This document shows, piece after piece, positions 1 through 64,000 of a stretch of 64,000 bases of DNA. Position 1 is the stretch's first letter. The number at the start of each line of letters is the position of its first letter. The translations under genes were made by a program, and so were the position numbers. The notes below the pieces were generated by a model. That model was not told where the DNA came from. It ran no database searches and worked only from the letters and a program-made list of their open reading frames with translations. Source of the DNA: an uncultured Candidatus Rokubacteria bacterium (lineage in GTDB: Bacteria > Methylomirabilota > Methylomirabilia > Rokubacteriales > CSP1-6); NCBI GenBank assembly GCA_963762145.1, contig CAVXJS010000021.1, forward strand, positions 480,001-544,000. The letters run 5' to 3'.

Positions 1-716
1 TCCTGGCCCCGCTCATCGGGATGCTGATCTATCTCCAGGGCTCCCACATGCTGCGCCGCCGCCGGCTGCGCTCGGCGTTCGGCCAGTACGTGAGCCCGGA
101 GATCATGGACCGCGTGCTGAAGACCGGCACGCGGCTGGGCGGCGAGGTGCGCCGCGTGACCGTGCTGATGTCGGACCTGCGCGGGTTCACCGCCATGGCC
201 GAGCGCCTGCCGCCCGAGGTCGTCTCCCAGATGATGAACGAGTACTTCACCGCGATGGTGGACGTCATCCTGGCCCACCGGGGCCTCGTGCAGGACTTCA
301 TCGGCGACGCGATCATGGCGGTGTACGGGGCCCCGCTCGACGATCCCGAGCACTGCTGGCACGCGGCCCACAGCGCGGTGGCGATGCACGCGGCGCTCGA
401 GGAGCTGAACCGCGGCTGGGAGGCGCAGGACCGCGGGCCGCTCGCCATGGGCATCGCGGTCCACACCGGCGAGGCCTTCGCGGGGACCCTCGGCGCACCG
501 CGCAAGAAAAAGTACGCGGTGCTCGGCGACACCGTCAACACCACGTCGCGCATCGAGGACTTGAATCGCGACCTCGGCACCGGCATCCTGATCAGCGGCG
601 CGGTGCTCGCGGTCCTGAAGGACCGGGTGGTGGTCCGGGACCGGGGCAGCGTGACCGTCAAGGGCCGGCGGCAGCCGGTCGAGATCTACGAGCTCACCAG
701 CCTGATGGAGGCCTGA
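1..716 (+). CDS. Class III nucleotide cyclase, C-terminal part (5' end lies outside the window), possibly GTP-specific
   Basis: Motifs SDLRGFT, DFIGDA, GIAVHTG, GDTVNTTSRIE and VKGR after a TM end; the frame is open to the window edge. Confidence 0.88.
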   Translation, partial: LAPLIGMLIYLQGSHMLRRRRLRSAFGQYVSPEIMDRVLKTGTRLGGEVRRVTVLMSDLRGFTAMAERLPPEVVSQMMNEYFTAMVDVILAHRGLVQDFIGDAIMAVYGAPLDDPEHCWHAAHSAVAMHAALEELNRGWEAQDRGPLAMGIAVHTGEAFAGTLGAPRKKKYAVLGDTVNTTSRIEDLNRDLGTGILISGAVLAVLKDRVVVRDRGSVTVKGRRQPVEIYELTSLMEA

Positions 717-717
717 C

Positions 718-1671
718 GTGAAGAGCGTGCTCCCGCTGCTGTCCCTCGCGCTCGGCGCGCTGCGCGCGCCGGCCGCCGCCACCCACGCCCAGACCGGCGA
801 GACCGCAGCGGTCATCACCGAGATCAAGCCCGCGCGCGGCCGCGTGGAGGTGAAGGCGGCCGCCGGCGGCGACTGGCGGCCGGCACGGCCGCTGCTCGCG
901 CTGCGCGCGGGCGACGTCGTGCGCACCACCGAGGACGCGAGCGCGGTGGTGCTGCTCTCGGGCGGGCGTGGAACCGTGCGGGTCGCGGGCGCCGCGGGGA
1001 CGCTCACGGTGGCCGGCGTGGCCGCGGCCGGCCAGGGCCAGAAGGCCAAGGCGCTGGTCGACGCGAGCCTGGGCTACCTGGCGGGCACCACCAGGGAATC
1101 GTCGCAAGCGGTGCTTGCCACGCGCAGCATGGCGCGGCCGCCCGTGATCCTGAGCCCGCGCAACGGGCCCGTGCTGCCGGAGGCGCTGGCCTTCGAATGG
1201 CTCGGCAGCCGCTTCGCCCGCTACACGGTGGCCCTGATCGGCCCGAGCGGGCCGGTCATCGAGCGCCGCGAGGTCACCGGCCCGCGACGGGAGTATCCCG
1301 CCGACGCCCCCGCGATCGCCCCGAACGTGCGCTACACACTGCAGGTCACCGCCGGCGGTCAGCCCGCGCAGGAGGCGTGGTTCGAGGTGGTGGACGCGGC
1401 GCGGGCGCGCGCGGTGGCGAACGATCTCACCACGCTCGATCAGGAGCTGGGGACGGGCGTGCCGCCGACCTCGCAGGCCGTGATGCGGGCGGGGCTCCTC
1501 GCGCGCGAGGGGCTCCTCCACGACGCGCGGCGGGTGGTGATCGTCGCCCTGGAGCGGGATCGCGACGAGCCGACGCTCCACCTGCTGCTGGGCGATCTCT
1601 ACACCCGGACCGGCCTCACCACCCTGGCCGCCGAATCCTTCGACGAGGCCCAGTTCCTGATGAAGAAATAA
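718..1671 (+). CDS. Exported protein with FecR-like N-terminal beta region and DUF928/TPR-like C-terminus
   Basis: Signal peptide; LRAGDVVRT FecR-like motif; helical C-terminus (LLAREGLLHDA...LLGDLY); starts 1 nt after the cyclase stop. Confidence 0.6.
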   Translation: MKSVLPLLSLALGALRAPAAATHAQTGETAAVITEIKPARGRVEVKAAAGGDWRPARPLLALRAGDVVRTTEDASAVVLLSGGRGTVRVAGAAGTLTVAGVAAAGQGQKAKALVDASLGYLAGTTRESSQAVLATRSMARPPVILSPRNGPVLPEALAFEWLGSRFARYTVALIGPSGPVIERREVTGPRREYPADAPAIAPNVRYTLQVTAGGQPAQEAWFEVVDAARARAVANDLTTLDQELGTGVPPTSQAVMRAGLLAREGLLHDARRVVIVALERDRDEPTLHLLLGDLYTRTGLTTLAAESFDEAQFLMKK

Positions 1672-1707
1672 ACCCTCTCCCCCGAGAGGAGAGGGCAGGG
1701 TGAGGGG
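1672..1707. repeat. BoxC-like palindromic repeat
   Basis: ACCCTCTCCCCCGAGAGGAGAGGGCAGGGTGAGGGG between convergent genes; matches other copies in the window. Confidence 0.85.
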
Positions 1708-1713
1708 CGAGCG

Positions 1714-2319
1714 TTACCGCGCGTCCGCGACCTGGCCCTTCTCGCGCAGGCGGCGCAGCAGGCTCGCGAACGACTCCGCCTTGATGATGCGATCGAACTG
1801 GCTCCGGTAGGTGCCCACCAGGCTCACGTTCTCGATGAGCACGTCGTAGGCCGACCAGTCGTCGTTCACGCGGTGCAACCGGTACTCGACGGGGATCTGC
1901 GACCCCTTGGCGGTGACGACCTGGGACCGCACCGAGGCCTCCGCGCCGTCCACGCGCTCCCCCACGTAGGAGATGGCCTCCCCCGCGTAGCGGTCGATCT
2001 TGCCGATGTACGTACGCGCGATCAGGTCGGTGAAGAGCCGCGTGAACTCCTCGCGCTCGGCGGGCGAGCGGTCCGTCCAGTGACGGCCCAGCGCCCGGCG
2101 CGACATGTCGGCGAAATCGAACAGCGTGTCGGCGGCCCGGCGGATCTCCGCGCGCCGCCGCTCGGCGGCCCCGGCGTCAGGGGTGGCGGTCTGAGAGAGA
2201 CTCTGCAGCGCTTCGTCCACTCGCGATTTCACGGTCTCGGTCGGCGTCAGGGCGGCCGCGACGGTCGCGGTCAGGCCCACGAGCAGCGCGGCGGTCATGG
2301 TCATCAGGGTGCGTCGCAT
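1714..2319 (-). CDS. mlaC: MlaC/Ttg2D phospholipid-binding periplasmic protein
   Basis: Signal peptide; FDFADMSRRALGRHW; YDVLIENVSLVGTYRSQF. Confidence 0.9.
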   Translation of the reverse strand: MRRTLMTMTAALLVGLTATVAAALTPTETVKSRVDEALQSLSQTATPDAGAAERRRAEIRRAADTLFDFADMSRRALGRHWTDRSPAEREEFTRLFTDLIARTYIGKIDRYAGEAISYVGERVDGAEASVRSQVVTAKGSQIPVEYRLHRVNDDWSAYDVLIENVSLVGTYRSQFDRIIKAESFASLLRRLREKGQVADAR

Positions 2320-2439
2320 GTTGCCTCCAGAGGGTTTGGGGGAATCACCAGCACTGTCCGATTCGACGGGCTGCGTGGGCGTGTATTCCCACCTTACCGT
2401 GCTTTCATTTCTGATGCCCGCCGGGGGACAATAGTTCCC

Positions 2440-3288
2440 ATGAATCGCGATATTGCGGCGAGCCGGCGCGGCGAGCGGCCGCTCGTGGTGGTGGATCTGG
2501 GCGGCACCTGGGTGCGCGTGGCCCTCTCGGGCGCCGCGCCGCGCGTCTACCGGGGACGGACTCCGGGCGTGGCGGGCCTGCCCGGGCTGCTCGCGCGCCT
2601 CTGGCGCCGCTGGCGCCTGTCGCGCCGCGACCTGGCCGCCCTCGGCGTCGCCTCGCGCGGCATCTGGACCCGCGGCGAGCGCCAGGCCCTGGCGAGGCGC
2701 CTGCGCCGCTTCGCTCCGCGCGTGGTCGTGATCTCGGACGTGGAGGCCGCCTACCTCGCCGCGCTCGGCGCGGTCCCGGGCGTGCTGCTCCTCGCGGGCA
2801 CGGGCTCGATCGCGCTCGGACGCGATCGACGGGGACGGCTCGCGCGCGCGGGCGGTCTCGGGCCGCTGCTGGGCGACGATGGCTCCGCGTTCTCGATCGG
2901 CCGCGCCTGGCTGCGCGACGCGGAGTCTCCCGCGCGCGCACGGCGAATCGCGACGGCCCCCGACGCGATCGCGCGCGTGGCGGCCCTCGCGCCCGGCGTC
3001 CTGCGCCGCGCGCGCCGCGGAGACCGGACCGCCCGCCGCGTCGTGCGGGACGCGCAGCGGTCGCTCGCGGCCCTCGCGGCGGGCACCGCGCGCGCGCTGC
3101 GGCTGCGCCCGCCGATCACGCTGAGCTGGGCCGGCGGGCTGCTGGGCAACGCGGCGTTCCGGGCCGGCGTCTGGCGTGACCTGCGCGCCCAGGGTCTCCG
3201 GGTGCGGCCGCGTCGCCCGATGGCGCCGGCCGCGAGCCCGGCCGCCTGGCGCGCGGTCTTTCCAGGGATTACCTCGCCGCGCGCGTGA
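2440..3288 (+). CDS. BadF/BadG/BcrA/BcrD-family (N-acetylglucosamine-type) sugar kinase
   Basis: VDLGGT, ISDVEAA, LLAGTGS, GGLGPLLGDDGSAFSIG; ATG at 2440. Confidence 0.8.
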   Translation: MNRDIAASRRGERPLVVVDLGGTWVRVALSGAAPRVYRGRTPGVAGLPGLLARLWRRWRLSRRDLAALGVASRGIWTRGERQALARRLRRFAPRVVVISDVEAAYLAALGAVPGVLLLAGTGSIALGRDRRGRLARAGGLGPLLGDDGSAFSIGRAWLRDAESPARARRIATAPDAIARVAALAPGVLRRARRGDRTARRVVRDAQRSLAALAAGTARALRLRPPITLSWAGGLLGNAAFRAGVWRDLRAQGLRVRPRRPMAPAASPAAWRAVFPGITSPRA

Positions 3289-4573
3289 CGGGCGCCCGCC
3301 AGAGCAGGTAGGCGAGCGGGCCGGTCAGCGCCGCGGCGACCCCGATCGCGGTGTTCGTCCACCCCGCGGTCGCCATCGCGAGCAGGCAGCAGCAGGACGG
3401 CAGCAGCGCCACCAGCCACATCCCGGCCCGGCCGCCGCCCACCCGCCACGGCCGCGGCAGCTCCGGCTCGCGGAGGCGCAGGGCCACGAACGCGGCCAGC
3501 TCCAGGAGCAGCGTGATCGAGTACAGCCAGATGTTCAGGACGATCAGCTCCTTGAAGCTCCAGAACGCGCAGACGCTGTACGCGACACTGGACAGGACCA
3601 CCGCGCCCCACGGCGTGGCGAAGCGCGGGTGGAGCCGCCCCAGCGCGGCCGGCATCTGGCCGGCCAGGGCCAGCACGTAGGGCAAGCGCGAGTTGGTGAG
3701 GAGCAGCGACAGGAAGAGCCCCACGGTGGCGAGCACCGCGCCGACCGCGACCAGGTTGGCGAGCCACGGCCCGCCGAGCGCCGCGGCGACCACCGGCCAG
3801 TGCCCGGTGTCCCAGTCCTCCCAGCCATCCACCGCCGAGAGGCTGGCCGCCACCGGCAGCACGTAGGCGAGCGTGATCAGGGGCAGCGCGACCCACACCG
3901 CGCGGCGAAAGCTCGGGCCCGGATCGCGCGTCTCGCCGAGCGTGGTGGTGGGCGCGTCCCAGCCCGAGTAGTTCCACATCATGATCGCGAGCCCCAGGCC
4001 GAGCCCGGTGAGCAGGCTCCCCTCCTCCGCCGCGAACGGGCGCCACGGGACCTCGCGGAGCTGCGTGCCCGCGAGCGCGGTGAGCACGACGACCGGCAGG
4101 AGCGACAGGCCCGCCATCGCCACCGCGACCCGGCCGGTGATGCGCACGCCCGCGAGGTTGATCGCGGTGAGGGTCCAGATGAAGGCGAGCACGAGGGCCC
4201 AGCGCTCGAGCGGGGACATGTGAGGGCGCCAGAAGCCGACGTAGTCCGCGAAGAGCGCGGGATAGACCGCCACGTCCACGAAGCTGTTGATCCAGCTCCA
4301 CCAGCCGGCCTGGAAGCTCCAGAAGCGGCCGAAGGCGCGCCGCACCCAGACCACGTAGCCGCCTTCTTCCGGGAGCGCGGCGGCGAGCTCCGCCATCGCG
4401 AGGCCAACGGGCAGGCTCCAGACCAGCGGAGTCACGAGCAGGAGGACCAGCGCGAGACCGGGGCCGAGGGTGCCGATCGCGTCCTCGAGCCCGTACGGAC
4501 CCCCGCTGACGTTGAAGAAGACGATGGCGACGAGGGAGAGGAGCCCGATCTCCCCTCGTCGGCGGGACCTCAC
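3269..4573 (-). CDS. APC-family amino acid/polyamine permease
   Basis: VSGGPYGLED, AELAAALPEEGGY, WNYSGWD; about 12 TM segments; GTG overlaps the upstream stop. Confidence 0.9.
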   Translation of the reverse strand: MRSRRRGEIGLLSLVAIVFFNVSGGPYGLEDAIGTLGPGLALVLLLVTPLVWSLPVGLAMAELAAALPEEGGYVVWVRRAFGRFWSFQAGWWSWINSFVDVAVYPALFADYVGFWRPHMSPLERWALVLAFIWTLTAINLAGVRITGRVAVAMAGLSLLPVVVLTALAGTQLREVPWRPFAAEEGSLLTGLGLGLAIMMWNYSGWDAPTTTLGETRDPGPSFRRAVWVALPLITLAYVLPVAASLSAVDGWEDWDTGHWPVVAAALGGPWLANLVAVGAVLATVGLFLSLLLTNSRLPYVLALAGQMPAALGRLHPRFATPWGAVVLSSVAYSVCAFWSFKELIVLNIWLYSITLLLELAAFVALRLREPELPRPWRVGGGRAGMWLVALLPSCCCLLAMATAGWTNTAIGVAAALTGPLAYLLWRAPVTRAAR

Positions 4574-4788
4574 GCCATGGCGGCTCGGATCAGCGCGGGC
4601 AGTCCCTCGAGCCACTCGTCCAGTGGCGTCTCCGCGTCCACCGTGATCTCGAACTTGCCGCTCGGCAGCTTGCGCACGCGGCCCTTGCCGGTGCCGAGCG
4701 GGATCACGAGCGCTTCACGGTGCACCCCGAGGGCGTCGGTGACCGCGAAGATCTTGTTGATCTCGGCCATGCCCACCGCCTCGAGCAT
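4570..4788 (-). CDS. Small hypothetical protein (72 aa)
   Basis: GC3-biased ORF translationally coupled to both neighbours. Confidence 0.7.
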   Translation of the reverse strand: MLEAVGMAEINKIFAVTDALGVHREALVIPLGTGKGRVRKLPSGKFEITVDAETPLDEWLEGLPALIRAAMA

Positions 4789-5174
4789 CAGGGAGCGCTC
4801 GGGGAACGCTCACCGCCCGGCACCAGCACCGGGGCCCGTCCATCGGGGGTGGTGACGACGAGCGGGGGGACCTCGACGCGCTGGCCGTTGACGTAACGCT
4901 CGTAGTGGCCGGGCACGAGCACCTCGCGCCCCAGGCTCGGCGAGTACACGCTGGCGGGCGGCACGTAGCGCTCGGTGGGCCGCGCGGGCATGGGCAGCGT
5001 GCTGAAGGGCTGGGTGGCGAGCCCGCGGGCCCGATCGATGGCGTCGGGCCGGCGGCCTCCGGGCAGGCCCTGCGCGGCGGCGGGCGCCGCGGCCAGCAGC
5101 AAGATTCCGATCACGATCGCGCGCATCGGGCTCATCACGTCGCCCAGCGTAGCGCCGGCAATGCGGATGCGCAA
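4788..5174 (-). CDS. Hypothetical exported Pro-rich protein (start uncertain)
   Basis: Signal peptide MRAIVIGILLLAAAPAAAQ; VPGHYER motif. Confidence 0.6.
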   Translation of the reverse strand: MRIRIAGATLGDVMSPMRAIVIGILLLAAAPAAAQGLPGGRRPDAIDRARGLATQPFSTLPMPARPTERYVPPASVYSPSLGREVLVPGHYERYVNGQRVEVPPLVVTTPDGRAPVLVPGGERSPSAP

Positions 5175-5203
5175 GGCGAGGCGTCCGTGCTAGGCTCGAG
5201 AGC

Positions 5204-6046
5204 GTGCGGATGCGAAGCGCGGCGCGCCTGTTTCCCCTCCTCGCGGTGGCGCTCGTCGCCCTCGGGGCGGAGGCCACGCGCGCCCAGAGCCCGGAGCTGC
5301 CGATCTTCGACACGCACATCCACTACAGCGCGGCCGACTGGGTCGAGTATCCGCCCGAGCGCATCCTCGGCATCCTCGAGAAGGCGGGCATCCGGCGGGC
5401 GCTCGTCTCGAGCACGCCCGACGACGGGACCCTCACGCTCCACGCGCGAGATCCCAAGCGCATCGTCCCGATCCTGCGGCCGTACCGCACCCGGGACGAC
5501 ATGGGCCACTGGTGGCAGGACGCCGCGGTGCTCGCCTACGTGCAGGAGCGCATCCAGAAGAACCGCGGCGTGCACAAGGGCATCGGCGAGTTCCACCTCT
5601 TCGGCGGGCAGACCGGGACCTTCGTGGTCAAGCGCATCACCGAGCTCGCGGTGCAGGAGAACATCTATCTCCACGCCCACTCGGACGAGCTCGCGATCAT
5701 CGAGCTGTTCACGATCGAGCCGCGTCTCCGGGTGATCTGGGCCCACGCGGGCATGTCCTCGGGTCCGCAGGCGGTGGGCGCCCTGCTCGACCGCTACCCG
5801 AACCTGTGGGTGGACCTGGCCATCCGCAACAGCGACGTGGCCCCGGGCGGCACGCTCGACCCGGGCTGGCGCGCGGTGTTCCTCCGCCACCCGGATCGCT
5901 TCCTCGCGGGAACCGATACCTGGATGACCTCGCGGTGGGAGGCGCTGCCCGGGTCGGTCACCGAGGTGCGCGGCTACCTGAGCCAGCTGCCGCGCGACGT
6001 AGCCGAGAAGATCGCCTACAAGAACGCCGAGCGGCTGTTTCCGTAG
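5204..6046 (+). CDS. Exported amidohydrolase-superfamily protein
   Basis: DTHIHY, GIGEFH, HAH, WAHAG, GTDTW, NAERLF. Confidence 0.85.
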   Translation: MRMRSAARLFPLLAVALVALGAEATRAQSPELPIFDTHIHYSAADWVEYPPERILGILEKAGIRRALVSSTPDDGTLTLHARDPKRIVPILRPYRTRDDMGHWWQDAAVLAYVQERIQKNRGVHKGIGEFHLFGGQTGTFVVKRITELAVQENIYLHAHSDELAIIELFTIEPRLRVIWAHAGMSSGPQAVGALLDRYPNLWVDLAIRNSDVAPGGTLDPGWRAVFLRHPDRFLAGTDTWMTSRWEALPGSVTEVRGYLSQLPRDVAEKIAYKNAERLFP

Positions 6047-6066
6047 CCCGGCGTTGTTCGATTCGA

Positions 6067-6149
6067 GCGCCGGCTTCGCCGGCGCAATCCGTTTCTGGGG
6101 GAGGCTCGGAGGGGGCCCCCGCTTGGACTTCAGAAGGGGCCCCCTTCGA
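6067..6149. terminator. Double hairpin between convergent genes (terminator or repeat element)
   Basis: GCGCCGGC-TTC-GCCGGCGC (6067-6085) and TCGGAGGGGGCCCC...GGGGCCCCCTTCGA (6106-6149). Confidence 0.5.
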
Positions 6150-6151
6150 CG

Positions 6152-7177
6152 TTACACGCCCAGCTCGGCCGCCGTCGTCTCGATCTGGCTCCAGGTCTGA
6201 TCCTCGATCGGGATCCCCTGCCGGCGGCGCTCCGCCTCGAGCCGCGCTTCCGGCTCGCCGGGGATCAGGATCTCGGTGGCGCCCTGCGCGAGCGGCGCCG
6301 ACTTCACCCACCCGAAGAGCGAGGCCACCTGGCGGTGGAACTCGGGCAGCGGCAGGAACCGCTCCACGTCGAGGCAGATCATGAGCGTGCCGTTGGCGAA
6401 GACGCCCGGCGGCGGCCCCGCGGGGCCGGTGCCGGAGAGGATGCCGCCCAGGATCTCGACCGCGAGCGAGAGCCCGTAACCCTTGTGCTCGCCCGAGGTG
6501 AGCAGCGCGCCGGGCGGGGTGCCGTAGAAGATCTCGGGATCCGTCTGCGGCCGGCCGTCGGCGTCCACGAACCAGCCGGGAGGGGCCGGCTGCTTGCGGT
6601 TGCGCTTCACCCGCAGCTTGCCCTCGGCCACCACGCTGGTGGCGAAGTCGAGCACCATCGCGGGGCCGCCCGCGCCCGGGATGCCGACCGCGTGCGGGTT
6701 CGTGCCGAGGCGCCGCGCGGCGCCGCCCCACGGCGCCACGTTGAGCCCGTGCACGCAGTTGGCCCAGAGCATGCCCACCAGGCCGGCGCCGGCGGCCATC
6801 TCCGCGTAGTCCGCGAGCCGTCCGACGTGGCTGGTGCGCGAGGTCGATGCCGCGCTCAGGCCGCCCGCCTTCGCCTTCGCGATCGCCATCTCCATCGCGC
6901 GGCGGCCGACCACCTGGCCGAAGCCCCCGCCGCCGTCGAGCCGCACGAGGGCGGGCGTCTCCGCGGTGACCGTCACCGGGGATCGCGGATCGACCTCCTT
7001 CTTCTTCACCGACTCCCAGTACTGCGGGATGCGTATGACGCCGTGCGAGTCGTGGCCGCGCAGGTTCGCGCGCACGAGCAGCGCGGCGATCCACGCCGCG
7101 TCGCCGGCCGGCGCGCCCATCGCGGTGAAGATGCGGGTGGCCTTCGCTTCGAGCTGGGCGGGTTCGATGGTCGGCAT
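6152..7177 (-). CDS. Ldh_2-family (malate/L-lactate/hydroxycarboxylate) dehydrogenase
   Basis: GHDSHG, SHVGRL, LGTNP, LDFATS, HKGYGL, ILIPGEPE. Confidence 0.92.
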   Translation of the reverse strand: MPTIEPAQLEAKATRIFTAMGAPAGDAAWIAALLVRANLRGHDSHGVIRIPQYWESVKKKEVDPRSPVTVTAETPALVRLDGGGGFGQVVGRRAMEMAIAKAKAGGLSAASTSRTSHVGRLADYAEMAAGAGLVGMLWANCVHGLNVAPWGGAARRLGTNPHAVGIPGAGGPAMVLDFATSVVAEGKLRVKRNRKQPAPPGWFVDADGRPQTDPEIFYGTPPGALLTSGEHKGYGLSLAVEILGGILSGTGPAGPPPGVFANGTLMICLDVERFLPLPEFHRQVASLFGWVKSAPLAQGATEILIPGEPEARLEAERRRQGIPIEDQTWSQIETTAAELGV

Positions 7178-7198
7178 GTCGGCTACAATACTCCAGCG

Positions 7199-7540
7199 AT
7201 GGAACCGACGAAAGCCGAGCGCGAGTTCTTCGATCCGGCGCCCCTGCCGTGGCGGCCCGCTCCCGGATTTGCCGCCGGCGTCTGGGAGCAGATCATCAGC
7301 GGCGGAGTCGACGAGGGCGTGACCACGCGCCTGCTCCGCTTCGACCCCGGTTCCGGCAACGACCGGGTCGTGACCCACGACTTCTGGGAGGAGATCTACA
7401 TCATCTCGGGCACGCTCGAGTGCGGCGGCCGCCCCTATCCGGCGGGCTCGGTCGCGGTGCGGCCGCCCGGCATGCCGCACGGGCCGTTTCACTCCGCCGC
7501 GGGGTGCGTGAGCTTCGAGGTCCGCTACCGGGCGCGCTGA
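7199..7540 (+). CDS. Cupin (ChrR-like) protein
   Basis: THDFWEEIYIISG...RPPGMPHGPF. Confidence 0.85.
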   Translation: MEPTKAEREFFDPAPLPWRPAPGFAAGVWEQIISGGVDEGVTTRLLRFDPGSGNDRVVTHDFWEEIYIISGTLECGGRPYPAGSVAVRPPGMPHGPFHSAAGCVSFEVRYRAR

Positions 7541-8517
7541 TGGCGGCCCCCCCGGCCTGGCGCTCGGCCGATCTGCCCATCCGGGTCGGCATCTCCTCCT
7601 GCCTGCTGGGCGAGGAGGTGCGCTACGACGGCGGCCACCAGAAGGACGCCTACATCACCGGCGTGCTCGCGCGCCACTTCACGTGGGTGCCGGTGTGCCC
7701 GGAGCTGGAGGTCGGCATGGGCGTGCCGCGCGAGCCGATCCGGCTGGTTGGCGACGCGGCCTCTCCGCGCCTGCTGGGCGTCGCGAGCGGGACCGACCAC
7801 ACCGACCGCATGGACGCGTTCGCGCGCCGGCGCGTGGAGGAGCTGCGGCGGCGCGAGCTCAGCGGCTACATCCTGAAGCGCGGCTCGCCCTCCTGCGGCC
7901 TCGAGCGGGTGAAGCTCTACACAGGGGACGGGCCGCCCGTGCGCACCGGCACCGGGCTCTTCGCGCGCGGGCTCACCGACGCGTTGCCGCTCCTGCCGGT
8001 GGAGGAGGAAGGCCGGCTCAACGACGCGCACCTGCGCGACAACTTCATCACCCGGGTCTTCGCCTACCGGCGCCTCGCCGCGCTGCGGGCCGCCGAGCCG
8101 CGCCCGGCCGCGGTGGTGGAGTTCCACACCGCGCACAAGTACCTGCTCCTCGCGCACAGCCCCGCGGCCTACGCGCGGCTGGGCCACCTAGTCGCGGAGG
8201 TTCCCCGCCTCGCGCGCGCGGGCTGGCTCGACGGGTACGCCGCGGGCTTCATGGCCGCCCTCGCCACGCGGGCGACGATCAAGAAGCACGTCAACGTCCT
8301 GCAGCACATCGTGGGCTTCTTCAAGACGCGGCTCGCGGCCGCCGAGAAGCGCGAGCTGCTCGGGATCATCGGCGACTACGCGGCCGGGCTCGTCCCGCTG
8401 GTGGTGCCCATCACGCTGATCAACCACCACGTCGCGCGCTTCGACGTGGCCTACGTCCGCGACCAGATCTACCTGCGGCCGCACCCGAAGGAGCTCATGC
8501 TCCGCAACCACGTATGA
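7540..8517 (+). CDS. DUF523 (TudS-like [4Fe-4S] thiouracil desulfidase) plus DUF1722 fusion
   Basis: GISSCLLGEEVRYDGG, PVCPE, SPSCG; FHTAHKYLLLAHS; ends PHPKELMLRNHV. Confidence 0.9.
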   Translation: MAAPPAWRSADLPIRVGISSCLLGEEVRYDGGHQKDAYITGVLARHFTWVPVCPELEVGMGVPREPIRLVGDAASPRLLGVASGTDHTDRMDAFARRRVEELRRRELSGYILKRGSPSCGLERVKLYTGDGPPVRTGTGLFARGLTDALPLLPVEEEGRLNDAHLRDNFITRVFAYRRLAALRAAEPRPAAVVEFHTAHKYLLLAHSPAAYARLGHLVAEVPRLARAGWLDGYAAGFMAALATRATIKKHVNVLQHIVGFFKTRLAAAEKRELLGIIGDYAAGLVPLVVPITLINHHVARFDVAYVRDQIYLRPHPKELMLRNHV

Positions 8518-8689
8518 CGGGCTGTGGGTCTGACGGGTTGTGGCAGCGCGCCTCCCGCCGTATTCTGGACGGGCGCGACCATGACGCGATCCCGGCGGAG
8601 CTTCCGTCATTCCTAGCAGCCTCCACGCGCGGGCGAGCGCCGAGCGTCGAGCGGGGTCCGGCGAAGGCATCCCCTGGATCCACGTCGGC

Positions 8690-11686
8690 GTGTTCCTCGC
8701 GGGCACGATCCTGGTCGTGCTGTTCACCGCGCACCAGCTCGACACCGAGCGGGAAACCGCCCTCACCCACTGGAAGAGCCGCCTCGCCACCATCACCGTC
8801 GACCGGACCCGTCTCGTCTCGAGCTGGCTCGCGGCCCGCCGCGCCGACGCGGAGGTGCTCGCCGCCTTCCCGGCGGTGCGCGCGCAGCTCGCGGGTCAGA
8901 CGCGGGACGACGAGGCGCTCGCGCGGCACCTGAGCCGCGTCGCCGCGGCCTACGGCTACGTGGGCATCGTGGTCGCGGACGCGAACGGCCACACTGCGGC
9001 CCGGTCCGCGTCCGACCCCGGGCTCGCGGCCGTGCTGCTGGAGCACGCCGCGGAGCAGGCCGCGCAGGTGGCCCGGAGCCGGAAGCCGCGCTTCGAGCTC
9101 GCGGGCGTGGGCGCGGGGCGGCTGCTCGTGGTCACGGTGCCCGTCTTCTCCGACGGCGCGCCCGCCGGCCTCGACGGCGACACGCGGCCGCTCCTCGGCG
9201 TGGTCACGCTCGGCGCCCGGCCGGAGGCCGGCCTCTACCCGCTCCTCGCCGACGACGCGGACCCGACGCACACCAGCGAGACGCTCCTGATCGACCTCGA
9301 GAGCGAGCCGCCCGCCTTTCTCTCGCCGCTGCGCCACCCCCTCCCGGCCGACGCCGAGACGCCGAAGCGCTCCCTCGCCGCCCTGGCCGGGCTCGCCCAG
9401 GCCGGCGCGCAGGGCCACGAGGCGGTCGGCGAGATGGTGGACTATCGCGGCGTGCCGGTGGTGGCCGCGGTGCGCCGGGTCCCGCCCACCGGCTGGTCGC
9501 TCGCGCTCGAGGTGAACCGCGACGAGGCGCTCGCCGAGTTCCAGCGCTCGAGGCGGCTGGCCGGCGCGGCGGCCGCCTTCCTGCTCCTGGCCCTGGCCGG
9601 CTTCCTGATCGCGCTCCACCGCGAGCAGCAGCGCGCGCGGCTGCTCCAGCAGCAGATGCGCCAGGCCCGCGCGATGACGAGCCTGCAGAGCTACGCGGAC
9701 AAGATCGTGGCGAGCGTGCCCGCCGGCCTGCTCCTGCTCTCGGAAGACCTGCACGTCCTCTCGGCCAACCGCGCCTTCCTCGAGTCGTTCCGGCTCCGCG
9801 AGGAGGAAGTGCTGGGGCGCGACCTCCAGCAGCTCGTGCGGGCGGAGCGGCTCATGCGCGGCGCCCGCGAGGCGCTCGCCACCGGCGCGACCCAGCAGGC
9901 CGGCCTCTACGAGCTCTACGTGTACGCGCGCCGCGACACCAAGCCCGCGCGCATCACCATGAGCGCGATTCACCTGGCCGACGACGAGCCGCCGCGCCTG
10001 CTCCTGATCGTCGAGGACCTCACCGAGGAGGAGCGGCTGCAGGCGGCCCACCAGGAGTCGGAGCAGCGCTACCGCGATCTCATCCAGGGCCTCGACGCCA
10101 TCGTGTGGGAAGCCGACGCGCACACCCTCACCTTCTCCTTCGTCAGCCGCCGCGCCGAGACCGTCCTCGGCTACCCGGTGGAGCGCTGGCTGCGCGAGCC
10201 CGACTTCTGGGCCCGCCGCATCCACCCGGAGGACCGCGACACGGTCATGCAGACCTACCGCACCGCGATCGCGGAGGCGCGGGACCACGAGTTCGAGTAC
10301 CGGGCGATCGCGGCGGACGGCCGCGAGGTGTGGCTGCGCGACATCGTCCACGTGGTACGCGACCCGGACGGCCGGGCCGCCACCCTGCGCGGCCTCACGG
10401 TGGACCTCACCGAGCTGAAGCGCTCGGAGCGCGCGCTGCACACGAGCGAGGAGCAGCTCCGGCAGGCGCAGAAGATGGACGCGGTGGGCAAGCTCGCGGG
10501 CGGAATCGCCCACGACTTCAACAACCTGCTGATGGTCATCCGCGGCGACAGCGACCTCATGCTGCGCCGCCTCGCGCCCGGCCACTCCCTGCGCCGCAAC
10601 GCGGAGGGCATCCGCGACGCGGCCGACCAGGCGGCCACCCTCACGCGGCAGCTCCTCGCGTTCAGCCGCAAGCAGGTCATGGCCCCGCGCCTCGTGGATC
10701 TCAACGGCATCGTGGCCAGCATCCACGCCATGCTCCAGCGGCTCCTCGGCGAGACGATCAACCTCGTCACGGTGACCGCGCCGGACCTGGGCGGGGTCAA
10801 GGCCGATCCCGGCCAGATGGAGCAGATGATCCTGAACCTCTGCGTGAACGCGCGCGACGCCATGCCCGACGGGGGCCGGCTCACCGTGCGCACCGCCAAC
10901 GTGGACCTGGACGAGGCGGCCGCCGCGCGCCTGAGCGACGCGCGGCCCGGCCCCTACGTCCTGCTCGAGGTCGGCGATACCGGGGTGGGCATGGATGCGG
11001 AGACCCGCTCGCACCTGTTCGAGCCGTTCTTCACCACCAAGGAGCAGGGCAAGGGGACCGGGCTCGGGCTCTCGACCGTGTACGGCACCGTGAAGCAGAG
11101 TGGCGGCCACATCTCGGTGGAGACCGAGCCGGGCCGCGGCTCCACGTTCACGGTCTATCTCCCCCGCGTGGCGGCTCAGGTCGGGCCGCCGGAGCGGCCC
11201 GCCGCGAACGCCCCCGCCTCGCGGAGCGGCGGCGCGCCCGAGGCGACCCTCACCCCGGGCCGCGGCGAGACCATCCTGCTGGTGGAGGACGCTCAGCGGG
11301 TACGGGCGGTGGTCCGGGAGATCCTCGAGATGAGCGGCTACGTCGTGCTCGAGGCGCGCCAGGGGGCGGAGGCCCTCGAGATCAGCAACCGGCACGCGGG
11401 ATCCATTCACCTGCTCGTCACCGACGTGGTCATGCCGCAGATGAGCGGGAGCGAGCTGGCGCAGCGCCTGGCCACCTTGCGCCCGGAGATGAAGGTGCTG
11501 TATATGTCCGGCTACACGGATGACGCCATCGTCAGGCACGGCGTGCTGGCCTCGGGCATCGCGTTTCTCTCCAAGCCGTTCACCCCGGACGCGCTCGCGC
11601 TCAAGGTGCGCGAGGTCCTCGACGGCGTGGCCGACCGGACGACCGCCGGCCCCTCCGTCACCCCCGGCGGCCGCACCCGCCGCTAG
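8690..11686 (+). CDS. Membrane hybrid sensor histidine kinase (Cache-like, PAS, PAS, HisKA, HATPase, REC); true start may be ATG 8581 with an indel
   Basis: Two TMs; AHDFNNLL; NARDAM; FFTTKEQGKGTGLGL; REC LLVED...TDVVMP...KP. Confidence 0.93.
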   Translation: MFLAGTILVVLFTAHQLDTERETALTHWKSRLATITVDRTRLVSSWLAARRADAEVLAAFPAVRAQLAGQTRDDEALARHLSRVAAAYGYVGIVVADANGHTAARSASDPGLAAVLLEHAAEQAAQVARSRKPRFELAGVGAGRLLVVTVPVFSDGAPAGLDGDTRPLLGVVTLGARPEAGLYPLLADDADPTHTSETLLIDLESEPPAFLSPLRHPLPADAETPKRSLAALAGLAQAGAQGHEAVGEMVDYRGVPVVAAVRRVPPTGWSLALEVNRDEALAEFQRSRRLAGAAAAFLLLALAGFLIALHREQQRARLLQQQMRQARAMTSLQSYADKIVASVPAGLLLLSEDLHVLSANRAFLESFRLREEEVLGRDLQQLVRAERLMRGAREALATGATQQAGLYELYVYARRDTKPARITMSAIHLADDEPPRLLLIVEDLTEEERLQAAHQESEQRYRDLIQGLDAIVWEADAHTLTFSFVSRRAETVLGYPVERWLREPDFWARRIHPEDRDTVMQTYRTAIAEARDHEFEYRAIAADGREVWLRDIVHVVRDPDGRAATLRGLTVDLTELKRSERALHTSEEQLRQAQKMDAVGKLAGGIAHDFNNLLMVIRGDSDLMLRRLAPGHSLRRNAEGIRDAADQAATLTRQLLAFSRKQVMAPRLVDLNGIVASIHAMLQRLLGETINLVTVTAPDLGGVKADPGQMEQMILNLCVNARDAMPDGGRLTVRTANVDLDEAAAARLSDARPGPYVLLEVGDTGVGMDAETRSHLFEPFFTTKEQGKGTGLGLSTVYGTVKQSGGHISVETEPGRGSTFTVYLPRVAAQVGPPERPAANAPASRSGGAPEATLTPGRGETILLVEDAQRVRAVVREILEMSGYVVLEARQGAEALEISNRHAGSIHLLVTDVVMPQMSGSELAQRLATLRPEMKVLYMSGYTDDAIVRHGVLASGIAFLSKPFTPDALALKVREVLDGVADRTTAGPSVTPGGRTRR

Positions 11687-11713
11687 CGCCGCCGCGCCCC
11701 GGCCGCTTCCGTC

Positions 11714-12124
11714 ATGATCGATCGCCCCATTCGCGTGCTGGTGGCCAAGGTCGGCCTCGACGGACACGACCGCGGGGCGAAGATCGTGGCCCGCTGCCTT
11801 CGCGACGCGGGCATGGAGGTCGTCTACACCGGACTGCACCGCACGCCCGAGGAAGTGGTGGCGGCCGCGGTGCAGGAGGACGTCGACGTGCTCGGCATCA
11901 GCATCCTCTCGGGCGCCCACCTGACGCTCTTCCCCCGCGTGCTCGAGCTGATGCGCGGCGCGCGCGCCGGGGACATCCTGCTGGTGGCGGGCGGCGTCAT
12001 TCCGGACGAGGACGTGCCCGTGCTGCGCGACATGGGCGTGGCCGAGGTGATCCTGCAGGACACGCCGCCCGACACGATCGTCGCCCGCATCCGCGACCTG
12101 GTGGCGGCCCGGCCGACCTGCTGA
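11714..12124 (+). CDS. hcmB: B12-binding small subunit of 2-hydroxyisobutyryl-CoA mutase
   Basis: [10 protein letters not shown] base-off/His-on motif; GLHRTPEE and LQDTPP as recalled for HcmB; operon context. Confidence 0.85.
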
Positions 12125-12128
12125 TCCC

Positions 12129-13589
12129 ATGACCGAGCCGGATGAGGCCGCGCTCGGCCGGACGCGCGGCGTGGACCTGACGGTCTGGCCGCCGCGCTAC
12201 GACGCGACCTACCGGCCCGCCCCGTCCGCCGAGCACTGGCTGCCCGAGATCGAGTGCGCGGATCCGGCCGCGCGCGACGCGCTGATCTTCGCCAAGCTGA
12301 CCCACCAGGTGCGCTACGCGTGGGAGCGGAGCCCGTTCTACCGGCGCCGGTGGCAGGAGGCGGGCGTGTCGCCCGAGACCCTCAAGAGCCTCGACGACCT
12401 CGCGCGCTTCCCGGTGGTGCAGAAGGCGGAGCTGCGCGCCGCGCAGGCGGCCGCGCCGCCCTTCGGCGACTACCTCTGCATCGAGCCCGCGCAGGTGGCG
12501 CGCATCCACGGGACCAGCGGCACCACCGGGCGGCCCACCGTGTTCGGCATCGGAGCGGACGACTGGGACCGGATCGGCGAGGCCCACGCGCGCATCCTCT
12601 GGGGAGCCGGCATCCGGCCGGGCGACCGCATCCTGATCTGCTCGTTCTTCAGCCTCTATCTGGGCTCGTGGGGCGCCCTCGCGGGCGGGGAGCGGCTCGG
12701 CGCCACCGTGTTCCCCTTCGGGGCGGGCGCGCAGGGCCAGACGCTCGGGGCCGTGCAGTGGGCGCGCGATCTCCGCCCCTCCGCCTTCTACGGCACGCCG
12801 TCCTACGCGCTGCACTTCGCGGAGACCGCCCGCCGCGAGGGCATCGACCCCGCGGGCCTGGGCTTCCGCATCCTCTTCTTCTCCGGCGAGCCCGGCGCGG
12901 GGATCCCCGCGACCCGGGCGCTGATCGAGCAGACCTTCGGCGGCATCTGCGTGGACATGGGCAGCATGGCCGAGATGTCGCCCTGGATGACCAACGGCGA
13001 GTGCCGCCATCGGACCGGCATGCACCTCTGGCAGGATCTCGTCTACACGCAGGTCTGCGATCCGGAGACGTTCCGGCCCCTGCCCTACGGCGCCGAGGGC
13101 ACCCCCGTGTACACTCACCTCGAGCGGACGTCGCAGCCGATGATCCGGCTGGTCTCGGGCGACCGCGCGCGGTGGGTGGACGACCCGTGCCCCTGCGGGC
13201 GGACCTACCCGCGCCTGCCGCACGGCCTCTACGGCCGCTTCGACGACATGATCATCGTGCGCGGCGAGAACATCTACCCGAGCGCCATCGAGGACACGCT
13301 GCGCGCCATCGACGGCTTCGGCGGCGAGTTCCGGGTGATCGTCTCGCGCCGCGAGGCCATGGACGAGCTGCTGGTGCGCGCCGAGTACACCGCGGCCCAC
13401 GGCGGGCAGGTCGAGCCGCTGCGCGCCCTGATGCGCGAGCGCCTGCGGGCGCGCCTGGGCGTGCACCCGGTGGTGGATCTCGTCCCCGAGGGCACGCTCC
13501 TCCGCACCGAGTTCAAAGCCCGCCGCGTGATCGACGACCGCGATCTCTACCACCAGGGACTTCTACCCGGAGACACTCGCCATGTTTGA
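12129..13589 (+). CDS. hcl: 2-hydroxyisobutyrate-CoA ligase (PaaK-like adenylate-forming enzyme)
   Basis: HGTSGTTGRP, SLYLGSWG, GSMAEMSP, THLERTSQPMIRL, FKARRVID; lies between the mutase subunits. Confidence 0.82.
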   Translation: MTEPDEAALGRTRGVDLTVWPPRYDATYRPAPSAEHWLPEIECADPAARDALIFAKLTHQVRYAWERSPFYRRRWQEAGVSPETLKSLDDLARFPVVQKAELRAAQAAAPPFGDYLCIEPAQVARIHGTSGTTGRPTVFGIGADDWDRIGEAHARILWGAGIRPGDRILICSFFSLYLGSWGALAGGERLGATVFPFGAGAQGQTLGAVQWARDLRPSAFYGTPSYALHFAETARREGIDPAGLGFRILFFSGEPGAGIPATRALIEQTFGGICVDMGSMAEMSPWMTNGECRHRTGMHLWQDLVYTQVCDPETFRPLPYGAEGTPVYTHLERTSQPMIRLVSGDRARWVDDPCPCGRTYPRLPHGLYGRFDDMIIVRGENIYPSAIEDTLRAIDGFGGEFRVIVSRREAMDELLVRAEYTAAHGGQVEPLRALMRERLRARLGVHPVVDLVPEGTLLRTEFKARRVIDDRDLYHQGLLPGDTRHV

Positions 13590-15264
13590 TCCCGAAGCGC
13601 TCAAGCGCCTGGCCGCCGAGAAGGCGGCCTGGGACGCCAAGGAGCTCGCCGAGTTCCTCGCCCGCCAGCCGGAGGCGCGCACCGACTATCGCACCGGCTC
13701 CGGCATGCCGGTGCAGCGCCTGTACACGCCGGCGGACATCGCGGACGCGCCCGCCGACAACATCGGCCTGCCCGGCCAGTTCCCCTACACGCGCGGGCCG
13801 TATCCCACGATGTACCGCGGGCGCAACTGGACGATGCGCCAAATCGCGGGCTTCGGCACCGGGGCCGACACCAACGGGCGCTTTCGCTACCTGATCGAGC
13901 AGGGGCAGACCGGGCTCAGCGTGGACTTCGACATGCCGACCCTGATGGGCTACGACTCCGACGATCCGCGCTCGCTCGGCGAGGTCGGCCGCGAGGGGGT
14001 CGCCATCGACACCCTCGACGACATGGAGGCGCTCTTCGCGGACATCGACCTCGAGCGCATCTCGGTCTCGATGACGATCAACCCGAGCGCGTGGATCCTC
14101 CTCGCGATGTACGTGGCGCTCGCGGAGTCGCGCGGCTTCGACCTGAACAAGCTGTCCGGCACCGTGCAGGCCGACATCCTGAAGGAGTACATCGCGCAGA
14201 AGGAGTGGATCTTCCCGATCCGCCCCTCGATGCGCGTGATGCGCGACATGATCGTGTGGAGCGCGCGGAATCTCGCCCGCTACAACCCCATCAACATCAG
14301 CGGCTATCACATCTCCGAAGCGGGGGCGACCTCGGTGCAGGAGCTCGCCTTCACGATGGCGAACGCGATCGCCTACGTGGAGGAGGTGACCCGGGCGGGG
14401 GTGCCGGTCGACGAGTTCGCGCCGCGCCTGGCCTTCTACTTCGTAGCCCAGGCCGACTTCTTCGAGGAGGTCGCCAAGTTCCGCGCGGCCCGGCGCATCT
14501 ACGCGCGGCTCATGAAGGACCGCTTCGGCGCGACGAAGGCCGAGTCGATGCGCCTGCGCTTCCACTGCCAGACCGCGGCGGCCACCCTCACCAAGGCGCA
14601 GCCGCTCAACAACATCATCCGCACCGCCTTCCAGGCGCTGTCCGCGGTGCTGGGCGGGGCCCAGTCGCTCCACACCAACGGCATGGACGAGGCCTACGCG
14701 ATCCCCTCCGAGGAGGCGATGAAGATCGCGCTGCGGACCCAGCAGATCATCGCGATGGAGACGCGCGTGCCGCAGGTGGTGGATCCGCTCGGCGGCTCCT
14801 ACTACGTCGAGGCGCTGACCAACCGCGTCGAGGCCGAGGTCCTCCGCATCCTGGCCAAGGTGGACGCGATGGGCGGCACCATCAAGGCCATCGAGGAGGG
14901 CTTCTTCCAGCACGAGATCGCCGACTCCGCCTACGACTTCGCCCGGCGCAAGGCGGCGGGCGAGCAGCCAGTCATAGGCGTCAATACACTGGTCGAACCG
15001 TCCGAGCCGCCGCCCCTGCCCATCCACAAGGTGGACCCCGCGGTGGAGGCGCGCCAGATCGGCCGGCTGAAGGACGTGCGGCGGCGGCGCGACCAGGCCC
15101 TCGTGGATCGCCTGATGGACCGGCTCGAGCGCGAGGCGCGCGAGCCCGCGACCAACATCATGCCGGTGACGATCGAGCTCGTGAAGGCGCGCGCCACGCT
15201 GGGCGAGATCGTGGCGCGGCTCCGCCACGTCTGGGGCGCCTACATCGAGCGGCCGGTGTTCTGA
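13582..15264 (+). CDS. hcmA: 2-hydroxyisobutyryl-CoA mutase large subunit
   Basis: MCM-family barrel with MRQIAGFG (Ile88) and SVDFDMPT (Asp115) instead of the MCM RQYAGF motif. Confidence 0.88.
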   Translation: MFDPEALKRLAAEKAAWDAKELAEFLARQPEARTDYRTGSGMPVQRLYTPADIADAPADNIGLPGQFPYTRGPYPTMYRGRNWTMRQIAGFGTGADTNGRFRYLIEQGQTGLSVDFDMPTLMGYDSDDPRSLGEVGREGVAIDTLDDMEALFADIDLERISVSMTINPSAWILLAMYVALAESRGFDLNKLSGTVQADILKEYIAQKEWIFPIRPSMRVMRDMIVWSARNLARYNPINISGYHISEAGATSVQELAFTMANAIAYVEEVTRAGVPVDEFAPRLAFYFVAQADFFEEVAKFRAARRIYARLMKDRFGATKAESMRLRFHCQTAAATLTKAQPLNNIIRTAFQALSAVLGGAQSLHTNGMDEAYAIPSEEAMKIALRTQQIIAMETRVPQVVDPLGGSYYVEALTNRVEAEVLRILAKVDAMGGTIKAIEEGFFQHEIADSAYDFARRKAAGEQPVIGVNTLVEPSEPPPLPIHKVDPAVEARQIGRLKDVRRRRDQALVDRLMDRLEREAREPATNIMPVTIELVKARATLGEIVARLRHVWGAYIERPVF

Positions 15265-16409
15265 TGCCGCCCCGGCCCTTCCGCATCGAGGTCCCCGAGG
15301 GCACCCTCGCGGACCTGCGCGAGCGCCTCGCCCGCGCGCGCTGGCCCGACCAGGCGCCCGGCGCGGAGTGGGCGTTCGGCACGAGCCTCGCGTACATGAA
15401 GGAGCTCGTCGCGTACTGGACGGACCGCTACGACTGGCGCGCGCACGAGGCGCGGCTCAACGGGTTCCGCCAGTTCACGGCCCCGGTGGGAGGCATCGAT
15501 CTCCACTTCATCCACGAGGAGGGCCGCGGGCCGGACCCGCTCCCGCTGCTGCTCTCCCACGGCTGGCCCGGCTCGGTCTGGGAGTTCTACAAGATCCTGC
15601 CCATGCTCACCGATCCCGCGCGCTTCGGCGGCGACCCGGCCGACGCGTTCACGGTGATCGCGCCCTCGCTGCCCGGCTACGGGTTCTCGTTCGCGCCCGG
15701 CCAGCCGCGCTTCGGCATCGCGGAGATCGCCGACCTCTTCGCGTCGCTCATGACCGACACGCTCGGCTACCGCCGCTTCGCCGCGCAGGGCGGCGACTGG
15801 GGCGGCTTCATCACGTCGAAGCTGGGCGCCGCGTATCCCGACCGGCTCGCGGCCATCCACGTGAACCTGCTGTCGCTGCGCCGCGACATCAAGCCGCCGG
15901 CCCAGCCCTCGCCGGAGGAGAAGCAGTACCTCGAGGATCTCGGTCGGTGGCAGCGCGAGGAGACGGGCTACCAGTGGATCCAGGGCACCCGGCCCCAGAC
16001 GCTGGCCTTCGGCCTGAGCGATTCCCCGGTGGGCCTCGCGGCCTGGATCGTGGAGAAGTTCCGGACCTGGAGCGACTGCGACGGCGACGTCGAGCGCCGC
16101 TTCACCAAGGACGAGCTGCTCACCAACGTGATGATCTACTGGGTGACCGGCAGCATCAACGCCTCCTTCTGGCCCTACTACGCGCGCTTCCACTCGCCGT
16201 GGCCCATCGCGGACGGCCAGCGCATCGAGGTCCCGACCGGCTACGCCGCGTTCCCGAAGGAGATCGTGCGGCCGCCGCGGGCCTGGGCCGAGCGCATGTA
16301 CAACATCCGGCGCTGGACGGTGATGCCGGCGGGCGGCCACTTCGCGGCGATGGAGGAGCCGGCCGCGCTGGCGCAGGAGCTCCGCGCCTTCTTCCGGGAG
16401 TCGCGCTGA
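15264..16409 (+). CDS. Epoxide hydrolase (microsomal type, EHN plus alpha/beta)
   Basis: YDWRAHEARLN, HGWPGS, QGGDWG, GGHFAAME; TGATG overlap with hcmA. Confidence 0.93.
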   Translation: MPPRPFRIEVPEGTLADLRERLARARWPDQAPGAEWAFGTSLAYMKELVAYWTDRYDWRAHEARLNGFRQFTAPVGGIDLHFIHEEGRGPDPLPLLLSHGWPGSVWEFYKILPMLTDPARFGGDPADAFTVIAPSLPGYGFSFAPGQPRFGIAEIADLFASLMTDTLGYRRFAAQGGDWGGFITSKLGAAYPDRLAAIHVNLLSLRRDIKPPAQPSPEEKQYLEDLGRWQREETGYQWIQGTRPQTLAFGLSDSPVGLAAWIVEKFRTWSDCDGDVERRFTKDELLTNVMIYWVTGSINASFWPYYARFHSPWPIADGQRIEVPTGYAAFPKEIVRPPRAWAERMYNIRRWTVMPAGGHFAAMEEPAALAQELRAFFRESR

Positions 16410-17254
16410 CGCGCCGCCGGCGGCGGGCCACCACCGTCGTCCTGGCGGCTCTCCTGGCCGCCACCGTCGGGTTCGTCGTGTGGGCGGTCGGCATCGAGCC
16501 CGGCCGGGTGGTGCTGCGGGAGACGCCGGTTTCGATCGCGCGCTGGCCCGCCGACCTCGGGCCCCTCCGGATCGCCGCGCTCGCCGATCTGCACACCGGG
16601 TCGCCCCACATCACGGTGGCCAAGCTGCGCGAGATCGTGGCGTCCGTGAACGCGGCGCAGCCGGACCTGATCGTGCTGCTCGGGGACTACGTCATCCACG
16701 GGGTGGCCGGCGGCCGGTTCGTGGAGATCGAGCAGACCGCGGCGGCGCTGCGCGACCTGAAGGCGCCGCTCGGCGTCTTCGCGGTGCTCGGCAATCACGA
16801 CTGGTGGTACGACGGGGCCCGCTGCGTCCGCGCGCTCGAGGCGGTGGGCATCCACGTCCTGGAAGACGCCGCTGCCGAGGTGACGGTGCGCGGCCACTCC
16901 CTCTGGATCGCGGGGGTCAGCGACCTCCGGACCCGCCCGGCCGCGATCGGCCGCGCGCTCGCGCCGGTGCCGGCGGGCGCGTCGGTGATCGTCCTCACCC
17001 ACAACCCGGATGTCTTCGCCCGCATGCCCGCGCGCGTGCTGCTCACCCTGGCCGGGCACACCCACGGCGGCCAGGTGAACCTGCCCGTGCTCGGGCGCCT
17101 CATCGTGCCGTCGCACTTCGGGGATCGCTACGCGATCGGCCACATCCACGAGGACGACCGCGACCTCTTCGTCTCGCCCGGCATCGGCACCAGCATCGTC
17201 CCGGTGCGGTTCCGCGTGCCGCCCGAGGTCTCGATGCTCACGGTGGGGCGGTGA
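16406..17254 (+). CDS. Metallophosphoesterase (YkuE/YaeI-like), N-terminal TM; start uncertain
   Basis: ADLH, LGDY, GNHD, HNPD, GHTHGGQ. Confidence 0.88.
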   Translation: MTRRRRRATTVVLAALLAATVGFVVWAVGIEPGRVVLRETPVSIARWPADLGPLRIAALADLHTGSPHITVAKLREIVASVNAAQPDLIVLLGDYVIHGVAGGRFVEIEQTAAALRDLKAPLGVFAVLGNHDWWYDGARCVRALEAVGIHVLEDAAAEVTVRGHSLWIAGVSDLRTRPAAIGRALAPVPAGASVIVLTHNPDVFARMPARVLLTLAGHTHGGQVNLPVLGRLIVPSHFGDRYAIGHIHEDDRDLFVSPGIGTSIVPVRFRVPPEVSMLTVGR

Positions 17255-19329
17255 AGGCCCCCACCCGGAGTCAGCGCACGCGTCTGCTCGCGAGCGCGGC
17301 GCCCGCGCTCGGCGTCGCGCTCGTGCTCACCGCCGCCTCGCTCTGGGGGTTCCTCGCCGCCACCCGCGCGCGGGTCGGCGACCTGCTCTTCAACGCGCGC
17401 CCGGCCCAGACCGCGCGCTCCACCGTGATCGTGGGCATCGACGAGAAGAGCTACCAGGCGCTGCTCGGGCGCCACGGCCCGCTCTCGGCCTGGCCCCGCA
17501 CGCTCTACGCCGACGCCCTCGACGCCCTCCGGCCCGCCGCCCCGCGCGTGGTAGCCTTCGCGATCTTCTTCGACGCGCAGCGGCCCGAGGACGGCGCGCT
17601 CGCCGAGGCGATGCGTCGCGCCGGCAACGTGGTCGTGCCCGTGGTGGCGCAGGGGGCGAGGGCCTTCGATCCGCGCCCGGGCGTCGCCCAGGAGTTCGAG
17701 ACCTTCGTCCGGCCGGCCGCCACCGTGCGGAGCGCGGCGGTGGACGAGGGGCTGGCCAACATCACCACCGGGCGGGACAGCGTGGTCCGGCGCCTTCCCC
17801 TCCTCCTCCGCGCCGGCGGCGAGGAGCTGCCGAGCCTGGCCCTCACCATCGTGGCGCGCTTCACGCGCCGGCCGGTCGTCCTGGACGCGCACGCGGAGCC
17901 CGGCCTCCTCCACGCGGCGGGCCGGACGATTCCGGTCGCGGAGCACGACACGATGCTGATCGATTTTCTCGGCCCGCCGTCCGAGCCGGGGGGCGCCGGG
18001 CCCTTCCCGATTCTCTCGTTCGTGGACGTGCTCGAAGGCCGCTTCGATCCCGCGCTGGTCCGCGACCGCATCGTGCTGCTGGGCCCGACCATCCGGGGCG
18101 TGGACGAGCACGCTACTCCGACCACCGGCGACACGCGGATGTGGGGCGTCGAGATCCTGGGCAACGCGGTCGAGACGGTGCTGTATCAGCGCTTCCTCTC
18201 GCCCGTCGGGCCCGGCACCACCGCCATCCTGATCGGGGGCATGGCCCTGCTCGCCGCGCTCGTGGTCGCGACGTGGCGGCCCCTGCCCGCCGGGCTGGCG
18301 GTCGCGGCCGGGCTCGCCCTCTACGGGACCGCGGCGGCCCTGCTCTTCGAGCGCGGCGTCGTGCTGGACCTGGTCTACCCGCCGGCCGCGCTGCTGATCA
18401 GCTTCGCGGCCGCGCTCTCCTCGCGCCTCGTTCTGGAGCAGGCGGAGCAGCGAATAGTCCGGGAGGCGATGGGCCGCTATCTCTCGCCCGCGGTGAGCCA
18501 GTGGGTCCTCGCCGATCCGGACCGTTTGCGGCTCGGCGGCGAGACGCGAGAGATGACGGTGCTCTTCAGCGACCTCCGTCAGTTCACCACGCTCGCCCAC
18601 GCGCTGCCTCCCGCGACGCTGGTGGCCCTGCTCAACACCTACCGCACCGGGATGGCGGACGTGGTCTTCCGCCACGACGGCGTGCTCGCCCAGTACGCGG
18701 GCGACGCCATCGAGGCCTTCTGGAACGCGCCGATGGACCAGGCCGACCACGCGCGGCGCGCCTGTCTGACCGCGCTCGACATGGTGGCGGCGCTCGCGAC
18801 GCTGCGCCCGCAGTTCGAGGCGCGGGGCTGGGCCCATCTCGACCTGGGCGTGGGGATCAACACCGGGCAGATGGTGGTGGGCAACATGGGCTCGAAGGAT
18901 CGCCTGATCTACACCGCGGTCGGCGATCCGGTGAACGTGGCCGCGCGGCTCGAGGGGCTCTCCAAGGAATACGGCGTGCGGATCGTGGTGGGCGAGGCCA
19001 CCGTCGCCGCCGAGCCGCGGGCCCTCGTCTACCGCATCCTCGACCGGGTCGCGGTCAAGGGGCGTGGCGAGCCGCTCACCTGCTACGAGGTGCTCGCGCG
19101 CGCGGGCGCGCTCGATCCCGCGGGCGAGCGCCGGCTCGCGCGCTACCACGAGGCCCTCGCGCTCTACCGCGCGCGGCGATGGGCCGAGGCGATCCGCCTG
19201 CTCGACGAGCTCGGCGCCGAGGCGCCCACCGACGGGCCCATCGCGCTCTACCAGCGGCGCGCGCGCGCCCTGCTCACGGATCCGCCCCCCGCCGACTGGG
19301 ACGGCGTCTTCGTCGCGGAGTCGAAGTAG
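17251..19329 (+). CDS. CHASE2-domain class III adenylate/guanylate cyclase with C-terminal TPR-like helix
   Basis: IVGIDEKS, WPR, DSVVRR, GVEI; three TMs; SDLRQFT, GDA, VNVAARLEG, VKGR, WDGVF. Confidence 0.92.
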   Translation: MKAPTRSQRTRLLASAAPALGVALVLTAASLWGFLAATRARVGDLLFNARPAQTARSTVIVGIDEKSYQALLGRHGPLSAWPRTLYADALDALRPAAPRVVAFAIFFDAQRPEDGALAEAMRRAGNVVVPVVAQGARAFDPRPGVAQEFETFVRPAATVRSAAVDEGLANITTGRDSVVRRLPLLLRAGGEELPSLALTIVARFTRRPVVLDAHAEPGLLHAAGRTIPVAEHDTMLIDFLGPPSEPGGAGPFPILSFVDVLEGRFDPALVRDRIVLLGPTIRGVDEHATPTTGDTRMWGVEILGNAVETVLYQRFLSPVGPGTTAILIGGMALLAALVVATWRPLPAGLAVAAGLALYGTAAALLFERGVVLDLVYPPAALLISFAAALSSRLVLEQAEQRIVREAMGRYLSPAVSQWVLADPDRLRLGGETREMTVLFSDLRQFTTLAHALPPATLVALLNTYRTGMADVVFRHDGVLAQYAGDAIEAFWNAPMDQADHARRACLTALDMVAALATLRPQFEARGWAHLDLGVGINTGQMVVGNMGSKDRLIYTAVGDPVNVAARLEGLSKEYGVRIVVGEATVAAEPRALVYRILDRVAVKGRGEPLTCYEVLARAGALDPAGERRLARYHEALALYRARRWAEAIRLLDELGAEAPTDGPIALYQRRARALLTDPPPADWDGVFVAESK

Positions 19330-19433
19330 ACGGTTGGAAGGATGTGCCGCGCCGGTAAGCCGTGCCGGTACGCTTGATCCGCAGGGCATCCGTCCTGCGC
19401 CCAGGACACCAGCGTTTCCAGGCTCTTCCGGTC

Positions 19434-19449
19434 CGGCACGGCGTTTGCC
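19434..19449 (+). promoter_or_regulatory. Sigma54 (-24/-12) promoter
   Basis: CGGCACGGCGTTTGCC: GG-N10-GC with the CAC and TTGC cores, just upstream of an AGGAGG RBS. Confidence 0.65.
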
Positions 19450-19476
19450 CCTATCCAGGGCAGGAGGTGAACTGCC

Positions 19477-19632
19477 ATGGACGAGCGACCGATGGAACCG
19501 TGTCCGCGATGCGGCGGCGACTGCCGGGCGGTCCGGCAGTTCACCCGATGGGGCCGCGCCATCACGGTGCTTTCGTGCCGGGATTGTCAGTACACGCGCC
19601 ACGCCTTGGTAACCGCGGGAGCGCAGCAGTGA
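19477..19632 (+). CDS. 51-aa zinc-ribbon microprotein (absent from the ORF track)
   Basis: AGGAGGTGA RBS; MDERPMEPCPRCGGDCRAVRQFTRWGRAITVLSCRDCQYTRHALVTAGAQQ with two CxxC motifs. Confidence 0.75.
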   Translation: MDERPMEPCPRCGGDCRAVRQFTRWGRAITVLSCRDCQYTRHALVTAGAQQ

Positions 19633-19826
19633 TCAACGTGCTCCTGCTGTTCCTCACGACCGGGGTCGCGCTGATGGTGGCCGTCACGTTGATCGTTGGA
19701 ATAGCGTGGCTCGCGATCGCGATTCCGGTCGTGCTCATCAGCGGCGCCGGCGCCGGTCTGGTCGCCTTGAATCGACGATGGGCCCGCGCACACGTCGGGA
19801 GGCCCCACGTCGGGAGGACCCGGTGA
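19629..19826 (+). CDS. 65-aa membrane protein
   Basis: GTGA overlap with the previous stop; about 45 hydrophobic residues followed by an Arg-rich tail. Confidence 0.7.
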   Translation: MINVLLLFLTTGVALMVAVTLIVGIAWLAIAIPVVLISGAGAGLVALNRRWARAHVGRPHVGRTR

Positions 19827-19874
19827 CGGAGCGCGCCGCGGGCGCCCGGCCGATTCCGTGTATCATCTCGCTCC

Positions 19875-20792
19875 ATGAAGCTCGGATTCGCGCTCCCGAC
19901 CGCGGGTGACTGGGCCACGCCGGAGAACCAGATTCGCGTCGCGCGCCAGGCCGAGGCGCTCGGCTACCATTCGCTCTGGGTCTTCCAGCGTCTGCTCTAC
20001 GCGCTCGAGCCCAAGAACGAGTACCCGCCGGTGCCGGGCAAGACGTGGCCCAAGCCGTTCGAGCGCGTCTTCGATCCGATCGTCACCCTCGCCTACGTGG
20101 CCGCGGCCACCCAGCGCATCCGCCTCGGCACCAGCGTGCTGATCATGCCGTTCTACCAGCCGGTCGTCCTCGCCAAGCAGCTCGCCACGCTGGACGTGCT
20201 CTCGGGCGGCCGCCTGGACGTGGGGCTCGGCCTCGGCTGGTCGCAGGACGAGTACGAGGCGGTCGGTGTGCCCTTCAAGCACCGGGGCCGCCGTGCCGAC
20301 GAGTTCCTCCGCTGCCTCGACGCGATCTGGAGCCAGGACGTGACCGAGTTCCACGGCGAGTTCTACCACGTGCCGCGCTCGCGGGTGGAGCCGAAGCCGG
20401 TGCAGAAGCCGCGCCCGCCCATCACCATCGGCGGCTACGGCTCGACGGTCGTGAAGCGCGCGGTGGAGCTGGGCGACGGCTTCAACGGGGGCAACGTACC
20501 GATGGCCAGCGTGGCCCCGCTGGTGAAGGAAGTGAAGGACGCGGCGGCCGCGCTCGGGAAGGACCCGGGCTCGCTCCACATTGTCTGCCGCGGCACGTAC
20601 CGCGTCCACGACAGCCCCCAGGGCTCGGACCGCCGCCCGCTCTGGGGAACGCTCGACGAGATCCGCGAGGACATCGGCCGCTATGCGGAGGCCGGCCTGA
20701 CCGAGCTGTTCCTGGAGGGCAATTTCACGCCCGGCGGCGCCTCGCTCGAGCAGGCGCTCGAGGTGATGGCGCGCCTGGCGCCCGGCCGCTGA
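19875..20792 (+). CDS. LLM-class flavin/F420-dependent oxidoreductase
   Basis: DPIVTLAYVAAAT, LGTSVLI, LDVLSGGR, PKPVQKPRPPI. Confidence 0.9.
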   Translation: MKLGFALPTAGDWATPENQIRVARQAEALGYHSLWVFQRLLYALEPKNEYPPVPGKTWPKPFERVFDPIVTLAYVAAATQRIRLGTSVLIMPFYQPVVLAKQLATLDVLSGGRLDVGLGLGWSQDEYEAVGVPFKHRGRRADEFLRCLDAIWSQDVTEFHGEFYHVPRSRVEPKPVQKPRPPITIGGYGSTVVKRAVELGDGFNGGNVPMASVAPLVKEVKDAAAALGKDPGSLHIVCRGTYRVHDSPQGSDRRPLWGTLDEIREDIGRYAEAGLTELFLEGNFTPGGASLEQALEVMARLAPGR

Positions 20793-20904
20793 CCTTGGCG
20801 AGCGAACGCTGGCGGACCCAGGTGACCGCAAGTGTCAGACTCCATGTCAGAATCTGTGAACCGCCCCTCGATGCCCACTGGGTGCCTGAAGGCAAAGCGC
20901 AGTT

Positions 20905-20949
20905 ATTTCATTAGGTTGTCCCGGGCATGGGGGCGGCACTTTTCTTGCT
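20905..20949 (+). promoter_or_regulatory. Sigma54 promoter with upstream IHF-like site
   Basis: CGGCACTTTTCTTGCT (GG 20935, GC 20947); ATTTCATTAGGTTG at 20905-20918. Confidence 0.7.
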
Positions 20950-20962
20950 CAACCTGCCTGAC

Positions 20963-21778
20963 ATGGACGACAGCCTCCCGAGCATCTTGTGTGTCGATGA
21001 CGACGTGGACGTCCTGGAACTGCTCAAGGAGTATTTTACCGAGCAGGGATTCGTCGTCCTGACCGCCACCAACGGGGTCGAGGCTTTCCTCCAGGTCAAG
21101 CGGTGGCAGCCCAAGGCTGTGATCCTCGACCTGTTCATGCCCCGCCTGGGCGGAATCGGCGCGCTGGGTCGGATCAAGGCGCTCAACCCCGACGTGGTCG
21201 TGATCCTGGTCAGCGGCATGGGCAATGCGCTCGAGCTGGTCACGGAGGCCGGCCTGAGCGTGGCCGGCGCCTTCACCAAGCCGCTCAACCTGATGCAGGT
21301 GTCCGACACGCTGGCCCGGTCCGGTGTGGTGGCCCCGGCGACCCTGGTCGCGGCGGCGGCGGCGGGTGAGCCCGTGCAGGCCAAGCGGCCGGTGCGCGCG
21401 CGTGTGCTCGTGGTGGACGACGAGCTCGAGTTCCGCAAGGTGCTCGCCGAGTACCTCGAGGACCGCGGCTTCGACGTCATCGAGGCGCAGGACGGCGAGG
21501 AGGCGCTCCTCCGGGTGCCGGACTTCCACCCGCACATCGTGCTGATGGACGTGATGATGGCGGGCATGGGCGGCGTCGAGGCCCTGAAGCGGATCAAGAC
21601 CACCGCGCCCGAGACGTGCGTGATCATGGTCACCGCGGTGGAGGACATCGACTCCGCGCGCGGAGCCCTGGCGCTCGGCGCGTCCGACTACGTGACGAAG
21701 CCGTTCAGCTTCCAGTATCTCGACTCGGTGCTCGAGGTCCACATGCTGATGGACCACATCGACCCGAAGTCGAGCTAG
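20963..21778 (+). CDS. Tandem REC-REC response regulator without an output domain
   Basis: VDDD...LDLFMP...TKP and VDDE...MDVMM...TKP; ATG 20963 preferred because ATG 20927 lies upstream of the sigma54 motif. Confidence 0.88.
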   Translation: MDDSLPSILCVDDDVDVLELLKEYFTEQGFVVLTATNGVEAFLQVKRWQPKAVILDLFMPRLGGIGALGRIKALNPDVVVILVSGMGNALELVTEAGLSVAGAFTKPLNLMQVSDTLARSGVVAPATLVAAAAAGEPVQAKRPVRARVLVVDDELEFRKVLAEYLEDRGFDVIEAQDGEEALLRVPDFHPHIVLMDVMMAGMGGVEALKRIKTTAPETCVIMVTAVEDIDSARGALALGASDYVTKPFSFQYLDSVLEVHMLMDHIDPKSS

Positions 21779-23172
21779 CGCAGCACCCCCTCCGCCGCCT
21801 CCTCGCCCGACCGCACGCAGTCCGCGATCCCGACACCCCGGTAGGCTCCGCCCGCCAGGCGGAGGCCCGCGTGCCGCGCCACCGCCAGCTCGATGGCCTC
21901 CGCGCGCGCCGCGTGGCCCACGTGGTACTGCGGCATCGCATGCGGGTAGCGGGCGACCCGGCTGAACCGCGGCGCGCCCGTCACCCCCAGCAGCTCGCCG
22001 AGCTGCGCGCGCGCGACCTCCACCAGCGCCGCGTCGTCGGCCTCGAGCGCCGACTCGTTCAGCGCGCCGCCGATGAACACGCGCAGCAGCGCGTGGTCTT
22101 CCGGGGCGCGCCCCGGGTACTTCACGCTCGAGAAGGTGCCCGCGAAGACGGGCCGGCGCTCCACCTGCGGCACCACGAACCCGAAACCGTCGAGCGGATG
22201 GCGGATGTCGGCGCGGCGATAGGCCAGCGTCACGGTCGCGGAGGAGGCGTAGGGAATTCCCTCCAGCAGGTGCGCGAGGCCCGGGTCCACGTAACGCACG
22301 AGCCGCGCGGCCTGATGCGCCTCCGGCGACAGGATGAGCGCGTCGCCGGTGAAGACCCCGCCGCCCGCGGTGGTGACGCGCCAGCCGCCCGCGTCGCGCT
22401 CGATCGAGGCCGCCCGCTCCTTGAGGCGCACCGCTCCGGGGGGCAGCCGGGTGGCCAGCAGACGAACGAGCTCCTCCATGCCCTCGGCGAAGGTGACGAA
22501 GAGCGACCAGCGCGCGCCGCTCGTTCCCGCGTGGAGCGCCGGGGCCCGGCGGGCGGCCCGCCAGAGCGCCAGGATCACGCTGCGCTCGCGCCGCTCCATC
22601 TCGAGGAAGCGCGGCATGGTGGCGCCGAGCGAGAGCTCGTCGGGATCGGCGGTGTAGATGCCGCCGACCAGCGGCTGGGCGACGCGCTCGAGCGCCTCGC
22701 GCCCGAGCCGCCGCCGCACGAAGGCCCCGAGGCTCTCGTCGGGGGACCCGCCGCGCGGCAGCACGAGATCGCAGGCCATCCGGAGCTTGCCGGGCCACGA
22801 GAAGAGCGACGAGGCCAGGAAGGGCCCGAGCCGGGTGGGCGCCAGGAGCTGGAAGCCCTCCGGCAGCGGATGGAGCCGTCCGCGAAAGGCCACGAAGACG
22901 CGCCGGAACCGGTTGTCGGTCCCGATCAGCCGGTCCTCCACCCCGAGCCGGCGGCAGAGCGCGAGCGCCCACGGCTTCTCGGAGAGGAACGAGTCGGGCC
23001 CGCACTCGACCAGGAAGCCGTCGCGACGCTCGGTCTGGATGGTGCCGCCCAGACGATCGGCGCACTCGAGCAAGGTCAGCTCGAGTGGCCGGCCGCGCTC
23101 GCGCGCCAGCTCCACCGCCCGGTGGGCGGCCGCCAGCCCGGAGAGCCCGCCCCCGACGACGATCAGCTTCAC
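21775..23172 (-). CDS. hemY: Proto/coproporphyrinogen oxidase HemY (CgoX)
   Basis: VVGGGLSGL, ECGPDSF, FSSVKYPGRAP, MPQYHVGH, GVGIADC. Confidence 0.93.
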   Translation of the reverse strand: MKLIVVGGGLSGLAAAHRAVELARERGRPLELTLLECADRLGGTIQTERRDGFLVECGPDSFLSEKPWALALCRRLGVEDRLIGTDNRFRRVFVAFRGRLHPLPEGFQLLAPTRLGPFLASSLFSWPGKLRMACDLVLPRGGSPDESLGAFVRRRLGREALERVAQPLVGGIYTADPDELSLGATMPRFLEMERRERSVILALWRAARRAPALHAGTSGARWSLFVTFAEGMEELVRLLATRLPPGAVRLKERAASIERDAGGWRVTTAGGGVFTGDALILSPEAHQAARLVRYVDPGLAHLLEGIPYASSATVTLAYRRADIRHPLDGFGFVVPQVERRPVFAGTFSSVKYPGRAPEDHALLRVFIGGALNESALEADDAALVEVARAQLGELLGVTGAPRFSRVARYPHAMPQYHVGHAARAEAIELAVARHAGLRLAGGAYRGVGIADCVRSGEEAAEGVLR

Positions 23173-24203
23173 GACGCCGGCCCGCGCCGGACCAGGTCGG
23201 CCAGCATCGCGATGAACGCGGGGTGATCGTTGGCGGCGGCGGCGCGATGGAAGCCGATCCGGCAGGACTCGGCCACCGCCTTCGCCTCCACGTCGAGGTC
23301 GTAGAGCACCTCGACGTGATCGCAGACGAAGCCGACCGGGACGACCACGACGTCGCGCGCGCCGTCCCGCGCCAGGGTCCGGATGACGTCGGCGACGTCG
23401 GGCTCGAGCCACGCATCGCGAGGCGAGCCGCTCCGGCTCTGGTAGGCCACCGACCACCCGGCGGCCCGGCCGAGCGCGGCGGCGACGGCACGCGCCGCCG
23501 TCTCGAGCTGGGCCGCGTAGGGCGAGGCCGCCGCCATGGCCACCGGGACGCTGTGGGCGGTGAAGACGAGGCGCGCGTCGGCCCGGCGGGCGGGCTCGAT
23601 CGCGGCGAGCGCAGACCGCGCGCGGTCCGCCATCGCCTCGATGAACCGCGGATGGTCGCTCCAGGGCGGCGCGTAGACGACCTCGGGCGAGTCCGGGCCG
23701 ACCTTCTCGCGCGCCGCCGCCACGTCCTCCACGTAGCGCGACCACGAGGCCTCGGTCTGGAGCGACGAGAGGATGATGCCGAGGGCCCGGCGGCAGCCCC
23801 GGTCCTTCATCTCGGCCAGGGTCTCGTGAAGGAACGGATGCCAGTTGCGCATGCCCACCCAGACCGGCAGGGCGCGCCCGCCGGCGGCGAGCGCCGCGCG
23901 CAGCCCGTCGGCCTGGCCGCGGGTCAGCGCGTTGAGCGGCGAGCGGCCGCCCATCAGGTCGTAATGGTGCGCGACTTCCTCGAGACGCTCGGCGGGGATC
24001 CGGCGGCCCGCGGTGACGATCTGGAGAAACGGGCGGACGTCCTCCGGCCGCTCCGGGCCGCCGAAGGCGATGAGCAGGACCGCATCGATGGCCTTCTCCC
24101 TCCTTCCAGGGAGAGGGTCGGGGAGAGGCGCATGCCCGCTCGACGCCACCCCCTCACCCTCCCCTCTCCGCGTCTCGGAGGAGAGGGATTCCGAGTCGAT
24201 CAT
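23169..24203 (-). CDS. hemH: Ferrochelatase (HemH/CpfC) with a repeat-derived N-terminal insertion
   Basis: FGGPE, GGRSP, GMRNWHP, FTAHS, YQSRSG, WLEPD, GFVCDHVEVLYDLD; ATGA overlap with hemE. Confidence 0.93.
   Translation of the reverse strand: MIDSESLSSETRRGEGEGVASSGHAPLPDPLPGRREKAIDAVLLIAFGGPERPEDVRPFLQIVTAGRRIPAERLEEVAHHYDLMGGRSPLNALTRGQADGLRAALAAGGRALPVWVGMRNWHPFLHETLAEMKDRGCRRALGIILSSLQTEASWSRYVEDVAAAREKVGPDSPEVVYAPPWSDHPRFIEAMADRARSALAAIEPARRADARLVFTAHSVPVAMAAASPYAAQLETAARAVAAALGRAAGWSVAYQSRSGSPRDAWLEPDVADVIRTLARDGARDVVVVPVGFVCDHVEVLYDLDVEAKAVAESCRIGFHRAAAANDHPAFIAMLADLVRRGPAS
24090..24200. repeat. BoxC-like repeat doublet inserted in frame in hemH
   Basis: Two oppositely oriented degenerate units; 111 bp bounded by the direct repeat TCGAT (24085-24089 and 24196-24200). 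Confidence 0.75.
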
Positions 24204-25237
24204 CGAACCGAGAGCTCGTGGACGATGTCCACCAGCGCCTTCACGTGCTCGACCGGCGTGTCCTTGTGGATGCCGTGCCCGAGGTTGAACACGTGGCCCG
24301 GCCGGCCGGCCGCCCCGTCGAGGATCTCGCGGGCCGCGCGGCGGATCGCGGGCACGCCGGCCAGCAGCACCGCCGGGTCCAGGTTGCCCTGCACCGCCAC
24401 GTCGTGGCCGAGCCGGGCCCACGTGGCGCCGAGCTCCACGCGCCAGTCGAGCCCGATGACGTCGCCGCCCGCCCCTCTCATGAGCGACAGCAGCCCGCCG
24501 GTGCCCACGCCGAAGTGGATGACCGGCACGCGGGGCCGCAGGGCGGCGATCGCGCGCCGCGAGTACGGGAGCACGAAGTCGCGGTAGTCGGCGGGCGAGA
24601 GCGCGCCCACCCACGAGTCGAAGAGCTGGACCGCCTGGACGCCCGCCGCGATCTGCCCGTTGAGGTACTCGGCGGTGATGTCCGCGAGCCGCGTCATCAT
24701 CGCGGCCCACGCCTCGGACTCCTCGCGCATGAAGGTCTTGGTGAGGAGGAACTCGCGGGAGGGCCCGCCCTCGATCAGGTACGAGGCGAGCGTGAACGGC
24801 GCGCCCGCGAAGCCGATGAGGGGCACCCGGTCGGCGAGCGCCTTGCGCACGCGCCGCACCGTCTCGAACACGAAGCCGACCGCGTCCTCCACGTCCACCG
24901 CGGGCAGCGCCCGCGCCGCCGCCGCGGAGCGCACCGGACGCTCGATGCGGGGGCCATCGCCGGGGGTGAACTCGAGCCCTGCTCCGAGCGGCTCGAGCAC
25001 GAGGAGGATGTCGGCGAAGAGGATCGCCGCGTCCACGCCCAGGCGCTCCACCGGCTGCAGGGTGACCTCCGCGGCCGCGTCGGGGCTCTTGCACAGCTCG
25101 AGGAAGCCGAGCCGCGCCCGCACCGCACGGTACTCCGGCATGTAGCGCCCCGCCTGCCGCATGAGCCAGATCGGCGTGAACGGCGTGGGCCGGCGGAGAC
25201 ACGCGTCGAGGAAGGCGGCGGGAACGGCCGGCGACAT
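24200..25237 (-). CDS. hemE: Uroporphyrinogen decarboxylase
   Basis: WLMRQAGRYMPEY, AILFADI, QLFDSW, QGNLDP, FNLGHG. Confidence 0.97.
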   Translation of the reverse strand: MSPAVPAAFLDACLRRPTPFTPIWLMRQAGRYMPEYRAVRARLGFLELCKSPDAAAEVTLQPVERLGVDAAILFADILLVLEPLGAGLEFTPGDGPRIERPVRSAAAARALPAVDVEDAVGFVFETVRRVRKALADRVPLIGFAGAPFTLASYLIEGGPSREFLLTKTFMREESEAWAAMMTRLADITAEYLNGQIAAGVQAVQLFDSWVGALSPADYRDFVLPYSRRAIAALRPRVPVIHFGVGTGGLLSLMRGAGGDVIGLDWRVELGATWARLGHDVAVQGNLDPAVLLAGVPAIRRAAREILDGAAGRPGHVFNLGHGIHKDTPVEHVKALVDIVHELSVR

Positions 25238-25315
25238 GCTGCCCGAAGCCTACAGGCGGGTACTGGCGCAGTCAAGGAAGCGGGGCTATCATCCGGCAGC
25301 GAGGAGGCTCTCCCA

Positions 25316-26989
25316 ATGCCCTTTCTCTCCGGCAAGCAGGCGTTTCTTCAGATCCTGAAGGACGAAGGCGTCGACACCATGTTCGGCAATCCGGGCACCA
25401 CCGAGCTGCCCTTGATGGACGGGCTCGTGCGGGAGCCGAGCATCCGCTACATCCTCGCGCTGCAGGAAGCGGTCGCGATCAGCATGGCCGACGGCTACGC
25501 GCAGGCGAGCGGCAAGCTGGGCGTGGTCAACGTCCACACCTCGCCCGGCCTCGGCAACGCGATGGGCATGCTCTACGACGCCTACGAGGCGGGGACGCCC
25601 CTGCTCGTCACCGCAGGCCAGCACGATCAGGCCATGAACCTCACCGAGCCCATCCTCTGGTCCGATCTGCCCCCGGTGGCGCGCCCGTACGTGAAGTGGT
25701 CGCACGAGATCACCCGGCTCGAGGACCTGCCCCGCGCGGTCCGGCGCGCGGTCAAGACCGCGATGGCGCATCCCACCGGCCCGGTGTTCATCTCGCTGCC
25801 GGTGGACGTGCTGAACGCGGAGCGCGAGCTGGACCTGATGCAGTCCACCCGCGTGGCCCCGCGCATCCGCGGCGACCGCGGCGCGATCGAGGCGGCCGCC
25901 GACCTCCTGGCGAAGGCGTCCCGGCCGATCCTGATCTCGGGCGACGCGGTGGCCCACGGCGACGCGCTCGCCGAGATGGCCCAGCTCGCAGAGCTGCTCG
26001 GCGCGCCGGTGTACACCGAGTGCGTGCCCTCCACCTGCTCCTTCCCGTTCACGCACCCGCTCTACCACGGCCCGTTCCCGCGCCTCGGCCAGCCCATCCG
26101 CCAGCTCCTCATGCAGCACGACCTGCTGTTCTCGGTGGGCGGCGACCTCTTCACGCTCTCACTACCCTCGGACGTGGAGCCGATGCCGGAAGGGCTGCCC
26201 CTGATCCATCTCGACCTCGATCCCTGGGAGATCGGCAAGAACTACCCGGCCCAGGTGGCGATCCAGGGCGATCCGAAGGCCACGCTGCCCGAGCTGGTGG
26301 AGGCCCTCAAGCGGCGCCAGACCGCGTCGCAGGCCAAGGACGTGAGCGCGCGCGTGGAGAAGCTGCGGGTCGCCCAGGAGGCGCGGCGCGAGGCGCTGCG
26401 CCAGGAAGCGGCCGCCCAGGCGAGCCGTCACCCCATCAGCCCGCTCGCGCTGGTCGGCGCGGTCGCGGGCGCGGTCCCGGACGAGGCCATCATCGTGGAC
26501 GAGACCATCTCCTCGAGCCACGGCGTGCGCGAATTGCTCCGCGCCCGCGACCACCGCGGCTTCTACGGCCTGCGGGGCGGCGGCATCGGCTGGGGCCTGC
26601 CCGCCTCCATCGGCGTGAAGCTGGCCCAGCCCAACCGGCCGGTGATCGCGCTGGTGGGCGACGGCAGCGCGATGTACACGATCCAGTCGCTGTGGACGGC
26701 CGCGCACGACTCCGTCGCGGTGGTCTTCGTGATCTTCAACAACCAGTCCTACCGCATCCTCAAGCAGCGCACCCAGGCCCTCAAGGGCTTCTCGGCGGAG
26801 GACAACGAGTACGTGGCGATGGACCTGATCAAGCCGGGCCTCGACTACGTGGGCCTCGCGAAGGCGCAGGGCGTGCCCGGCGAGACGGTGGAGAAGGCGC
26901 CCGACATCGCCACCGCGATCAAGCGCGGGATGGCCTCCGGCGGGCCCTACCTGGTGGACGTCCGCATCGACGGCTCGCTGCGCGCCTGA
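25316..26989 (+). CDS. ThDP-dependent enzyme, benzoylformate decarboxylase-like
   Basis: FGNPGTTELP, LQEAVA, GLGNAMG, GDGSAMY...NNQSY. Confidence 0.88.
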   Translation: MPFLSGKQAFLQILKDEGVDTMFGNPGTTELPLMDGLVREPSIRYILALQEAVAISMADGYAQASGKLGVVNVHTSPGLGNAMGMLYDAYEAGTPLLVTAGQHDQAMNLTEPILWSDLPPVARPYVKWSHEITRLEDLPRAVRRAVKTAMAHPTGPVFISLPVDVLNAERELDLMQSTRVAPRIRGDRGAIEAAADLLAKASRPILISGDAVAHGDALAEMAQLAELLGAPVYTECVPSTCSFPFTHPLYHGPFPRLGQPIRQLLMQHDLLFSVGGDLFTLSLPSDVEPMPEGLPLIHLDLDPWEIGKNYPAQVAIQGDPKATLPELVEALKRRQTASQAKDVSARVEKLRVAQEARREALRQEAAAQASRHPISPLALVGAVAGAVPDEAIIVDETISSSHGVRELLRARDHRGFYGLRGGGIGWGLPASIGVKLAQPNRPVIALVGDGSAMYTIQSLWTAAHDSVAVVFVIFNNQSYRILKQRTQALKGFSAEDNEYVAMDLIKPGLDYVGLAKAQGVPGETVEKAPDIATAIKRGMASGGPYLVDVRIDGSLRA

Positions 26990-27156
26990 GCGCGGGCGGC
27001 GGACTCGGCCGCGCGGCCGCGTCCTGCTCGCGGCCCGAGACGTACGCGCGCGGCAACGCTCTTGCGCTGTCCCGGGCCGCGGGTATACCGTCATCTGCGC
27101 ATGCCGGCCCGCGTATGCCGTCCGCGGAATACTCGCCGCTTCGAGAGGAGTCAACG

Positions 27157-28288
27157 ATGACCGAAGGCAGCCAGCTCATCCGGGGTCTGGAGGGGGTGGT
27201 CGCCGCCGAGACGCGTCTCTGCGACCTGGACGGCCGGAACGGACGCCTCGCCTACGGCGGCTACGACATCGACGAGCTGGCGCGACAGGCCACCTTCGAG
27301 GACGTGGCCTACCTGCTCTGGCACGACGAGCTGCCCGCCCGGGGGCCCCGCGAGAAGTTCCAGGCCGAGCTGGCGGCCGCGCGGCCCATTCCCGACGCGC
27401 TGATCCGCGCTTTCGCGCTCATGCCGCGAGACACCGATCCCATGCGGGTGCTCCAGGCCGCCGTCGCGATCCTCGGCATGCACGATCCGGACGCCACCGA
27501 CAACTCGCGCGCGGCCAACCTGCGCAAGTCGGTGCGGCCTGACCAGCCAGTTCGCGACCGCCATCTGCGCGCATCATCGCGTGCGGAACGGGCAGGCGCC
27601 GGTGCCGCCGTCGAAAGAGCTCTCCCACGCGGCCAACTTCCTGTACATGCTCACCGGCGAGGCCCCGAGCCCGGTCACCACCCGGGCGGTGGACGCGAGC
27701 CTCACCCTCTACGCCGAGCACGAGCTGAACGCGTCCACCTTCACGACGCGCGTCATCGCGGCCACCCTCTCGGACATGCACTCCGCGGTGGCGGGCGGGG
27801 TGGGCGCGCTGAAGGGCACGCTCCACGGCGGCGCGGGCGAGGCGGTGATGCGCACCCTTCTGGAAGTCGGCTCGCTCGACAACGTGGACAGCTTCGTGGA
27901 CCGCTCGATGAGCGAGAAGCGGCGGCTGATGGGCTTCGGGCACCGCGTCTACACCGCGGGCGACCCGCGCGCGACGATCCTGAAGGGCCTCGCCGAGGCG
28001 GCGTGCCGCCAGTCGGGCCAGGCGCTCTGGTACGACCTGGCGGTCGCGCTCCACGCCAAGGTGCAGGCCACCAAGCGCCTCATTCCCAACGTGGACTTCT
28101 ACTCGGCGCCGCTCTTCTACTCGATCGGGATCCCGGTGGACCTCTTCACCCCGGTCATCGCGGCGTCCCGCATCGCGGGCTGGACCGCCAACCTGCTCGA
28201 GCAGTACGATGACAACCGCCTGATCCGCCCCCGCGCCGACTACAAGGGCCACCCCCGCCGCCCCTTCGTCCCCCTCGACAAGCGATAA
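27157..28288 (+). CDS. Citrate/2-methylcitrate synthase (one +1 indel near 27537)
   Basis: GLEGVV, AEHELNAST, LHGGA, GFGHRVY, NVDFYS, RLIRP. Confidence 0.88.
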
Positions 28289-28301
28289 GATAGAAGCCGC
28301 C

Positions 28302-30239
28302 ATGGGCCAGAGCCTGACCCGCAAGCTCCTGGACGCCCACCTGGTCTCCGGCAAGACGGTGGCCGGCGAAGAGATCGGGCTCCGCGTGGACCAGGCCCTG
28401 CTCACCGACACCAACGGGACGATGGCGTTCCTGCAGTTCGAGGCCATGGGCTTCCCGCGCGTGCGCCCGTCGCGCGTGGTCGCCTACATCGACCACAACG
28501 TCTACCAGGTGGACTCGCGCAACTCGGACGACCACCGGTACCTGCAGACCGCGTCGAGCCGCTACGGGGCCTGGTTCTCCAAGCCGGGCAACGGCATCTG
28601 CCACCAGGTCCACTTCGAGTCCTTCAGCGTCCCCGGCCAGTTCGTGCTGGGCACCGACAGCCACACCCCGCTCTGCGGCTCGACCGGCATGCTGGCCATC
28701 GGCGCGGGCGGCCTCGACGTGGCGGTGGCGATGGGCGGCGGGCCGTACCACGTGGTCATGCCGCGCGTGATCTCGGTGTGGCTCACCGGATCGCTGCGCC
28801 CGTGGGTCTCGGCCAAGGACGTGATCATGGAGCTGCTGCGGCGCTACACCGTGCGCGGCGGCAGCGGCCGGATCTTCGAGTACGGCGGACCCGGGGCGGC
28901 GACCCTCTCGCTTCCCCAGCGGGCCACCATCTGCAACATGGGCGCCGAGCTCACGCTGACCACCAGCGTGTTCCCCTCGGACGAGGCGACGCGCGAGTAC
29001 TTCCGCCTCCTCGGACGCGAGGCCGACTGGCGTCCCCTGGCCGCGGACGCCGACGCGGAGTACGACGACCGGATCGAGCTCGATCTCTCGAGCCTCGAGC
29101 CGCTGGTCGCCATGCCCGGATCGCCGGATCGCGTGGTCCCGGTGTCCGAGGTCGAGGGGCTCGAGATCGAGCAGGTGATGGTGGGCTCCTGCACCAACTC
29201 CTCGTGGGAGGACATGCAGGCGGTGACCCGCGTGCTCGAGGGCCGCAAGGTCGCGCCGTCGGTCTCCTTCGTGGTCTTCCCGGGCAGCCACCGCATCCTC
29301 GAGGTGATGGCGCGCGAGGGGCTGCTCGCCACCCTGCTCGCGGCGGGCGCCACGATCTCCGAGCCCACCTGCGGCGCCTGCGCGGGCATCGGCCACGTGC
29401 CCGCCTCGGGCGGACGGAGCCTGCGGGCCTTCAACCGCAACTTCCCGGGCCGGAGCGGCACCAAGGACGACGCGGTCTACCTGTGCTCGCCGCTGACCGC
29501 CGCCGTCTCCGCCCTCAGTGGGCGCATCAGCGATCCGCGCAAGGCCGGCGCGCCGCCCGAGCGGCACTGGCCGGCGAGCCTGCTGGCCTCGGTGGCCGGG
29601 CTGATCCCGCCGCTGGCGCCGTCCGAGGCCGCGGGCGTCGAGGTCCTCAAGGGGCCGAACATCAAGCCGGTGCCGCGCGGCGTTCCGACCGAGGAGCGGC
29701 TGACCGCGCCGGTGCTCATCAAGCTCGGCGACAAGGTCTCCACCGACGACATCTCCCCGTCCGGCACCGCGGTGCTGATGTTCCGCTCCAACGTGCCGGC
29801 CATCTCCGAGTTCTGCTTCCGCAACGTGGATCCCGACTTCGTGGCGCGCGCCCGCGCGGCGGGCGGCGGCGTGATCGTGGGTGGCGAGATCTACGGCCAG
29901 GGCTCGTCGCGCGAGGCGGCGGTGCTCTCGCCGCTGCACCTGGGAGTGCGGGCGGTGCTGGCCAAGAGCTTCGCCCGCATCCACCGATCCAACCTGATCA
30001 ACTGGGGCATCGCGCCGCTCGAGTTCGAGAACCCGGCGGACGCCGACGCCATCGAGCGCGACGACGTGCTCGACTTCGAGAACCTGCGCGAGAGCCTCGC
30101 GGCGGGCACCGCGGTGGCGGTGGTGAACCGGCGCACCGGGGCGCGCTTCCGGATGCGCGCGATCCTGAGCCCGCGCGAGCGCGACATGCTGCTGGCCGGC
30201 GGCCTGCTCACCCAGACCGCCGCCTCCAGGGGGGAATAG
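28302..30239 (+). CDS. Aconitase-family hydratase (compact 645-aa type)
   Basis: IDHN, GICHQ, DSHT, GSCTN, CGAC, NRNF, GSSRE. Confidence 0.9.
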   Translation: MGQSLTRKLLDAHLVSGKTVAGEEIGLRVDQALLTDTNGTMAFLQFEAMGFPRVRPSRVVAYIDHNVYQVDSRNSDDHRYLQTASSRYGAWFSKPGNGICHQVHFESFSVPGQFVLGTDSHTPLCGSTGMLAIGAGGLDVAVAMGGGPYHVVMPRVISVWLTGSLRPWVSAKDVIMELLRRYTVRGGSGRIFEYGGPGAATLSLPQRATICNMGAELTLTTSVFPSDEATREYFRLLGREADWRPLAADADAEYDDRIELDLSSLEPLVAMPGSPDRVVPVSEVEGLEIEQVMVGSCTNSSWEDMQAVTRVLEGRKVAPSVSFVVFPGSHRILEVMAREGLLATLLAAGATISEPTCGACAGIGHVPASGGRSLRAFNRNFPGRSGTKDDAVYLCSPLTAAVSALSGRISDPRKAGAPPERHWPASLLASVAGLIPPLAPSEAAGVEVLKGPNIKPVPRGVPTEERLTAPVLIKLGDKVSTDDISPSGTAVLMFRSNVPAISEFCFRNVDPDFVARARAAGGGVIVGGEIYGQGSSREAAVLSPLHLGVRAVLAKSFARIHRSNLINWGIAPLEFENPADADAIERDDVLDFENLRESLAAGTAVAVVNRRTGARFRMRAILSPRERDMLLAGGLLTQTAASRGE

Positions 30240-30242
30240 CTC

Positions 30243-31342
30243 ATGGCCCAGCATCGGGTCCGGGCGGTCTACATGCGCGGCGGCACCAGCCGCTGCCTCG
30301 CCTTCCACGAGCGCGACCTGCCCCCGGCGGGGCCCGAGCGCGACCGCATCCTGCTCTCCGCGCTGGGCAGCCCCGACCCCTACGGCCGCCAGCTCGACGG
30401 GCTGGGCGGCGGCATCTCGTCGCTGTCGAAGGCCTTCATCATCGGCGCCCCCACCCATCCGGACGCGCAGGTGGACTACACCTTCGCGCAGGTCGAGGTG
30501 AGCCGGACCGTGGTGGACTACACCGGCAACTGCGGCAACTGCTCCTCGGCGGTGGGGCCCTTCGCCATCGACGAGCGCCTCGTGCCGTCGGCCGACGGCG
30601 AGACCGTCGGTGCGGATCCACAACACCAACACCAAGAAGATCATCGTGGCGCGCGTGCCGGTGGCGGACGGCGAGGCCGCGGTGCTGGGCGACTTCGAGC
30701 TCCCCGGCGTGGCCGGCCTCGGCGCGCGCATCGCGCTCGACTTCCTCGAGCCGGGCGGCGCCCGCACCGGCCGGCTGCTGCCCTCCGGGCGGGCGCGCGA
30801 GATCATCGCCGGGGTCGAGGCCTCGATGGTGGACGCCACCAACCCGATGGTCTTCGTCCGCGCCAAGGACCTCGGGCTCACCGGCATCGAGACCCCGCAG
30901 GCGATGGACGGCGACCACGCGCTGGTGGCGCGGCTCGAGGCCATTCGCGTGGGCGCCGCGGAGGCGATGGGCATCCCGGGCAGCGCGGCGACTCCGAAGA
31001 TCGCGGTGGTGGCGCCGCCCTACCGGCTTCGTCGCGCTCGACGGCGCCGCCTACGACCCCGAGCAGACCGACGTGGTCGCGCGCTGCATCTCGATGGGCA
31101 ATGCCCATCGCGCGTTCGCGCTGACCGCGGCGATGTGCCTGGCGGTGGCCGCCCAGATCGACGGCACGGTGGTGAGCGAGTGCGCGGGCGGCCGCGTCGG
31201 CGACCTGCGGCTCGGTCACCCGTCGGGCGTGCTCCCCATCGCGGCGACGGTGGGCCGCAAGGACGGCGCGCCCTGGGCCGAGCGCGTGACGGTGTACCGC
31301 ACGGCGCGCCGGCTCATGGAAGGCTACGTGAGGGTGCCGTGA
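30243..31342 (+). CDS. prpF: PrpF-family isomerase (two +1 indels near 30609 and 31021)
   Basis: YMRGGTSR, DGLGGGISSLSK, GNCGN, SMGNAHRA, GHPSG, RTARRLMEG. Confidence 0.85.
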
Positions 31343-31378
31343 CCGCGGGGCGCCCGCCCGCGCTGACCCCGCGCTGAA

Positions 31379-32534
31379 ATGCCGCTGCCGACGCTCACCG
31401 ACGAGCACGAGATGCTCCGCCGGACGGTCCGCGCCTTCGTGGAGAAGGAGGTCGCGCCCCAGGTGGACGCCTGGGAGGAGGCCGGCCGCATCCCGCGCGC
31501 GTTCTGGCGGCGGCTGGGCGAGCTCGGTCTCCTCGGTCTCGAGTTCCCCACCGAGTACGGCGGCGCGGGCGGCGACTTCCTCTCGAGCGTGGTGCTGGGC
31601 GAGGAGATGGCCCGCTGCCGCTCCGGCGGCGTCGCCTTCAGCGTGCTCGTGCACACCGACATGTCTTCGCCCTGGCTCACCCGCTACGGCACCGACGCGC
31701 AGAAGCGCCGCTACCTGCCGGGCATCGTGAGCGGCGAGACGGTCTGCGCGCTCGGCATCACCGAGCCGGGCACGGGGTCGGACATGGCGAGCATCGCGAC
31801 GCGGGCGGTGCGCGACGGTGACGGGTACCGGCTGACCGGCAGCAAGATCTTCATCACCAACGGGGTGTACGGGGATCTCTACTTCGTCGCCGCCCGCACC
31901 GGCCCCGGCACCGCGGAGCGCCGGCACGCGGGCATCTCGATGTTCCTGGTGGAGCGCGACACGCCCGGCTTCACGGTGAGCCGGCGTGCTCGACAAGATG
32001 GGCATGCGCGCCTCCGACACCGCGGAGCTGTCGCTGCAGGACTGCCCGGTGCCGGCCGAGAACCTGCTGGGCGAGGAAGGCCGCGGCTTCCACCAGCTCG
32101 CGGCGGGACTGCAGCGCGAGCGCATCATGGCCGCGGTGCTCGCGCTCTCCGGCGCGGCGCAGGCCCTCGAGGACACGCTCGCGTACGTGCGCGAGCGGCA
32201 CGCCTTCGGCGAGCCCCTCGCGGCCAGGCAGGCGCTGCGGCACCGGCTCGCCGACATGGCCACCGAGATCGAGGCCGCGCGCCATCTCGTCTACCACGCG
32301 GCGTCGCTCTACACCGCGGGCCGCGACTGCGTCACCGAGGTGTCCATGGCGAAGCTCTTCGCCACCGAGGTGGCCAACCGGGTGGCCTACCAGGCGGTGC
32401 AGCTGCACGGCGGCTACGGCTACATGAGCGAGTTCCCGGTCGAGCGCTTCTTCCGCGACGTGCGCCTGTGGACGATCGCCTCCGGCACCTCCGAGATCAT
32501 GCGCGAGATCGTCGCGAAGCGACTGCTCTCGTGA
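31379..32534 (+). CDS. Acyl-CoA dehydrogenase (+1 indel near 31987)
   Basis: ITEPGTGSD, GSKIFITNG, QLHGGYGY, GTSEIMR. Confidence 0.88.
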
Positions 32535-33286
32535 CCGACACTCCGGCCGCCGTCCTCACCGCGGAGGGCCCGGTGGCCCGGCTCACGCTCGAGCGCCCGC
32601 AGGCCCGCAACGCTCTCAGCCGCGCGATGGCGGACGCGCTCGACGCGGCGCTGGCGCGTCTGGCGACCATGGACGCGGTCCGGGTCGTGGTGGTGGCCGG
32701 CCGCGGGCGCTCCTTCTGCGCGGGCGCCGACATCGGCGAGATGCCCACGCTGTCGCCCGCGGAGGCGGAGACGCTCTCCGGTCGCTGGCAGCGCATCATG
32801 GACGGCTTCGCGGCCCTGCCTCAGGTCACGATCGCGGCGGTGCAGGGCCACGCCCTCGGCGGCGGGCTCATGCTCGCGATCGCCCAGGACCTCCGGGTGG
32901 CCGAGGTGTCCGCGCGCTTCGGGCTGCCCGAGGTCACGCTCGGCTTCAATCCCGGCTACGGCATCGCGCGGCTGCTCGACATCGCGGGCGGCGCCCACGC
33001 GCGCGATCTCATGCTCACCGCGCGCGTCGTGGACGCGGCGGAGGCGCACCGCATGGGTCTGGTCACGCGCGTGGTGGCCGACGGCGAGCTCGAAGCGGCC
33101 GCGCTCGAGCTGGCGCAGGAGGTTGCGCGCTCGCCGCGGGGCGGGCTGGCCGCCACCAAGGCCATCACCGCCGAAATCCGGGCGGGGCGGGCCGGCGCCG
33201 AGTCCCGCGCCTACGCCGCGCTCCGGGCCGCGCCCGACGCGCAGGCGCGGATCGCGGCCTTCCTGAATCGCCGCCGGGTCTCCTAG
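32531..33286 (+). CDS. Enoyl-CoA hydratase/isomerase family protein
   Basis: FCAGAD, GHALGGG, FGLPEV. Confidence 0.9.
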   Translation: MTDTPAAVLTAEGPVARLTLERPQARNALSRAMADALDAALARLATMDAVRVVVVAGRGRSFCAGADIGEMPTLSPAEAETLSGRWQRIMDGFAALPQVTIAAVQGHALGGGLMLAIAQDLRVAEVSARFGLPEVTLGFNPGYGIARLLDIAGGAHARDLMLTARVVDAAEAHRMGLVTRVVADGELEAAALELAQEVARSPRGGLAATKAITAEIRAGRAGAESRAYAALRAAPDAQARIAAFLNRRRVS

Positions 33287-33313
33287 AGAAGCCCCCGACC
33301 AGAAAGGACACGT

Positions 33314-34352
33314 ATGGCCGACGCCACGCTTCCACTCCTGTACACCCACGTGATGGGCAGCCACGGCTTCCCCTCGTGGTTCTGGACCGCGCTCGACAAG
33401 ATCAAGGCGGGCGAGTACGGCCAGACCGACGTGCGCGAGACCTTCGACGACGCCACCCAGCTCGCGATCCGCGACCAGGAGCGCGCGGGCATCGACGTGC
33501 TCTGCGACGGCGAGATGCGCCGCTACTTCTTCGTGCAGACATTCTACGGCCACATGGACGGGCTCGAGACGCTCGAGCCGCTGCGCAAGACCGGCCTCTA
33601 CGCCTACGACAGCGTGCCGCGCTACCGCGCGACGCGGAAGGTCACGGTGCCGAAGGGCCTCGGCACCGTGGACGAGTTCAAGTACCTGGTCACCCAGACC
33701 GACAGGCCGGTGAAGGCCACCTGCCCCGGGCCGGTGACGCTCTCGATCCACATCCAGACGCGGCCCGGCGACGCCTACGACGAACGACCGGCTCGCGCTC
33801 TGCTGGGACCTCGTGCCCGCGGTCAACGCCGAGCTGAAGGCGCTGGCCGCCGCCGGCGCCACCTGGATCCAGGTGGACGAGCCCTCCGCCGCCATCGTGC
33901 CCGGCCAGGCCGCCGAGTACGTGAAGATGTTCAACGCCTGCGTGGAGGGCGTGCAGGCCAAGATCGGCTACCACGTCTGCTTCGGAAATCTATTGTCGCG
34001 GCCGCGGGGCAAGCGGTCGTACCGGTGGATGTTCCCGATGCTGCTCGAGACCCGCTGCGACCAGTTCGTGTTCGAGTACGCCAACCGCGAGATGGCCGAG
34101 ATCGAGATGTGGAAGGAGATCGGGGTGGACCGCGACGTGGCGTGCGGGGTGGTTGACGTGAAGAGCTTCTACATGGAAACTCCCGAGGACATCGCGGAGC
34201 GGGTGGCCCTGTGCCTCCGATCCATCCCGGCGGAGCGGCTGTCCCTGCTGCCGGACTGCGGCTTCTTCCCGGTCCCGCGCTGGGTGGCGTTCGAGAAGCT
34301 CAAGCGCCTCACCGCCGGCGTGGCGCTGGCGCGCAAGCGGCTGCAGGGCTAG
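33314..34352 (+). CDS. Single-barrel MetE-like (methionine synthase II family) Zn protein (+1 indel near 33782)
   Basis: DGEMRR, IQVDEP, HVCFGN, GVVDVKS, PDCG. Confidence 0.85.
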
Positions 34353-34381
34353 GACCAATCACTCTCACAGAGGAGAGCCTC

Positions 34382-35686
34382 ATGGCAACCGCAGAGGAGA
34401 GCCCCACGGCAACAACGAGACGCGAGTTCCTGACCATGGTGGGCGGCGCGGCCGCGGCGGGCGCGGTATCCGCGCCGGTGGTGGCGCGGGCGCAGGCGAA
34501 GAAGGGCGTGCCCACGGATCCGGTCAAGATCGGGGTGGTCGCCATCCGGGCCGGCATCGCGGCGCCGGTCGGGACCGCGGGGCTTCGCGGCACCGAGTGG
34601 TGGGCCGAGCGGGTCAACAAGGCGGGCGGCATCCTGGGCCGCAAGGTCGAGCTCGTGGTCGAGGAAGAATCCACCCCGAAGGACACCGTCGAGCGCTATC
34701 GCAAGCTCATCCTGCAGGACAAGTGCGAGGTCGTGCTGGGCGGCATCTCCACCGGCGTGACCCTGGCGCTGGCCCCGGTGGCCGAGGACCTGGCCACGCC
34801 GTGGCTCTCGTGGGACGGCACGACCCAGAAGGGCGTGGACGAGACCATGCCCAATCCGAAGTGGGCCTTCCGCAGCGTGGACAACGAGGTCGAGGCGATC
34901 GTGGCCGGGCAGCTCACCCCCAAGTACTTCAAGGGCATCAAGACGGTGGCCGGCATCGGCAACGACTACTCCTACGGCCACGACTGCTGGCAGACGTACC
35001 AGGCGGTGCTCAAGCGCTACATCCCGGACGTGAAGTTCGTGCTCGAGCTGTTCCCCAAGCTCGGGGTCACCGACTTCACCTCGCACATCGCGGCGATCCA
35101 GCAGTCGAAGGCGGATCTGCTGATGTGCTCGTTCTGGTCGGGCGACGCCACCATCATCATGAAGCAGGCGGCGGCGGTGGGCCTCTTCAAGACCATGAAG
35201 GGGGTGTTCACCACCGCGGGCGGCGTGCACGACTCGCTCAAGAAGGAGTTCACCCCCGAGGGGCTCCTGCTCGGCTACAACTCGATGTACTTCGACGATC
35301 CCAAGGGCAGCGCGCTGCTCAAGCAGTTCGTCCGCGAGTACAAGGCCAAGTACAACGAGTACCCGCCCTACGAGTGCGACCACGGCTACTTCTGCGCCGA
35401 GTCCTACAAGGGCGCGGTGGAGAAGGCCTACGCGGCGGCCGGGCAGTGGCCGTCCAAGGAGCAGGTGGTGAAGGCGCTCGAGGGCATCGAGGTGGAATCG
35501 CTCTCCGGCAAGCGGAGCTGGCGAGAGGACCACATCCAGATGTGCAGCTTCTACCAGGGCGTCACGACCCACAAGAACAGCTACGACTTCGTCACGATCG
35601 ACCCGATCGAGGTCGTCTCGACCAAGCAGGGCATGAAGCCGGCCGGCGCCAAGCTCATGGACTGGATCGCGAGCTGGAAGATCTGA
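34382..35686 (+). CDS. Liv-type ABC substrate-binding protein, Tat-exported
   Basis: TRREFL Tat motif; GGILGRKVELV; DYSYG. Confidence 0.9.
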   Translation: MATAEESPTATTRREFLTMVGGAAAAGAVSAPVVARAQAKKGVPTDPVKIGVVAIRAGIAAPVGTAGLRGTEWWAERVNKAGGILGRKVELVVEEESTPKDTVERYRKLILQDKCEVVLGGISTGVTLALAPVAEDLATPWLSWDGTTQKGVDETMPNPKWAFRSVDNEVEAIVAGQLTPKYFKGIKTVAGIGNDYSYGHDCWQTYQAVLKRYIPDVKFVLELFPKLGVTDFTSHIAAIQQSKADLLMCSFWSGDATIIMKQAAAVGLFKTMKGVFTTAGGVHDSLKKEFTPEGLLLGYNSMYFDDPKGSALLKQFVREYKAKYNEYPPYECDHGYFCAESYKGAVEKAYAAAGQWPSKEQVVKALEGIEVESLSGKRSWREDHIQMCSFYQGVTTHKNSYDFVTIDPIEVVSTKQGMKPAGAKLMDWIASWKI

Positions 35687-35696
35687 CCCCCGCCCA

Positions 35697-35781
35697 CCCC
35701 CTCACCCTGCCCTCTCCCCCTCACGGGGGAGAGGGTTCCCGTCCCCCCTCTCCCCACCGGGGAGAGGGCAGGGTGAGGGGG
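35697..35781. repeat. BoxC-like inverted doublet
   Basis: CCCCTCACCCTGCCCTCTCCCCCTCACGGGGGAGAGGG followed by the reverse-oriented copy. Confidence 0.9.
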
Positions 35782-35788
35782 CCGTTCC

Positions 35789-36784
35789 ATGACTTCGATG
35801 CGCCGGCGCGCGTTCCTGGCCATCTTTGCCGCCGGCGTCACCCTGCCGCGCCTCGCGCCCGCGCAACCGGCGGGGCGCGTCTACCGCCTGGGCATCCTCG
35901 CGCCCACGGCCCCGCCGCCGCCGACCGATCGGAGCATTGCCGTGATCTTGATCCCGAAGGCCCTGGGCGAGATGGGCTATGCGCAGGGCCGTGATCTCGT
36001 GGTCGAGGTGCGCTATGCGGAGAACCAGATCGACCGGCTCCCCGATCTGGCGCGCGAGCTTGTCCGGCTCCGCATGGACGTCATCGTCGCGATCAGCGGG
36101 TCCTCCGTCCGGGCGGTGAAGGCGCTGACGTCCACGATCCCGATCGTCCTGTACGGGAATCTCGACCCGGTCGCGGCCGGGCTCGTAAAGAGCCTCGCCA
36201 AGCCCGAGGGCAACATCACCGGAGTCTTGATCGCACCCGCCGGAACCCTGGCGGCCAAGAAGCTCGAATTGCTCAAGGAAGCGGTCCCCGGGGCCACCCG
36301 CATCTCCTTCCTCGCGCCCGCGGATCCCGGCATCAAGCTCCAGGTGCAGGAGACGCGGCAGGCCGCGGCGACGCTCGGCATCAGGCTGACCGTCACCGAA
36401 GTCCAGGCCCGCGACTACGAGCGGGCCTTCGCCGCGCTGGCGGCCGATCGGCCGGAAGCGCTCTTCGTCGGCGCGCACACCTTCTTCTTCCGCGACCGCA
36501 AGCGGATCATCGCGCTCGCCGCGAAGTACCGCCTCCCCGCGATCTACGAGTGGCCCGAGCACGTGGAGGACGGCGGGATGATGTCCTACGGCAGCAGCCT
36601 CACCGGGACGACCCGCCGGGTCGCGGTCTACGTGGATCGCCTCTTCAAGGGCGCCCGGGTCGCCGACCTGCCGATCGAGCAGCCGGCCGAGTTCCAGCTC
36701 GTGATCAACCTCAAGACCGCCCGGGCCCTCGGGCTCACGCTCCCGCCGTCGCTCGTGGCCCGGGCCGACCGCGTCATCGAGTAG
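35789..36784 (+). CDS. ABC_sub_bind-family substrate-binding protein
   Basis: MRRRAFL, DPVAAGLVKSLAKPEGNITG, KKLELLKE, LVINLKTARALGL. Confidence 0.92.
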   Translation: MTSMRRRAFLAIFAAGVTLPRLAPAQPAGRVYRLGILAPTAPPPPTDRSIAVILIPKALGEMGYAQGRDLVVEVRYAENQIDRLPDLARELVRLRMDVIVAISGSSVRAVKALTSTIPIVLYGNLDPVAAGLVKSLAKPEGNITGVLIAPAGTLAAKKLELLKEAVPGATRISFLAPADPGIKLQVQETRQAAATLGIRLTVTEVQARDYERAFAALAADRPEALFVGAHTFFFRDRKRIIALAAKYRLPAIYEWPEHVEDGGMMSYGSSLTGTTRRVAVYVDRLFKGARVADLPIEQPAEFQLVINLKTARALGLTLPPSLVARADRVIE

Positions 36785-36799
36785 CCGGACGCTCCTCGC

Positions 36800-37687
36800 G
36801 TGACCGCGAACGTCGTCAACATCCTGATGAGCGGCATCTTCCACGCCGCCATCCTGTTCCTGGTCTCGGCGGGGCTGCAGCTCGTCTTCGGCGTGCAGAA
36901 GATCTTCAACCTCGCGTGCGGGTCCTTCTACGCCCTCGGCGCCTACGTCGGGGTCTCGGCCGTCTCGGCCTTCATCGGCGCGGGCGGCTCCCCCGTCCTC
37001 TTCATCCTCCCGCTGGCGGTGGCCGGCCTCGCGGTGGGCGCGGTGGGGCTCGTGGTGGAGCGCGGCCTGCTCCGCTTCGTCTACGACCGCGACGAGACCT
37101 TCCAGCTCCTGCTGACGTTCGCCCTCGTCCTCATGATGGAGGACGCGATCCGCCTCACCTGGGGGACCGCGCCCCAGTCCACGTCCGGCTACTACCTGCT
37201 CTACGGGCAGGCCCGGCTACTGGGCGCGGTGATCCCGGTCTACAACCTGATCGTCATCGCGGCCAGCGTGCTGATCGCGGCCGGCCTCGGCTACATGCTC
37301 ACCCGCACCGCCTTCGGCCGCATCATCCGGGCCGCCGCCGACAACCGCGAGATGGCCGAGGCGCTCGGAGTGGACATGCGCGGGGTCTACGCGCGGGTCT
37401 TCACCCTCGGCACCGCGCTCGGCACGCTCGGCGGCGCGCTCGTCATCCCGGCCACCGCGGCCATGAGCGAGATGGGCATCGAGCTGATCGTCGAGGCCTT
37501 CGCGGTGGTGGTGATCGGCGGGCTCGGCAGCATGCGGGGCGCGCTGGTGGGCGCCCTCGTGGTCGGCGTGCTCCGCTCCGTCGCGATCAGCGTGTATCCC
37601 GAGATCGAGATGCTCCTGATCTACCTGATCGTGATCGCGGTGCTGCTCCTGCGCCCCCGCGGGCTCTTCGGCGGAGCCGCCGCGTGA
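36800..37687 (+). CDS. livH: Branched-chain amino acid-type ABC permease (LivH-like)
   Basis: GLQLVFG, FNLACG, GRIIRAA, VVIGGLGS. Confidence 0.85.
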   Translation: MTANVVNILMSGIFHAAILFLVSAGLQLVFGVQKIFNLACGSFYALGAYVGVSAVSAFIGAGGSPVLFILPLAVAGLAVGAVGLVVERGLLRFVYDRDETFQLLLTFALVLMMEDAIRLTWGTAPQSTSGYYLLYGQARLLGAVIPVYNLIVIAASVLIAAGLGYMLTRTAFGRIIRAAADNREMAEALGVDMRGVYARVFTLGTALGTLGGALVIPATAAMSEMGIELIVEAFAVVVIGGLGSMRGALVGALVVGVLRSVAISVYPEIEMLLIYLIVIAVLLLRPRGLFGGAAA

Positions 37688-38625
37688 GGGGACGCCTGAT
37701 CCTGGGCCTGGCCCTCGTGGGCCTGCTCGTCCTGCCCCTGCTGCTGAGTCCCTACCGGCTGCTCCTGATGCTGCCATTCATGGCCTACGGGGTGATCCTG
37801 CTCGGCCTGAACCTGCTCTTCGCCTACACCGGCCTGGTCTCGTTCGGCCACGCGCTCTTCGTGGGCATCGGCGCCTACACCGGCGCCTTCCTCGCCGCCC
37901 ACGCGGGCATCCGGTCGATCGAGGTGGTCGTGCTGGCCGCCGCGGTCCTCGGTGCCGTCGTGGCCGCCCTGGTCGGCCTGCTCTGCGTGCGCTACGTGAA
38001 GATCTACTTCGGCATGCTCACGCTCGCGTTCGGGATGGTCTTCTACACCTTCGTGCTCAAGTTCTACCGGATCACCGGCGGCGACGAGGGCATGCCGGTG
38101 CCGCGGCCCCTCCTCCTCGGGCTGAACCTGGACGCGATGCCCAAGACCGACTACCTGGTCGGCCCCTACTACTACTACTGCCTCGGGGTCCTGATCGTGG
38201 CCGCCGCGGTCATGTGGCGGATCGTGCACTCGCCCTTCGGGCTCTGCCTGCGCACGATCCGCGACAACCCGGCCAAGGCCGAGGCGCTCGGGGTGAGCGT
38301 GACGCGCTATCGCTGGTACGCGTTCGTGATCTCGGGGGTGTTCGCGGCGGTGGGCGGCGCGCTCCTGGGCCCGCCGATCGGCAACGTGGACCCCACGCTC
38401 GCCTACTGGACGCACTCGGGCAGCCTCGTGTTCATGGCGCTGCTGGGCGGCTTCGCCCACTTCTTCGGCCCGGTGCTGGGCGCCCTCGTCTTCATCCTGC
38501 TGCAGGACGCCGTGATGTCGGTGGTGCCGTACTGGCGGCTCGTGTTCGGCGCGATCCTCGCCGCCATCGTGATCTTCGCGCCCGGCGGGCTGATGGGCTT
38601 CCTGACGAGGCCGCGGCCGTCGTGA
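37684..38625 (+). CDS. livM: Branched-chain amino acid-type ABC permease (LivM-like)
   Basis: TGLVSFGHA, YFGMLTLAF, TGGDEG, IRDN. Confidence 0.85.
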   Translation: MRGRLILGLALVGLLVLPLLLSPYRLLLMLPFMAYGVILLGLNLLFAYTGLVSFGHALFVGIGAYTGAFLAAHAGIRSIEVVVLAAAVLGAVVAALVGLLCVRYVKIYFGMLTLAFGMVFYTFVLKFYRITGGDEGMPVPRPLLLGLNLDAMPKTDYLVGPYYYYCLGVLIVAAAVMWRIVHSPFGLCLRTIRDNPAKAEALGVSVTRYRWYAFVISGVFAAVGGALLGPPIGNVDPTLAYWTHSGSLVFMALLGGFAHFFGPVLGALVFILLQDAVMSVVPYWRLVFGAILAAIVIFAPGGLMGFLTRPRPS

Positions 38626-39417
38626 GCGCGATCCTGGAAGCGCGGGACGTGCGGAAGCTCTACGGCAGCTTCGTCGCGCTCGACGGAGTGAGCCTCGCGG
38701 TGGGCGCCGGCGAGTTCGTCTCGATCATCGGCCCCAACGGGGCCGGCAAGTCCACCCTCATCAACCTGCTCACCGGCGTGCTGCGCCCCACCGCGGGGAC
38801 GGTGCGCTTCAAGGACCGCGACGTGGCCGGCATCGGCCCGGTGGCCCTGACCGGGCTCGGCCTCGCCCGGAGCTTCCAGCTCGTGCAGATCTTCCCCGAC
38901 CTCACCGTGCTCGAGACCCTGCTGGCCCCGGTCATCTCCCGGCTCGGCCGGGGCACGTCGCTCTTCCGCTCGCTGGCCGGGGATCGCGAGGTGCAGGACG
39001 GCGCGCTCGAGGTGGCCGAGCTCTTCGGGCTGGCCGACAAGCGCCACGTGCCCGCGCGCCAGCTCCCCCAGGGCGACAAGAAGCTCCTCGACGTGGCCTC
39101 CGCGTTCGCGCTCCGGCCCGAGGTCATCTTGCTGGACGAGCCCACCAGCGGCGTGAGCACCGCCGAGAAGTCGGCCATCATGGAGATCCTGGTCACCGCG
39201 TCCCGGCGCATGGGCCTCAAGGCGATCATCCAGGTCGAGCACGACATGGATATCGTCTTCGGTTACTCGGACCGCATCGTCGCGCTCCACCAGGGGAAGG
39301 TCCTCGCCGACGCGACGCCGGCCGCGATCCGCGCCGACGCCCGCGTGGTCGACATGGTTATCGGCCGTGCCCACCCTCTCCCCTCTCGCTCCGAGGGAGC
39401 CCGATGCTCACGGTTGA
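38622..39417 (+). CDS. livG: ABC ATPase (LivG-like); as sequenced reads through to 39809, probable indel near 39380
   Basis: GPNGAGKS, ARSFQ, LLDEPTSG, VEHDM. Confidence 0.82.
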
Positions 39418-40111
39418 AGCGATCGACGTGTTCATTCAGTCGAGCCACATCCTGCGACGGATCTCCCTCGAGGTCCGCGACCGCGAGGTGGTCTGCCTGG
39501 TGGGCCGCAACGGCGCGGGCAAGACCACCACCCTCCGCGCGATCATGGGCTATCTCCGCCCGCGGGCCGGCCGCATCGTCTTCCAGGGCGAGGAGATCCA
39601 TCGCCGCCGCACCCACGAGATCGCCCAGCGCGGCCTCGGGTTCGCGCCCGAGGACGGCGGGATCTTCGCCGACCTCACGGTGGCGGAGAACATCGAGATC
39701 GCCACCTGGACGCGGCCGGGCGGCCGCCCCGCGGCGGAGCGCGTCGAGCGCGCCTACGAGGTGTTCCCGGTGCTGCGCGGCTACCGGCACCGCAAGGGGC
39801 CCGAGATGAGCGGCGGCGAGCGGAAGATGCTCTCGGTCGCGCGGGCGCTCGCGCTGGATCCCCACATGCTGGTGCTCGACGAGCCCTTCGAGGGCCTCTC
39901 GCCCGCGATCATCCCCGCGGTCAGTCGCGGCCTCGCCGAGATCACCCAGCGCGGGCACGCGATCCTGCTCGCGGAGTCCAATATCCACCACGTGCCCGAG
40001 TTCACCACGCGGCTCTACGTGATCGAGCGCGGCGAGATCATCTTCGCGGGCCACCCGGACGCGGTGCGCGGCGACGCGGCGACGATGAGAGTGATCGGCG
40101 GCACCGCGTGA
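39404..40111 (+). CDS. livF: ABC ATPase (LivF-like)
   Basis: GRNGAGKT, MSGGERKM, LDEPFEGL. Confidence 0.87.
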   Translation: MLTVEAIDVFIQSSHILRRISLEVRDREVVCLVGRNGAGKTTTLRAIMGYLRPRAGRIVFQGEEIHRRRTHEIAQRGLGFAPEDGGIFADLTVAENIEIATWTRPGGRPAAERVERAYEVFPVLRGYRHRKGPEMSGGERKMLSVARALALDPHMLVLDEPFEGLSPAIIPAVSRGLAEITQRGHAILLAESNIHHVPEFTTRLYVIERGEIIFAGHPDAVRGDAATMRVIGGTA

Positions 40112-40127
40112 CCGCGGGCCGCGACCG

Positions 40128-40988
40128 TCAGCGCGCGGCGGCGCGGATCTCGTCGAGGACGGGCAGGATGTAGCGGCGGAACTGCGCCGGATTCTCGGCC
40201 ATCGGGAAATGGCCGATCTCGGTCATGACCGTGAAGCGCGCGCCGGGGATCTTCTCGGCGGTGAGCCGCGTGTCCTCCGGCGTGCACGAGAAGTCGTACT
40301 CGCCGGTCAGCAGGTAGAGCGGGCAGCGCGCGGTGTCGATCTGACCGACGCGGTCGCGGAAGTCGCCGTCCACTCGGTAGAAGTGGAGATCGCCCTTGAA
40401 CACGCCCGGCCCGCCCTGCATGTAGCCCCAGAGCGTCTCCCAGCGCGTCTCGTCCGGGCTCTGCGGGGCGATGAGCCCCGACATGAGCGCGCCGCAGAGC
40501 TCGCCGCCGTGCACGTCGGGGCGATGGAGCCAGCCGGTATCGTCGTACCAGGGCGGCTGGTAGGCGGCGGACTCGAGCCCGATGAGGGCGCGAAAGCGCT
40601 CGGGGTGGGTCCGCGCCAGCTCGAGCACGATCTTGCCGCCGATCGAGCAGCCGAGCACCACCGGCCGCTCGAGGCCGAGCGCGTCGCAGAAGGCCAGGAT
40701 GAGCTCCACGTAGGCGCTCGTGGTGAGACGGTACTCCTCGTCCTGCCAGCCCGCCGGCGGCAGCGACTTGCCGTGCCACGGCATGTCGAAGGCGAGCACG
40801 CGGAAATGGCGGGTGATCGCCTCGTCGTTCAGCAGATGGCGGAACTGGCGGCCGTCGGCCCCCGCGGTGTGCAGGCACACGAGCGGGATCCCCTGCCCCG
40901 CTTCCTCGAAGTAGAGGCGGTGCGGGCGGCCGTCGAGAGACAGGCGCAGGTACGTCCCCTTGATCGGCTCGAAGATCGGCTCGGTCAT
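40128..40988 (-). CDS. Alpha/beta hydrolase
   Basis: LHTAG, DMPWHGKS, GCSIGG nucleophile elbow, GEYD, GHF. Confidence 0.88.
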   Translation of the reverse strand: MTEPIFEPIKGTYLRLSLDGRPHRLYFEEAGQGIPLVCLHTAGADGRQFRHLLNDEAITRHFRVLAFDMPWHGKSLPPAGWQDEEYRLTTSAYVELILAFCDALGLERPVVLGCSIGGKIVLELARTHPERFRALIGLESAAYQPPWYDDTGWLHRPDVHGGELCGALMSGLIAPQSPDETRWETLWGYMQGGPGVFKGDLHFYRVDGDFRDRVGQIDTARCPLYLLTGEYDFSCTPEDTRLTAEKIPGARFTVMTEIGHFPMAENPAQFRRYILPVLDEIRAAAR

Positions 40989-41378
40989 TCAGCGCCTCCG
41001 TCGGGGCGCGGCCACCACGTCCTTGACGTAGCGCAGATGGGCCATGAGCGGCACGAGGTCGCCCTCGATCCGGGCCACCCCGAGCTTCTTCATCGCGAAG
41101 AGGTCGTGGTACCCGGGCGCGGGTACCGGCTCCCAGAAGCGCTGCCAGGTCTCGGCCGAGGCGCGCAGCGCGAAGGTCCAGGAGCGCATGAGGAAGGGGC
41201 CGCGCTCGACCGCGGCCACCCGGCCCTCCACCACCCGCACCAGGAACTCGGCGTCGCCGGCCTCGACCAGGAAGGTGGCGGTCAGATGGCGCCCCCGGCG
41301 GACCAGCCCCGCATCGTGATTGACCAGATCCGGGAGAGAGAGGATGCTCGCATGGGTCTCGGCCGCGGCAACGCTCAT
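40989..41378 (-). CDS. Hypothetical protein, SCP2-like
   Basis: 129 aa; ARIEGDLVPLMAHL resembles the SCP2 C-terminus; abuts the hydrolase gene. Confidence 0.65.
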   Translation of the reverse strand: MSVAAAETHASILSLPDLVNHDAGLVRRGRHLTATFLVEAGDAEFLVRVVEGRVAAVERGPFLMRSWTFALRASAETWQRFWEPVPAPGYHDLFAMKKLGVARIEGDLVPLMAHLRYVKDVVAAPRRRR

Positions 41379-41429
41379 GGCCGGACAGTATAATCGCACC
41401 GCCGGTCGAACGGTGGGCAAGGAGGCGCG

Positions 41430-42899
<1,470 letters not shown>

Positions 42900-42975
42900 C
42901 GCCGCGCCCACCGTCTCCGCGCGCGGCCGGCCGGGTTCGGCCGGCCGCGAGGAGACGGCGTGGGGAGCGTACGGC

Positions 42976-43866
42976 TCAGGTGCCGCGGCCCCAGAGCCCG
43001 CAATAGCGGCGCAGGACGAACTGGAGATTCTGCTGGTAGCCGGCCCAGCTCTCGTACTTCGGGAGCTTCACGTCCTTCTCGACCGCATCCCAGCACTTGC
43101 CGGCCTGGGCGGCGGTCTTCACCTCCGCGGAGGCGTCCCGCAGGAACGTGAGGAGATCCCGCACGTCCTGCTTGGTCCCGATTCGTCCGCCCGGGCCGGG
43201 GTGGCCGGGAATGACGCGGTCCCAGTCCATCGCGATCACCTGCTCCAGCGAGCTCTCCCATTCGAGCGGGTAGGAATCGATCATGCCCCGGCCGGGGATC
43301 GAGGCCACGGTGACGAAATCGACCGCGAACAGGATCCGCTGCTTCGGCAGCCGCATGACGATCGAGCTATCGGAATGGTTGAGACCGACGTAGGTCAGCT
43401 CGATGGTGGTGTCGCCGAGTGTGATGGTCCGGAACTGGTCCATCACCTCGTCGACCAGCACGGTGTGGGGATCCCGGAGCGCGGCGAGACGCTCCTGGAC
43501 CCGGCGGTGCGCGACGACGGTGGCGCCCGCGTCCTTGAACGGCTTGCCGCCCGCGATGTGATCGAAGTGGTGGTGGCTGTAGATCAGGTACTTGATGGGC
43601 TGATTCGTGACCTTCCTGATCTCGTCGACGTAGGTCGTCACCGCCTGCGGACGCCCGTAGCCGATGGGATCGGTGGCGATCACGCCCGCCGAGGTGACCA
43701 CGAACATCGACTGGTGACCTCCGTAGCGGAAGACGTACACGTTGTCGGTGCCGTCGACCTTGGTGGTCGCGAACGGCGGCGGGGTCGGCTGCTGCGCGTG
43801 GGCCGCCACGCCCAGACTCGCTGCGGTCAGCGCGACGGCTGCGATGGCATACCACAGTCGTGACAT
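42976..43866 (-). CDS. Exported metallo-beta-lactamase-fold hydrolase
   Basis: SHHHFDHIAG, NHSD, FAVD, IPGH. Confidence 0.88.
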   Translation of the reverse strand: MSRLWYAIAAVALTAASLGVAAHAQQPTPPPFATTKVDGTDNVYVFRYGGHQSMFVVTSAGVIATDPIGYGRPQAVTTYVDEIRKVTNQPIKYLIYSHHHFDHIAGGKPFKDAGATVVAHRRVQERLAALRDPHTVLVDEVMDQFRTITLGDTTIELTYVGLNHSDSSIVMRLPKQRILFAVDFVTVASIPGRGMIDSYPLEWESSLEQVIAMDWDRVIPGHPGPGGRIGTKQDVRDLLTFLRDASAEVKTAAQAGKCWDAVEKDVKLPKYESWAGYQQNLQFVLRRYCGLWGRGT

Positions 43867-44102
43867 GGGCCGCTCCTTCTCCTGGTGCTATGTGTGGAGG
43901 ACTCGCCGGCGGACCGCCTGCCGTCCCGGGTCCTTCCGCGGCATCCCGGACCGCGCGGCCGAGCGGATCATCGCGTCGGGGCCCGCCCACGTCAAGGGGC
44001 CGGGGCTCCGGGGGTCTCCGCGCGGCGCCTTGACCAGTCGCCGCAGAGATAGGATGCTCGCAGGGTCCGATCGCTCTCACCCCCCTTCAGGAGGACACGC
44101 TG

Positions 44103-45125
44103 ATGGCCGCTCTCCCGCTGATCCCGTCCACCGTCGTCGGCTCTCACGGCAAGGCCGGCTGGTGGTACACCGCCGTGAAGGCCTACGAGGCCGGGGACAT
44201 GGGCCCCGGGGACCTCGACGAGATGTTCGACGACGCGGCCGACACCGCGATCCGCGACATGGAGCGGGCCGGCCTCGACGTCATCACCGACGGTGAGGTG
44301 CGCCGCCTCGACGGCTACGTGGATTCGTACTACGCGATCATCAAGGGCATCGAGCCGCTGCCGGTGCGCCGCAAGGCCGGGCCCTGGGGCTACGACCAGC
44401 AGACGCGCTACGAAGCAACCGGGCGCATCGAGGCGCCCGCGGGCGGCCTCGGCATCATCAAGGAGTTCGAGTACCTCAAGGCCCACACCACCCGGGGCAT
44501 CAAGGCCACCTGCGCGGGGCCGCTGACCTTCGGCTCCCGCATCCATCCCGGCAAGCTGTACAAGGGCGTGGTCGACGTGGCCGAGCGCTTCGCCGAGGTG
44601 ATCAACGCCGAGCTGCGGGGACTGGTGGACGCGGGCGCCGACTTCATTCAGATCGACGAGCCGGCGCGCGGCAACGTGAGCGGCGAGGAGATGGCGCGCC
44701 TGTTCAACCTGGCCACCGAGGGCGTGAAGGCCAAGCTCGCCTTCCACATCTGCTTCGGCAACCGCTTCGGCCGCTCGCGGTTCGACCGATCCTACCGGCC
44801 GTACTTCCCGGGCGTGCTGAAAGCGCGCGCGGACCAGCTCGTGCTGGAGTTCGCGGGCCGGGAGCTCTCCGAGCTCGACCTCTGGAAGGAGTACGGCCAG
44901 GATCGCGAGCTGGGGGCCGGGGTCATCGACGTGAAGGGCTTCAATCCCGAGAGCCCGGAGGACGTGGCGGGCCGCATCCGGCGGGTGCTCACGGTCTGCC
45001 GCCCCGAGAAGCTCTACGTCAATCCCGACTGCGGCTTCGGGTGGTCTCCCCGCTACATGTGCAATCAGAAGGTCCGCGCGCTCGCGGCCGGCGCAGTGCT
45101 CGCTCGCAAGCAGCTGACCGGATGA
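44103..45125 (+). CDS. Second single-barrel MetE-like Zn protein
   Basis: TDGEVRR, IQIDEP, HICFGN, GVIDVK, NPDCG; AGGAGG RBS. Confidence 0.88.
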   Translation: MAALPLIPSTVVGSHGKAGWWYTAVKAYEAGDMGPGDLDEMFDDAADTAIRDMERAGLDVITDGEVRRLDGYVDSYYAIIKGIEPLPVRRKAGPWGYDQQTRYEATGRIEAPAGGLGIIKEFEYLKAHTTRGIKATCAGPLTFGSRIHPGKLYKGVVDVAERFAEVINAELRGLVDAGADFIQIDEPARGNVSGEEMARLFNLATEGVKAKLAFHICFGNRFGRSRFDRSYRPYFPGVLKARADQLVLEFAGRELSELDLWKEYGQDRELGAGVIDVKGFNPESPEDVAGRIRRVLTVCRPEKLYVNPDCGFGWSPRYMCNQKVRALAAGAVLARKQLTG

Positions 45126-45155
45126 GACCAAGGTCCAATAGGAGAAACGGCCTTC

Positions 45156-45189
45156 TGAGCATGAACTGCACTTGAGCATGAACTGCACT
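45156..45189. repeat. Perfect 17-bp tandem duplication
   Basis: TGAGCATGAACTGCACT x2. Confidence 0.9.
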
Positions 45190-45268
45190 CCGATCTCGTC
45201 CTCCCCGCTGCCATTTCTTGCGAGTGTCAGAGGGCTCGCGTCGATCTGCTGACACCATCCGCTCAGTG

Positions 45269-45314
45269 ATTTCACTCGGTTGCGTCGAAGTGTCCGCGTG
45301 GCACTCGCTTTGCT
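45269..45314 (+). promoter_or_regulatory. Sigma54 promoter with IHF-like site
   Basis: TGGCACTCGCTTTGCT (45299-45314) fits TGGCAC-N5-TTGCW; ATTTCACTCGGTTG at 45269-45282. Confidence 0.8.
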
Positions 45315-45378
45315 CCCTCCAGGCGGACACTGGCTCGACGCAGCTACCGCGCGCCGGTGAGAGGGAGCAAGAACGATC

Positions 45379-46716
45379 ATGTCCGGAACGAAGATCTTCG
45401 CGATGGCCGCCGCCCTGCTCTGCGCGGGCCTGCCCGCCGTCGCCGCCGCCCAGTCCGAGGGAAGCGCCGGGATCGTCACCACCGTCAACGGTGACGCGAC
45501 CCTGATCCGCGCAGCGACCGCCGCTCGGCCGGTGTCGCTGCAGATGCGCGACGAGATCTTCGTGCGGGACCGCATCCACACCCAGCCGCACTCCCTGGTG
45601 CGCGTGCTGCTGGGCGGCAAGGCCCTCATCACGGTGCGCGAGCTCTCGATCCTCACCGTGACCGAGGAAGCCGGCCGTGTCACGGTCGATCTCCAGTCCG
45701 GAAAGATCGGCGTGGCGGTGGTCAAGGGCCGCATGCGCCCGGGCGAGGTGATCGAGATCCGCTCACCGAACGCGACGGCCGCGGTGCGGGGTACCGTGTT
45801 CGTGGTCGAGGTGGACCCGATCAAGGCGGGTGATGCAGCCGCCGCCACCACGACCCGCGTCCATCTCTTCCACGGTGCGCTCGACGTGAGCGCGCACCTC
45901 GATCCCTCGAAGCCCACGGTCCGGCTCGCGGAGCTGCAGAGCGTGGTGGTGGCGGGCAACGCGCTGGGGTCGGTACGCCCGATCTCCCGGGACGCGGTCG
46001 CCACCCTGACCGCGGATCTGAAGCCGAAGCAGATGCAGACAAAAGACGCTCCCGATGAGTTCAAGAGTCCCCTGATGGCCCGCGAGCAGGGCCGGGCGAT
46101 CCAGCTCGCCACCGCGCTGCTGCCACCCCTGCCCGGCGGACCGCCGAACCAGGCCGTGCTCCAGAACGTGAAGGGCACCGTGAACGGGACCGTGAAGGGC
46201 GTGACCGGTCTCGCGACCAACCTGACCGACGTCACGGCCGAGACCCTCGACCGCCTGATGGACACCCTCGGCCTGGGCGACACGCTGGTGGGCGGGCTGG
46301 TCGAGGGCGTCGGAGACACCCTGCAGGGCACCGTGGGCGCGCTCGGCAACACGCTGACGAACACGGTGGGCGGGGTCGGCAACACCCTCACGAACACGGT
46401 CGGCGGGCTGGGTGCCACCGTGGGCAGCACTGTCGGTGGCCTCGGCAACACCGTGGGCGGGCTCGGCGGGACTTCCGGTGGCCTCGGTGGCGCCGTCAGC
46501 GGGCTGGGCGGCACCTCGGGCGGGATCGGCGGCACGGTCGGTGGGATCGGCGGCACCGTCGGCGGGCTCGGCGGAACCGTCGGAGGGATTGGCGGTGGGA
46601 TCGGCGGCACGGTTGGCGGGATCGGCGGCACCGTCGGCGGGACCGTGGGCGGCGTCGGTGGAACGGTCGGCGGGGTACTGGGCGGCCTGGGCGGACTACT
46701 CGGCGGCGGCCGTTAA
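45379..46716 (+). CDS. Exported FecR-domain protein with a Gly-rich repeat C-terminus
   Basis: Signal peptide; SPNATAAVRGTVF; repeats GNTLTNTVGG and GGTVGG[ILV]. Confidence 0.85.
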   Translation: MSGTKIFAMAAALLCAGLPAVAAAQSEGSAGIVTTVNGDATLIRAATAARPVSLQMRDEIFVRDRIHTQPHSLVRVLLGGKALITVRELSILTVTEEAGRVTVDLQSGKIGVAVVKGRMRPGEVIEIRSPNATAAVRGTVFVVEVDPIKAGDAAAATTTRVHLFHGALDVSAHLDPSKPTVRLAELQSVVVAGNALGSVRPISRDAVATLTADLKPKQMQTKDAPDEFKSPLMAREQGRAIQLATALLPPLPGGPPNQAVLQNVKGTVNGTVKGVTGLATNLTDVTAETLDRLMDTLGLGDTLVGGLVEGVGDTLQGTVGALGNTLTNTVGGVGNTLTNTVGGLGATVGSTVGGLGNTVGGLGGTSGGLGGAVSGLGGTSGGIGGTVGGIGGTVGGLGGTVGGIGGGIGGTVGGIGGTVGGTVGGVGGTVGGVLGGLGGLLGGGR

Positions 46717-46741
46717 GCAACCCTCTCGAGGACCTCTGATC

Positions 46742-49354
46742 ATGAGCGACCGTCTCGATTCTGCACGTGAACGTGGAGTGGTCTGGTACCCCGCGGACTT
46801 CTCCCGCGGGGCCCTGGTGGCGGGCCTGCCCGATGACCTCGAGCCGCGATTGCTCGAGCCCGGGCAGCCCGCCACCTTCTCACCCGACGAGGCCGGCGTG
46901 CTGCTCCTCGACGGCCCGGTAGACGACCTCGACGCGAGCCTGCTCGAAGCGGCACGCCAGGCCCTCGTGCCCGCGGTCGTGCTCTCGGAATCCCCCGAGG
47001 CGGCGCCGATGGCGCGCGGCTTCGTCACGCTCACCCTGCCGGTGGGCCCGGCCACGCTGGCGAGCGTGCTGCGCGCGGCGTGCGAGCAGGCCCGCGTCAC
47101 GCGCGAGGCGAGGGAGAGCACCCGGCAGCTCGAGGAGCTGAACGCCATCGGCGTGCGGCTCTCGGGCGAGCGCGACACCAAGCTCCTGCTCGAGCTGATC
47201 CTGACCAAGGCCCGCTCCATCACCCGGAGCGACGCGGGCTCCATCTACCTGATCGAGACCGCGGGAGACGGCTCGCGTCACCTCCGCTTCGAGCTCGCCC
47301 AGAACGACAGCGTGCCGGTCGAGTTCAACGCGGTCGCGCTTCCGCTGAGCTCGGAGAGCCTGGCCGGCCACGTGGCGCTCACCGGCGAGATCCTCGACGT
47401 GGCGGACGCCTACGCGCTGCCCGCCGACCGCCCGTACCACTTCAACCCGGAGGTGGACACGCTCGCCGGCTACCGCACCAAGTCCCTGCTCGTCCTGCCG
47501 ATGCAGACGCCGGGCGGCGAGGTCATCGGCGTGCTCGCTCTGATCAACTGCAAGCGGGAGAGCGGACGCCCCTTCGCCACGATGGCGGCCATCGAGCGCG
47601 AGGCGCTCCCCTACTCCAAGGCCTTCCGCAATCTCGCCGCGTCGCTCGCCTCCCAGGCCGCGGTGGCCCTGGCCAACAGCAATCTCTTCCGTGAGCTGAC
47701 CCGCCGGCAGGGCCGGCTGGAAGCGCTCGTGGACGTGAGCCAGCGCGCGACGCGCCTCTGGCCGCCCGCGACGGTGCAGCGGCGCATCGCCGATCTCTAC
47801 GCCGGGCTCCTGCAGGCGGACGCGATGGCCTTCCACCTGGTGGACGACGCCCATCTCGTGCGCGTGGAAGTGCGCGGCGAGGGCGCGGACTCGGTCCTCC
47901 CCGAGAAGGTCGCGATGGGCGAGGGGCCGATCGGGCGGGTCGCCGCGACCGGCGAGCCGCTCGCCATCATGGATCTGGCCGCCCGCGGGTGGCTCGATCC
48001 CGAGGGGCGCGCGAGCGCCGCCCGCCTCGGCATGCGCGCAGGCCTCGCGGTCCCGGTGCGCGCCGGCGATCGGCTGGTGGGCGTGCTCACCGCCTTGACC
48101 GGCCAGGTCGCCGCGTTCTCCGAGGACGACGTGGCGGTGGCCAGCACGTTCGCGGCGCAGGCCGGCATCGCGGTGGAGAACTCGCGCCTCTACGCGGAGC
48201 TCGAGCGCGCGCTCGAGGGCGTGCAGAAGTCCCAGGACCAGCTCGTGCAGGTGGAGCGGCTCCGGGCCCTCGGCGAGATGGCCGCGGGCGTCGCCCACGA
48301 CTTCAACAACCTCCTGGCCGTCGTCATGCTGCGCACCGAGCTGCTGCTGGCCCGAGGACAGGCTCCCGCGGTGGCGGAGAGCCTGACCATGATCCGCCAG
48401 GCCGCGCAGGACGGCGCGCAGACGGTGCGGCGGATCCAGGAGTTCACTCGCACGCGCAGCACGCGGCCCTTCGGCCAGGTCGACATGCACAAGGTCCTGC
48501 GCGAGGTCGTGGAGCTGGCCCGCCCCCGGTGGCGCGATCAGGCGCAGAGCCGCGGCGTCTCCTACGACGTGCGCGTGGAGGGCGGGAAGGTGCCGCTGGT
48601 GGCGGGCACCGCCGAGGAGCTGCGCGAGGCACTGCTCAACCTCCTGAACAATGGCCTCGAGGCGATGCCGGCGGGCGGGACATTCACGTTCAGGGCGGAC
48701 ACCGAGGGCGACCGGGTGGTGATCCGGGCGGCCGACAAGGGCTGCGGGATGTCCGAGGAGACACGGCGGCGCGTGTTCGAGCCCTTCTTCACGACCAAGG
48801 GGGCTCAGGGGAACGGGCTGGGTCTGGCGGTGGTCTGGGGCATCATGGCCCGGCACGGCGGGGAGATCGCCGTGGACAGCGCGCTGGGCCAGGGCACCAC
48901 GTTCACGATCCGCCTGCCCATTCCGGCGGTCCTGCCGGTGGACCCGGGAGCCGACAATGGGTCGCGGCTCCCCCGGGGCAAGCGGATCCTCATCGTGGAG
49001 GACAACGTCGAGATCCTGCGGTCCCTCGCCGACCTGCTCCGGGACCACGAGAGCCATGTCGTCGAGGCCCCGAACGGGATGACCGCGCTGGCGCGGCTCG
49101 AGGTCGAGGCCTTCGACCTGGTCCTGACGGATCTGGCCATGCCGGGGGTGTCGGGCTGGCAGGTCGCCGCGGCTTGCAAGGAGCGTTACCCGGACACGCC
49201 GGTCGGCCTGATCACGGGATTCGGTGATCAGCTCGAGCCGGAGAAGCTCGAGCGCCACGGCATCGGGTTCGTGGTCGCCAAACCCTTCTCGTCCGAGGAT
49301 CTGCTGCAGGTGGTCGCGACCACGCTCCGGGGGACAGAGCCCGCCCGAGCCTAG
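46742..49354 (+). CDS. Cytoplasmic GAF-GAF hybrid histidine kinase
   Basis: GYRTKSLLVLP GAF; AHDFNNLL; FFTTKGAQGNGLGL; REC TDLAMP. Confidence 0.92.
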   Translation: MSDRLDSARERGVVWYPADFSRGALVAGLPDDLEPRLLEPGQPATFSPDEAGVLLLDGPVDDLDASLLEAARQALVPAVVLSESPEAAPMARGFVTLTLPVGPATLASVLRAACEQARVTREARESTRQLEELNAIGVRLSGERDTKLLLELILTKARSITRSDAGSIYLIETAGDGSRHLRFELAQNDSVPVEFNAVALPLSSESLAGHVALTGEILDVADAYALPADRPYHFNPEVDTLAGYRTKSLLVLPMQTPGGEVIGVLALINCKRESGRPFATMAAIEREALPYSKAFRNLAASLASQAAVALANSNLFRELTRRQGRLEALVDVSQRATRLWPPATVQRRIADLYAGLLQADAMAFHLVDDAHLVRVEVRGEGADSVLPEKVAMGEGPIGRVAATGEPLAIMDLAARGWLDPEGRASAARLGMRAGLAVPVRAGDRLVGVLTALTGQVAAFSEDDVAVASTFAAQAGIAVENSRLYAELERALEGVQKSQDQLVQVERLRALGEMAAGVAHDFNNLLAVVMLRTELLLARGQAPAVAESLTMIRQAAQDGAQTVRRIQEFTRTRSTRPFGQVDMHKVLREVVELARPRWRDQAQSRGVSYDVRVEGGKVPLVAGTAEELREALLNLLNNGLEAMPAGGTFTFRADTEGDRVVIRAADKGCGMSEETRRRVFEPFFTTKGAQGNGLGLAVVWGIMARHGGEIAVDSALGQGTTFTIRLPIPAVLPVDPGADNGSRLPRGKRILIVEDNVEILRSLADLLRDHESHVVEAPNGMTALARLEVEAFDLVLTDLAMPGVSGWQVAAACKERYPDTPVGLITGFGDQLEPEKLERHGIGFVVAKPFSSEDLLQVVATTLRGTEPARA

Positions 49355-49360
49355 CTCGCG

Positions 49361-49972
49361 CTAGCGGGTGCCCTTGCGGCGCTCGTAGTGGCGCCGGCCC
49401 TTCGCCCGGTTCCCGCAGCTCGCCATGTCGCACCAGCGACGGCTGCGGTTCTTGGTCCCGTCCATGAAGAGCCGGCCGCAGTCGTAACCGGCGCACTCGC
49501 GGACGCCCGTCAGATCCTTCGACGTGAGTAGCTCGGACGCGGACCGCGCCACCCACCAGGCCACCCGATCCAGGCCGAGCGGGGCATCGGGCCAGATCCA
49601 CTCGAATCCGCCCGAGACGGAAGGACTCAGCCCGGCTCTGGTCATCGCCTTGCCGATCGCCTTGTTGATGGTGCGAAGGTCGGAGTCCGGAGCGGGCAGG
49701 CCGGCGGCCCGTGCCGAGAAGACGCCATAGAGGGCCTCACGGAGCAGGAGGGTCTGCGACAGCGCGTCCGCGGCCGCCCGGGGCTGCTCGCGCGCCGTCT
49801 CCCCCAAGGCGGCCGCCTCCGCCGGGGTCAGGATGGTGGCCTGGCGAGCCCAGGCCAGCAGATCTCCATAGCTGCCGATCAGGTCGATCTTCTCGCTGAG
49901 CGGACGCGCTCGAACCGTGTTGGTGAGATCCAGGCACAGCCGGCCGGCGTTGAGCTCGAACGCAAGATCCAT
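49361..49972 (-). CDS. ABATE/CGNR zinc-finger protein
   Basis: CLDLTNT; CAGYDC...SRRWCDMASCGNR. Confidence 0.93.
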   Translation of the reverse strand: MDLAFELNAGRLCLDLTNTVRARPLSEKIDLIGSYGDLLAWARQATILTPAEAAALGETAREQPRAAADALSQTLLLREALYGVFSARAAGLPAPDSDLRTINKAIGKAMTRAGLSPSVSGGFEWIWPDAPLGLDRVAWWVARSASELLTSKDLTGVRECAGYDCGRLFMDGTKNRSRRWCDMASCGNRAKGRRHYERRKGTR

Positions 49973-49988
49973 GGCGCCCGACTATATA

Positions 49989-50014
49989 ACCTTCTAATCC
50001 GTTTTTTAAAGGGT
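49989..50014. promoter_or_regulatory. AT-rich imperfect palindrome, candidate operator
   Basis: ACCTTCTAA-N8-TTAAAGGGT directly upstream of the minus-strand TATAGT box. Confidence 0.45.
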
Positions 50015-52293
50015 CTACTGGCGCCGCTTCTGGTAGACCAGGCTGACCAGGAGCAGGACCACGCCCAGGACCAGGAACGAGAGGATCCGGTAGGCGGTCT
50101 TAACAGCGCCGAGATCCACCACGAACACCTTGAGCACGGTCAAGCCGAACAGGGCCAGGGCCGCGTAGCGCAGGACCCGATTGGAGCGGAGGAAGCCCCA
50201 GGCCAGCGCTGCCGCCGCGTAGAGCGTCCAGAGCAGGGAGAGCCCGACCTGGGTCCGCCACCGCAGCTCGCCGACGAGCTGGGCGCGCCCCGCCGTACGG
50301 GCCGCCGCCACCCGCATCTCTTGATAGCGGGTCCAGTTCACGCTCAGGACGAAGAGCAGGGCCAGGCCCGCCAGCCCCGAGAGCGCCCGGCCGATCGAGG
50401 CGGCCCGGGGCGTGGTCGTGGATCGGGCCAGCGCCCCGCCGGCCAGGCCGATGGCCACGCAGGCGGCCACCCGGACCACCAGGGGCACGCTCACCAGGGC
50501 GCCGGCCGCGCGCCGGGCCAGGTCGTCGTCGACGCCGAGCACCCGGACGAGGACGACGCCGGCCATCAGAGGGGTGGCGATCACGAAGGCGGGCGACGAG
50601 GACGCGCGGGCCAGGAAGCCGACGACGACCAGCTCGGCGATCAGCAGGACGGCCGGCCACTGCCCGGACGGCTCCCGCCAGAGCTGGACGGCCAGCGTCG
50701 CCACCGCGGCCACCCAGAGGGTGGCCCGCAGGGGCCTGGGCGTCCACCCGGCCAGGGCCCGGCCGCCCAGCCAGCCCCCGACGGCCAGGGCAACCACGAC
50801 CAGGAGGTGAACCAGGAAGGCTCGGTTCCAGACCGGCCTGATGTCCACCCACCAGTAGGCGTCGAGCCCGACCGCGCGGGCCGCCGCCAGCAGGAGCACC
50901 GCCAGTCCCCCCAGGCCGCCACGGGCGCCGGGGACCGCGAGGCCAGCCAGAGCAGCATCACGCCCTGCACCGCCCAGGCGAGCGTGACCCACTGGCCATC
51001 GAGCGCCAGGGGCATGACGATGGTGAGGAAGGTCCAGGACACCCCCTCGTGCAGGTCCACGGTCACCCGGTCGCCGGGGACCCGGGAGGCGTAGTCGGCC
51101 GACACGAGGCGGTAGAGCACGGCCAGGCCGAGGGCGTACGGGGCCTCCCACGAGGGACGCCAGGCTTCGAGCGTGACGTAGACCGCCCAGAAGTAGGCCG
51201 CCGCGTTGGCGACGACAAGGACCAGGTCGATCCGCTCGGCCCGCCAGCCCTCCACGCGTTCACGGAAGAGCGGTACCACCAGGAAGATCAGGAACAGCGC
51301 GGAGAGCAGCAGGAGACGCGTGAGCGGACGCGGGGCCTCGGGCTCGCGCAGGAGGGTCGGCAGCACGAGCAGCGCGCTGCCGAGCCACGCGAGCCGGTTG
51401 AGCGCGGGCCAGCTGCGGAAGCGCGCCACGAGCAGCACGAGCGCGTCGAGCACCAGCAGGTACGCGAGCAGGTTGCGCTCGTCCGGCCGCTCCACCTGCA
51501 ACAGCACGGGCGTGAGGAGCCCGCCGAGCACCGCGAGCACGGCGGTGATCAACCGGCTGCTCGCCACCGCGACGGCGGTGCCCAGCAGCGTGACCGCGAA
51601 CAGCGCGACGAACGCGGCGGTCGGCCCCACGAGGCCGTAGAGCGCGTGGGCGGCGAAGAGCGAGAGGTACAGCACGCCCAGGCCGCCGCCGGCCAGCCCT
51701 TCGCTGAGATACGGCACGTCCCGCCGGCGATGCAGGAGCACTCCGCCGCCCAGCATGACGAGGCCCGCGACCAGGCCGAGGGTCACGCGCGCGCCGGGCC
51801 CGAGGAAGGCGTTGTCGAAGGCCCACTTCAGGAAGAGCGCGACCCCGACGAGGATCGCGACGATGCCGACCCAGGTCGCCCAGCGCGCGCCGATGCGCTG
51901 CTCGAGGTCGAGCCCGCGGGGCCTCGGCGGGGATGGCGCCGGGGTCGGCGAATCGACAGGCGGCACGTCGAGGGGCGGCGCTTCGAGGACGGACCCCGCC
52001 GAGAGCGGCGCGATCTCGACCGGAGACGGCCCGGGCGGCGGCGGCGCGGGCGTGGGCTCGACGCTCGGCGCGACGTCCGGCGCGGCCGGGCTCTCCCGCG
52101 GCGTGGCGGCGCCCGGTCCGCCCTCGAGCTTCCACACGCGATAGACGAGCCCGCGCACGCGCTCTTCCAGCGCGGCCACGCGCTCGTCCGCGTCCGCGGG
52201 CCGTCGCGCGCGCGCCACGCTCAGGGCGACGAACGCCATGACGAGCGCGAGCACGGACAGGCTCAGACCGACGACGAGTCCCGCGGCGAACAT
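50015..52293 (-). CDS. DUF2339-like polytopic membrane protein (-1 indel in a G run near 50910)
   Basis: LEQRIGARWATWVG, FLKWAFDN; C-terminal KVFVVDL...RILSFLVLG. Confidence 0.85.
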
Positions 52294-52381
52294 GATCTGG
52301 CGCGAGCCTACACCAGCGCGTTCACGGCCCGGTTGGATTTGTGCCGTCCGGCGTCTCGGCGGATGGGCGATACTAGGCCCC

Positions 52382-52957
52382 GTGCTGCGACCTTTTCGGG
52401 CCGGGCGCTTCATCGTGACCGCGCTCGTCGTGGCCGCGCTCGTCCGGCCGCACCCCGTCGAGGGGCAGCCGGTTCGCTTTCGCATCCAGTCCGAGGCCAG
52501 CGAGATCACGTTCCGCGCGACGTCACGGATGATGAACGCCGAGGGGCACTTCTCCCGCTTCAGCGGCGACGTGATGGTGGATCCCGCCGCGCTCACCACC
52601 GGGCGCATCACGCTCACCATCGACGCGGCCTCGCTCGACACCGGCATCGAGATGCGCGACAACCACCTGCGCAGCTCCGACTTCTTCGACGTGGCGCGCT
52701 TTCCGACCGTGGCCTTCCAGAGCGTGCGGGTCGAGGCGGCGGGGCGCCGGGCGACCGTGGTGGGCCGGCTGACCCTGCACGGCGTGACCCGGGAGATCAC
52801 GGTGCCCATCGACGTGCAGATCACCAACACCGCGCTGGTGGCGAGCGGCGAGTTCATCGTCAACCGCGGCGAGTACGCGATCAACTACAACTCGTTCGTC
52901 AACCCGATCGGCAACGAGGTCCGCGTGGCGTTCACCTTCCGCGCCCGCGTACCCTGA
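52382..52957 (+). CDS. YceI-family lipid/polyisoprenoid-binding protein
   Basis: SLDTGIEMRDNHLRSSDFFDV, LTLHGVTREI. Confidence 0.9.
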   Translation: MLRPFRAGRFIVTALVVAALVRPHPVEGQPVRFRIQSEASEITFRATSRMMNAEGHFSRFSGDVMVDPAALTTGRITLTIDAASLDTGIEMRDNHLRSSDFFDVARFPTVAFQSVRVEAAGRRATVVGRLTLHGVTREITVPIDVQITNTALVASGEFIVNRGEYAINYNSFVNPIGNEVRVAFTFRARVP

Positions 52958-52968
52958 GGGGACACTCC

Positions 52969-53670
52969 ATGGACGCACGGACCGCAGGACGCCGCATGAC
53001 CGAGCTCTTGACCCTCACCACCCCGCCGGTGGCGGTGACGTTCACCGCGAGCGCGCCCGCCGGCGTCCCGCGCGTCGCCAAGGCCGGGCCCGCGGGCTGC
53101 GCCTACTGGAAGCAGGCCGCGGAAGGCGCAGTGTTCTACACCGAGGCCGCCGATCACTACAATTGCCCGGTCGGCTCGTTCACCCACGGCATCGCGCTGC
53201 CCGCCGAGCGGGCCAGGGAGCTCGAGGACGTGGTCGGCACGATGGTGGGGCTGCAGTACATCCGGATGGAGGAGGTGGGCGCGCTGCCGCGCCGGACCGT
53301 GCCGTTCCAGGTGGCGGTCTACGCCCCGCTGGCCGAGACGCCGGTGCCGCCCGACGTGGTGCTGGTGCGCGGCCGGGCGCGACAGATCATGCTGGTGGCC
53401 GAGGCCGCGCGCGCGGCCGGGATCGCGGGCGACGGCGCCGCCATGGGCCGGCCCGCCTGCGCGATGATCCCCGCGGTCCTCGGCGGGCCTACCGGCGTCA
53501 CCAGCCTCGGCTGCATCGGCAACCGCGTCTACACCGGCCTGGGCGACGACGAGCTGTACTTCACGATCCCGGGCCCGAAGGTCGGCGAGGTGGTCGAGCG
53601 GCTCGCGACGGTGATGGACGCCAACCGGGCGCTCGAGGCGTACCACGAGGGGCGGCGGGTGGGCGTCTAG
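52969..53670 (+). CDS. DUF169-family protein
   Basis: PPVAV, GCAYW, HYNCPVG, RPAC, SLGCIGNR. Confidence 0.78.
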   Translation: MDARTAGRRMTELLTLTTPPVAVTFTASAPAGVPRVAKAGPAGCAYWKQAAEGAVFYTEAADHYNCPVGSFTHGIALPAERARELEDVVGTMVGLQYIRMEEVGALPRRTVPFQVAVYAPLAETPVPPDVVLVRGRARQIMLVAEAARAAGIAGDGAAMGRPACAMIPAVLGGPTGVTSLGCIGNRVYTGLGDDELYFTIPGPKVGEVVERLATVMDANRALEAYHEGRRVGV

Positions 53671-53709
53671 CCCCCTCACCCTGCCCTCTCCCCCATCGGG
53701 GGAGAGGGT
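53671..53709. repeat. BoxC-like repeat
   Basis: CCCCTCACCCTGCCCTCTCCCCCATCGGGGGAGAGGG. Confidence 0.9.
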
Positions 53710-53739
53710 GGCTGGTGATCGGGCTATAATCAGTCCCCC

Positions 53740-54933
53740 ATGAACACGCCCCTCGCCGGCCTCCTCGTCGCCGATCTCACCCAGAACGTGGCGGGCCCGT
53801 ACTGCACCCAGATCCTGGGCGACCTCGGGGCGGAGATCGTGAAGGTGGAGCGCCTCGGCAAGGGCGACGACGCGCGCGCGTGGGGGCCGCCCTTCTGGGG
53901 GCAGGAGAGCGCCACCTTCATGAGCGTCAACCGCAACAAGCGCAGCTTGTCGGTCGATCTCAAGGCCGACGAGGGGCGTGCAGTCGTCGAGCGGCTGCTC
54001 GGCCGCGCCGACGTGTTCGTGCAGTCGCTGCGGGCCGGCGCCGCGGAGGAGCTGGGGCTGGGCTACGCGCGCGTCGCCGGGCTCAACCCGCGCCTGGTGT
54101 ACTGCTCGGTCACCGCCTTCGGCACCGAGGGCCCGCTGAAGGACCGGCCCGGCTACGACCCGCTGATGCAGGCCTACGGCGGCATCATGTCCATCAATGG
54201 CCATCCCGATCAGCCGCCCGCGCGCGTGCCGGTCTCGGTGGTGGACATGGGCACCGGCATGTGGGCGGTGATGGGCATCCTCGCCGCCCTCCGCGAGCGC
54301 GACCGCACCGGCCGCGGCGCCGAGGTCACGACGGCCCTGTTCGACACCGCGCTCGCCTGGTCGGTCTTCCAGATGAGCCACTACCTCGCCACCGGCGAGG
54401 TCCCGCGGCCGCAGGGCTCGGGCACCGCCATGATCGCGCCCTACGAGGCTTTCCCGGTCGTGGACGGCTGGGTCATGATCGCGGCCGGCTCCGACGCGCT
54501 CTTCGTGAAAGCCACCACCGCGCTCGCGGTGCCGGAGCTGGCCCGTGATCCGCGCTTCGTGGACAACCCGCGGCGCGTCGAGCATCGCGTGGCGCTGCAG
54601 GAGACCCTCGCCCGGGTCACGCGGACCATGACCGCGGACGAGCTCCTGGCGCGCCTGCAGCGCGCGGGCGTGCCGTCGGCGCGAGTATCGACCCTGGACC
54701 AGGTCGCCACCGAGCCGCAGACCGAGGCGAGCGGCATGCTGCCGGCGGTCAAGCATCCTCGCCTGCCCGACTACCGCGCGGTGGCGCTGCCGATCAAGTG
54801 GGACGGCGAGCGCCCGCCCGCCACGCGCGTGCCGCCGCTGCTCGGGGAGCACTCGGCCGAGGTACTGGCCGAGCTGGGCTACGACGACGCGGCCATCCGG
54901 GGGCTCGTGGAGCGCCATGTCATCCAGCTTTAA
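53740..54933 (+). CDS. Family III (CaiB/BaiF) CoA-transferase
   Basis: AGPYCTQILGDLGAE, NRNKRS, GYDP, SVVDMGTG, PPLLGEH. Confidence 0.93.
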   Translation: MNTPLAGLLVADLTQNVAGPYCTQILGDLGAEIVKVERLGKGDDARAWGPPFWGQESATFMSVNRNKRSLSVDLKADEGRAVVERLLGRADVFVQSLRAGAAEELGLGYARVAGLNPRLVYCSVTAFGTEGPLKDRPGYDPLMQAYGGIMSINGHPDQPPARVPVSVVDMGTGMWAVMGILAALRERDRTGRGAEVTTALFDTALAWSVFQMSHYLATGEVPRPQGSGTAMIAPYEAFPVVDGWVMIAAGSDALFVKATTALAVPELARDPRFVDNPRRVEHRVALQETLARVTRTMTADELLARLQRAGVPSARVSTLDQVATEPQTEASGMLPAVKHPRLPDYRAVALPIKWDGERPPATRVPPLLGEHSAEVLAELGYDDAAIRGLVERHVIQL

Positions 54934-55711
54934 GACGCTGAACGTCGTGACCTCCGCCGAGGGCCACGTGGTCACGGTGGAGCTGAACCGCCCCGAGGCG
55001 CTCAACGCGATGAACACCGCGATGGGCGAGGACCTGCTGCGGTGCTTCGAGGACCTCCACCGCGACCGGATCGTCCGCGCGGTGGTGTTCACCGGGGCGG
55101 GGACGAAGGCCTTCTGCGTGGGCGGCGACCTGAAGGAGCGCGAGGGCATGACCGACGAGACGTGGCGCGCGCAGCACGTGATCTTCGAGACGGCAGCCGC
55201 GCGCGTGCTCCATTGCCCGGTGCCGGTGATCGCCGCGGTCGAGGGCTTCGCGATGGGCGGCGGCTGCGAGCTGGCCGTGCTCTCCGACTTCGTGGTCTGC
55301 GGCGAGACCGCGGTGTTCGCGGTCCCCGAGGTCACGCGCGGCATCTTCCCGGGCATCGGCGGCACCCAGCTCCTGCCCCGCATCCTGGGCGCGCCGATGG
55401 CCAAGGAGATGATCTTCACCGGCCGCCGGGTGGACGCGCGCGAGGCCAAGGCCATCGGGCTCGTCAACCACGTGGTGCCGGCGGGCCAGGCGCGGGCCCG
55501 CGCGCTCGAGATCGCGGCGACCATCGCGGACAACGGCCCCTTCGCGGTGCGGCAGGCCAAGAAGGCGATCGGCTGGGGCGGCGAGACCGACCTCGAGACG
55601 GGCATGATCCTGGCGATCGAGGCCTACAACAACACGGTCACCACCGACGACCGCCTCGAAGGCGTCCGCGCATTCAACGAAAAACGCAAACCGCGATTCA
55701 CCGGAAAATAG
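54917..55711 (+). CDS. Enoyl-CoA hydratase (methylglutaconyl-CoA hydratase-like)
   Basis: FCVGGDLKER, GGGCE, PEV, GGTQLLPR. Confidence 0.9.
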   Translation: MSSSFKTLNVVTSAEGHVVTVELNRPEALNAMNTAMGEDLLRCFEDLHRDRIVRAVVFTGAGTKAFCVGGDLKEREGMTDETWRAQHVIFETAAARVLHCPVPVIAAVEGFAMGGGCELAVLSDFVVCGETAVFAVPEVTRGIFPGIGGTQLLPRILGAPMAKEMIFTGRRVDAREAKAIGLVNHVVPAGQARARALEIAATIADNGPFAVRQAKKAIGWGGETDLETGMILAIEAYNNTVTTDDRLEGVRAFNEKRKPRFTGK

Positions 55712-55718
55712 CAACTAC

Positions 55719-55754
55719 ACCCTCTCCCCTCCGGGGAGAGGGAAGGGTGAGGGG
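55719..55754. repeat. BoxC-like repeat
   Basis: ACCCTCTCCCCTCCGGGGAGAGGGAAGGGTGAGGGG ending 3 nt before the next ATG. Confidence 0.88.
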
Positions 55755-55757
55755 CAT

Positions 55758-56932
55758 ATGGCAGACATGACGTTCACGCTGAGCGACGAGCAGAAGGCTC
55801 TGAAGGCCGCGGTCTACGACCTCTGCAAGCAGTACCCGGCCGAGTACTGGCGCGAGCTCGACGCCAAGCGCGAGTACCCGGAGGCCTTCGTCGGCGAGCT
55901 GACCAAGGCCGGCTACCTCGCGGTGCTCATCCCCGAGGAGTACGGCGGCGGCGGGCTCGGCATCATGGAGGCCGCCCTCATCCTCGAGGAGATCGGGCGG
56001 GCGGGCGGCAACCCGGCGGCCTGCCACGCCCAGATGTACATCATGGGCACCGTCCTGCGGCACGGCACCGAGGCGCAGAAGCGGGAGTACCTGCCGAAGA
56101 TCGCGGCGGGCGAGCTGCGCCTGCAGGCCTTCGGGGTGACCGAGCCCAACGCGGGGTCGGACACCACCAAGCTGCAGACCACGGCGGTCAAGAAAGGGCT
56201 GACAAGTACGTGGTGAACGGCCAGAAGATGTTCATCTCGCGCGTGCTGCAGTCGGACCTCATGCTGCTGCTCGCCCGCACCACCCCGGTGGACCAGGTCA
56301 AGAAGAAGACGGACGGGCTCAGCGTCTTCCTCATCGACATCCGCGAGCTCAAGGGCAAGGGGCTCGACGTGCGCCCGCTCAAGATGATGATGAACCACTC
56401 CACCAACGCCCTCTTCTTCGACAACATGGAGATCCCGGCCTCGAGCCTCATCGGCCAGGAGGGCAAGGGCTTCTCCTACATCCTCGACGGCATGAACGCG
56501 GAGCGGATCCTGGTCGCCTCCGACTCCCTCGGCGACGCGCGGTGGTTCACCGAGAAGGCGGTCGCGTACGCGGGGCAGCGCGTGATCTTCGGCCGGCCGA
56601 TCGGGGCGAACCAGGGTGTGCAGTTCCCGATCGCGAAGGCGCACGTGAGCATCGAGGCGGCCGATCTCATGCGCACCAAGGCCGCGCGGATGTTCGACGC
56701 GGGCATCCCCTGCGGCCCGGAGGCCAACATGGCCAAGTACCTCGCGTCGGAGGCGGCCATCGAGGCGGGCAACGCCTGCATCGACTGCCACGGCGGCTAC
56801 GGCTTCGCGGAGGAGTACGACATCGAGCGCAAGTTCCGCGAGTCGCGCCTCTACCGCGCCGCCCCGATCAACAACAACCTGGTCATCGCCTACGTCGGGG
56901 AGCACGTCCTCGGCATGCCCCGGTCATATTGA
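55758..56932 (+). CDS. Acyl-CoA dehydrogenase (indels near 56196-56200)
   Basis: CHAQMY, VTEPNAGSD, NGQK, NAERI, HGGYGF, EHVLGMPRSY. Confidence 0.88.
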
Positions 56933-56951
56933 GGGCAGTCCCCACCTCATT

Positions 56952-56988
56952 CCCCTTCTCCCCTCAGGGGAGAGGGCAGGGTGAGGGG
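56952..56988. repeat. BoxC-like repeat
   Basis: CCCTTCTCCCCTCAGGGGAGAGGGCAGGGTGAGGGG. Confidence 0.88.
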
Positions 56989-57007
56989 TGGTCTGACGAG
57001 AGGAGCG

Positions 57008-57562
57008 ATGTTAGGTCCGATCCTCGAAGGTGAGCGCGTCCGGCTCGAGCCGCCGCGGGTGGAGTTCTTCCCGGCCTACGAGCGGTGGTTCGCCGACATG
57101 GAGGTCACGCGCTACCTGCTCTACCGCTTCCCCTTCACCCCGAAGGCGGAGGCGGAGTGGCTCGAGCAGGTGGGCAAGGACCCGCACCAGGTCATCTGGG
57201 CGATCGTGATCAAGCACAACGGCCGTCTCATCGGCAGCGCGGGGCTCGAGCACATCGACTGGCGCAATCGCCGTGCGGAGAGCGGCATTCTGATCGGCGA
57301 GAAGGACGAGTGGGGCAAGGGCTACGCGGGTGAGGCGATGCGCCTGCGCACCGGCTACGCCTTCCGCGAGCTGGGGCTCGAGACCGTGACCACCCGGGTC
57401 GTGCTCGCCAACCAGGCGAGCCGCCGCGGGCTCGAGCGCGCCGGCTACCGCCAGGCCGGGGTGCTGCGGCACCACTACTTCGTCGACGGCCGCTGGCACG
57501 ACGCCTGGGTGGGTGAGATCCTGAAGGACGAGTGGGAAGCGACACAGGAGACCAACCGATGA
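57008..57562 (+). CDS. RimJ/RimL-type GNAT acetyltransferase
   Basis: WGKGYAGEA, NQASRRGLERAGY, GRWHD; AGGAG RBS. Confidence 0.9.
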   Translation: MLGPILEGERVRLEPPRVEFFPAYERWFADMEVTRYLLYRFPFTPKAEAEWLEQVGKDPHQVIWAIVIKHNGRLIGSAGLEHIDWRNRRAESGILIGEKDEWGKGYAGEAMRLRTGYAFRELGLETVTTRVVLANQASRRGLERAGYRQAGVLRHHYFVDGRWHDAWVGEILKDEWEATQETNR

Positions 57563-58509
57563 AGATGCCCGAGCGCGTGACGATCTGCGAGGTAGGGACG
57601 CGGGACGGATTCCAGATCGAGCCCGAGTTCATCTCGACCGCGGACAAGATCGACGTGGTGAACCGGCTATCCACGGCCGGCCTCCCCCGCATAGAAGTGA
57701 CCTCGTTCGTGTCGCCCAAGGCGATCCCCCAGCTCCGGGACGCGGCCGAGGTCATGGCCGCCATCACGCGGCGGCCGGGCACGATCTACTCGGCGCTGGT
57801 GCCCAACGACAAGGGCGCGGTGCGGGCGGTGGACGCGCGGGTGGACGAGATCCACACCGTGGTCTCGGCCAGCGAGAGCCACAACCTGGCCAACGTGAAC
57901 ATGACCATCGCGGAGTCGCTCGCCAAGCTCGGCGCGGTGGCGGAGGTGGCCCGCCGCGCGGGCGTGCCGGTCGTCTCCGGCATCTCCTGCTCGTTCGGCT
58001 GCCCCTTCGAGGGCGACGTGCCGGTCGCCCATCTCGAGTCGGTGGTCGCGCGCCTGGTGGACCTGGGCGCCCGCGGCATCGGCCTGGCCGACACCACCGG
58101 CATGGCCAATCCCGCGCAGGTCGGCCGCGTCCTCGAGCGCCTGGTCCCGCGCTTCCCCGGCGTCGAGTGGACGCTCCACACCCACGACACGCGGGCGATG
58201 GCGATCCCGAACATCCTGGCCGCGATGGAGCACGGGGTGACCCACTTCGACGCCTCCATCGGCGGGCTCGGCGGCTGCCCCTTCGCGCCCGGCGCCTCCG
58301 GCAACGTGTGCACCGAGGATCTGATCCACTGCCTGCACGCGATGGGGGTGGCGACCGGCGTGGATCTCGACGCGCTGATCGAGACCTCGAAGCGCGTGCA
58401 GCAGATCGTCGGGCGCGGCCTCCCCGGCCAGCTCGTGAAAGCGGGCAAGTGGGACCGCCGCTATCCGCTCCCGGACGGGGTGCGCGAGCGCATCCCCGCG
58501 CGCGCATGA
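57559..58509 (+). CDS. HMG-CoA lyase-family lyase
   Basis: EVGTRDGFQ, LADTTG, HTHDT, GGLGGCPFAPGASGN. Confidence 0.92.
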   Translation: MKMPERVTICEVGTRDGFQIEPEFISTADKIDVVNRLSTAGLPRIEVTSFVSPKAIPQLRDAAEVMAAITRRPGTIYSALVPNDKGAVRAVDARVDEIHTVVSASESHNLANVNMTIAESLAKLGAVAEVARRAGVPVVSGISCSFGCPFEGDVPVAHLESVVARLVDLGARGIGLADTTGMANPAQVGRVLERLVPRFPGVEWTLHTHDTRAMAIPNILAAMEHGVTHFDASIGGLGGCPFAPGASGNVCTEDLIHCLHAMGVATGVDLDALIETSKRVQQIVGRGLPGQLVKAGKWDRRYPLPDGVRERIPARA

Positions 58510-59063
58510 CCAAGACCGCTCAGCGGATGCTGCGGTTGATGGATAAAGCCGTCACCGAGTGGACCCTCCCGGTGATCGGCCGCGAGAAGGGGCGCGTGCT
58601 GCGCCGCCTGCTGCTCAAGCACAAGCCGCGCCGGGGCATCGAGGTGGGCTCGCTGTTCGGCTACTCCGCGATCCTCGTGGCCGGCCACCTGGCCCGCGGC
58701 GGTCGGCTCACCTGCGTGGAGCAGAATCCCTACCTCGCCAAGTTCGTCGAGTACAACGCGAAGGCCGCCGGCCTCGGCTCCCGCGTGAAGGTCGTGGCGG
58801 GCGACGCGCTGCGCGTGCTGCCGCTGCTACGCGGCCCGGTGGACTTCTTCCTGATCGACGCCAAGAAGGAGGACTACCTCGACTACCTGCGCGCGGTGGA
58901 GCCGCGCCTGCGCCGGGGCGCCCTGGTCGTGGCCGACAATACCGGCATGTTCCGCCGCGACGTGAAGCCCTACCTCGAGCACGTGCGCGCGGGCGGCCGC
59001 TACGAGAGCCGCGAGCACGACTTCGGCTTCGACTGCATGGAAGCTTCCGTGTTCCGCGGATAG
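58506..59063 (+). CDS. Class I SAM-dependent O-methyltransferase
   Basis: IEVGSLFGYS, GDAL, IDAKK, VADN. Confidence 0.88.
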   Translation: MTKTAQRMLRLMDKAVTEWTLPVIGREKGRVLRRLLLKHKPRRGIEVGSLFGYSAILVAGHLARGGRLTCVEQNPYLAKFVEYNAKAAGLGSRVKVVAGDALRVLPLLRGPVDFFLIDAKKEDYLDYLRAVEPRLRRGALVVADNTGMFRRDVKPYLEHVRAGGRYESREHDFGFDCMEASVFRG

Positions 59064-59072
59064 CGCCCCCTC

Positions 59073-59576
59073 ATGTTCGGCGAGCAGCACGACCCGGAGT
59101 TCCTCAAGCATCTCTTCGAGACCACCGAGATCCTGCGCAAGCCGGTGGCCGGGATCATCGCGGGCTACCACGTGCTGCCCTATATCCTGGTGGGCCCGCA
59201 GGAGGCGAAGCCCGCCTCGTCGGTCGAGATCCGCGGCAAGATCAAGGTCTCCCCGCGCCTGGTGCTGGCCCCCGGGCGCGCGGGCCAGACCTACGGCGAT
59301 CTCTTCAAGGAGAGCGAGCTGATGGACGAGGCCCTGATCGCGCGGGTCTTCTCCTTCGCCTACTCGAATCGCCACCAGGTGACGCTCGAGAGCGAGGACC
59401 TCAAGATCCAGCGCTGGGACCGCAACCCGCAGGCGCAGGTCGAGCGGGCGCTCGACGAGCTCGCGCAGCGGGAGGTCATCAATACCGGCGTGATCCTCGC
59501 CCCCAACGTCAGGTTCTACCCGGTCTCGCTCGACCGGTTCATCACCGAGATCCTCGACCAGGAGTTCAAGCCGTAG
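59073..59576 (+). CDS. Hypothetical protein (167 aa)
   Basis: Clean GC3-biased ORF in the operon; no recognised domain. Confidence 0.8.
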   Translation: MFGEQHDPEFLKHLFETTEILRKPVAGIIAGYHVLPYILVGPQEAKPASSVEIRGKIKVSPRLVLAPGRAGQTYGDLFKESELMDEALIARVFSFAYSNRHQVTLESEDLKIQRWDRNPQAQVERALDELAQREVINTGVILAPNVRFYPVSLDRFITEILDQEFKP

Positions 59577-59596
59577 GCTCACGCCCGGCGACCGTC

Positions 59597-60148
59597 ATGC
59601 CGACCATGGAGGAGTACCTCACCCGGCCCGTCGGCGATCGGCTCGCGCGGCTCCGGAGCACGCCCGCCGAGGTGGCCAGCTTGCTAGACGGCAAGGACGA
59701 TCGAGCCCTGTCGCGCCGCGCGGAGCCGCGGAGCTGGGCCCCGAAAGAAATCGTGTGTCATCTTCGGGATGTCGAGGAGCTCTTCCTGGTCCGCTTCCAG
59801 ACCATCCTCGCGGTGGAGGATCCGCCGATCCTGACGCTCAGCGCGACCCCGGACGCGCTGGCCCGCTGGGGCATCGGCGGCGCGATCGGCCATCCGCTCG
59901 ATCCGGACCGATGGGCGGAGGAGCGCCAGTACGCGCGCTGCGACGGCCCCGCGGCGCTCGAGGCGTTTCGCCGGCGGCGGAGCGAGGTGATCGACCTGCT
60001 CGGCGCCCTCGAGCCCCGGCAATGGCGGCGCGCCGGCATCCACCTGGCGCGGGGGCGCATGGAGCTCGCCGAATGGGTGGCGAGCCTGGCCGGCCACGAC
60101 GACAATCATCTGGAGCAGCTCCGGCGCGCGGTCGATGGCCGGCCCTGA
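59597..60148 (+). CDS. DinB/YfiT-family protein
   Basis: WAPKEIVCHLRD...GHDDNHLEQL. Confidence 0.88.
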   Translation: MPTMEEYLTRPVGDRLARLRSTPAEVASLLDGKDDRALSRRAEPRSWAPKEIVCHLRDVEELFLVRFQTILAVEDPPILTLSATPDALARWGIGGAIGHPLDPDRWAEERQYARCDGPAALEAFRRRRSEVIDLLGALEPRQWRRAGIHLARGRMELAEWVASLAGHDDNHLEQLRRAVDGRP

Positions 60149-60181
60149 GCCCCACGACCGCCATCGCCCCTGGAGAACGCC

Positions 60182-60976
60182 ATGACCACCGAGACTTACG
60201 ACTGGGACGCCATCGTCAACGGCCTCAACCAGTACCTGCGCCTGCGCACGATCCCCATCGGCATGAAGCTCTTCGAGACCGTCGAGGAGATGGAGGCCAT
60301 CCCCAAGATCCGCCGGCCCAAGAGCAAGCACACCACCGACCAGATCGTGGCCCAGGCGCGCCAGCTCGGCTGGACGGTCGGCATCACGATGGCCGACCTC
60401 GTCGGCGCGCAGTGCGGCGCGGTGATCGGGCTCCATCCCCAGGACGAGGAGTGGCTCTCCGGCAAGCGCATGGCCGGCGTGTGGTTCAAGACCCAGGAGG
60501 ACGCGAGCCTCCACCAGCACGCGATGGACTGCGTGCCACACGGACGCTACCGCGCGATGGCGGTGGCCCCCCTCACCTCCGGGCGCCTCGACCCGCCCGA
60601 CATCTGCCTGATCTACGGCACGCCGGGTCAGATGATCTTCTTCATCAACGGGTTGCAGTGGATCGGCTACAAGAAGATGGCGTTCACGTCGGTGGGCGAG
60701 TCGGCCTGCGCGGATTCCTGGGGCAAGGCCCTCAAGACCGGCGAGCCCGCGCTGACCATTCCCTGCTACGCGGAGCGCCGTTACGGCGGCGTGGCCGACG
60801 ACGAGCTCCTGATGGCGATCCCGCCGCGCTTCCTGCCCAAGGTGGTGGAGGGCCTGGCCGCGCTCAGCAAGAACGGCCTGCGCTACCCGATTCCGCCCTA
60901 CGGCATCCAGAGCGACGCGGGGGCGGGCCTCTCGGTCAGCTACCCGGGCGCGCCGGCGGCCTCGAGCGGACGCTGA
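60182..60976 (+). CDS. DUF169-family protein (second paralog)
   Basis: PIGMKL, QCGAVIGL, ESACAD, PCYAERRYGGV. Confidence 0.82.
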   Translation: MTTETYDWDAIVNGLNQYLRLRTIPIGMKLFETVEEMEAIPKIRRPKSKHTTDQIVAQARQLGWTVGITMADLVGAQCGAVIGLHPQDEEWLSGKRMAGVWFKTQEDASLHQHAMDCVPHGRYRAMAVAPLTSGRLDPPDICLIYGTPGQMIFFINGLQWIGYKKMAFTSVGESACADSWGKALKTGEPALTIPCYAERRYGGVADDELLMAIPPRFLPKVVEGLAALSKNGLRYPIPPYGIQSDAGAGLSVSYPGAPAASSGR

Positions 60977-60980
60977 CGGC

Positions 60981-62375
60981 TCAGAGCCCGAGCGCCTCGG
61001 CCACCAGCCGGGCCAGCTCGCGGCGCAGCGCGTCCCGCTCGGGCGCGCGCGCCGGCTCGTCGTGGAGGTTGCGCAGCTCGTAGGGATCGGCGACGAGGTC
61101 GTACAGCTCGTCCACCCCGTCGCGGTTGACCCAGTGGATGAGCTTGGCCCGCTCGGTGCGCACCGCCTTGTAGCTCATCCCCACCAGCCAGGGCATCGCG
61201 TTCTCGCTCCAGTACTCGACGAGGAACGAGGTGCGCCAGTCGGCCGGGCGCCGGCCCCCGAGCAGCGGAACCAGCGAGCGCCCCTGCACCTGCGGGCCCG
61301 GCGTCCCGCCCGCGAGCTCGAGCATGGTGGGCGCGATGTCGAGCGCGAGCACGAGCGCGTCGGGCCGGCTGCCCGCGCGCACCAGCGGCGGGTAGCGCAC
61401 CAGGAAGGGCGACCGGATCCCTTCCTCGTAGGCGAAGCGCCGCTCCGGCCCGAGCGCGTGCTCGCCGAAGAAGTAGCCGTTGTCGCCGAGGAAGACGATG
61501 CAGGTGCGGTCGAGCTGCCCGGTGCGCTCGAGCGCGTCGAGGAGCATCCCGATGCCCTCGTCGACCGACGCCATCATGCACGCGCGCAGGCGAATCTCCT
61601 CCTGCGTCCCCGCGTGGATCGCGGCCAGCACCGCCTGGGCGCGCTCCGTCGCCTTGAGCCGGAAGGCCTCCGCCCAGGCCGGCTTCTCCCGCACGACCTC
61701 CTCGGGCGGCAGCACGTTCGGCCGCGGGGGAAACACGCGGCCCCGGTAGAGATCCTGGTGGCGCACCGCGGGCTTGTAGCCGCCGTGGCGCGTGAGGTCG
61801 AGCGTGCCGTCGGCGGCCTGGTGCGCGTCCGGGTGCACCGCCTTGTGGGCGAAGAAGAGGCTCCACGGCTTCGGGCGCGGGCGCTCGACGAATGCCAGGG
61901 CCTCCGCGTTCAGCACGTCGGTCACGTAGCCCGGCGCCGCGCGACGCTCGCCGTCCACGTTCAGCTCCGGATCGAAGAGCTTGCCGTGCCCGTCGAAGCT
62001 CACCCAGCGGTCGTAGCCGGGGCGCGGGGAGCCGTCGTTGCCCATGTGCCACTTGCCCACGTGCGCGGTCTCGTAGCCCAGGCGCTGCAGCTCCAGGTGG
62101 TAGTTCGGCAGCCGGTGGCTCGCCGCGTCGCGCGCCACGTTGTCGATGATGCCGTGGCGGCTCGCGTACTGGCCGGTCGCGATGCACGCCCGGTTGGGCG
62201 AGCACAGTGGCGTGGTGTGAAACGCATTGGGGCACATCGCGCCCTCGCGGGCGAGGCGGTCCACGTGGGGCGTCAGCATGTACGGATGCCCGCCCGCGCC
62301 GAACTCGTCGAAGCGGAGGTCGTCGATCAGGATCACGAGCAGGTTGGGGCGCGTGGTCGCGGGCGGCGAAGGCAC
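60981..62375 (-). CDS. Formylglycine-dependent sulfatase (GlcNAc-6-sulfatase-like)
   Basis: IDDLR, CSPNRA (CxPxR), GKWH, HKAVH, GDNG. Confidence 0.92.
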   Translation of the reverse strand: MPSPPATTRPNLLVILIDDLRFDEFGAGGHPYMLTPHVDRLAREGAMCPNAFHTTPLCSPNRACIATGQYASRHGIIDNVARDAASHRLPNYHLELQRLGYETAHVGKWHMGNDGSPRPGYDRWVSFDGHGKLFDPELNVDGERRAAPGYVTDVLNAEALAFVERPRPKPWSLFFAHKAVHPDAHQAADGTLDLTRHGGYKPAVRHQDLYRGRVFPPRPNVLPPEEVVREKPAWAEAFRLKATERAQAVLAAIHAGTQEEIRLRACMMASVDEGIGMLLDALERTGQLDRTCIVFLGDNGYFFGEHALGPERRFAYEEGIRSPFLVRYPPLVRAGSRPDALVLALDIAPTMLELAGGTPGPQVQGRSLVPLLGGRRPADWRTSFLVEYWSENAMPWLVGMSYKAVRTERAKLIHWVNRDGVDELYDLVADPYELRNLHDEPARAPERDALRRELARLVAEALGL

Positions 62376-62402
62376 CCCGGCAGCCTAGCACGGCCGGGGC
62401 GA

Positions 62403-63851
62403 TCACTTGCTGATGGTGATCGGGACCCCCACCTGGGATACGTCCGTGACCGTCATGTGGAATCCCTGATACAGGATCCGGAAGGCGGTCCGGTCCCACA
62501 CGGTGCTCGTACCGGAGCCGCAGCGTCGCGTGCAGCCAGATCCGATCCCGCTTGGCGAAGTTCTCGATGTGCAGCGACGCGAACCGCCGTTCGGGATGGA
62601 GACCACCGTCCGGTCCAGCGTGCGGACTTGCGTCGATCGGAGCTCGATCCGCTCGACGGTGCCGAGCTGCTCGCCGAACCGGCAGAAGTCGCCCACCTGC
62701 ACCGGCTGGTCGGCGACCAGCGAGGCGCCCCCAAGAGGTGCTCGACGGTCTTCTGCGCGGCGAGCGCGAGAGCGATGCCGCCCACCCCGAGCCCCGCGAT
62801 GAGCGCGCTGACGTGCACGCCCATCGCCTCGAGCAGCGAGAAGAACCCGAGCAGGAGCACCAGGAGCTTCAGCGCCCGCTGGGCCAGACCGGCCACCGCG
62901 ATCTTCGCCTCGTGGCTCTGCCCTTCCACGAGCTTGTCGCCGCCCACGTCGACCAGGCGCAGGAGGAGCCACGTCACCCCGACGACCACGACCACCTCCT
63001 CGACCGTCACGAAGGCGTGATGCACGGCCACCGCGAGGCCGAGCAGGCGGCGCGTCACGTGGAACAGGGCCACCGCGATCAGCAGACGGATCGGAGCGCG
63101 CGCCGCCTCCAGGTCTGCAAGACGCCCGCCGGCTGACCGCGGGTGGAAAGCGCGCGGAAGAGCCACATGATCGGCATGACGAGGAGCGAGGCCACGAGGA
63201 GTGAGACGGGCACGAGACACAGCAGCGCGATCCACTGCCACAGCGCGATCTCGAGGAACGCGCACCTCGACGAACATCGGCGGGAGGCGATCTCCCACCG
63301 GCCCGTAGCCGATCTCCGCGTACAGCGCCGGGATCCGGGCCGAGGTTCCGGGGCCGATCTTCCAGATCGGCACGCCGTCCTCGCCCGGGACGCGGTCGAG
63401 GAAGAGGGTCACGCCGCCTCTCTTCGTCTCGATCCGGCCGATCACCTCGCGGCTGGGCGGCTGGCCGTCGTGGAGGAGGCCGTCCGGCTCATCGGAGAGC
63501 TCGGCGGGATCCACCGGCAAGGCCTGGTCCAGAACCACGCGCAGGTGGCGCGCCAGGATCGGTCCCTGCCTCGCCGCCTCGTCGGCCGGAAAGCGGCTCA
63601 GGTCGAGATACGCCGCCGCGCGCTCGTAGTCGCGGCGATCCGTGGCGGTGAGGAAGCCCCGGACGGTGCCGCGCGGGGTCGTGCGGCCGAACTCGTCCGG
63701 AGGCAGGATCCCGGGGCGCCTTCGGCGGCGCCGCGGCGACGGGGCCCGCGGGCCCCGGGGCACCCGGGGCCTGCGCGTGACCTCCGCCCGCCGCCGACAT
63801 CAGGATCCCGGCGGCCAGCAAGAGGATCCCCCACCGCCCTCGCGGTGACAT
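62403..63851 (-). pseudogene. MscS-family channel, multiply frameshifted and 3'-truncated
   Basis: GRTTPRGTV, AGLGVGGIALALAAQKT, VGDFCRFG, LRSTQVRT and ENFAKRD lie in different frames. Confidence 0.75.
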
Positions 63852-64000
63852 CGGCGCCGAGACGCGTGATGCGACCAACCATCGGCAATTCCCCCAGGCG
63901 TCCTCGTGACCGCGGCCGAGGCGCGCTACCGTGAGGCGGTCGGAAACAGGTAGGCTCTTCGAGACTCCGCCCACCATACCGTCCGGTCATCCGGGCTGCA

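Follow-up and report, generated by a model that had tools for sequence, protein, structure and literature searches.

Structures of 2-hydroxyisobutyryl-CoA mutase (HCM; subunits HcmA and HcmB, PDB entry 4R3U) and of 2-hydroxyisobutyrate-CoA ligase (HCL; 6HDW and related entries) are available from Aquincola tertiaricarbonis L108, a member of the Betaproteobacteria. The Aquincola large subunit reportedly has Ile90 and Asp117 as specificity residues; at the position of Ile90, methylmalonyl-CoA mutase (MCM) has Tyr and isobutyryl-CoA mutase (ICM) has Phe. On the plasmid of Methylibium petroleiphilum PM1 (NC_008826.1, MPE_RS22120-22170), hcmB, hcl and then hcmA are located on a single strand with meaB between hcl and hcmA. 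The cluster further includes a divergent GntR regulator gene and genes for two adenosyltransferases, a TPP protein, a gamma-carbonic-anhydrase-like protein and 3-hydroxybutyryl-CoA dehydrogenase. The same module is present in Mycolicibacterium sp. ELW1 (ibc cluster 2, ibcM-N-O-P, on pELW1-1), which also has meaB and B12 biosynthesis genes. In four plasmid loci the canonical order is hcmB-hcl-meaB-hcmA; a GntR regulator is found in three of the four records, and on the ELW1 plasmid its place is taken by an FCD-domain regulator located downstream. The module of ELW1 is reported to serve the catabolism of isobutylene via the epoxide and the diol to 2-hydroxyisobutyrate (2-HIBA; PMC13188929), and a role in 2-HIBA catabolism is supported for both the PM1 and the ELW1 mutase (PMC13188929, PMC7176365). 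The gene for the G-protein chaperone MeaH/MeaB is described as usual but accessory in the cluster (PMC7176365). Isomerisation of 2-hydroxyisobutyryl-CoA is likewise catalysed by RcmAB of Kyrpidia tusciae, whose genes lie in a cluster with hcl, but the same source reports (R)-specificity and no more than a distant relationship to HcmAB (PMC7176365).

The window, i.e. the whole 64-kb stretch of DNA analysed here, belongs to a Methylomirabilota/Rokubacteria-like host. Three tightly spaced open reading frames on the plus strand occupy positions 11714-15264: (i) hcmB (11714-12124; 136 aa), assigned by PDB and Pfam matches to the B12-binding small subunit of HCM; (ii) hcl (12129-13589; 486 aa), assigned by PDB and NCBIfam searches to 2-hydroxyisobutyrate-CoA ligase, a PaaK-like ANL enzyme; (iii) hcmA (13582-15264; 560 aa), assigned by PDB search and tree to the substrate-binding large subunit. 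A gap of 4 nt separates hcmB from hcl, and hcl overlaps hcmA by 8 nt. The operon structure and the order small subunit-ligase-large subunit, as given in a first-pass annotation of this DNA, are directly visible in these coordinates. That annotation had also stated the same gene order for Aquincola; the succession hcmB, hcl, hcmA is seen in the four plasmid loci, with meaB inserted between hcl and hcmA. A search of the whole window with Rfam models gave no hits at all, and so no cobalamin riboswitch. In the region 7000-21000, scans revealed no promoter-like sites and three terminator-like sites versus 2.1 expected, so that neither a promoter nor a terminator could be recognised.

Judged by their sequences, the three products are orthologues of HcmB, HCL and HcmA of Aquincola, with which they share the split mutase subunits, the Ile/Asp pair of the mutase and the Tyr/Ser pair of the ligase. 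Compared with their PM1 orthologues, HcmA is about 66-68%, HcmB 67% and Hcl 54% identical; between HcmA and its ELW1 counterpart the value is 67%. In a PDB search HcmA scored 836 bits against 4r3u_A, with an alignment free of gaps across residues 3-560, as compared to 455 bits against human MCM, the highest value among other mutases, and 262 bits against IcmF. Both specificity residues are conserved. As claimed in the first-pass annotation, Ile88 lies in RQIAGF (MRQIAGF; codon ATC at 13843) and Asp115 in VDFDMP (SVDFDMP; codon GAC at 13924). They align with residues 101 and 128 of the 4r3u_A chain, which we take to be Ile90 and Asp117 of HcmA, given that the residues of either pair are 27 apart and that an 11-residue tag fits the shift in numbering.

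The default annotation of such a locus would be a split MCM, functioning in propionate/succinate metabolism, next to a phenylacetate-CoA ligase. Pfam MM_CoA_mutase and NCBIfam acid_CoA_mut_N/C models indeed match, and these are the names used in public records. However, HcmA reached a score of only 587 with the MCM equivalog NF006944 (cut-off 876), its PDB bit score against Aquincola HcmA was nearly twice that against the best MCM, and the alignment placed Ile88 and Gln206 in the columns of the Tyr and Arg of E. coli ScpA. In P. shermanii MCM, Tyr89 and Arg207 are presumably the substrate-carboxylate positions.

Residues at positions 88 and 115 were compared across 84 related loci plus the window. 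The combination of Ile or Leu (88) with Asp (115) is shared by the window and every one of the 17 loci whose identity is 65% or more (HCM-type loci), but was found in none of the 67 loci with at most 59% identity, which have Phe and Ala there instead. Because of this distribution (17/17 versus 0/67), the signature goes beyond chance. In an alignment of 196 family members, Ile plus Asp was present in 18, of which 17 belong to the HCM clade. A tree was calculated from 72 rows (a subsample without RcmA, quick search, SH-aLRT as sole support measure), in which the 18 HCM rows including the window form one clade with an SH-aLRT value of 100. The large subunit of the window sits inside this clade together with the mutases of PM1 and of Mycobacterium sp. 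ELW1. The nearest group, joined at SH-aLRT 80 in the same tree, consists of Phe/Ala-type large subunits (Solirubrobacterales and others) that have the same fold and are 52-59% identical to HcmA of the window. On account of their Phe80 signature we regard them as presumably ICM-like. Xaut_5043 is taken to be pivalyl-CoA mutase (PCM). A 50%-identity representative library, in which the HCM clade is merged into fragmentary representatives, served for outgroup sampling only.

The small subunit and the ligase gave a concordant picture. The top PDB match of HcmB was the HCM small subunit (4r3u_C; 187 bits, runner-up 143 bits). HcmB of the window contains a Pfam B12-binding domain with the DxHxxG motif of a separate B12-binding subunit (LDGHDRG), and is 60-82% identical to the products of small-subunit genes in 15 HCM-type loci. 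Hcl scored 584 bits against 2-hydroxyisobutyryl-CoA synthetase (6hdw_A) versus 246 bits against PaaK, and did not reach the PaaK equivalog TIGR02155 (275 versus a cut-off of 646). The previously noted motif SLYLGSW is present and includes Tyr177. Tyr177 and Ser252 pair with chain residues 175 and 250 of 6hdw_A at an identical spacing of 75; after subtraction of an 11-residue tag, these chain residues are Tyr164 and Ser239 of HCL, which are described as unique HCL pocket residues (PMC8388817). Hcl of the window and the products of all 15 intact hcl genes retain both. An hcl gene adjoins the mutase genes in 16 of the 17 HCM-type loci (frameshifted in one of them), the 17th locus ending at a contig edge, while hcl is found beside the mutase in none of the 67 Phe/Ala loci. 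PDB scores, signature, tree and ligase pocket back the first-pass identification of an hcmB-hcl-hcmA operon for HCM as opposed to MCM plus PaaK. The latter identity is effectively refuted by the missed equivalog cut-offs, the PDB scores and the residues at the diagnostic positions, and we consider its probability to be next to nil.

The expectation that this operon is easily mistaken for MCM plus PaaK was borne out by public records. HcmA, HcmB and HCL are not represented by models in NCBIfam, and for this reason RefSeq uses MCM-family, B12-binding and AMP-binding names; the PM1 and ELW1 orthologues are called 'methylmalonyl-CoA mutase family protein' and 'AMP-binding protein', and an older record of Xanthobacter Py2 reads 'Phenylacetate--CoA ligase'. 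Among the best 120 relatives listed, 46 have an MCM-type name, eight an HCM name and 66 no name. Some near-identical proteins in IMG are already named 2-hydroxyisobutanoyl-CoA mutase. Misleading names have been passed on to hundreds of soil metagenome proteins.

From sequence, we infer that the three genes very probably represent a 2-HIBA assimilation module, with the predicted enzymatic activities and a presumed physiological source of 2-HIBA. Hcl would convert free 2-HIBA, ATP and CoA to 2-hydroxyisobutyryl-CoA, whose carbon skeleton would then be rearranged by adenosylcobalamin-dependent HcmAB to 3-hydroxybutyryl-CoA, most likely the (S)-enantiomer because Asp115 is present. This product would be channelled into ordinary beta-oxidation and acetoacetyl-CoA metabolism by enzymes encoded elsewhere, and B12 supply and repair would be provided by chaperones encoded outside the window. 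In tblastn searches of the 64 kb (E <= 1e-3), no match was obtained for a meaB-type chaperone (meaH; MeaB/ArgK), a GntR regulator, an adenosyltransferase, 3-hydroxybutyryl-CoA dehydrogenase or thiolase. In contrast to the PM1 cluster, the window also lacks the TPP and gamma-carbonic-anhydrase-like proteins of that cluster and has an epoxide hydrolase gene in place of the accessory genes. Genes for upstream steps of tertiary-C4 degradation (tert-butanol monooxygenase, MpdBC-type dehydrogenases) were not seen in the window. Across the 17 HCM-type loci, meaB is present in 13 and absent from three, designated L001, L003 and L009.

Alternatively, the HCM/HCL orthologues might have another physiological substrate such as 2-hydroxy-2-methylbutyrate, or might work in the reverse direction, e.g. 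to provide 2-hydroxyisobutyryl-CoA as donor for lysine 2-hydroxyisobutyrylation. The mutase reaction is described as reversible (PMC7176365, PMC2847961), no pathway genes up- or downstream in the window fix its direction, and xenobiotic degradation is not known from the host. Yet the presence of a dedicated acid-CoA ligase whose HCL pocket is small and polar suggests that free 2-HIBA is taken up and activated, and all studied members are catabolic, so that we regard this alternative as rather improbable. Even less probable is a role in acetone degradation, where a TPP-dependent lyase would form 2-hydroxyisobutyryl-CoA from acetone and formyl-CoA, as proposed for Desulfococcus biacutus. Such a route is reported for sulfate reducers (PMC7888143, PMC7176365), and the window does contain a TPP enzyme gene (25316-26989), but it is located 10 kb away and its product is benzoylformate-decarboxylase-like (282 bits), on which ground it was rejected as a candidate 2-hydroxyacyl-CoA lyase. 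Moreover, the acetone route is described as using an RcmAB-like mutase without HCL (PMC7176365), whereas here hcl lies inside the operon.

The hcmB-hcl-hcmA genes are followed on the plus strand by a translationally coupled gene at 15264-16409, to which the first-pass annotation made no reference. It codes for a microsomal-type (EHN) epoxide hydrolase of 381 aa (Pfam EHN, 129 bits, plus Abhydrolase_1; PDB 5f4z, 330 bits), whose translation contains the alpha/beta hydrolase motifs SHGWPGS, QGGDWGG (nucleophile) and GGHFAA (C-terminal His). Its ATG shares one base with the hcmA stop codon (TGATG), and it is possibly the fourth gene of the operon. The junction is identical in L001, and in L009 the gene is located 5 kb downstream; the remaining 15 HCM-type loci lack it. 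The isobutylene epoxide hydrolase IbcK of ELW1 (structure 9c2g), encoded in another cluster, is a different and shorter alpha/beta hydrolase which matches the epoxide hydrolase of the window with 40 bits only.

Upstream of hcmB, a plus-strand gene for a hybrid PAS histidine kinase/response regulator (8690-11686; 998 aa; Pfam) ends 27 nt before the start of hcmB. The same gene precedes hcmB in L001 (62% identity) and L009 (58%), and may encode a regulator of the operon or be a mere syntenic neighbour. Further downstream, at 19875-20792 on the plus strand, is a gene for an F420-type luciferase-like (LLM) oxidoreductase (TIGR03619; 250 bits versus a cut-off of 167). In L001 and L009 the LLM gene starts only 17 and 12 nt, respectively, after the epoxide hydrolase gene, while in the window phosphoesterase and CHASE2 adenylate cyclase genes (16478-19329) are situated between the two. 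Conceivably, although we consider it unlikely, one sublineage of the Methylomirabilota has coupled the module to the epoxide hydrolase, with the LLM gene as ancestral neighbour and loss of the in-cluster chaperone and regulator. Such a module could start from a 1,1-disubstituted epoxide, either isobutylene oxide or a related compound of biogenic origin, and lead via the diol and 2-HIBA to 3-hydroxybutyryl-CoA. If so, the route would use an epoxide hydrolase unrelated to mycobacterial IbcK, and tertiary-carbon compounds, among them those derived from biogenic isobutene, would have a sink in abundant uncultured soil Rokubacteria.

This type of system is already known from fuel-additive-degrading bacteria, and an uncultured soil phylum is found here to have a somewhat reduced version of it. 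Distinguishing features are the Methylomirabilota/Rokubacteria-like host, the lack in the window of genes for a MeaB-type chaperone, a GntR regulator, an adenosyltransferase and 3-hydroxybutyryl-CoA dehydrogenase, and the overlap with the epoxide hydrolase gene; knowledge of the enzyme mechanism is unchanged. The enzymes add high-GC members to the natural diversity of Hcm scaffolds, more of which is asked for in engineering work (PMC11599936). A literature search retrieved no report tying Methylomirabilota or Rokubacteria to HCM; a paper that mentions Rokubacteria as well as hydroxyisobutyryl-type compounds does not connect the two. At least 120 protein clusters have at least 80% identity to HcmA of the window. 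The Ile/Asp signature is present in 118 of the best 120 relatives listed, and among the matches listed those with organism names are Methylomirabilota/Rokubacteria; for these reasons, 2-HIBA catabolism may be a common trait of the Methylomirabilota, an abundant uncultured soil phylum. Clusters of mutase and HCL genes in other strains, and the idea of a natural source of 2-HIBA, which the first-pass annotation also put forward, have been published before (PMC7176365), and such a trait of the Methylomirabilota would strengthen the suggestion that natural sources of 2-HIBA exist.

Three ORFs on the plus strand, encoding the small subunit (hcmB, 11714-12124, 136 aa), the ligase (hcl, 12129-13589, 486 aa) and the large subunit (hcmA, 13582-15264, 560 aa) of a predicted 2-hydroxyisobutyryl-CoA mutase (HCM) system, were found in the order and exactly at the positions reported in the first-pass annotation. 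They are tightly packed, with 4 nt between hcmB and hcl and an overlap of 8 nt between hcl and hcmA; the G+C content of the window is about 72%. The residues Ile88 (MRQIAGF) and Asp115 (SVDFDMP) of HcmA, on which that annotation had relied, were read directly from the codons ATC at 13843 and GAC at 13924, and its SLYLGSW motif was present in the ligase encoded between the subunits. Counting the adjoining epoxide hydrolase gene (15264-16409, plus strand), the operon comprises four ORFs, all uninterrupted and of full length when compared with solved structures. At least five genes elsewhere in the window are split by frameshifts, so sequence errors are possible. They are located at 27184-28288, 30243-31377, 31379-32534, 33314-34352 and 55758-56932, have the halves of their Pfam profiles in different frames, and comprise a citrate-synthase-like gene, PrpF, two acyl-CoA dehydrogenases and a Meth_synt_2 protein. 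The splits are either assembly indel errors or pseudogenes, and the hcm operon is unaffected.

The large subunit, searched like the other products against all PDB chains, matched best the 2-hydroxyisobutyryl-CoA mutase large subunit 4r3u_A (836 bits, gap-free over residues 3-560), compared with 455 bits for human methylmalonyl-CoA mutase (MCM), 401-415 for further bacterial MCMs and 262 for IcmF. The best match of the ligase was 2-hydroxyisobutyryl-CoA synthetase 6hdw_A (584 bits, versus 246 for phenylacetate-CoA ligase, PaaK), and that of the small subunit was 4r3u_C (187 bits; runner-up 143). Ile88 and Asp115 align with residues 101 and 128 of the 4r3u_A chain; as the spacing of 27 and a tag offset of 11 residues agree, we take them to correspond to the reported Ile90 and Asp117 of HcmA. 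Tyr177 and Ser252 of the ligase align with residues 175 and 250 of the 6hdw_A chain (spacing 75, offset again 11) and are the counterparts of HCL Tyr164 and Ser239, which a review names as pocket residues unique to HCL (PMC8388817). An MCM paired with a PaaK, the misannotation of which the first-pass annotation had warned, is excluded by these scores and residues, and the NCBIfam equivalogs for MCM (587; cut-off 876) and PaaK (275; cut-off 646) both fell far short. NCBIfam has no model specific to HCM or HCL, and this, together with the shortfall, accounts for the generic naming of such proteins in public databases. Judged by sequence, the products are orthologues of HcmA, HcmB and HCL with the corresponding specificity residues and operon structure.

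One genome per GTDB species was scanned, yielding 80 loci, to which four plasmid records (M. petroleiphilum PM1, Mycobacterium sp. ELW1, Xanthobacter autotrophicus Py2 and Agrobacterium deltaense) were added. By identity they fell into 17 HCM-type loci (at least 65%) and 67 loci at 52-59%. Positions 88/115 were Ile/Asp in 16 of the former and Leu/Asp in one (L074), versus Phe/Ala in 67/67 of the latter; Phe at the Ile90 position is the signature of isobutyryl-CoA mutase (ICM). An intact hcl neighboured 15 HCM-type loci, all 15 products retaining the Tyr and Ser pocket residues, and none of the 67 others. One HCM-type locus (L005) ends at a contig edge, and in a betaproteobacterial MAG (L037, 7400-9100) two frameshifts, probably long-read indel errors, break hcl while hcmB, meaB and hcmA are intact. 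The Py2 plasmid also encodes another acyl-CoA mutase in split form (L086, 9433-14871; Xaut_5040-5045), accompanied by MeaB, a PaaK-like ligase and a TetR regulator. This mutase has Leu at both specificity positions (88 and 115), and the cluster is presumably that of pivalyl-CoA mutase (PCM); adjacency of a PaaK-like ligase and a mutase is therefore not unique to HCM.

A 72-row tree was computed with IQ-TREE in quick mode (LG+G4, SH-aLRT as sole support) from the window, the 17 HCM-type loci, 12 of the 67 Phe/Ala loci, E. coli ScpA, Xaut_5043 (which we take to be PCM) and 40 representatives at 50% identity, the best of the 109 with full coverage (41 of 150 were removed for incomplete coverage). 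All 18 HCM rows formed one clade (SH-aLRT 100), with the window in a six-row Methylomirabilota/Rokuibacteriota subclade (SH-aLRT 99). The phylogeny proposed in the first-pass annotation thus places the window among the HCMs, in a tree without labelled RcmA, IcmA or PCM sequences. The nearest genomes are Methylomirabilia/Rokuibacteriota MAGs (78-84% identity). The best 120 clusters listed from a collection of 5.8 billion proteins were all at least 80% identical to the window HcmA; 46 bore MCM-type names, eight the JGI name '2-hydroxyisobutanoyl-CoA mutase large subunit', and 66 were nameless. Ile/Asp was present in 118 of these 120. The two exceptions (clusters P0053 and P0085) are mosaics, ICM-like with Phe/Ala from residue 1 to about 125 and about 95% identical to the window HcmA in the remainder; they reflect either chimeric assembly or a natural exchange of the segment that determines specificity.

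The four plasmid loci share the order hcmB-hcl-meaB-hcmA. A divergent GntR regulator lies upstream in PM1, Py2 and Agrobacterium, whereas ELW1 has an FCD-domain regulator downstream. All four carry an adenosyltransferase gene (downstream of hcmA in three, upstream in ELW1), three a gamma-carbonic-anhydrase-like gene, and PM1 and ELW1 a 3-hydroxybutyryl-CoA dehydrogenase gene. This layout agrees with the one given in the literature (PMC7176365). The window keeps the gene order but lacks meaB, which is present in 13 of the 17 HCM-type loci and missing from L001, L003 and L009, all of the window's phylum. In tblastn searches (E <= 1e-3) with PM1, ELW1, L002 (a related locus) and E. coli proteins, no MeaB, adenosyltransferase, GntR regulator, 3-hydroxybutyryl-CoA dehydrogenase or thiolase was detected within the 64 kb. 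Upstream, 27 nt separate hcmB from the end of a gene for a hybrid PAS histidine kinase, which is syntenic in L001 and L009.

The start codon of the epoxide hydrolase gene overlaps the hcmA stop codon by its final base (TGATG), a junction identical in L001; in L009 the gene lies 5 kb off hcmA, and it is absent from the other 15 of the 17 HCM-type loci. It encodes an EHN-type enzyme (330 bits to PDB 5f4z); orthology to the ELW1 isobutylene epoxide hydrolase (9c2g) was rejected at 40 bits. An F420-type LLM oxidoreductase gene directly follows in L001 and L009. The window copy (19875-20792) lies behind inserted genes for a metallophosphoesterase and a CHASE2-domain adenylate cyclase (16478-19329); a second cyclase-domain gene is found at 21-716. 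The coupling is known from three close relatives only, and it could be no more than synteny. Elsewhere in the window, citrate-synthase-like, aconitase (28302-30239) and PrpF genes in series (27000-31400) resemble a prpC-acnD-prpF-type block of the methylcitrate cycle, which handles propionate. A plus-strand row at 53740-58509 (CoA-transferase family III, enoyl-CoA hydratase, split acyl-CoA dehydrogenase, GNAT and HMG-CoA-lyase-like genes) forms a cluster for acyl-CoA catabolism that has no evident connection with the hcm operon.

In the pathway that we infer, including its enzyme activities, stereochemistry, cofactor handling and source of 2-hydroxyisobutyrate (2-HIBA), free 2-HIBA would be activated by Hcl to its CoA thioester, which HcmAB with adenosylcobalamin would isomerise to 3-hydroxybutyryl-CoA, probably as the (S)-enantiomer. 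A route by acetone formylation is unlikely, given that the TPP enzyme encoded nearby resembles benzoylformate decarboxylase and that such a pathway can do without a ligase (PMC7176365). Another tertiary hydroxy acid may be the substrate, or the enzymes may act in the biosynthetic direction.

The enzyme system and its clustering with hcl, seen in many strains that are not degraders, are already published, and so is the suggestion, also made in the first-pass annotation, that 2-HIBA has a natural source (PMC7176365; PMC2847961; PMC13188929). Literature searches on both subjects, in the portions of text retrieved, found no published link of the phylum Methylomirabilota/Rokubacteria to hydroxyisobutyrate. 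The new elements are modest: the membership of this phylum, in which the system is apparently widespread, among HCM carriers, the cluster trimmed of meaB and GntR, and its lineage-specific coupling to an epoxide hydrolase.

Follow-up and report, generated by a model that had tools for sequence, protein, structure and literature searches.

An epoxide hydrolase gene overlapping hcmA in soil Rokubacteria: a conserved junction as a modest lead

In a metagenome-assembled genome of a soil Rokubacteria (Methylomirabilota), the gene for a microsomal-type epoxide hydrolase (EH) begins on the last base of hcmA, as part of a unit hcmB-hcl-hcmA-EH on the + strand, and the question that this locus raises is whether the hydrolase feeds the mutase pathway encoded beside it. 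The window, by which we mean the whole stretch of 64,000 nucleotides that was analysed, belongs to a genome (G000) that is 88% complete, so gene absences reported for it are provisional; the DNA around the unit has 72% GC. A biochemical precedent is available, as an earlier note on this DNA had correctly stated: in the isobutene route, as described in the accessible text of PMC13188929 and PMC7176365, the epoxide is converted to 2-methyl-1,2-propanediol and then to 2-hydroxyisobutyrate (2-HIBA), the entry to 2-hydroxyisobutyryl-CoA mutase (HCM). The accessible text of PMC7176365 also states that clusters of HCM and 2-hydroxyisobutyrate-CoA ligase (HCL) occur in many bacteria of unpolluted habitats and that it is unknown what supplies their substrate in nature, so a feeding role for the hydrolase would fill a real gap. 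The features of the region are as follows.

8690..11686, + strand: hybrid sensor histidine kinase with PAS domains, HisKA, HATPase_c and receiver (Pfam, NCBIfam)
11714..12124, + strand: hcmB, 136 aa with a DGHDRG motif, small B12-binding subunit of 2-hydroxyisobutyryl-CoA mutase
12129..13589, + strand: hcl, 486 aa, PaaK-like, 2-hydroxyisobutyrate-CoA ligase
13582..15264, + strand: hcmA, 560 aa, large substrate-binding subunit of 2-hydroxyisobutyryl-CoA mutase
15262..15266, + strand: TGATG stop/start overlap of hcmA and EH in the sequence, one base common to both
15264..16409, + strand: EH, microsomal (EHN) type epoxide hydrolase, soluble, 381 aa
16478..17254, + strand: calcineurin-like metallophosphoesterase, YaeI-like (Pfam PF00149, NCBIfam NF008460)
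17251..19329, + strand: CHASE2-domain adenylate/guanylate cyclase (Pfam PF05226 and PF00211)
19875..20792, + strand: F420-dependent LLM-class oxidoreductase, Rv2161c family (TIGR03619)
20915..20937, + strand: terminator-like hairpin, the best one on this strand 3' of the co-directional block

The solved enzymes of Aquincola tertiaricarbonis L108 are the best matches of all three genes upstream of the hydrolase. HcmA aligns end to end (residues 3-560) with PDB 4r3u_A at 836 bits, compared with 455 for human methylmalonyl-CoA mutase (MCM), 406 for the MCM of P. shermanii and 262 for IcmF, and it carries the motifs RQIAGFG and VDFDMPT where the solved HcmA has RQIAGFG and TDFDMPT and human MCM has RQYAGFS and VAFDLAT. 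With residue numbering from our own count on the alignment, we take the Ile and Asp of these motifs to be the active-site residues reportedly labelled IleA90 and AspA117 by Kurteva-Yaneva (2015), which stand where MCM has Tyr and residues of the Ala/Arg region. HcmB matches 4r3u_C (187 bits), TIGR00640 (153 bits) and PF02310 (87 bits) and has the DxHxxG motif at residues 16-21, while HCL scores 584 bits against 6hdw_A versus 247 for phenylacetate-CoA ligase, and its gene lies between hcmB and hcmA, in operon association with the mutase. Judging from these alignments, the ORF upstream of EH is a true hcmA, as had been called before. HCL would activate 2-HIBA to its CoA ester, and the B12-dependent HcmAB is predicted to isomerise 2-hydroxyisobutyryl-CoA to (S)-3-hydroxybutyryl-CoA.

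The cluster shares orthologous HcmA, HcmB and HCL with the hcmAB-hcl-meaH cluster of strain L108 (4r3u, 6hdw), and its order hcmB-hcl-...-hcmA is that of all eight HCM loci from other phyla, but unlike the L108 cluster it has no meaH and carries an EHN-type EH behind hcmA. The gene upstream codes for a hybrid histidine kinase, whereas the accessible text of PMC7176365 describes a GntR regulator. The same source gives HCL as the 2-HIBA entry enzyme in the lyase-HCL cluster of Actinomycetospora chiangmaiensis, as here, although that cluster follows a 2-hydroxyacyl-CoA lyase route and the one in the window a mutase route. A TPP lyase-type enzyme is encoded in the hcm loci of two relatives (L083, 759 bits, over the cut-off; L096, 503 bits, under it). 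Entry through acetone and formyl-CoA by a lyase was considered for relatives without hcl and rejected, as G000, G143, G150, G155 and G139 gave no NF058623 match above the 600-bit cut-off (best scores, 382 bits in G000 and 503 for a cluster gene of G139).

The ORF at 15264-16409 is present on the + strand with 381 aa, and its earlier assignment to the common microsomal type stands, with a full-profile match to EHN (PF06441, 129 bits, residues 3-108) and an alpha/beta-hydrolase fold (Abhydrolase_1, PF00561, 69 bits). It is the sole EHN gene of the genome, in single copy. In enzymes of this type an HGXP motif forms the oxyanion site, an Asp acts as nucleophile with a His/acid relay, and two tyrosines stand in the lid; in this protein we identified HGWP at residues 99-102, Asp178 (within GGDWG), Tyr236, Tyr305, Glu333 and His359 (within GGHF). 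These motifs align with those of the bacterial enzymes 5f4z (330 bits) and 4i19 (286 bits), which share the EHN plus alpha/beta architecture, HGWP, GGDxG and GGHF over a full-length alignment and differ from it in operon context. Structures are also available for fungal and insect relatives of the family (1qo7, 4qla). Animal microsomal epoxide hydrolase has an N-terminal membrane anchor, which is missing here: the protein begins 2 residues before the EHN domain, which indicates a soluble enzyme of the bacterial kind represented by 5f4z and 4i19. The start codon is correct, given that the EHN match and the alignments to PDB structures set in at residues 2-4.

Among 111 full-length EH orthologues, HGWP, Asp178, Tyr236, Tyr305 and Glu333 are invariant and His359 is kept in 110, so that the enzyme appears to be under selection. 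It would open small epoxides to vicinal diols, with Asp178 as the nucleophile forming an alkyl-enzyme, the two lid tyrosines activating the epoxide, and His359/Glu333 hydrolysing the alkyl-enzyme intermediate. The similarity to 5f4z and 4i19 is only moderate, and their substrate range would not be transferable. Five positions (88, 105, 106, 205 and 335; for example, W106 versus V) differ between the EHs found in hcm context and those found behind ArsC-family genes, and we rejected them as markers of the hcm context, because they are indistinguishable from plain phylogeny.

The TGATG overlap described in the earlier note is real, as the TGA of hcmA (15262-15264) and the ATG of EH (15264-15266) have one base in common (...ttcTGATGccg...). 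Relatives have hcmA near EH in 35 loci, and 22 of these show the same five letters (17 in genus g1, 3 in g8 and 2 in g21), so the junction is no assembly artefact; EH identities in these 22 assemblies are 80-96%. Elsewhere, g20, G047 and G221 have short spacers in place of the overlap, and in g20 the EH ATG is preceded by a spacer of 12-13 nt that includes a GGAG-like stretch. Of all junctions in the cluster, that between hcmA and EH is the most stable, surviving the loss of meaH (g1, g8, g21), the loss of hcl (G143, G150, G155), changing downstream neighbours and the insertion of a gene for an ABC-binding protein (G144). As no intergenic DNA separates the two genes, EH is most likely co-transcribed with hcmA and translated by the ribosomes that finish it.

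The histidine kinase ends 27 nt before hcmB and has homologues 5' of hcmB in the loci of g1, g8, g20 and g21, and the 3' end of hcl overlaps the start of hcmA by 8 nt. Downstream, the metallophosphoesterase follows EH in 16 loci; its start is uncertain, as the open frame extends upstream with a basic hydrophobic N terminus and no ATG, GTG or TTG. Homologues of the cyclase lie on the same strand 3' of EH in 23 loci. Both the kinase and the cyclase remain syntenic with the block, and neither has an evident metabolic tie to the hcm genes. Within the block one terminator-like site alone was seen, at 17547, with a stem of 5 pairs, and such sites are weak evidence here (3 observed versus 2.1 expected from shuffles). 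Metatranscriptome runs exist that contain small shares of the stretch.

It had been suggested that EH occupies the position where the MeaH/MeaB chaperone usually sits, and this does not hold. MeaB is encoded between hcl and hcmA, 5' of hcmA, in 8/8 HCM loci outside the phylum and also in several Methylomirabilota loci, so the usual position is the hcl/hcmA gap, and g20 and G047 have meaH in this gap together with EH after hcmA, for which reason we rejected EH as a replacement of MeaH. The cluster in the window has no MeaB/MeaH gene, and the lone strong MeaB match of the genome is at C11:515390-516133 (251 bits). The chaperone is an accessory feature, and the missing gene leaves the HcmAB assignment intact.

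We surveyed 251 genomes of the phylum for the two partners. At a cut-off of E<=1e-40, which also admits paralogues of about 50% identity, an EH-type match was found in 137 genomes, and HCL was found in 117. Presence of one does not track presence of the other: EH without HCL is the pattern of g7 (14/17 and 0/17) and g12 (3/3 and 0/3), and HCL without EH that of g2 and g19 (4/4 and 0/4). Across the 111 full-length EH loci, hcmA lies directly 5' of EH in 28, from six genera (g1, g8, g20, g21, g47 and f11:g66), and nearby, at 0.8-5.5 kb, in 5 more. Another 32 place EH behind an ArsC-family gene, at the end of an M17 peptidase-PHP-ArsC-EH operon. The remaining loci comprise 39 with other surroundings and 7 truncated by the end of a contig; a further upstream type is a DUF4142 gene, in 9 loci. 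Three genomes of the same genus as G000 (G143, G150 and G155) have lost hcl and kept hcmB-hcmA-EH, and none of the nine HCM loci labelled with other phyla had EH in its flanks. The linkage that the earlier note proposed to look for is genuine in a subset of the phylum. Since EH is kept in genomes without HCM and other HCM clusters have no EH, neither partner depends on the other. On a quick EH tree, with many unsupported forks and an outgroup that was not monophyletic, the hcm context appears at about five separate places, including the early-branching g20 and the other-family G047, so the arrangement is either ancient or has arisen repeatedly, a hint of selection.

On balance, we think that EH is a working, soluble, general small-epoxide hydrolase that is co-translated with the hcm operon through the inherited gene order of one lineage, and not part of a dedicated pathway; its role may be one of general detoxification or scavenging. 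We base this on the single-copy orthologue that ends unrelated operons in sister genera, on the persistence of EH without HCM and on the HCM clusters elsewhere that have no EH. The stability of the hcmA-EH junction and the several places of the hcm context on the tree count against this reading, as do the LLM oxidoreductase beside EH in g8 and g21 and the F420 ligase in the genome, as this oxidoreductase could supply a diol-oxidising step.

Several of these points also speak for a dedicated module without a monooxygenase, a reading that we find rather doubtful. Here EH would act on branched epoxides of outside origin, namely isobutene oxide and isoprene monoxide, and turn them into the 1,2-diol. 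Oxidation of the diol, for which the F420-dependent LLM enzyme together with an aldehyde dehydrogenase is a possible route, would give 2-HIBA or a closely similar compound to be passed to HCL and HcmAB. The known isobutene route has exactly these steps in the accessible text of PMC13188929, where strain IBE200 is described with EH and dehydrogenase genes directly upstream of its hcl/mutase cluster, and the adjacency in 28 loci of six genera, letter-exact in 22, would fit such a function. Like the ibc clusters of Mycolicibacterium sp. ELW1 and IBE200 (same source), the cluster in the window associates an EH with genes for a 2-HIBA CoA-ligase and a B12-mutase. Genes that the ibc clusters have in addition, for a di-iron monooxygenase and for alcohol and aldehyde dehydrogenases, are missing from the cluster here (aldehyde dehydrogenases being generic enzymes), and IbcK (PDB 9c2g, 34.6 kDa) matches our EH at 39.9 bits over the core hydrolase fold only (residues 77-194). 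The characterised isobutylene epoxide hydrolase is thus only a remote relative, and this counts against the module, together with the uncorrelated presence of EH and HCL across 251 genomes, the conserved but unrelated operon that holds 32 orthologues, the different settings of another 39, the retention of EH where hcl was lost and its absence from the nine HCM loci of other phyla.

The steps on either side of the hydrolase were also searched for in the genome. The module had been predicted to be free of a monooxygenase, and G000, within its 88% completeness, gave no PF02332 match to a soluble di-iron monooxygenase, which agrees with that prediction. The family is detectable by such a search, with matches in 55/251 phylum genomes, 2 of them among the 20 of the same genus (one at E 8.7e-4). 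These are single, weak matches across the phylum, with top scores of about 50-63 bits, and they concentrate in g7 (17/17), which is HCL-less, and not in the hcm-EH genera, so we rejected a correlation with the hcm-EH arrangement. Regarding the diol, we take the MpdB/IbcH-type dehydrogenase to be of the GMC family, prompted by its 59.8-kDa size, and the search for diol dehydrogenases returned no GMC oxidoreductase (PF00732) in G000, a result that counts against the module. As missing partner steps, the lack of this enzyme and that of the di-iron monooxygenase also speak for the reading that we prefer. The size is that given in the accessible text of PMC13188929. The two oxidation steps from diol to 2-HIBA thus appear to have no gene of known type here, and the sole nearby candidate that could take the diol-oxidising step is the LLM oxidoreductase, which scores 250 bits in NCBIfam against a cut-off of 167. 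Its orthologue starts 15-20 nt after EH in eight relatives of g8 and g21 (G111, G112, G113, G115, G116, G118, G184 and G119), and the genome has an F420 ligase, but LLM paralogues are numerous (more than 50 tblastn matches), so that the neighbouring one is weak evidence. Of the interpretation in the earlier note, the hcmA call, the EH type, the linkage in a subset and the lack of a di-iron monooxygenase stand. The MeaH position does not, and the uncorrelated presence of EH and HCL and the lack of known-type genes for the diol steps speak against the route that it proposed.

Adjacency by chance with no shared expression, in which EH would be regulated separately from a promoter inside hcmA and the overlap would reflect compact high-GC packing, seems distinctly unlikely. 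Such short overlaps are not unusual in the window, where heuristic gene calls give further 1- or 4-base overlaps at 17251/17254, 23169/23172, 24200/24203, 32531/32534, 37684/37687 and 38622/38625; the spacer of g20 would make EH translatable on its own there, and in g8 EH also works separately from hcmA, 4-28 kb off. Against this, no intergenic DNA lies between the two genes here, a consensus promoter scan of 8000-21000 returned no promoter-like site (such scans being weak at 72% GC), and constraint is suggested by the unchanged junction in 22 assemblies whose EH identities are 80-96%.

That EH serves the mutase, by clearing a reactive side product of the 2-hydroxyisobutyryl-CoA/3-hydroxybutyryl-CoA chemistry or by hydrolysing a non-epoxide ester, is very improbable, for its one point of support is the junction that stays stable even where hcl is lost, while the residues that characterise genuine epoxide hydrolases are all invariant, orthologues occur in genomes without any HCM (g7, g12) and we know of no such activity in EHN-type enzymes.

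Returning to the general hydrolase in inherited order that we prefer, the linkage of hcmA and EH is in itself no ground for annotating an isobutene-oxide pathway, because neither partner depends on the other. Our literature search found no paper describing the hcmA-EH arrangement, and we regard it as a modest lead and not as a demonstrated new pathway. A bolder version, which we consider unlikely, is that in one soil Rokubacteria lineage the hcm operon recruited an EHN-type EH and an F420-dependent LLM enzyme as a monooxygenase-free route for scavenging branched epoxides. If true, epoxides such as isobutene oxide and isoprene monoxide, produced by other organisms or formed abiotically by oxidation, would be converted first to the 1,2-diol, then to a 2-hydroxy acid of the tertiary type and finally to a 3-hydroxyacyl-CoA, a natural source would be named for the 2-HIBA used by widespread clusters, and there would be a new F420-dependent diol dehydrogenase. 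For a group with no cultured members, a conserved EH behind hcmA, with coupling that we infer from the junction, offers a cheap and concrete hypothesis.

The hydrolase gene (EH, a microsomal-type epoxide hydrolase) closes a compact unit, hcmB-hcl-hcmA-EH, in which successive genes are first spaced by 4 nt and then overlap by 8 nt and by 1 nt. The features concerned are the following.

8690-11686, plus strand: hybrid PAS histidine kinase with a receiver domain, ending 27 nt 5' of hcmB
11714-12124, upstream of hcl: hcmB, mutase small subunit, 187 bits to 4r3u_C, with a DGHDRG motif
12129-13589, upstream of hcmA: hcl, 584 bits to 6hdw (2-hydroxyisobutyrate [2-HIBA]-CoA ligase, HCL) and 247 bits to phenylacetate-CoA ligase
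13582-15264, plus strand: hcmA ORF, stop codon TGA at 15262-15264
15264-16409, plus strand: EH ORF, start codon ATG at 15264-15266, 381 aa
19875-20792, plus strand: F420-dependent LLM-class oxidoreductase, TIGR03619 at 250 bits (cut-off 167)

The window has a G+C content of 71.7% and belongs to a 6.26-Mb assembly of 25 contigs (88% complete, 5.4% contamination). The nearest public hcmA loci come from MAGs labelled Methylomirabilia or Rokuibacteriota (78 to 84% identity), and the DNA runs holding at least half of the sampled words were soil metagenomes from five studies, one of which may be the source sample.

Judged by its sequence, the hcmA product is the orthologue of the solved 2-hydroxyisobutyryl-CoA mutase (HCM) large subunit, as it matches 4r3u_A end to end with 836 bits, whereas human methylmalonyl-CoA mutase (MCM) reaches 455 and IcmF 262. 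Two substrate-pocket positions, Ile A90 and Asp A117, are taken here as the HCM signature; at these the alignment gives 'RQIAGFG' and 'VDFDMPT', as in HcmA, whereas MCM has 'RQYAGFS' and 'VAFDLAT'. In the available text of Rohwerder et al. (PMC7176365), hcl is normally accompanied by hcmAB or rcmAB, meaH and a GntR regulator; in the window cluster a hybrid histidine kinase is found instead of the latter. This kinase may be the sensor of the hcm operon, and a homologue is kept upstream of hcmB in the loci of genera g1, g8, g20 and g21. On the same strand 3' of EH lie a metallophosphoesterase, a CHASE2 adenylate cyclase and the LLM oxidoreductase. The metallophosphoesterase frame stays open 5' of its first GTG (16403-16480, plus strand) and there encodes an Arg-rich hydrophobic N terminus (…LTRRRRRATTVVLAALLAATVGF…) without ATG, GTG or TTG. 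One possible true start is a CTG that overlaps the EH stop.

The earlier note's observation of a one-base TGATG overlap between hcmA and EH is real. The EH start is sound, because the EHN domain (whole Pfam profile) covers residues 3 to 108 and the best two PDB alignments begin at residues 2 to 5. Overlaps of 1 or 4 bases are frequent elsewhere in the window, according to heuristic gene calls, so TGATG indicates operon membership and nothing special. Of the 35 loci in which hcmA lies near EH, 22 have exactly this junction, base for base, and short spacers replace it in the g20 genomes and in the phylum genomes G047 and G221.

EH combines an EHN domain with an alpha/beta-hydrolase fold (Pfam), and is therefore of the microsomal type, as had been stated; it lacks an N-terminal anchor and is thus soluble. 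Its closest solved structures are the bacterial epoxide hydrolases 5f4z (330 bits) and 4i19 (286 bits), followed by the insect juvenile-hormone and fungal enzymes, whereas the characterised isobutylene epoxide hydrolase (IbcK, 9c2g) matches in the core fold alone, with 40 bits. The motifs that we would expect of a working epoxide hydrolase (HGWP at 99-102, Asp178 in GGDWG, Tyr236, Tyr305, Glu333 and His359 in GGHF) are invariant in 110 to 111 of 111 orthologues. The genome has no second EHN gene.

The linkage survey covered 251 genomes of the phylum; the unpublished G076, G216, G044 and G217 were counted in its tallies only. EH-type matches occur in 137 genomes (E≤1e-40, including paralogues of ~50% identity) and HCL in 117 (E≤1e-120). 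For the 114 EH orthologues with an identity of 62% or more, including the window and the g8 locus L015, neighbours (HcmA, HcmB, HCL, MeaB, LLM and others) were placed by tblastn in up to 6 kb of flank on each side. The proposed linkage of hcmA and EH stood in part: hcmA is directly upstream in 28 of 111 near-full-length loci (16 in g1, 3 in g8, 5 in g20, 2 in g21, 1 in g47 and 1 in family f11) and 0.8 to 5.5 kb upstream on the same strand in 5 more, while 32 EH genes follow an ArsC-family gene, 39 have other contexts and 7 lie too near a contig end for their context to be read. Two further g1 loci hold the hcmA 3' end (G158, cut; G160, partly masked).

The earlier remark that EH occupies the MeaH/MeaB chaperone slot has to be dropped. 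With a cluster-encoded MeaB as the tblastn query, MeaB was located between hcl and hcmA in each of the eight HCM loci that belong to other phyla (L010, L012, L013, L014, L043, L073, L080 and L083), and likewise in L008 and L103 of Methylomirabilota, the g20 genomes, G047 and G139. The slot is therefore upstream of hcmA, and EH is 3' of it. The g20 genomes and G047 carry both meaH in the slot and EH after hcmA; EH does not replace meaH. No meaH belongs to the cluster in g1, g8 or g21, and the one MeaB homologue of the window's genome is away from the cluster (contig C11, 251 bits). In L088 (G144), a gene for an ABC-transporter substrate-binding protein (PF04392, 4119-5114) takes the position that meaH has elsewhere.

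The other explanation, that of the earlier note, is a dedicated, monooxygenase-free route feeding branched epoxides to HCM, which we consider improbable. The chemistry it took as established is described in the available text of PMC13188929: Mycolicibacterium sp. ELW1 converts isobutene through the epoxide and 2-methyl-1,2-propanediol to 2-HIBA, with IbcK hydrolysing the epoxide, and strain IBE200 has EH and dehydrogenase genes directly upstream of the ligase/mutase cluster. According to the available part of PMC7176365, the natural 2-HIBA source of pristine-habitat strains was not identified. Our full-text search found no literature in which an EHN-type hydrolase is connected with hcmA, or Rokubacteria with HCM; PMC6544822, as far as its text was available, has both a taxon and an HCM term, treated separately.

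In favour of a link between EH and the hcm genes, the hcmA-EH junction outlasts changes around it: the absence of meaH (g1, g8, g21), deletion (G143, G150, G155) or truncation (G159) of hcl, the ABC-binding-protein insertion (G144) and varying downstream neighbours. The deletion loci (L112, L093 and L092, respectively) retain hcmB-hcmA-EH and are of the window's genus, as is L094 (G159), whose truncated hcl encodes 278 aa; no HCL was found elsewhere in these four genomes at E≤1e-120. In the g8 loci L015 (9515-14445), L091 and L095, an opposite-strand block of 4 to 5 kb (MreB, nucleotidyl transferase, AI-2E transporter and two small ORFs) splits hcmA from EH. A quick maximum-likelihood tree was also made of the 111 EHs, with family f2 as the root. 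The hcm context occupies about five places on it, among them the early-branching g20 clade, G221 and G047, and there are nine label changes. This suggests an arrangement of long standing in the family with repeated losses, or else more than one gain; as many forks are unsupported and the outgroup is not monophyletic, we withhold a firm conclusion.

A further point for a link is the LLM orthologue, which eight g8/g21 genomes (L097, L098, L120, L122, L124, L125, L091 and L015) carry 15 to 20 nt downstream of EH, an adjacency kept even where a 4- to 5-kb insertion or relocation parts EH from hcmA. Together with the F420 ligase present in the genome, it makes F420-dependent diol oxidation conceivable, but LLM paralogues in this genome number more than 50. 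In g1, LLM is 1.5 to 4.4 kb downstream of EH, behind the inserted phosphoesterase/cyclase pair. In the actinobacterial hcm cluster of locus L014 (Conexibacter sp., 9662-12332), hcmA precedes a small unknown ORF, after which come a zinc alcohol dehydrogenase and an LLM-class oxidoreductase of 400 aa; these are possible diol-oxidising partners in another phylum.

Against the route, the window's genome (88% complete) has no match to PF02332 di-iron monooxygenases, which agrees with the term monooxygenase-free, and none to GMC oxidoreductases, presumably the kind of the known diol dehydrogenase. Nor does any 2-hydroxyacyl-CoA lyase in it exceed the family cut-off. In the phylum as a whole, 55 of 251 genomes contain PF02332 matches, which for the most part are weak and occur singly, and which are concentrated in the HCL-free g7. 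Those of g7 (17/17 genomes) and g5 (9/12) score ~50 to 63 bits in frames of mostly ~265 to 340 aa (e.g., G099:C337:12071-12688) and are probably not full multicomponent monooxygenases. TPP enzymes of the lyase kind do occur in the hcm clusters of L083 (9647-11476; 759 bits, over the cut-off of 600) and L096 (9752-11446; 503 bits, between hcl and meaH), so mutase and lyase routes may coexist in one cluster.

The distribution of the partners also counts against it. EH and HCL presence is independent: 14/17 versus 0/17 in g7, 3/3 versus 0/3 in g12, 0/4 versus 4/4 in g2 and g19, and 13/21 versus 20/21 in family f2. In g6, g7, g9, g26 and g35, an EH orthologue (73 to 77% identical) is the final gene of a conserved operon with an M17 leucyl aminopeptidase, a PHP-domain protein and an ArsC-family protein (L101, L102 and 30 other loci), and in g5 EH is downstream of a DUF4142 gene. 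In long-contig genomes, hcm/HCL and EH are 1.9 Mb (G242), 1.8 Mb (G243) and 28 kb (G117) apart, and EH is near none of nine HCM loci labelled as other phyla, within fetched flanks reaching 2.6 to 8 kb downstream.

We therefore lean towards an ordinary, well-conserved soluble epoxide hydrolase. It would share one transcript, and joint translation, with a genuine hcmB-hcl-hcmA operon because, as we propose, the gene order was inherited within one Rokubacterial lineage, and its role would be the general detoxification or scavenging of epoxides.
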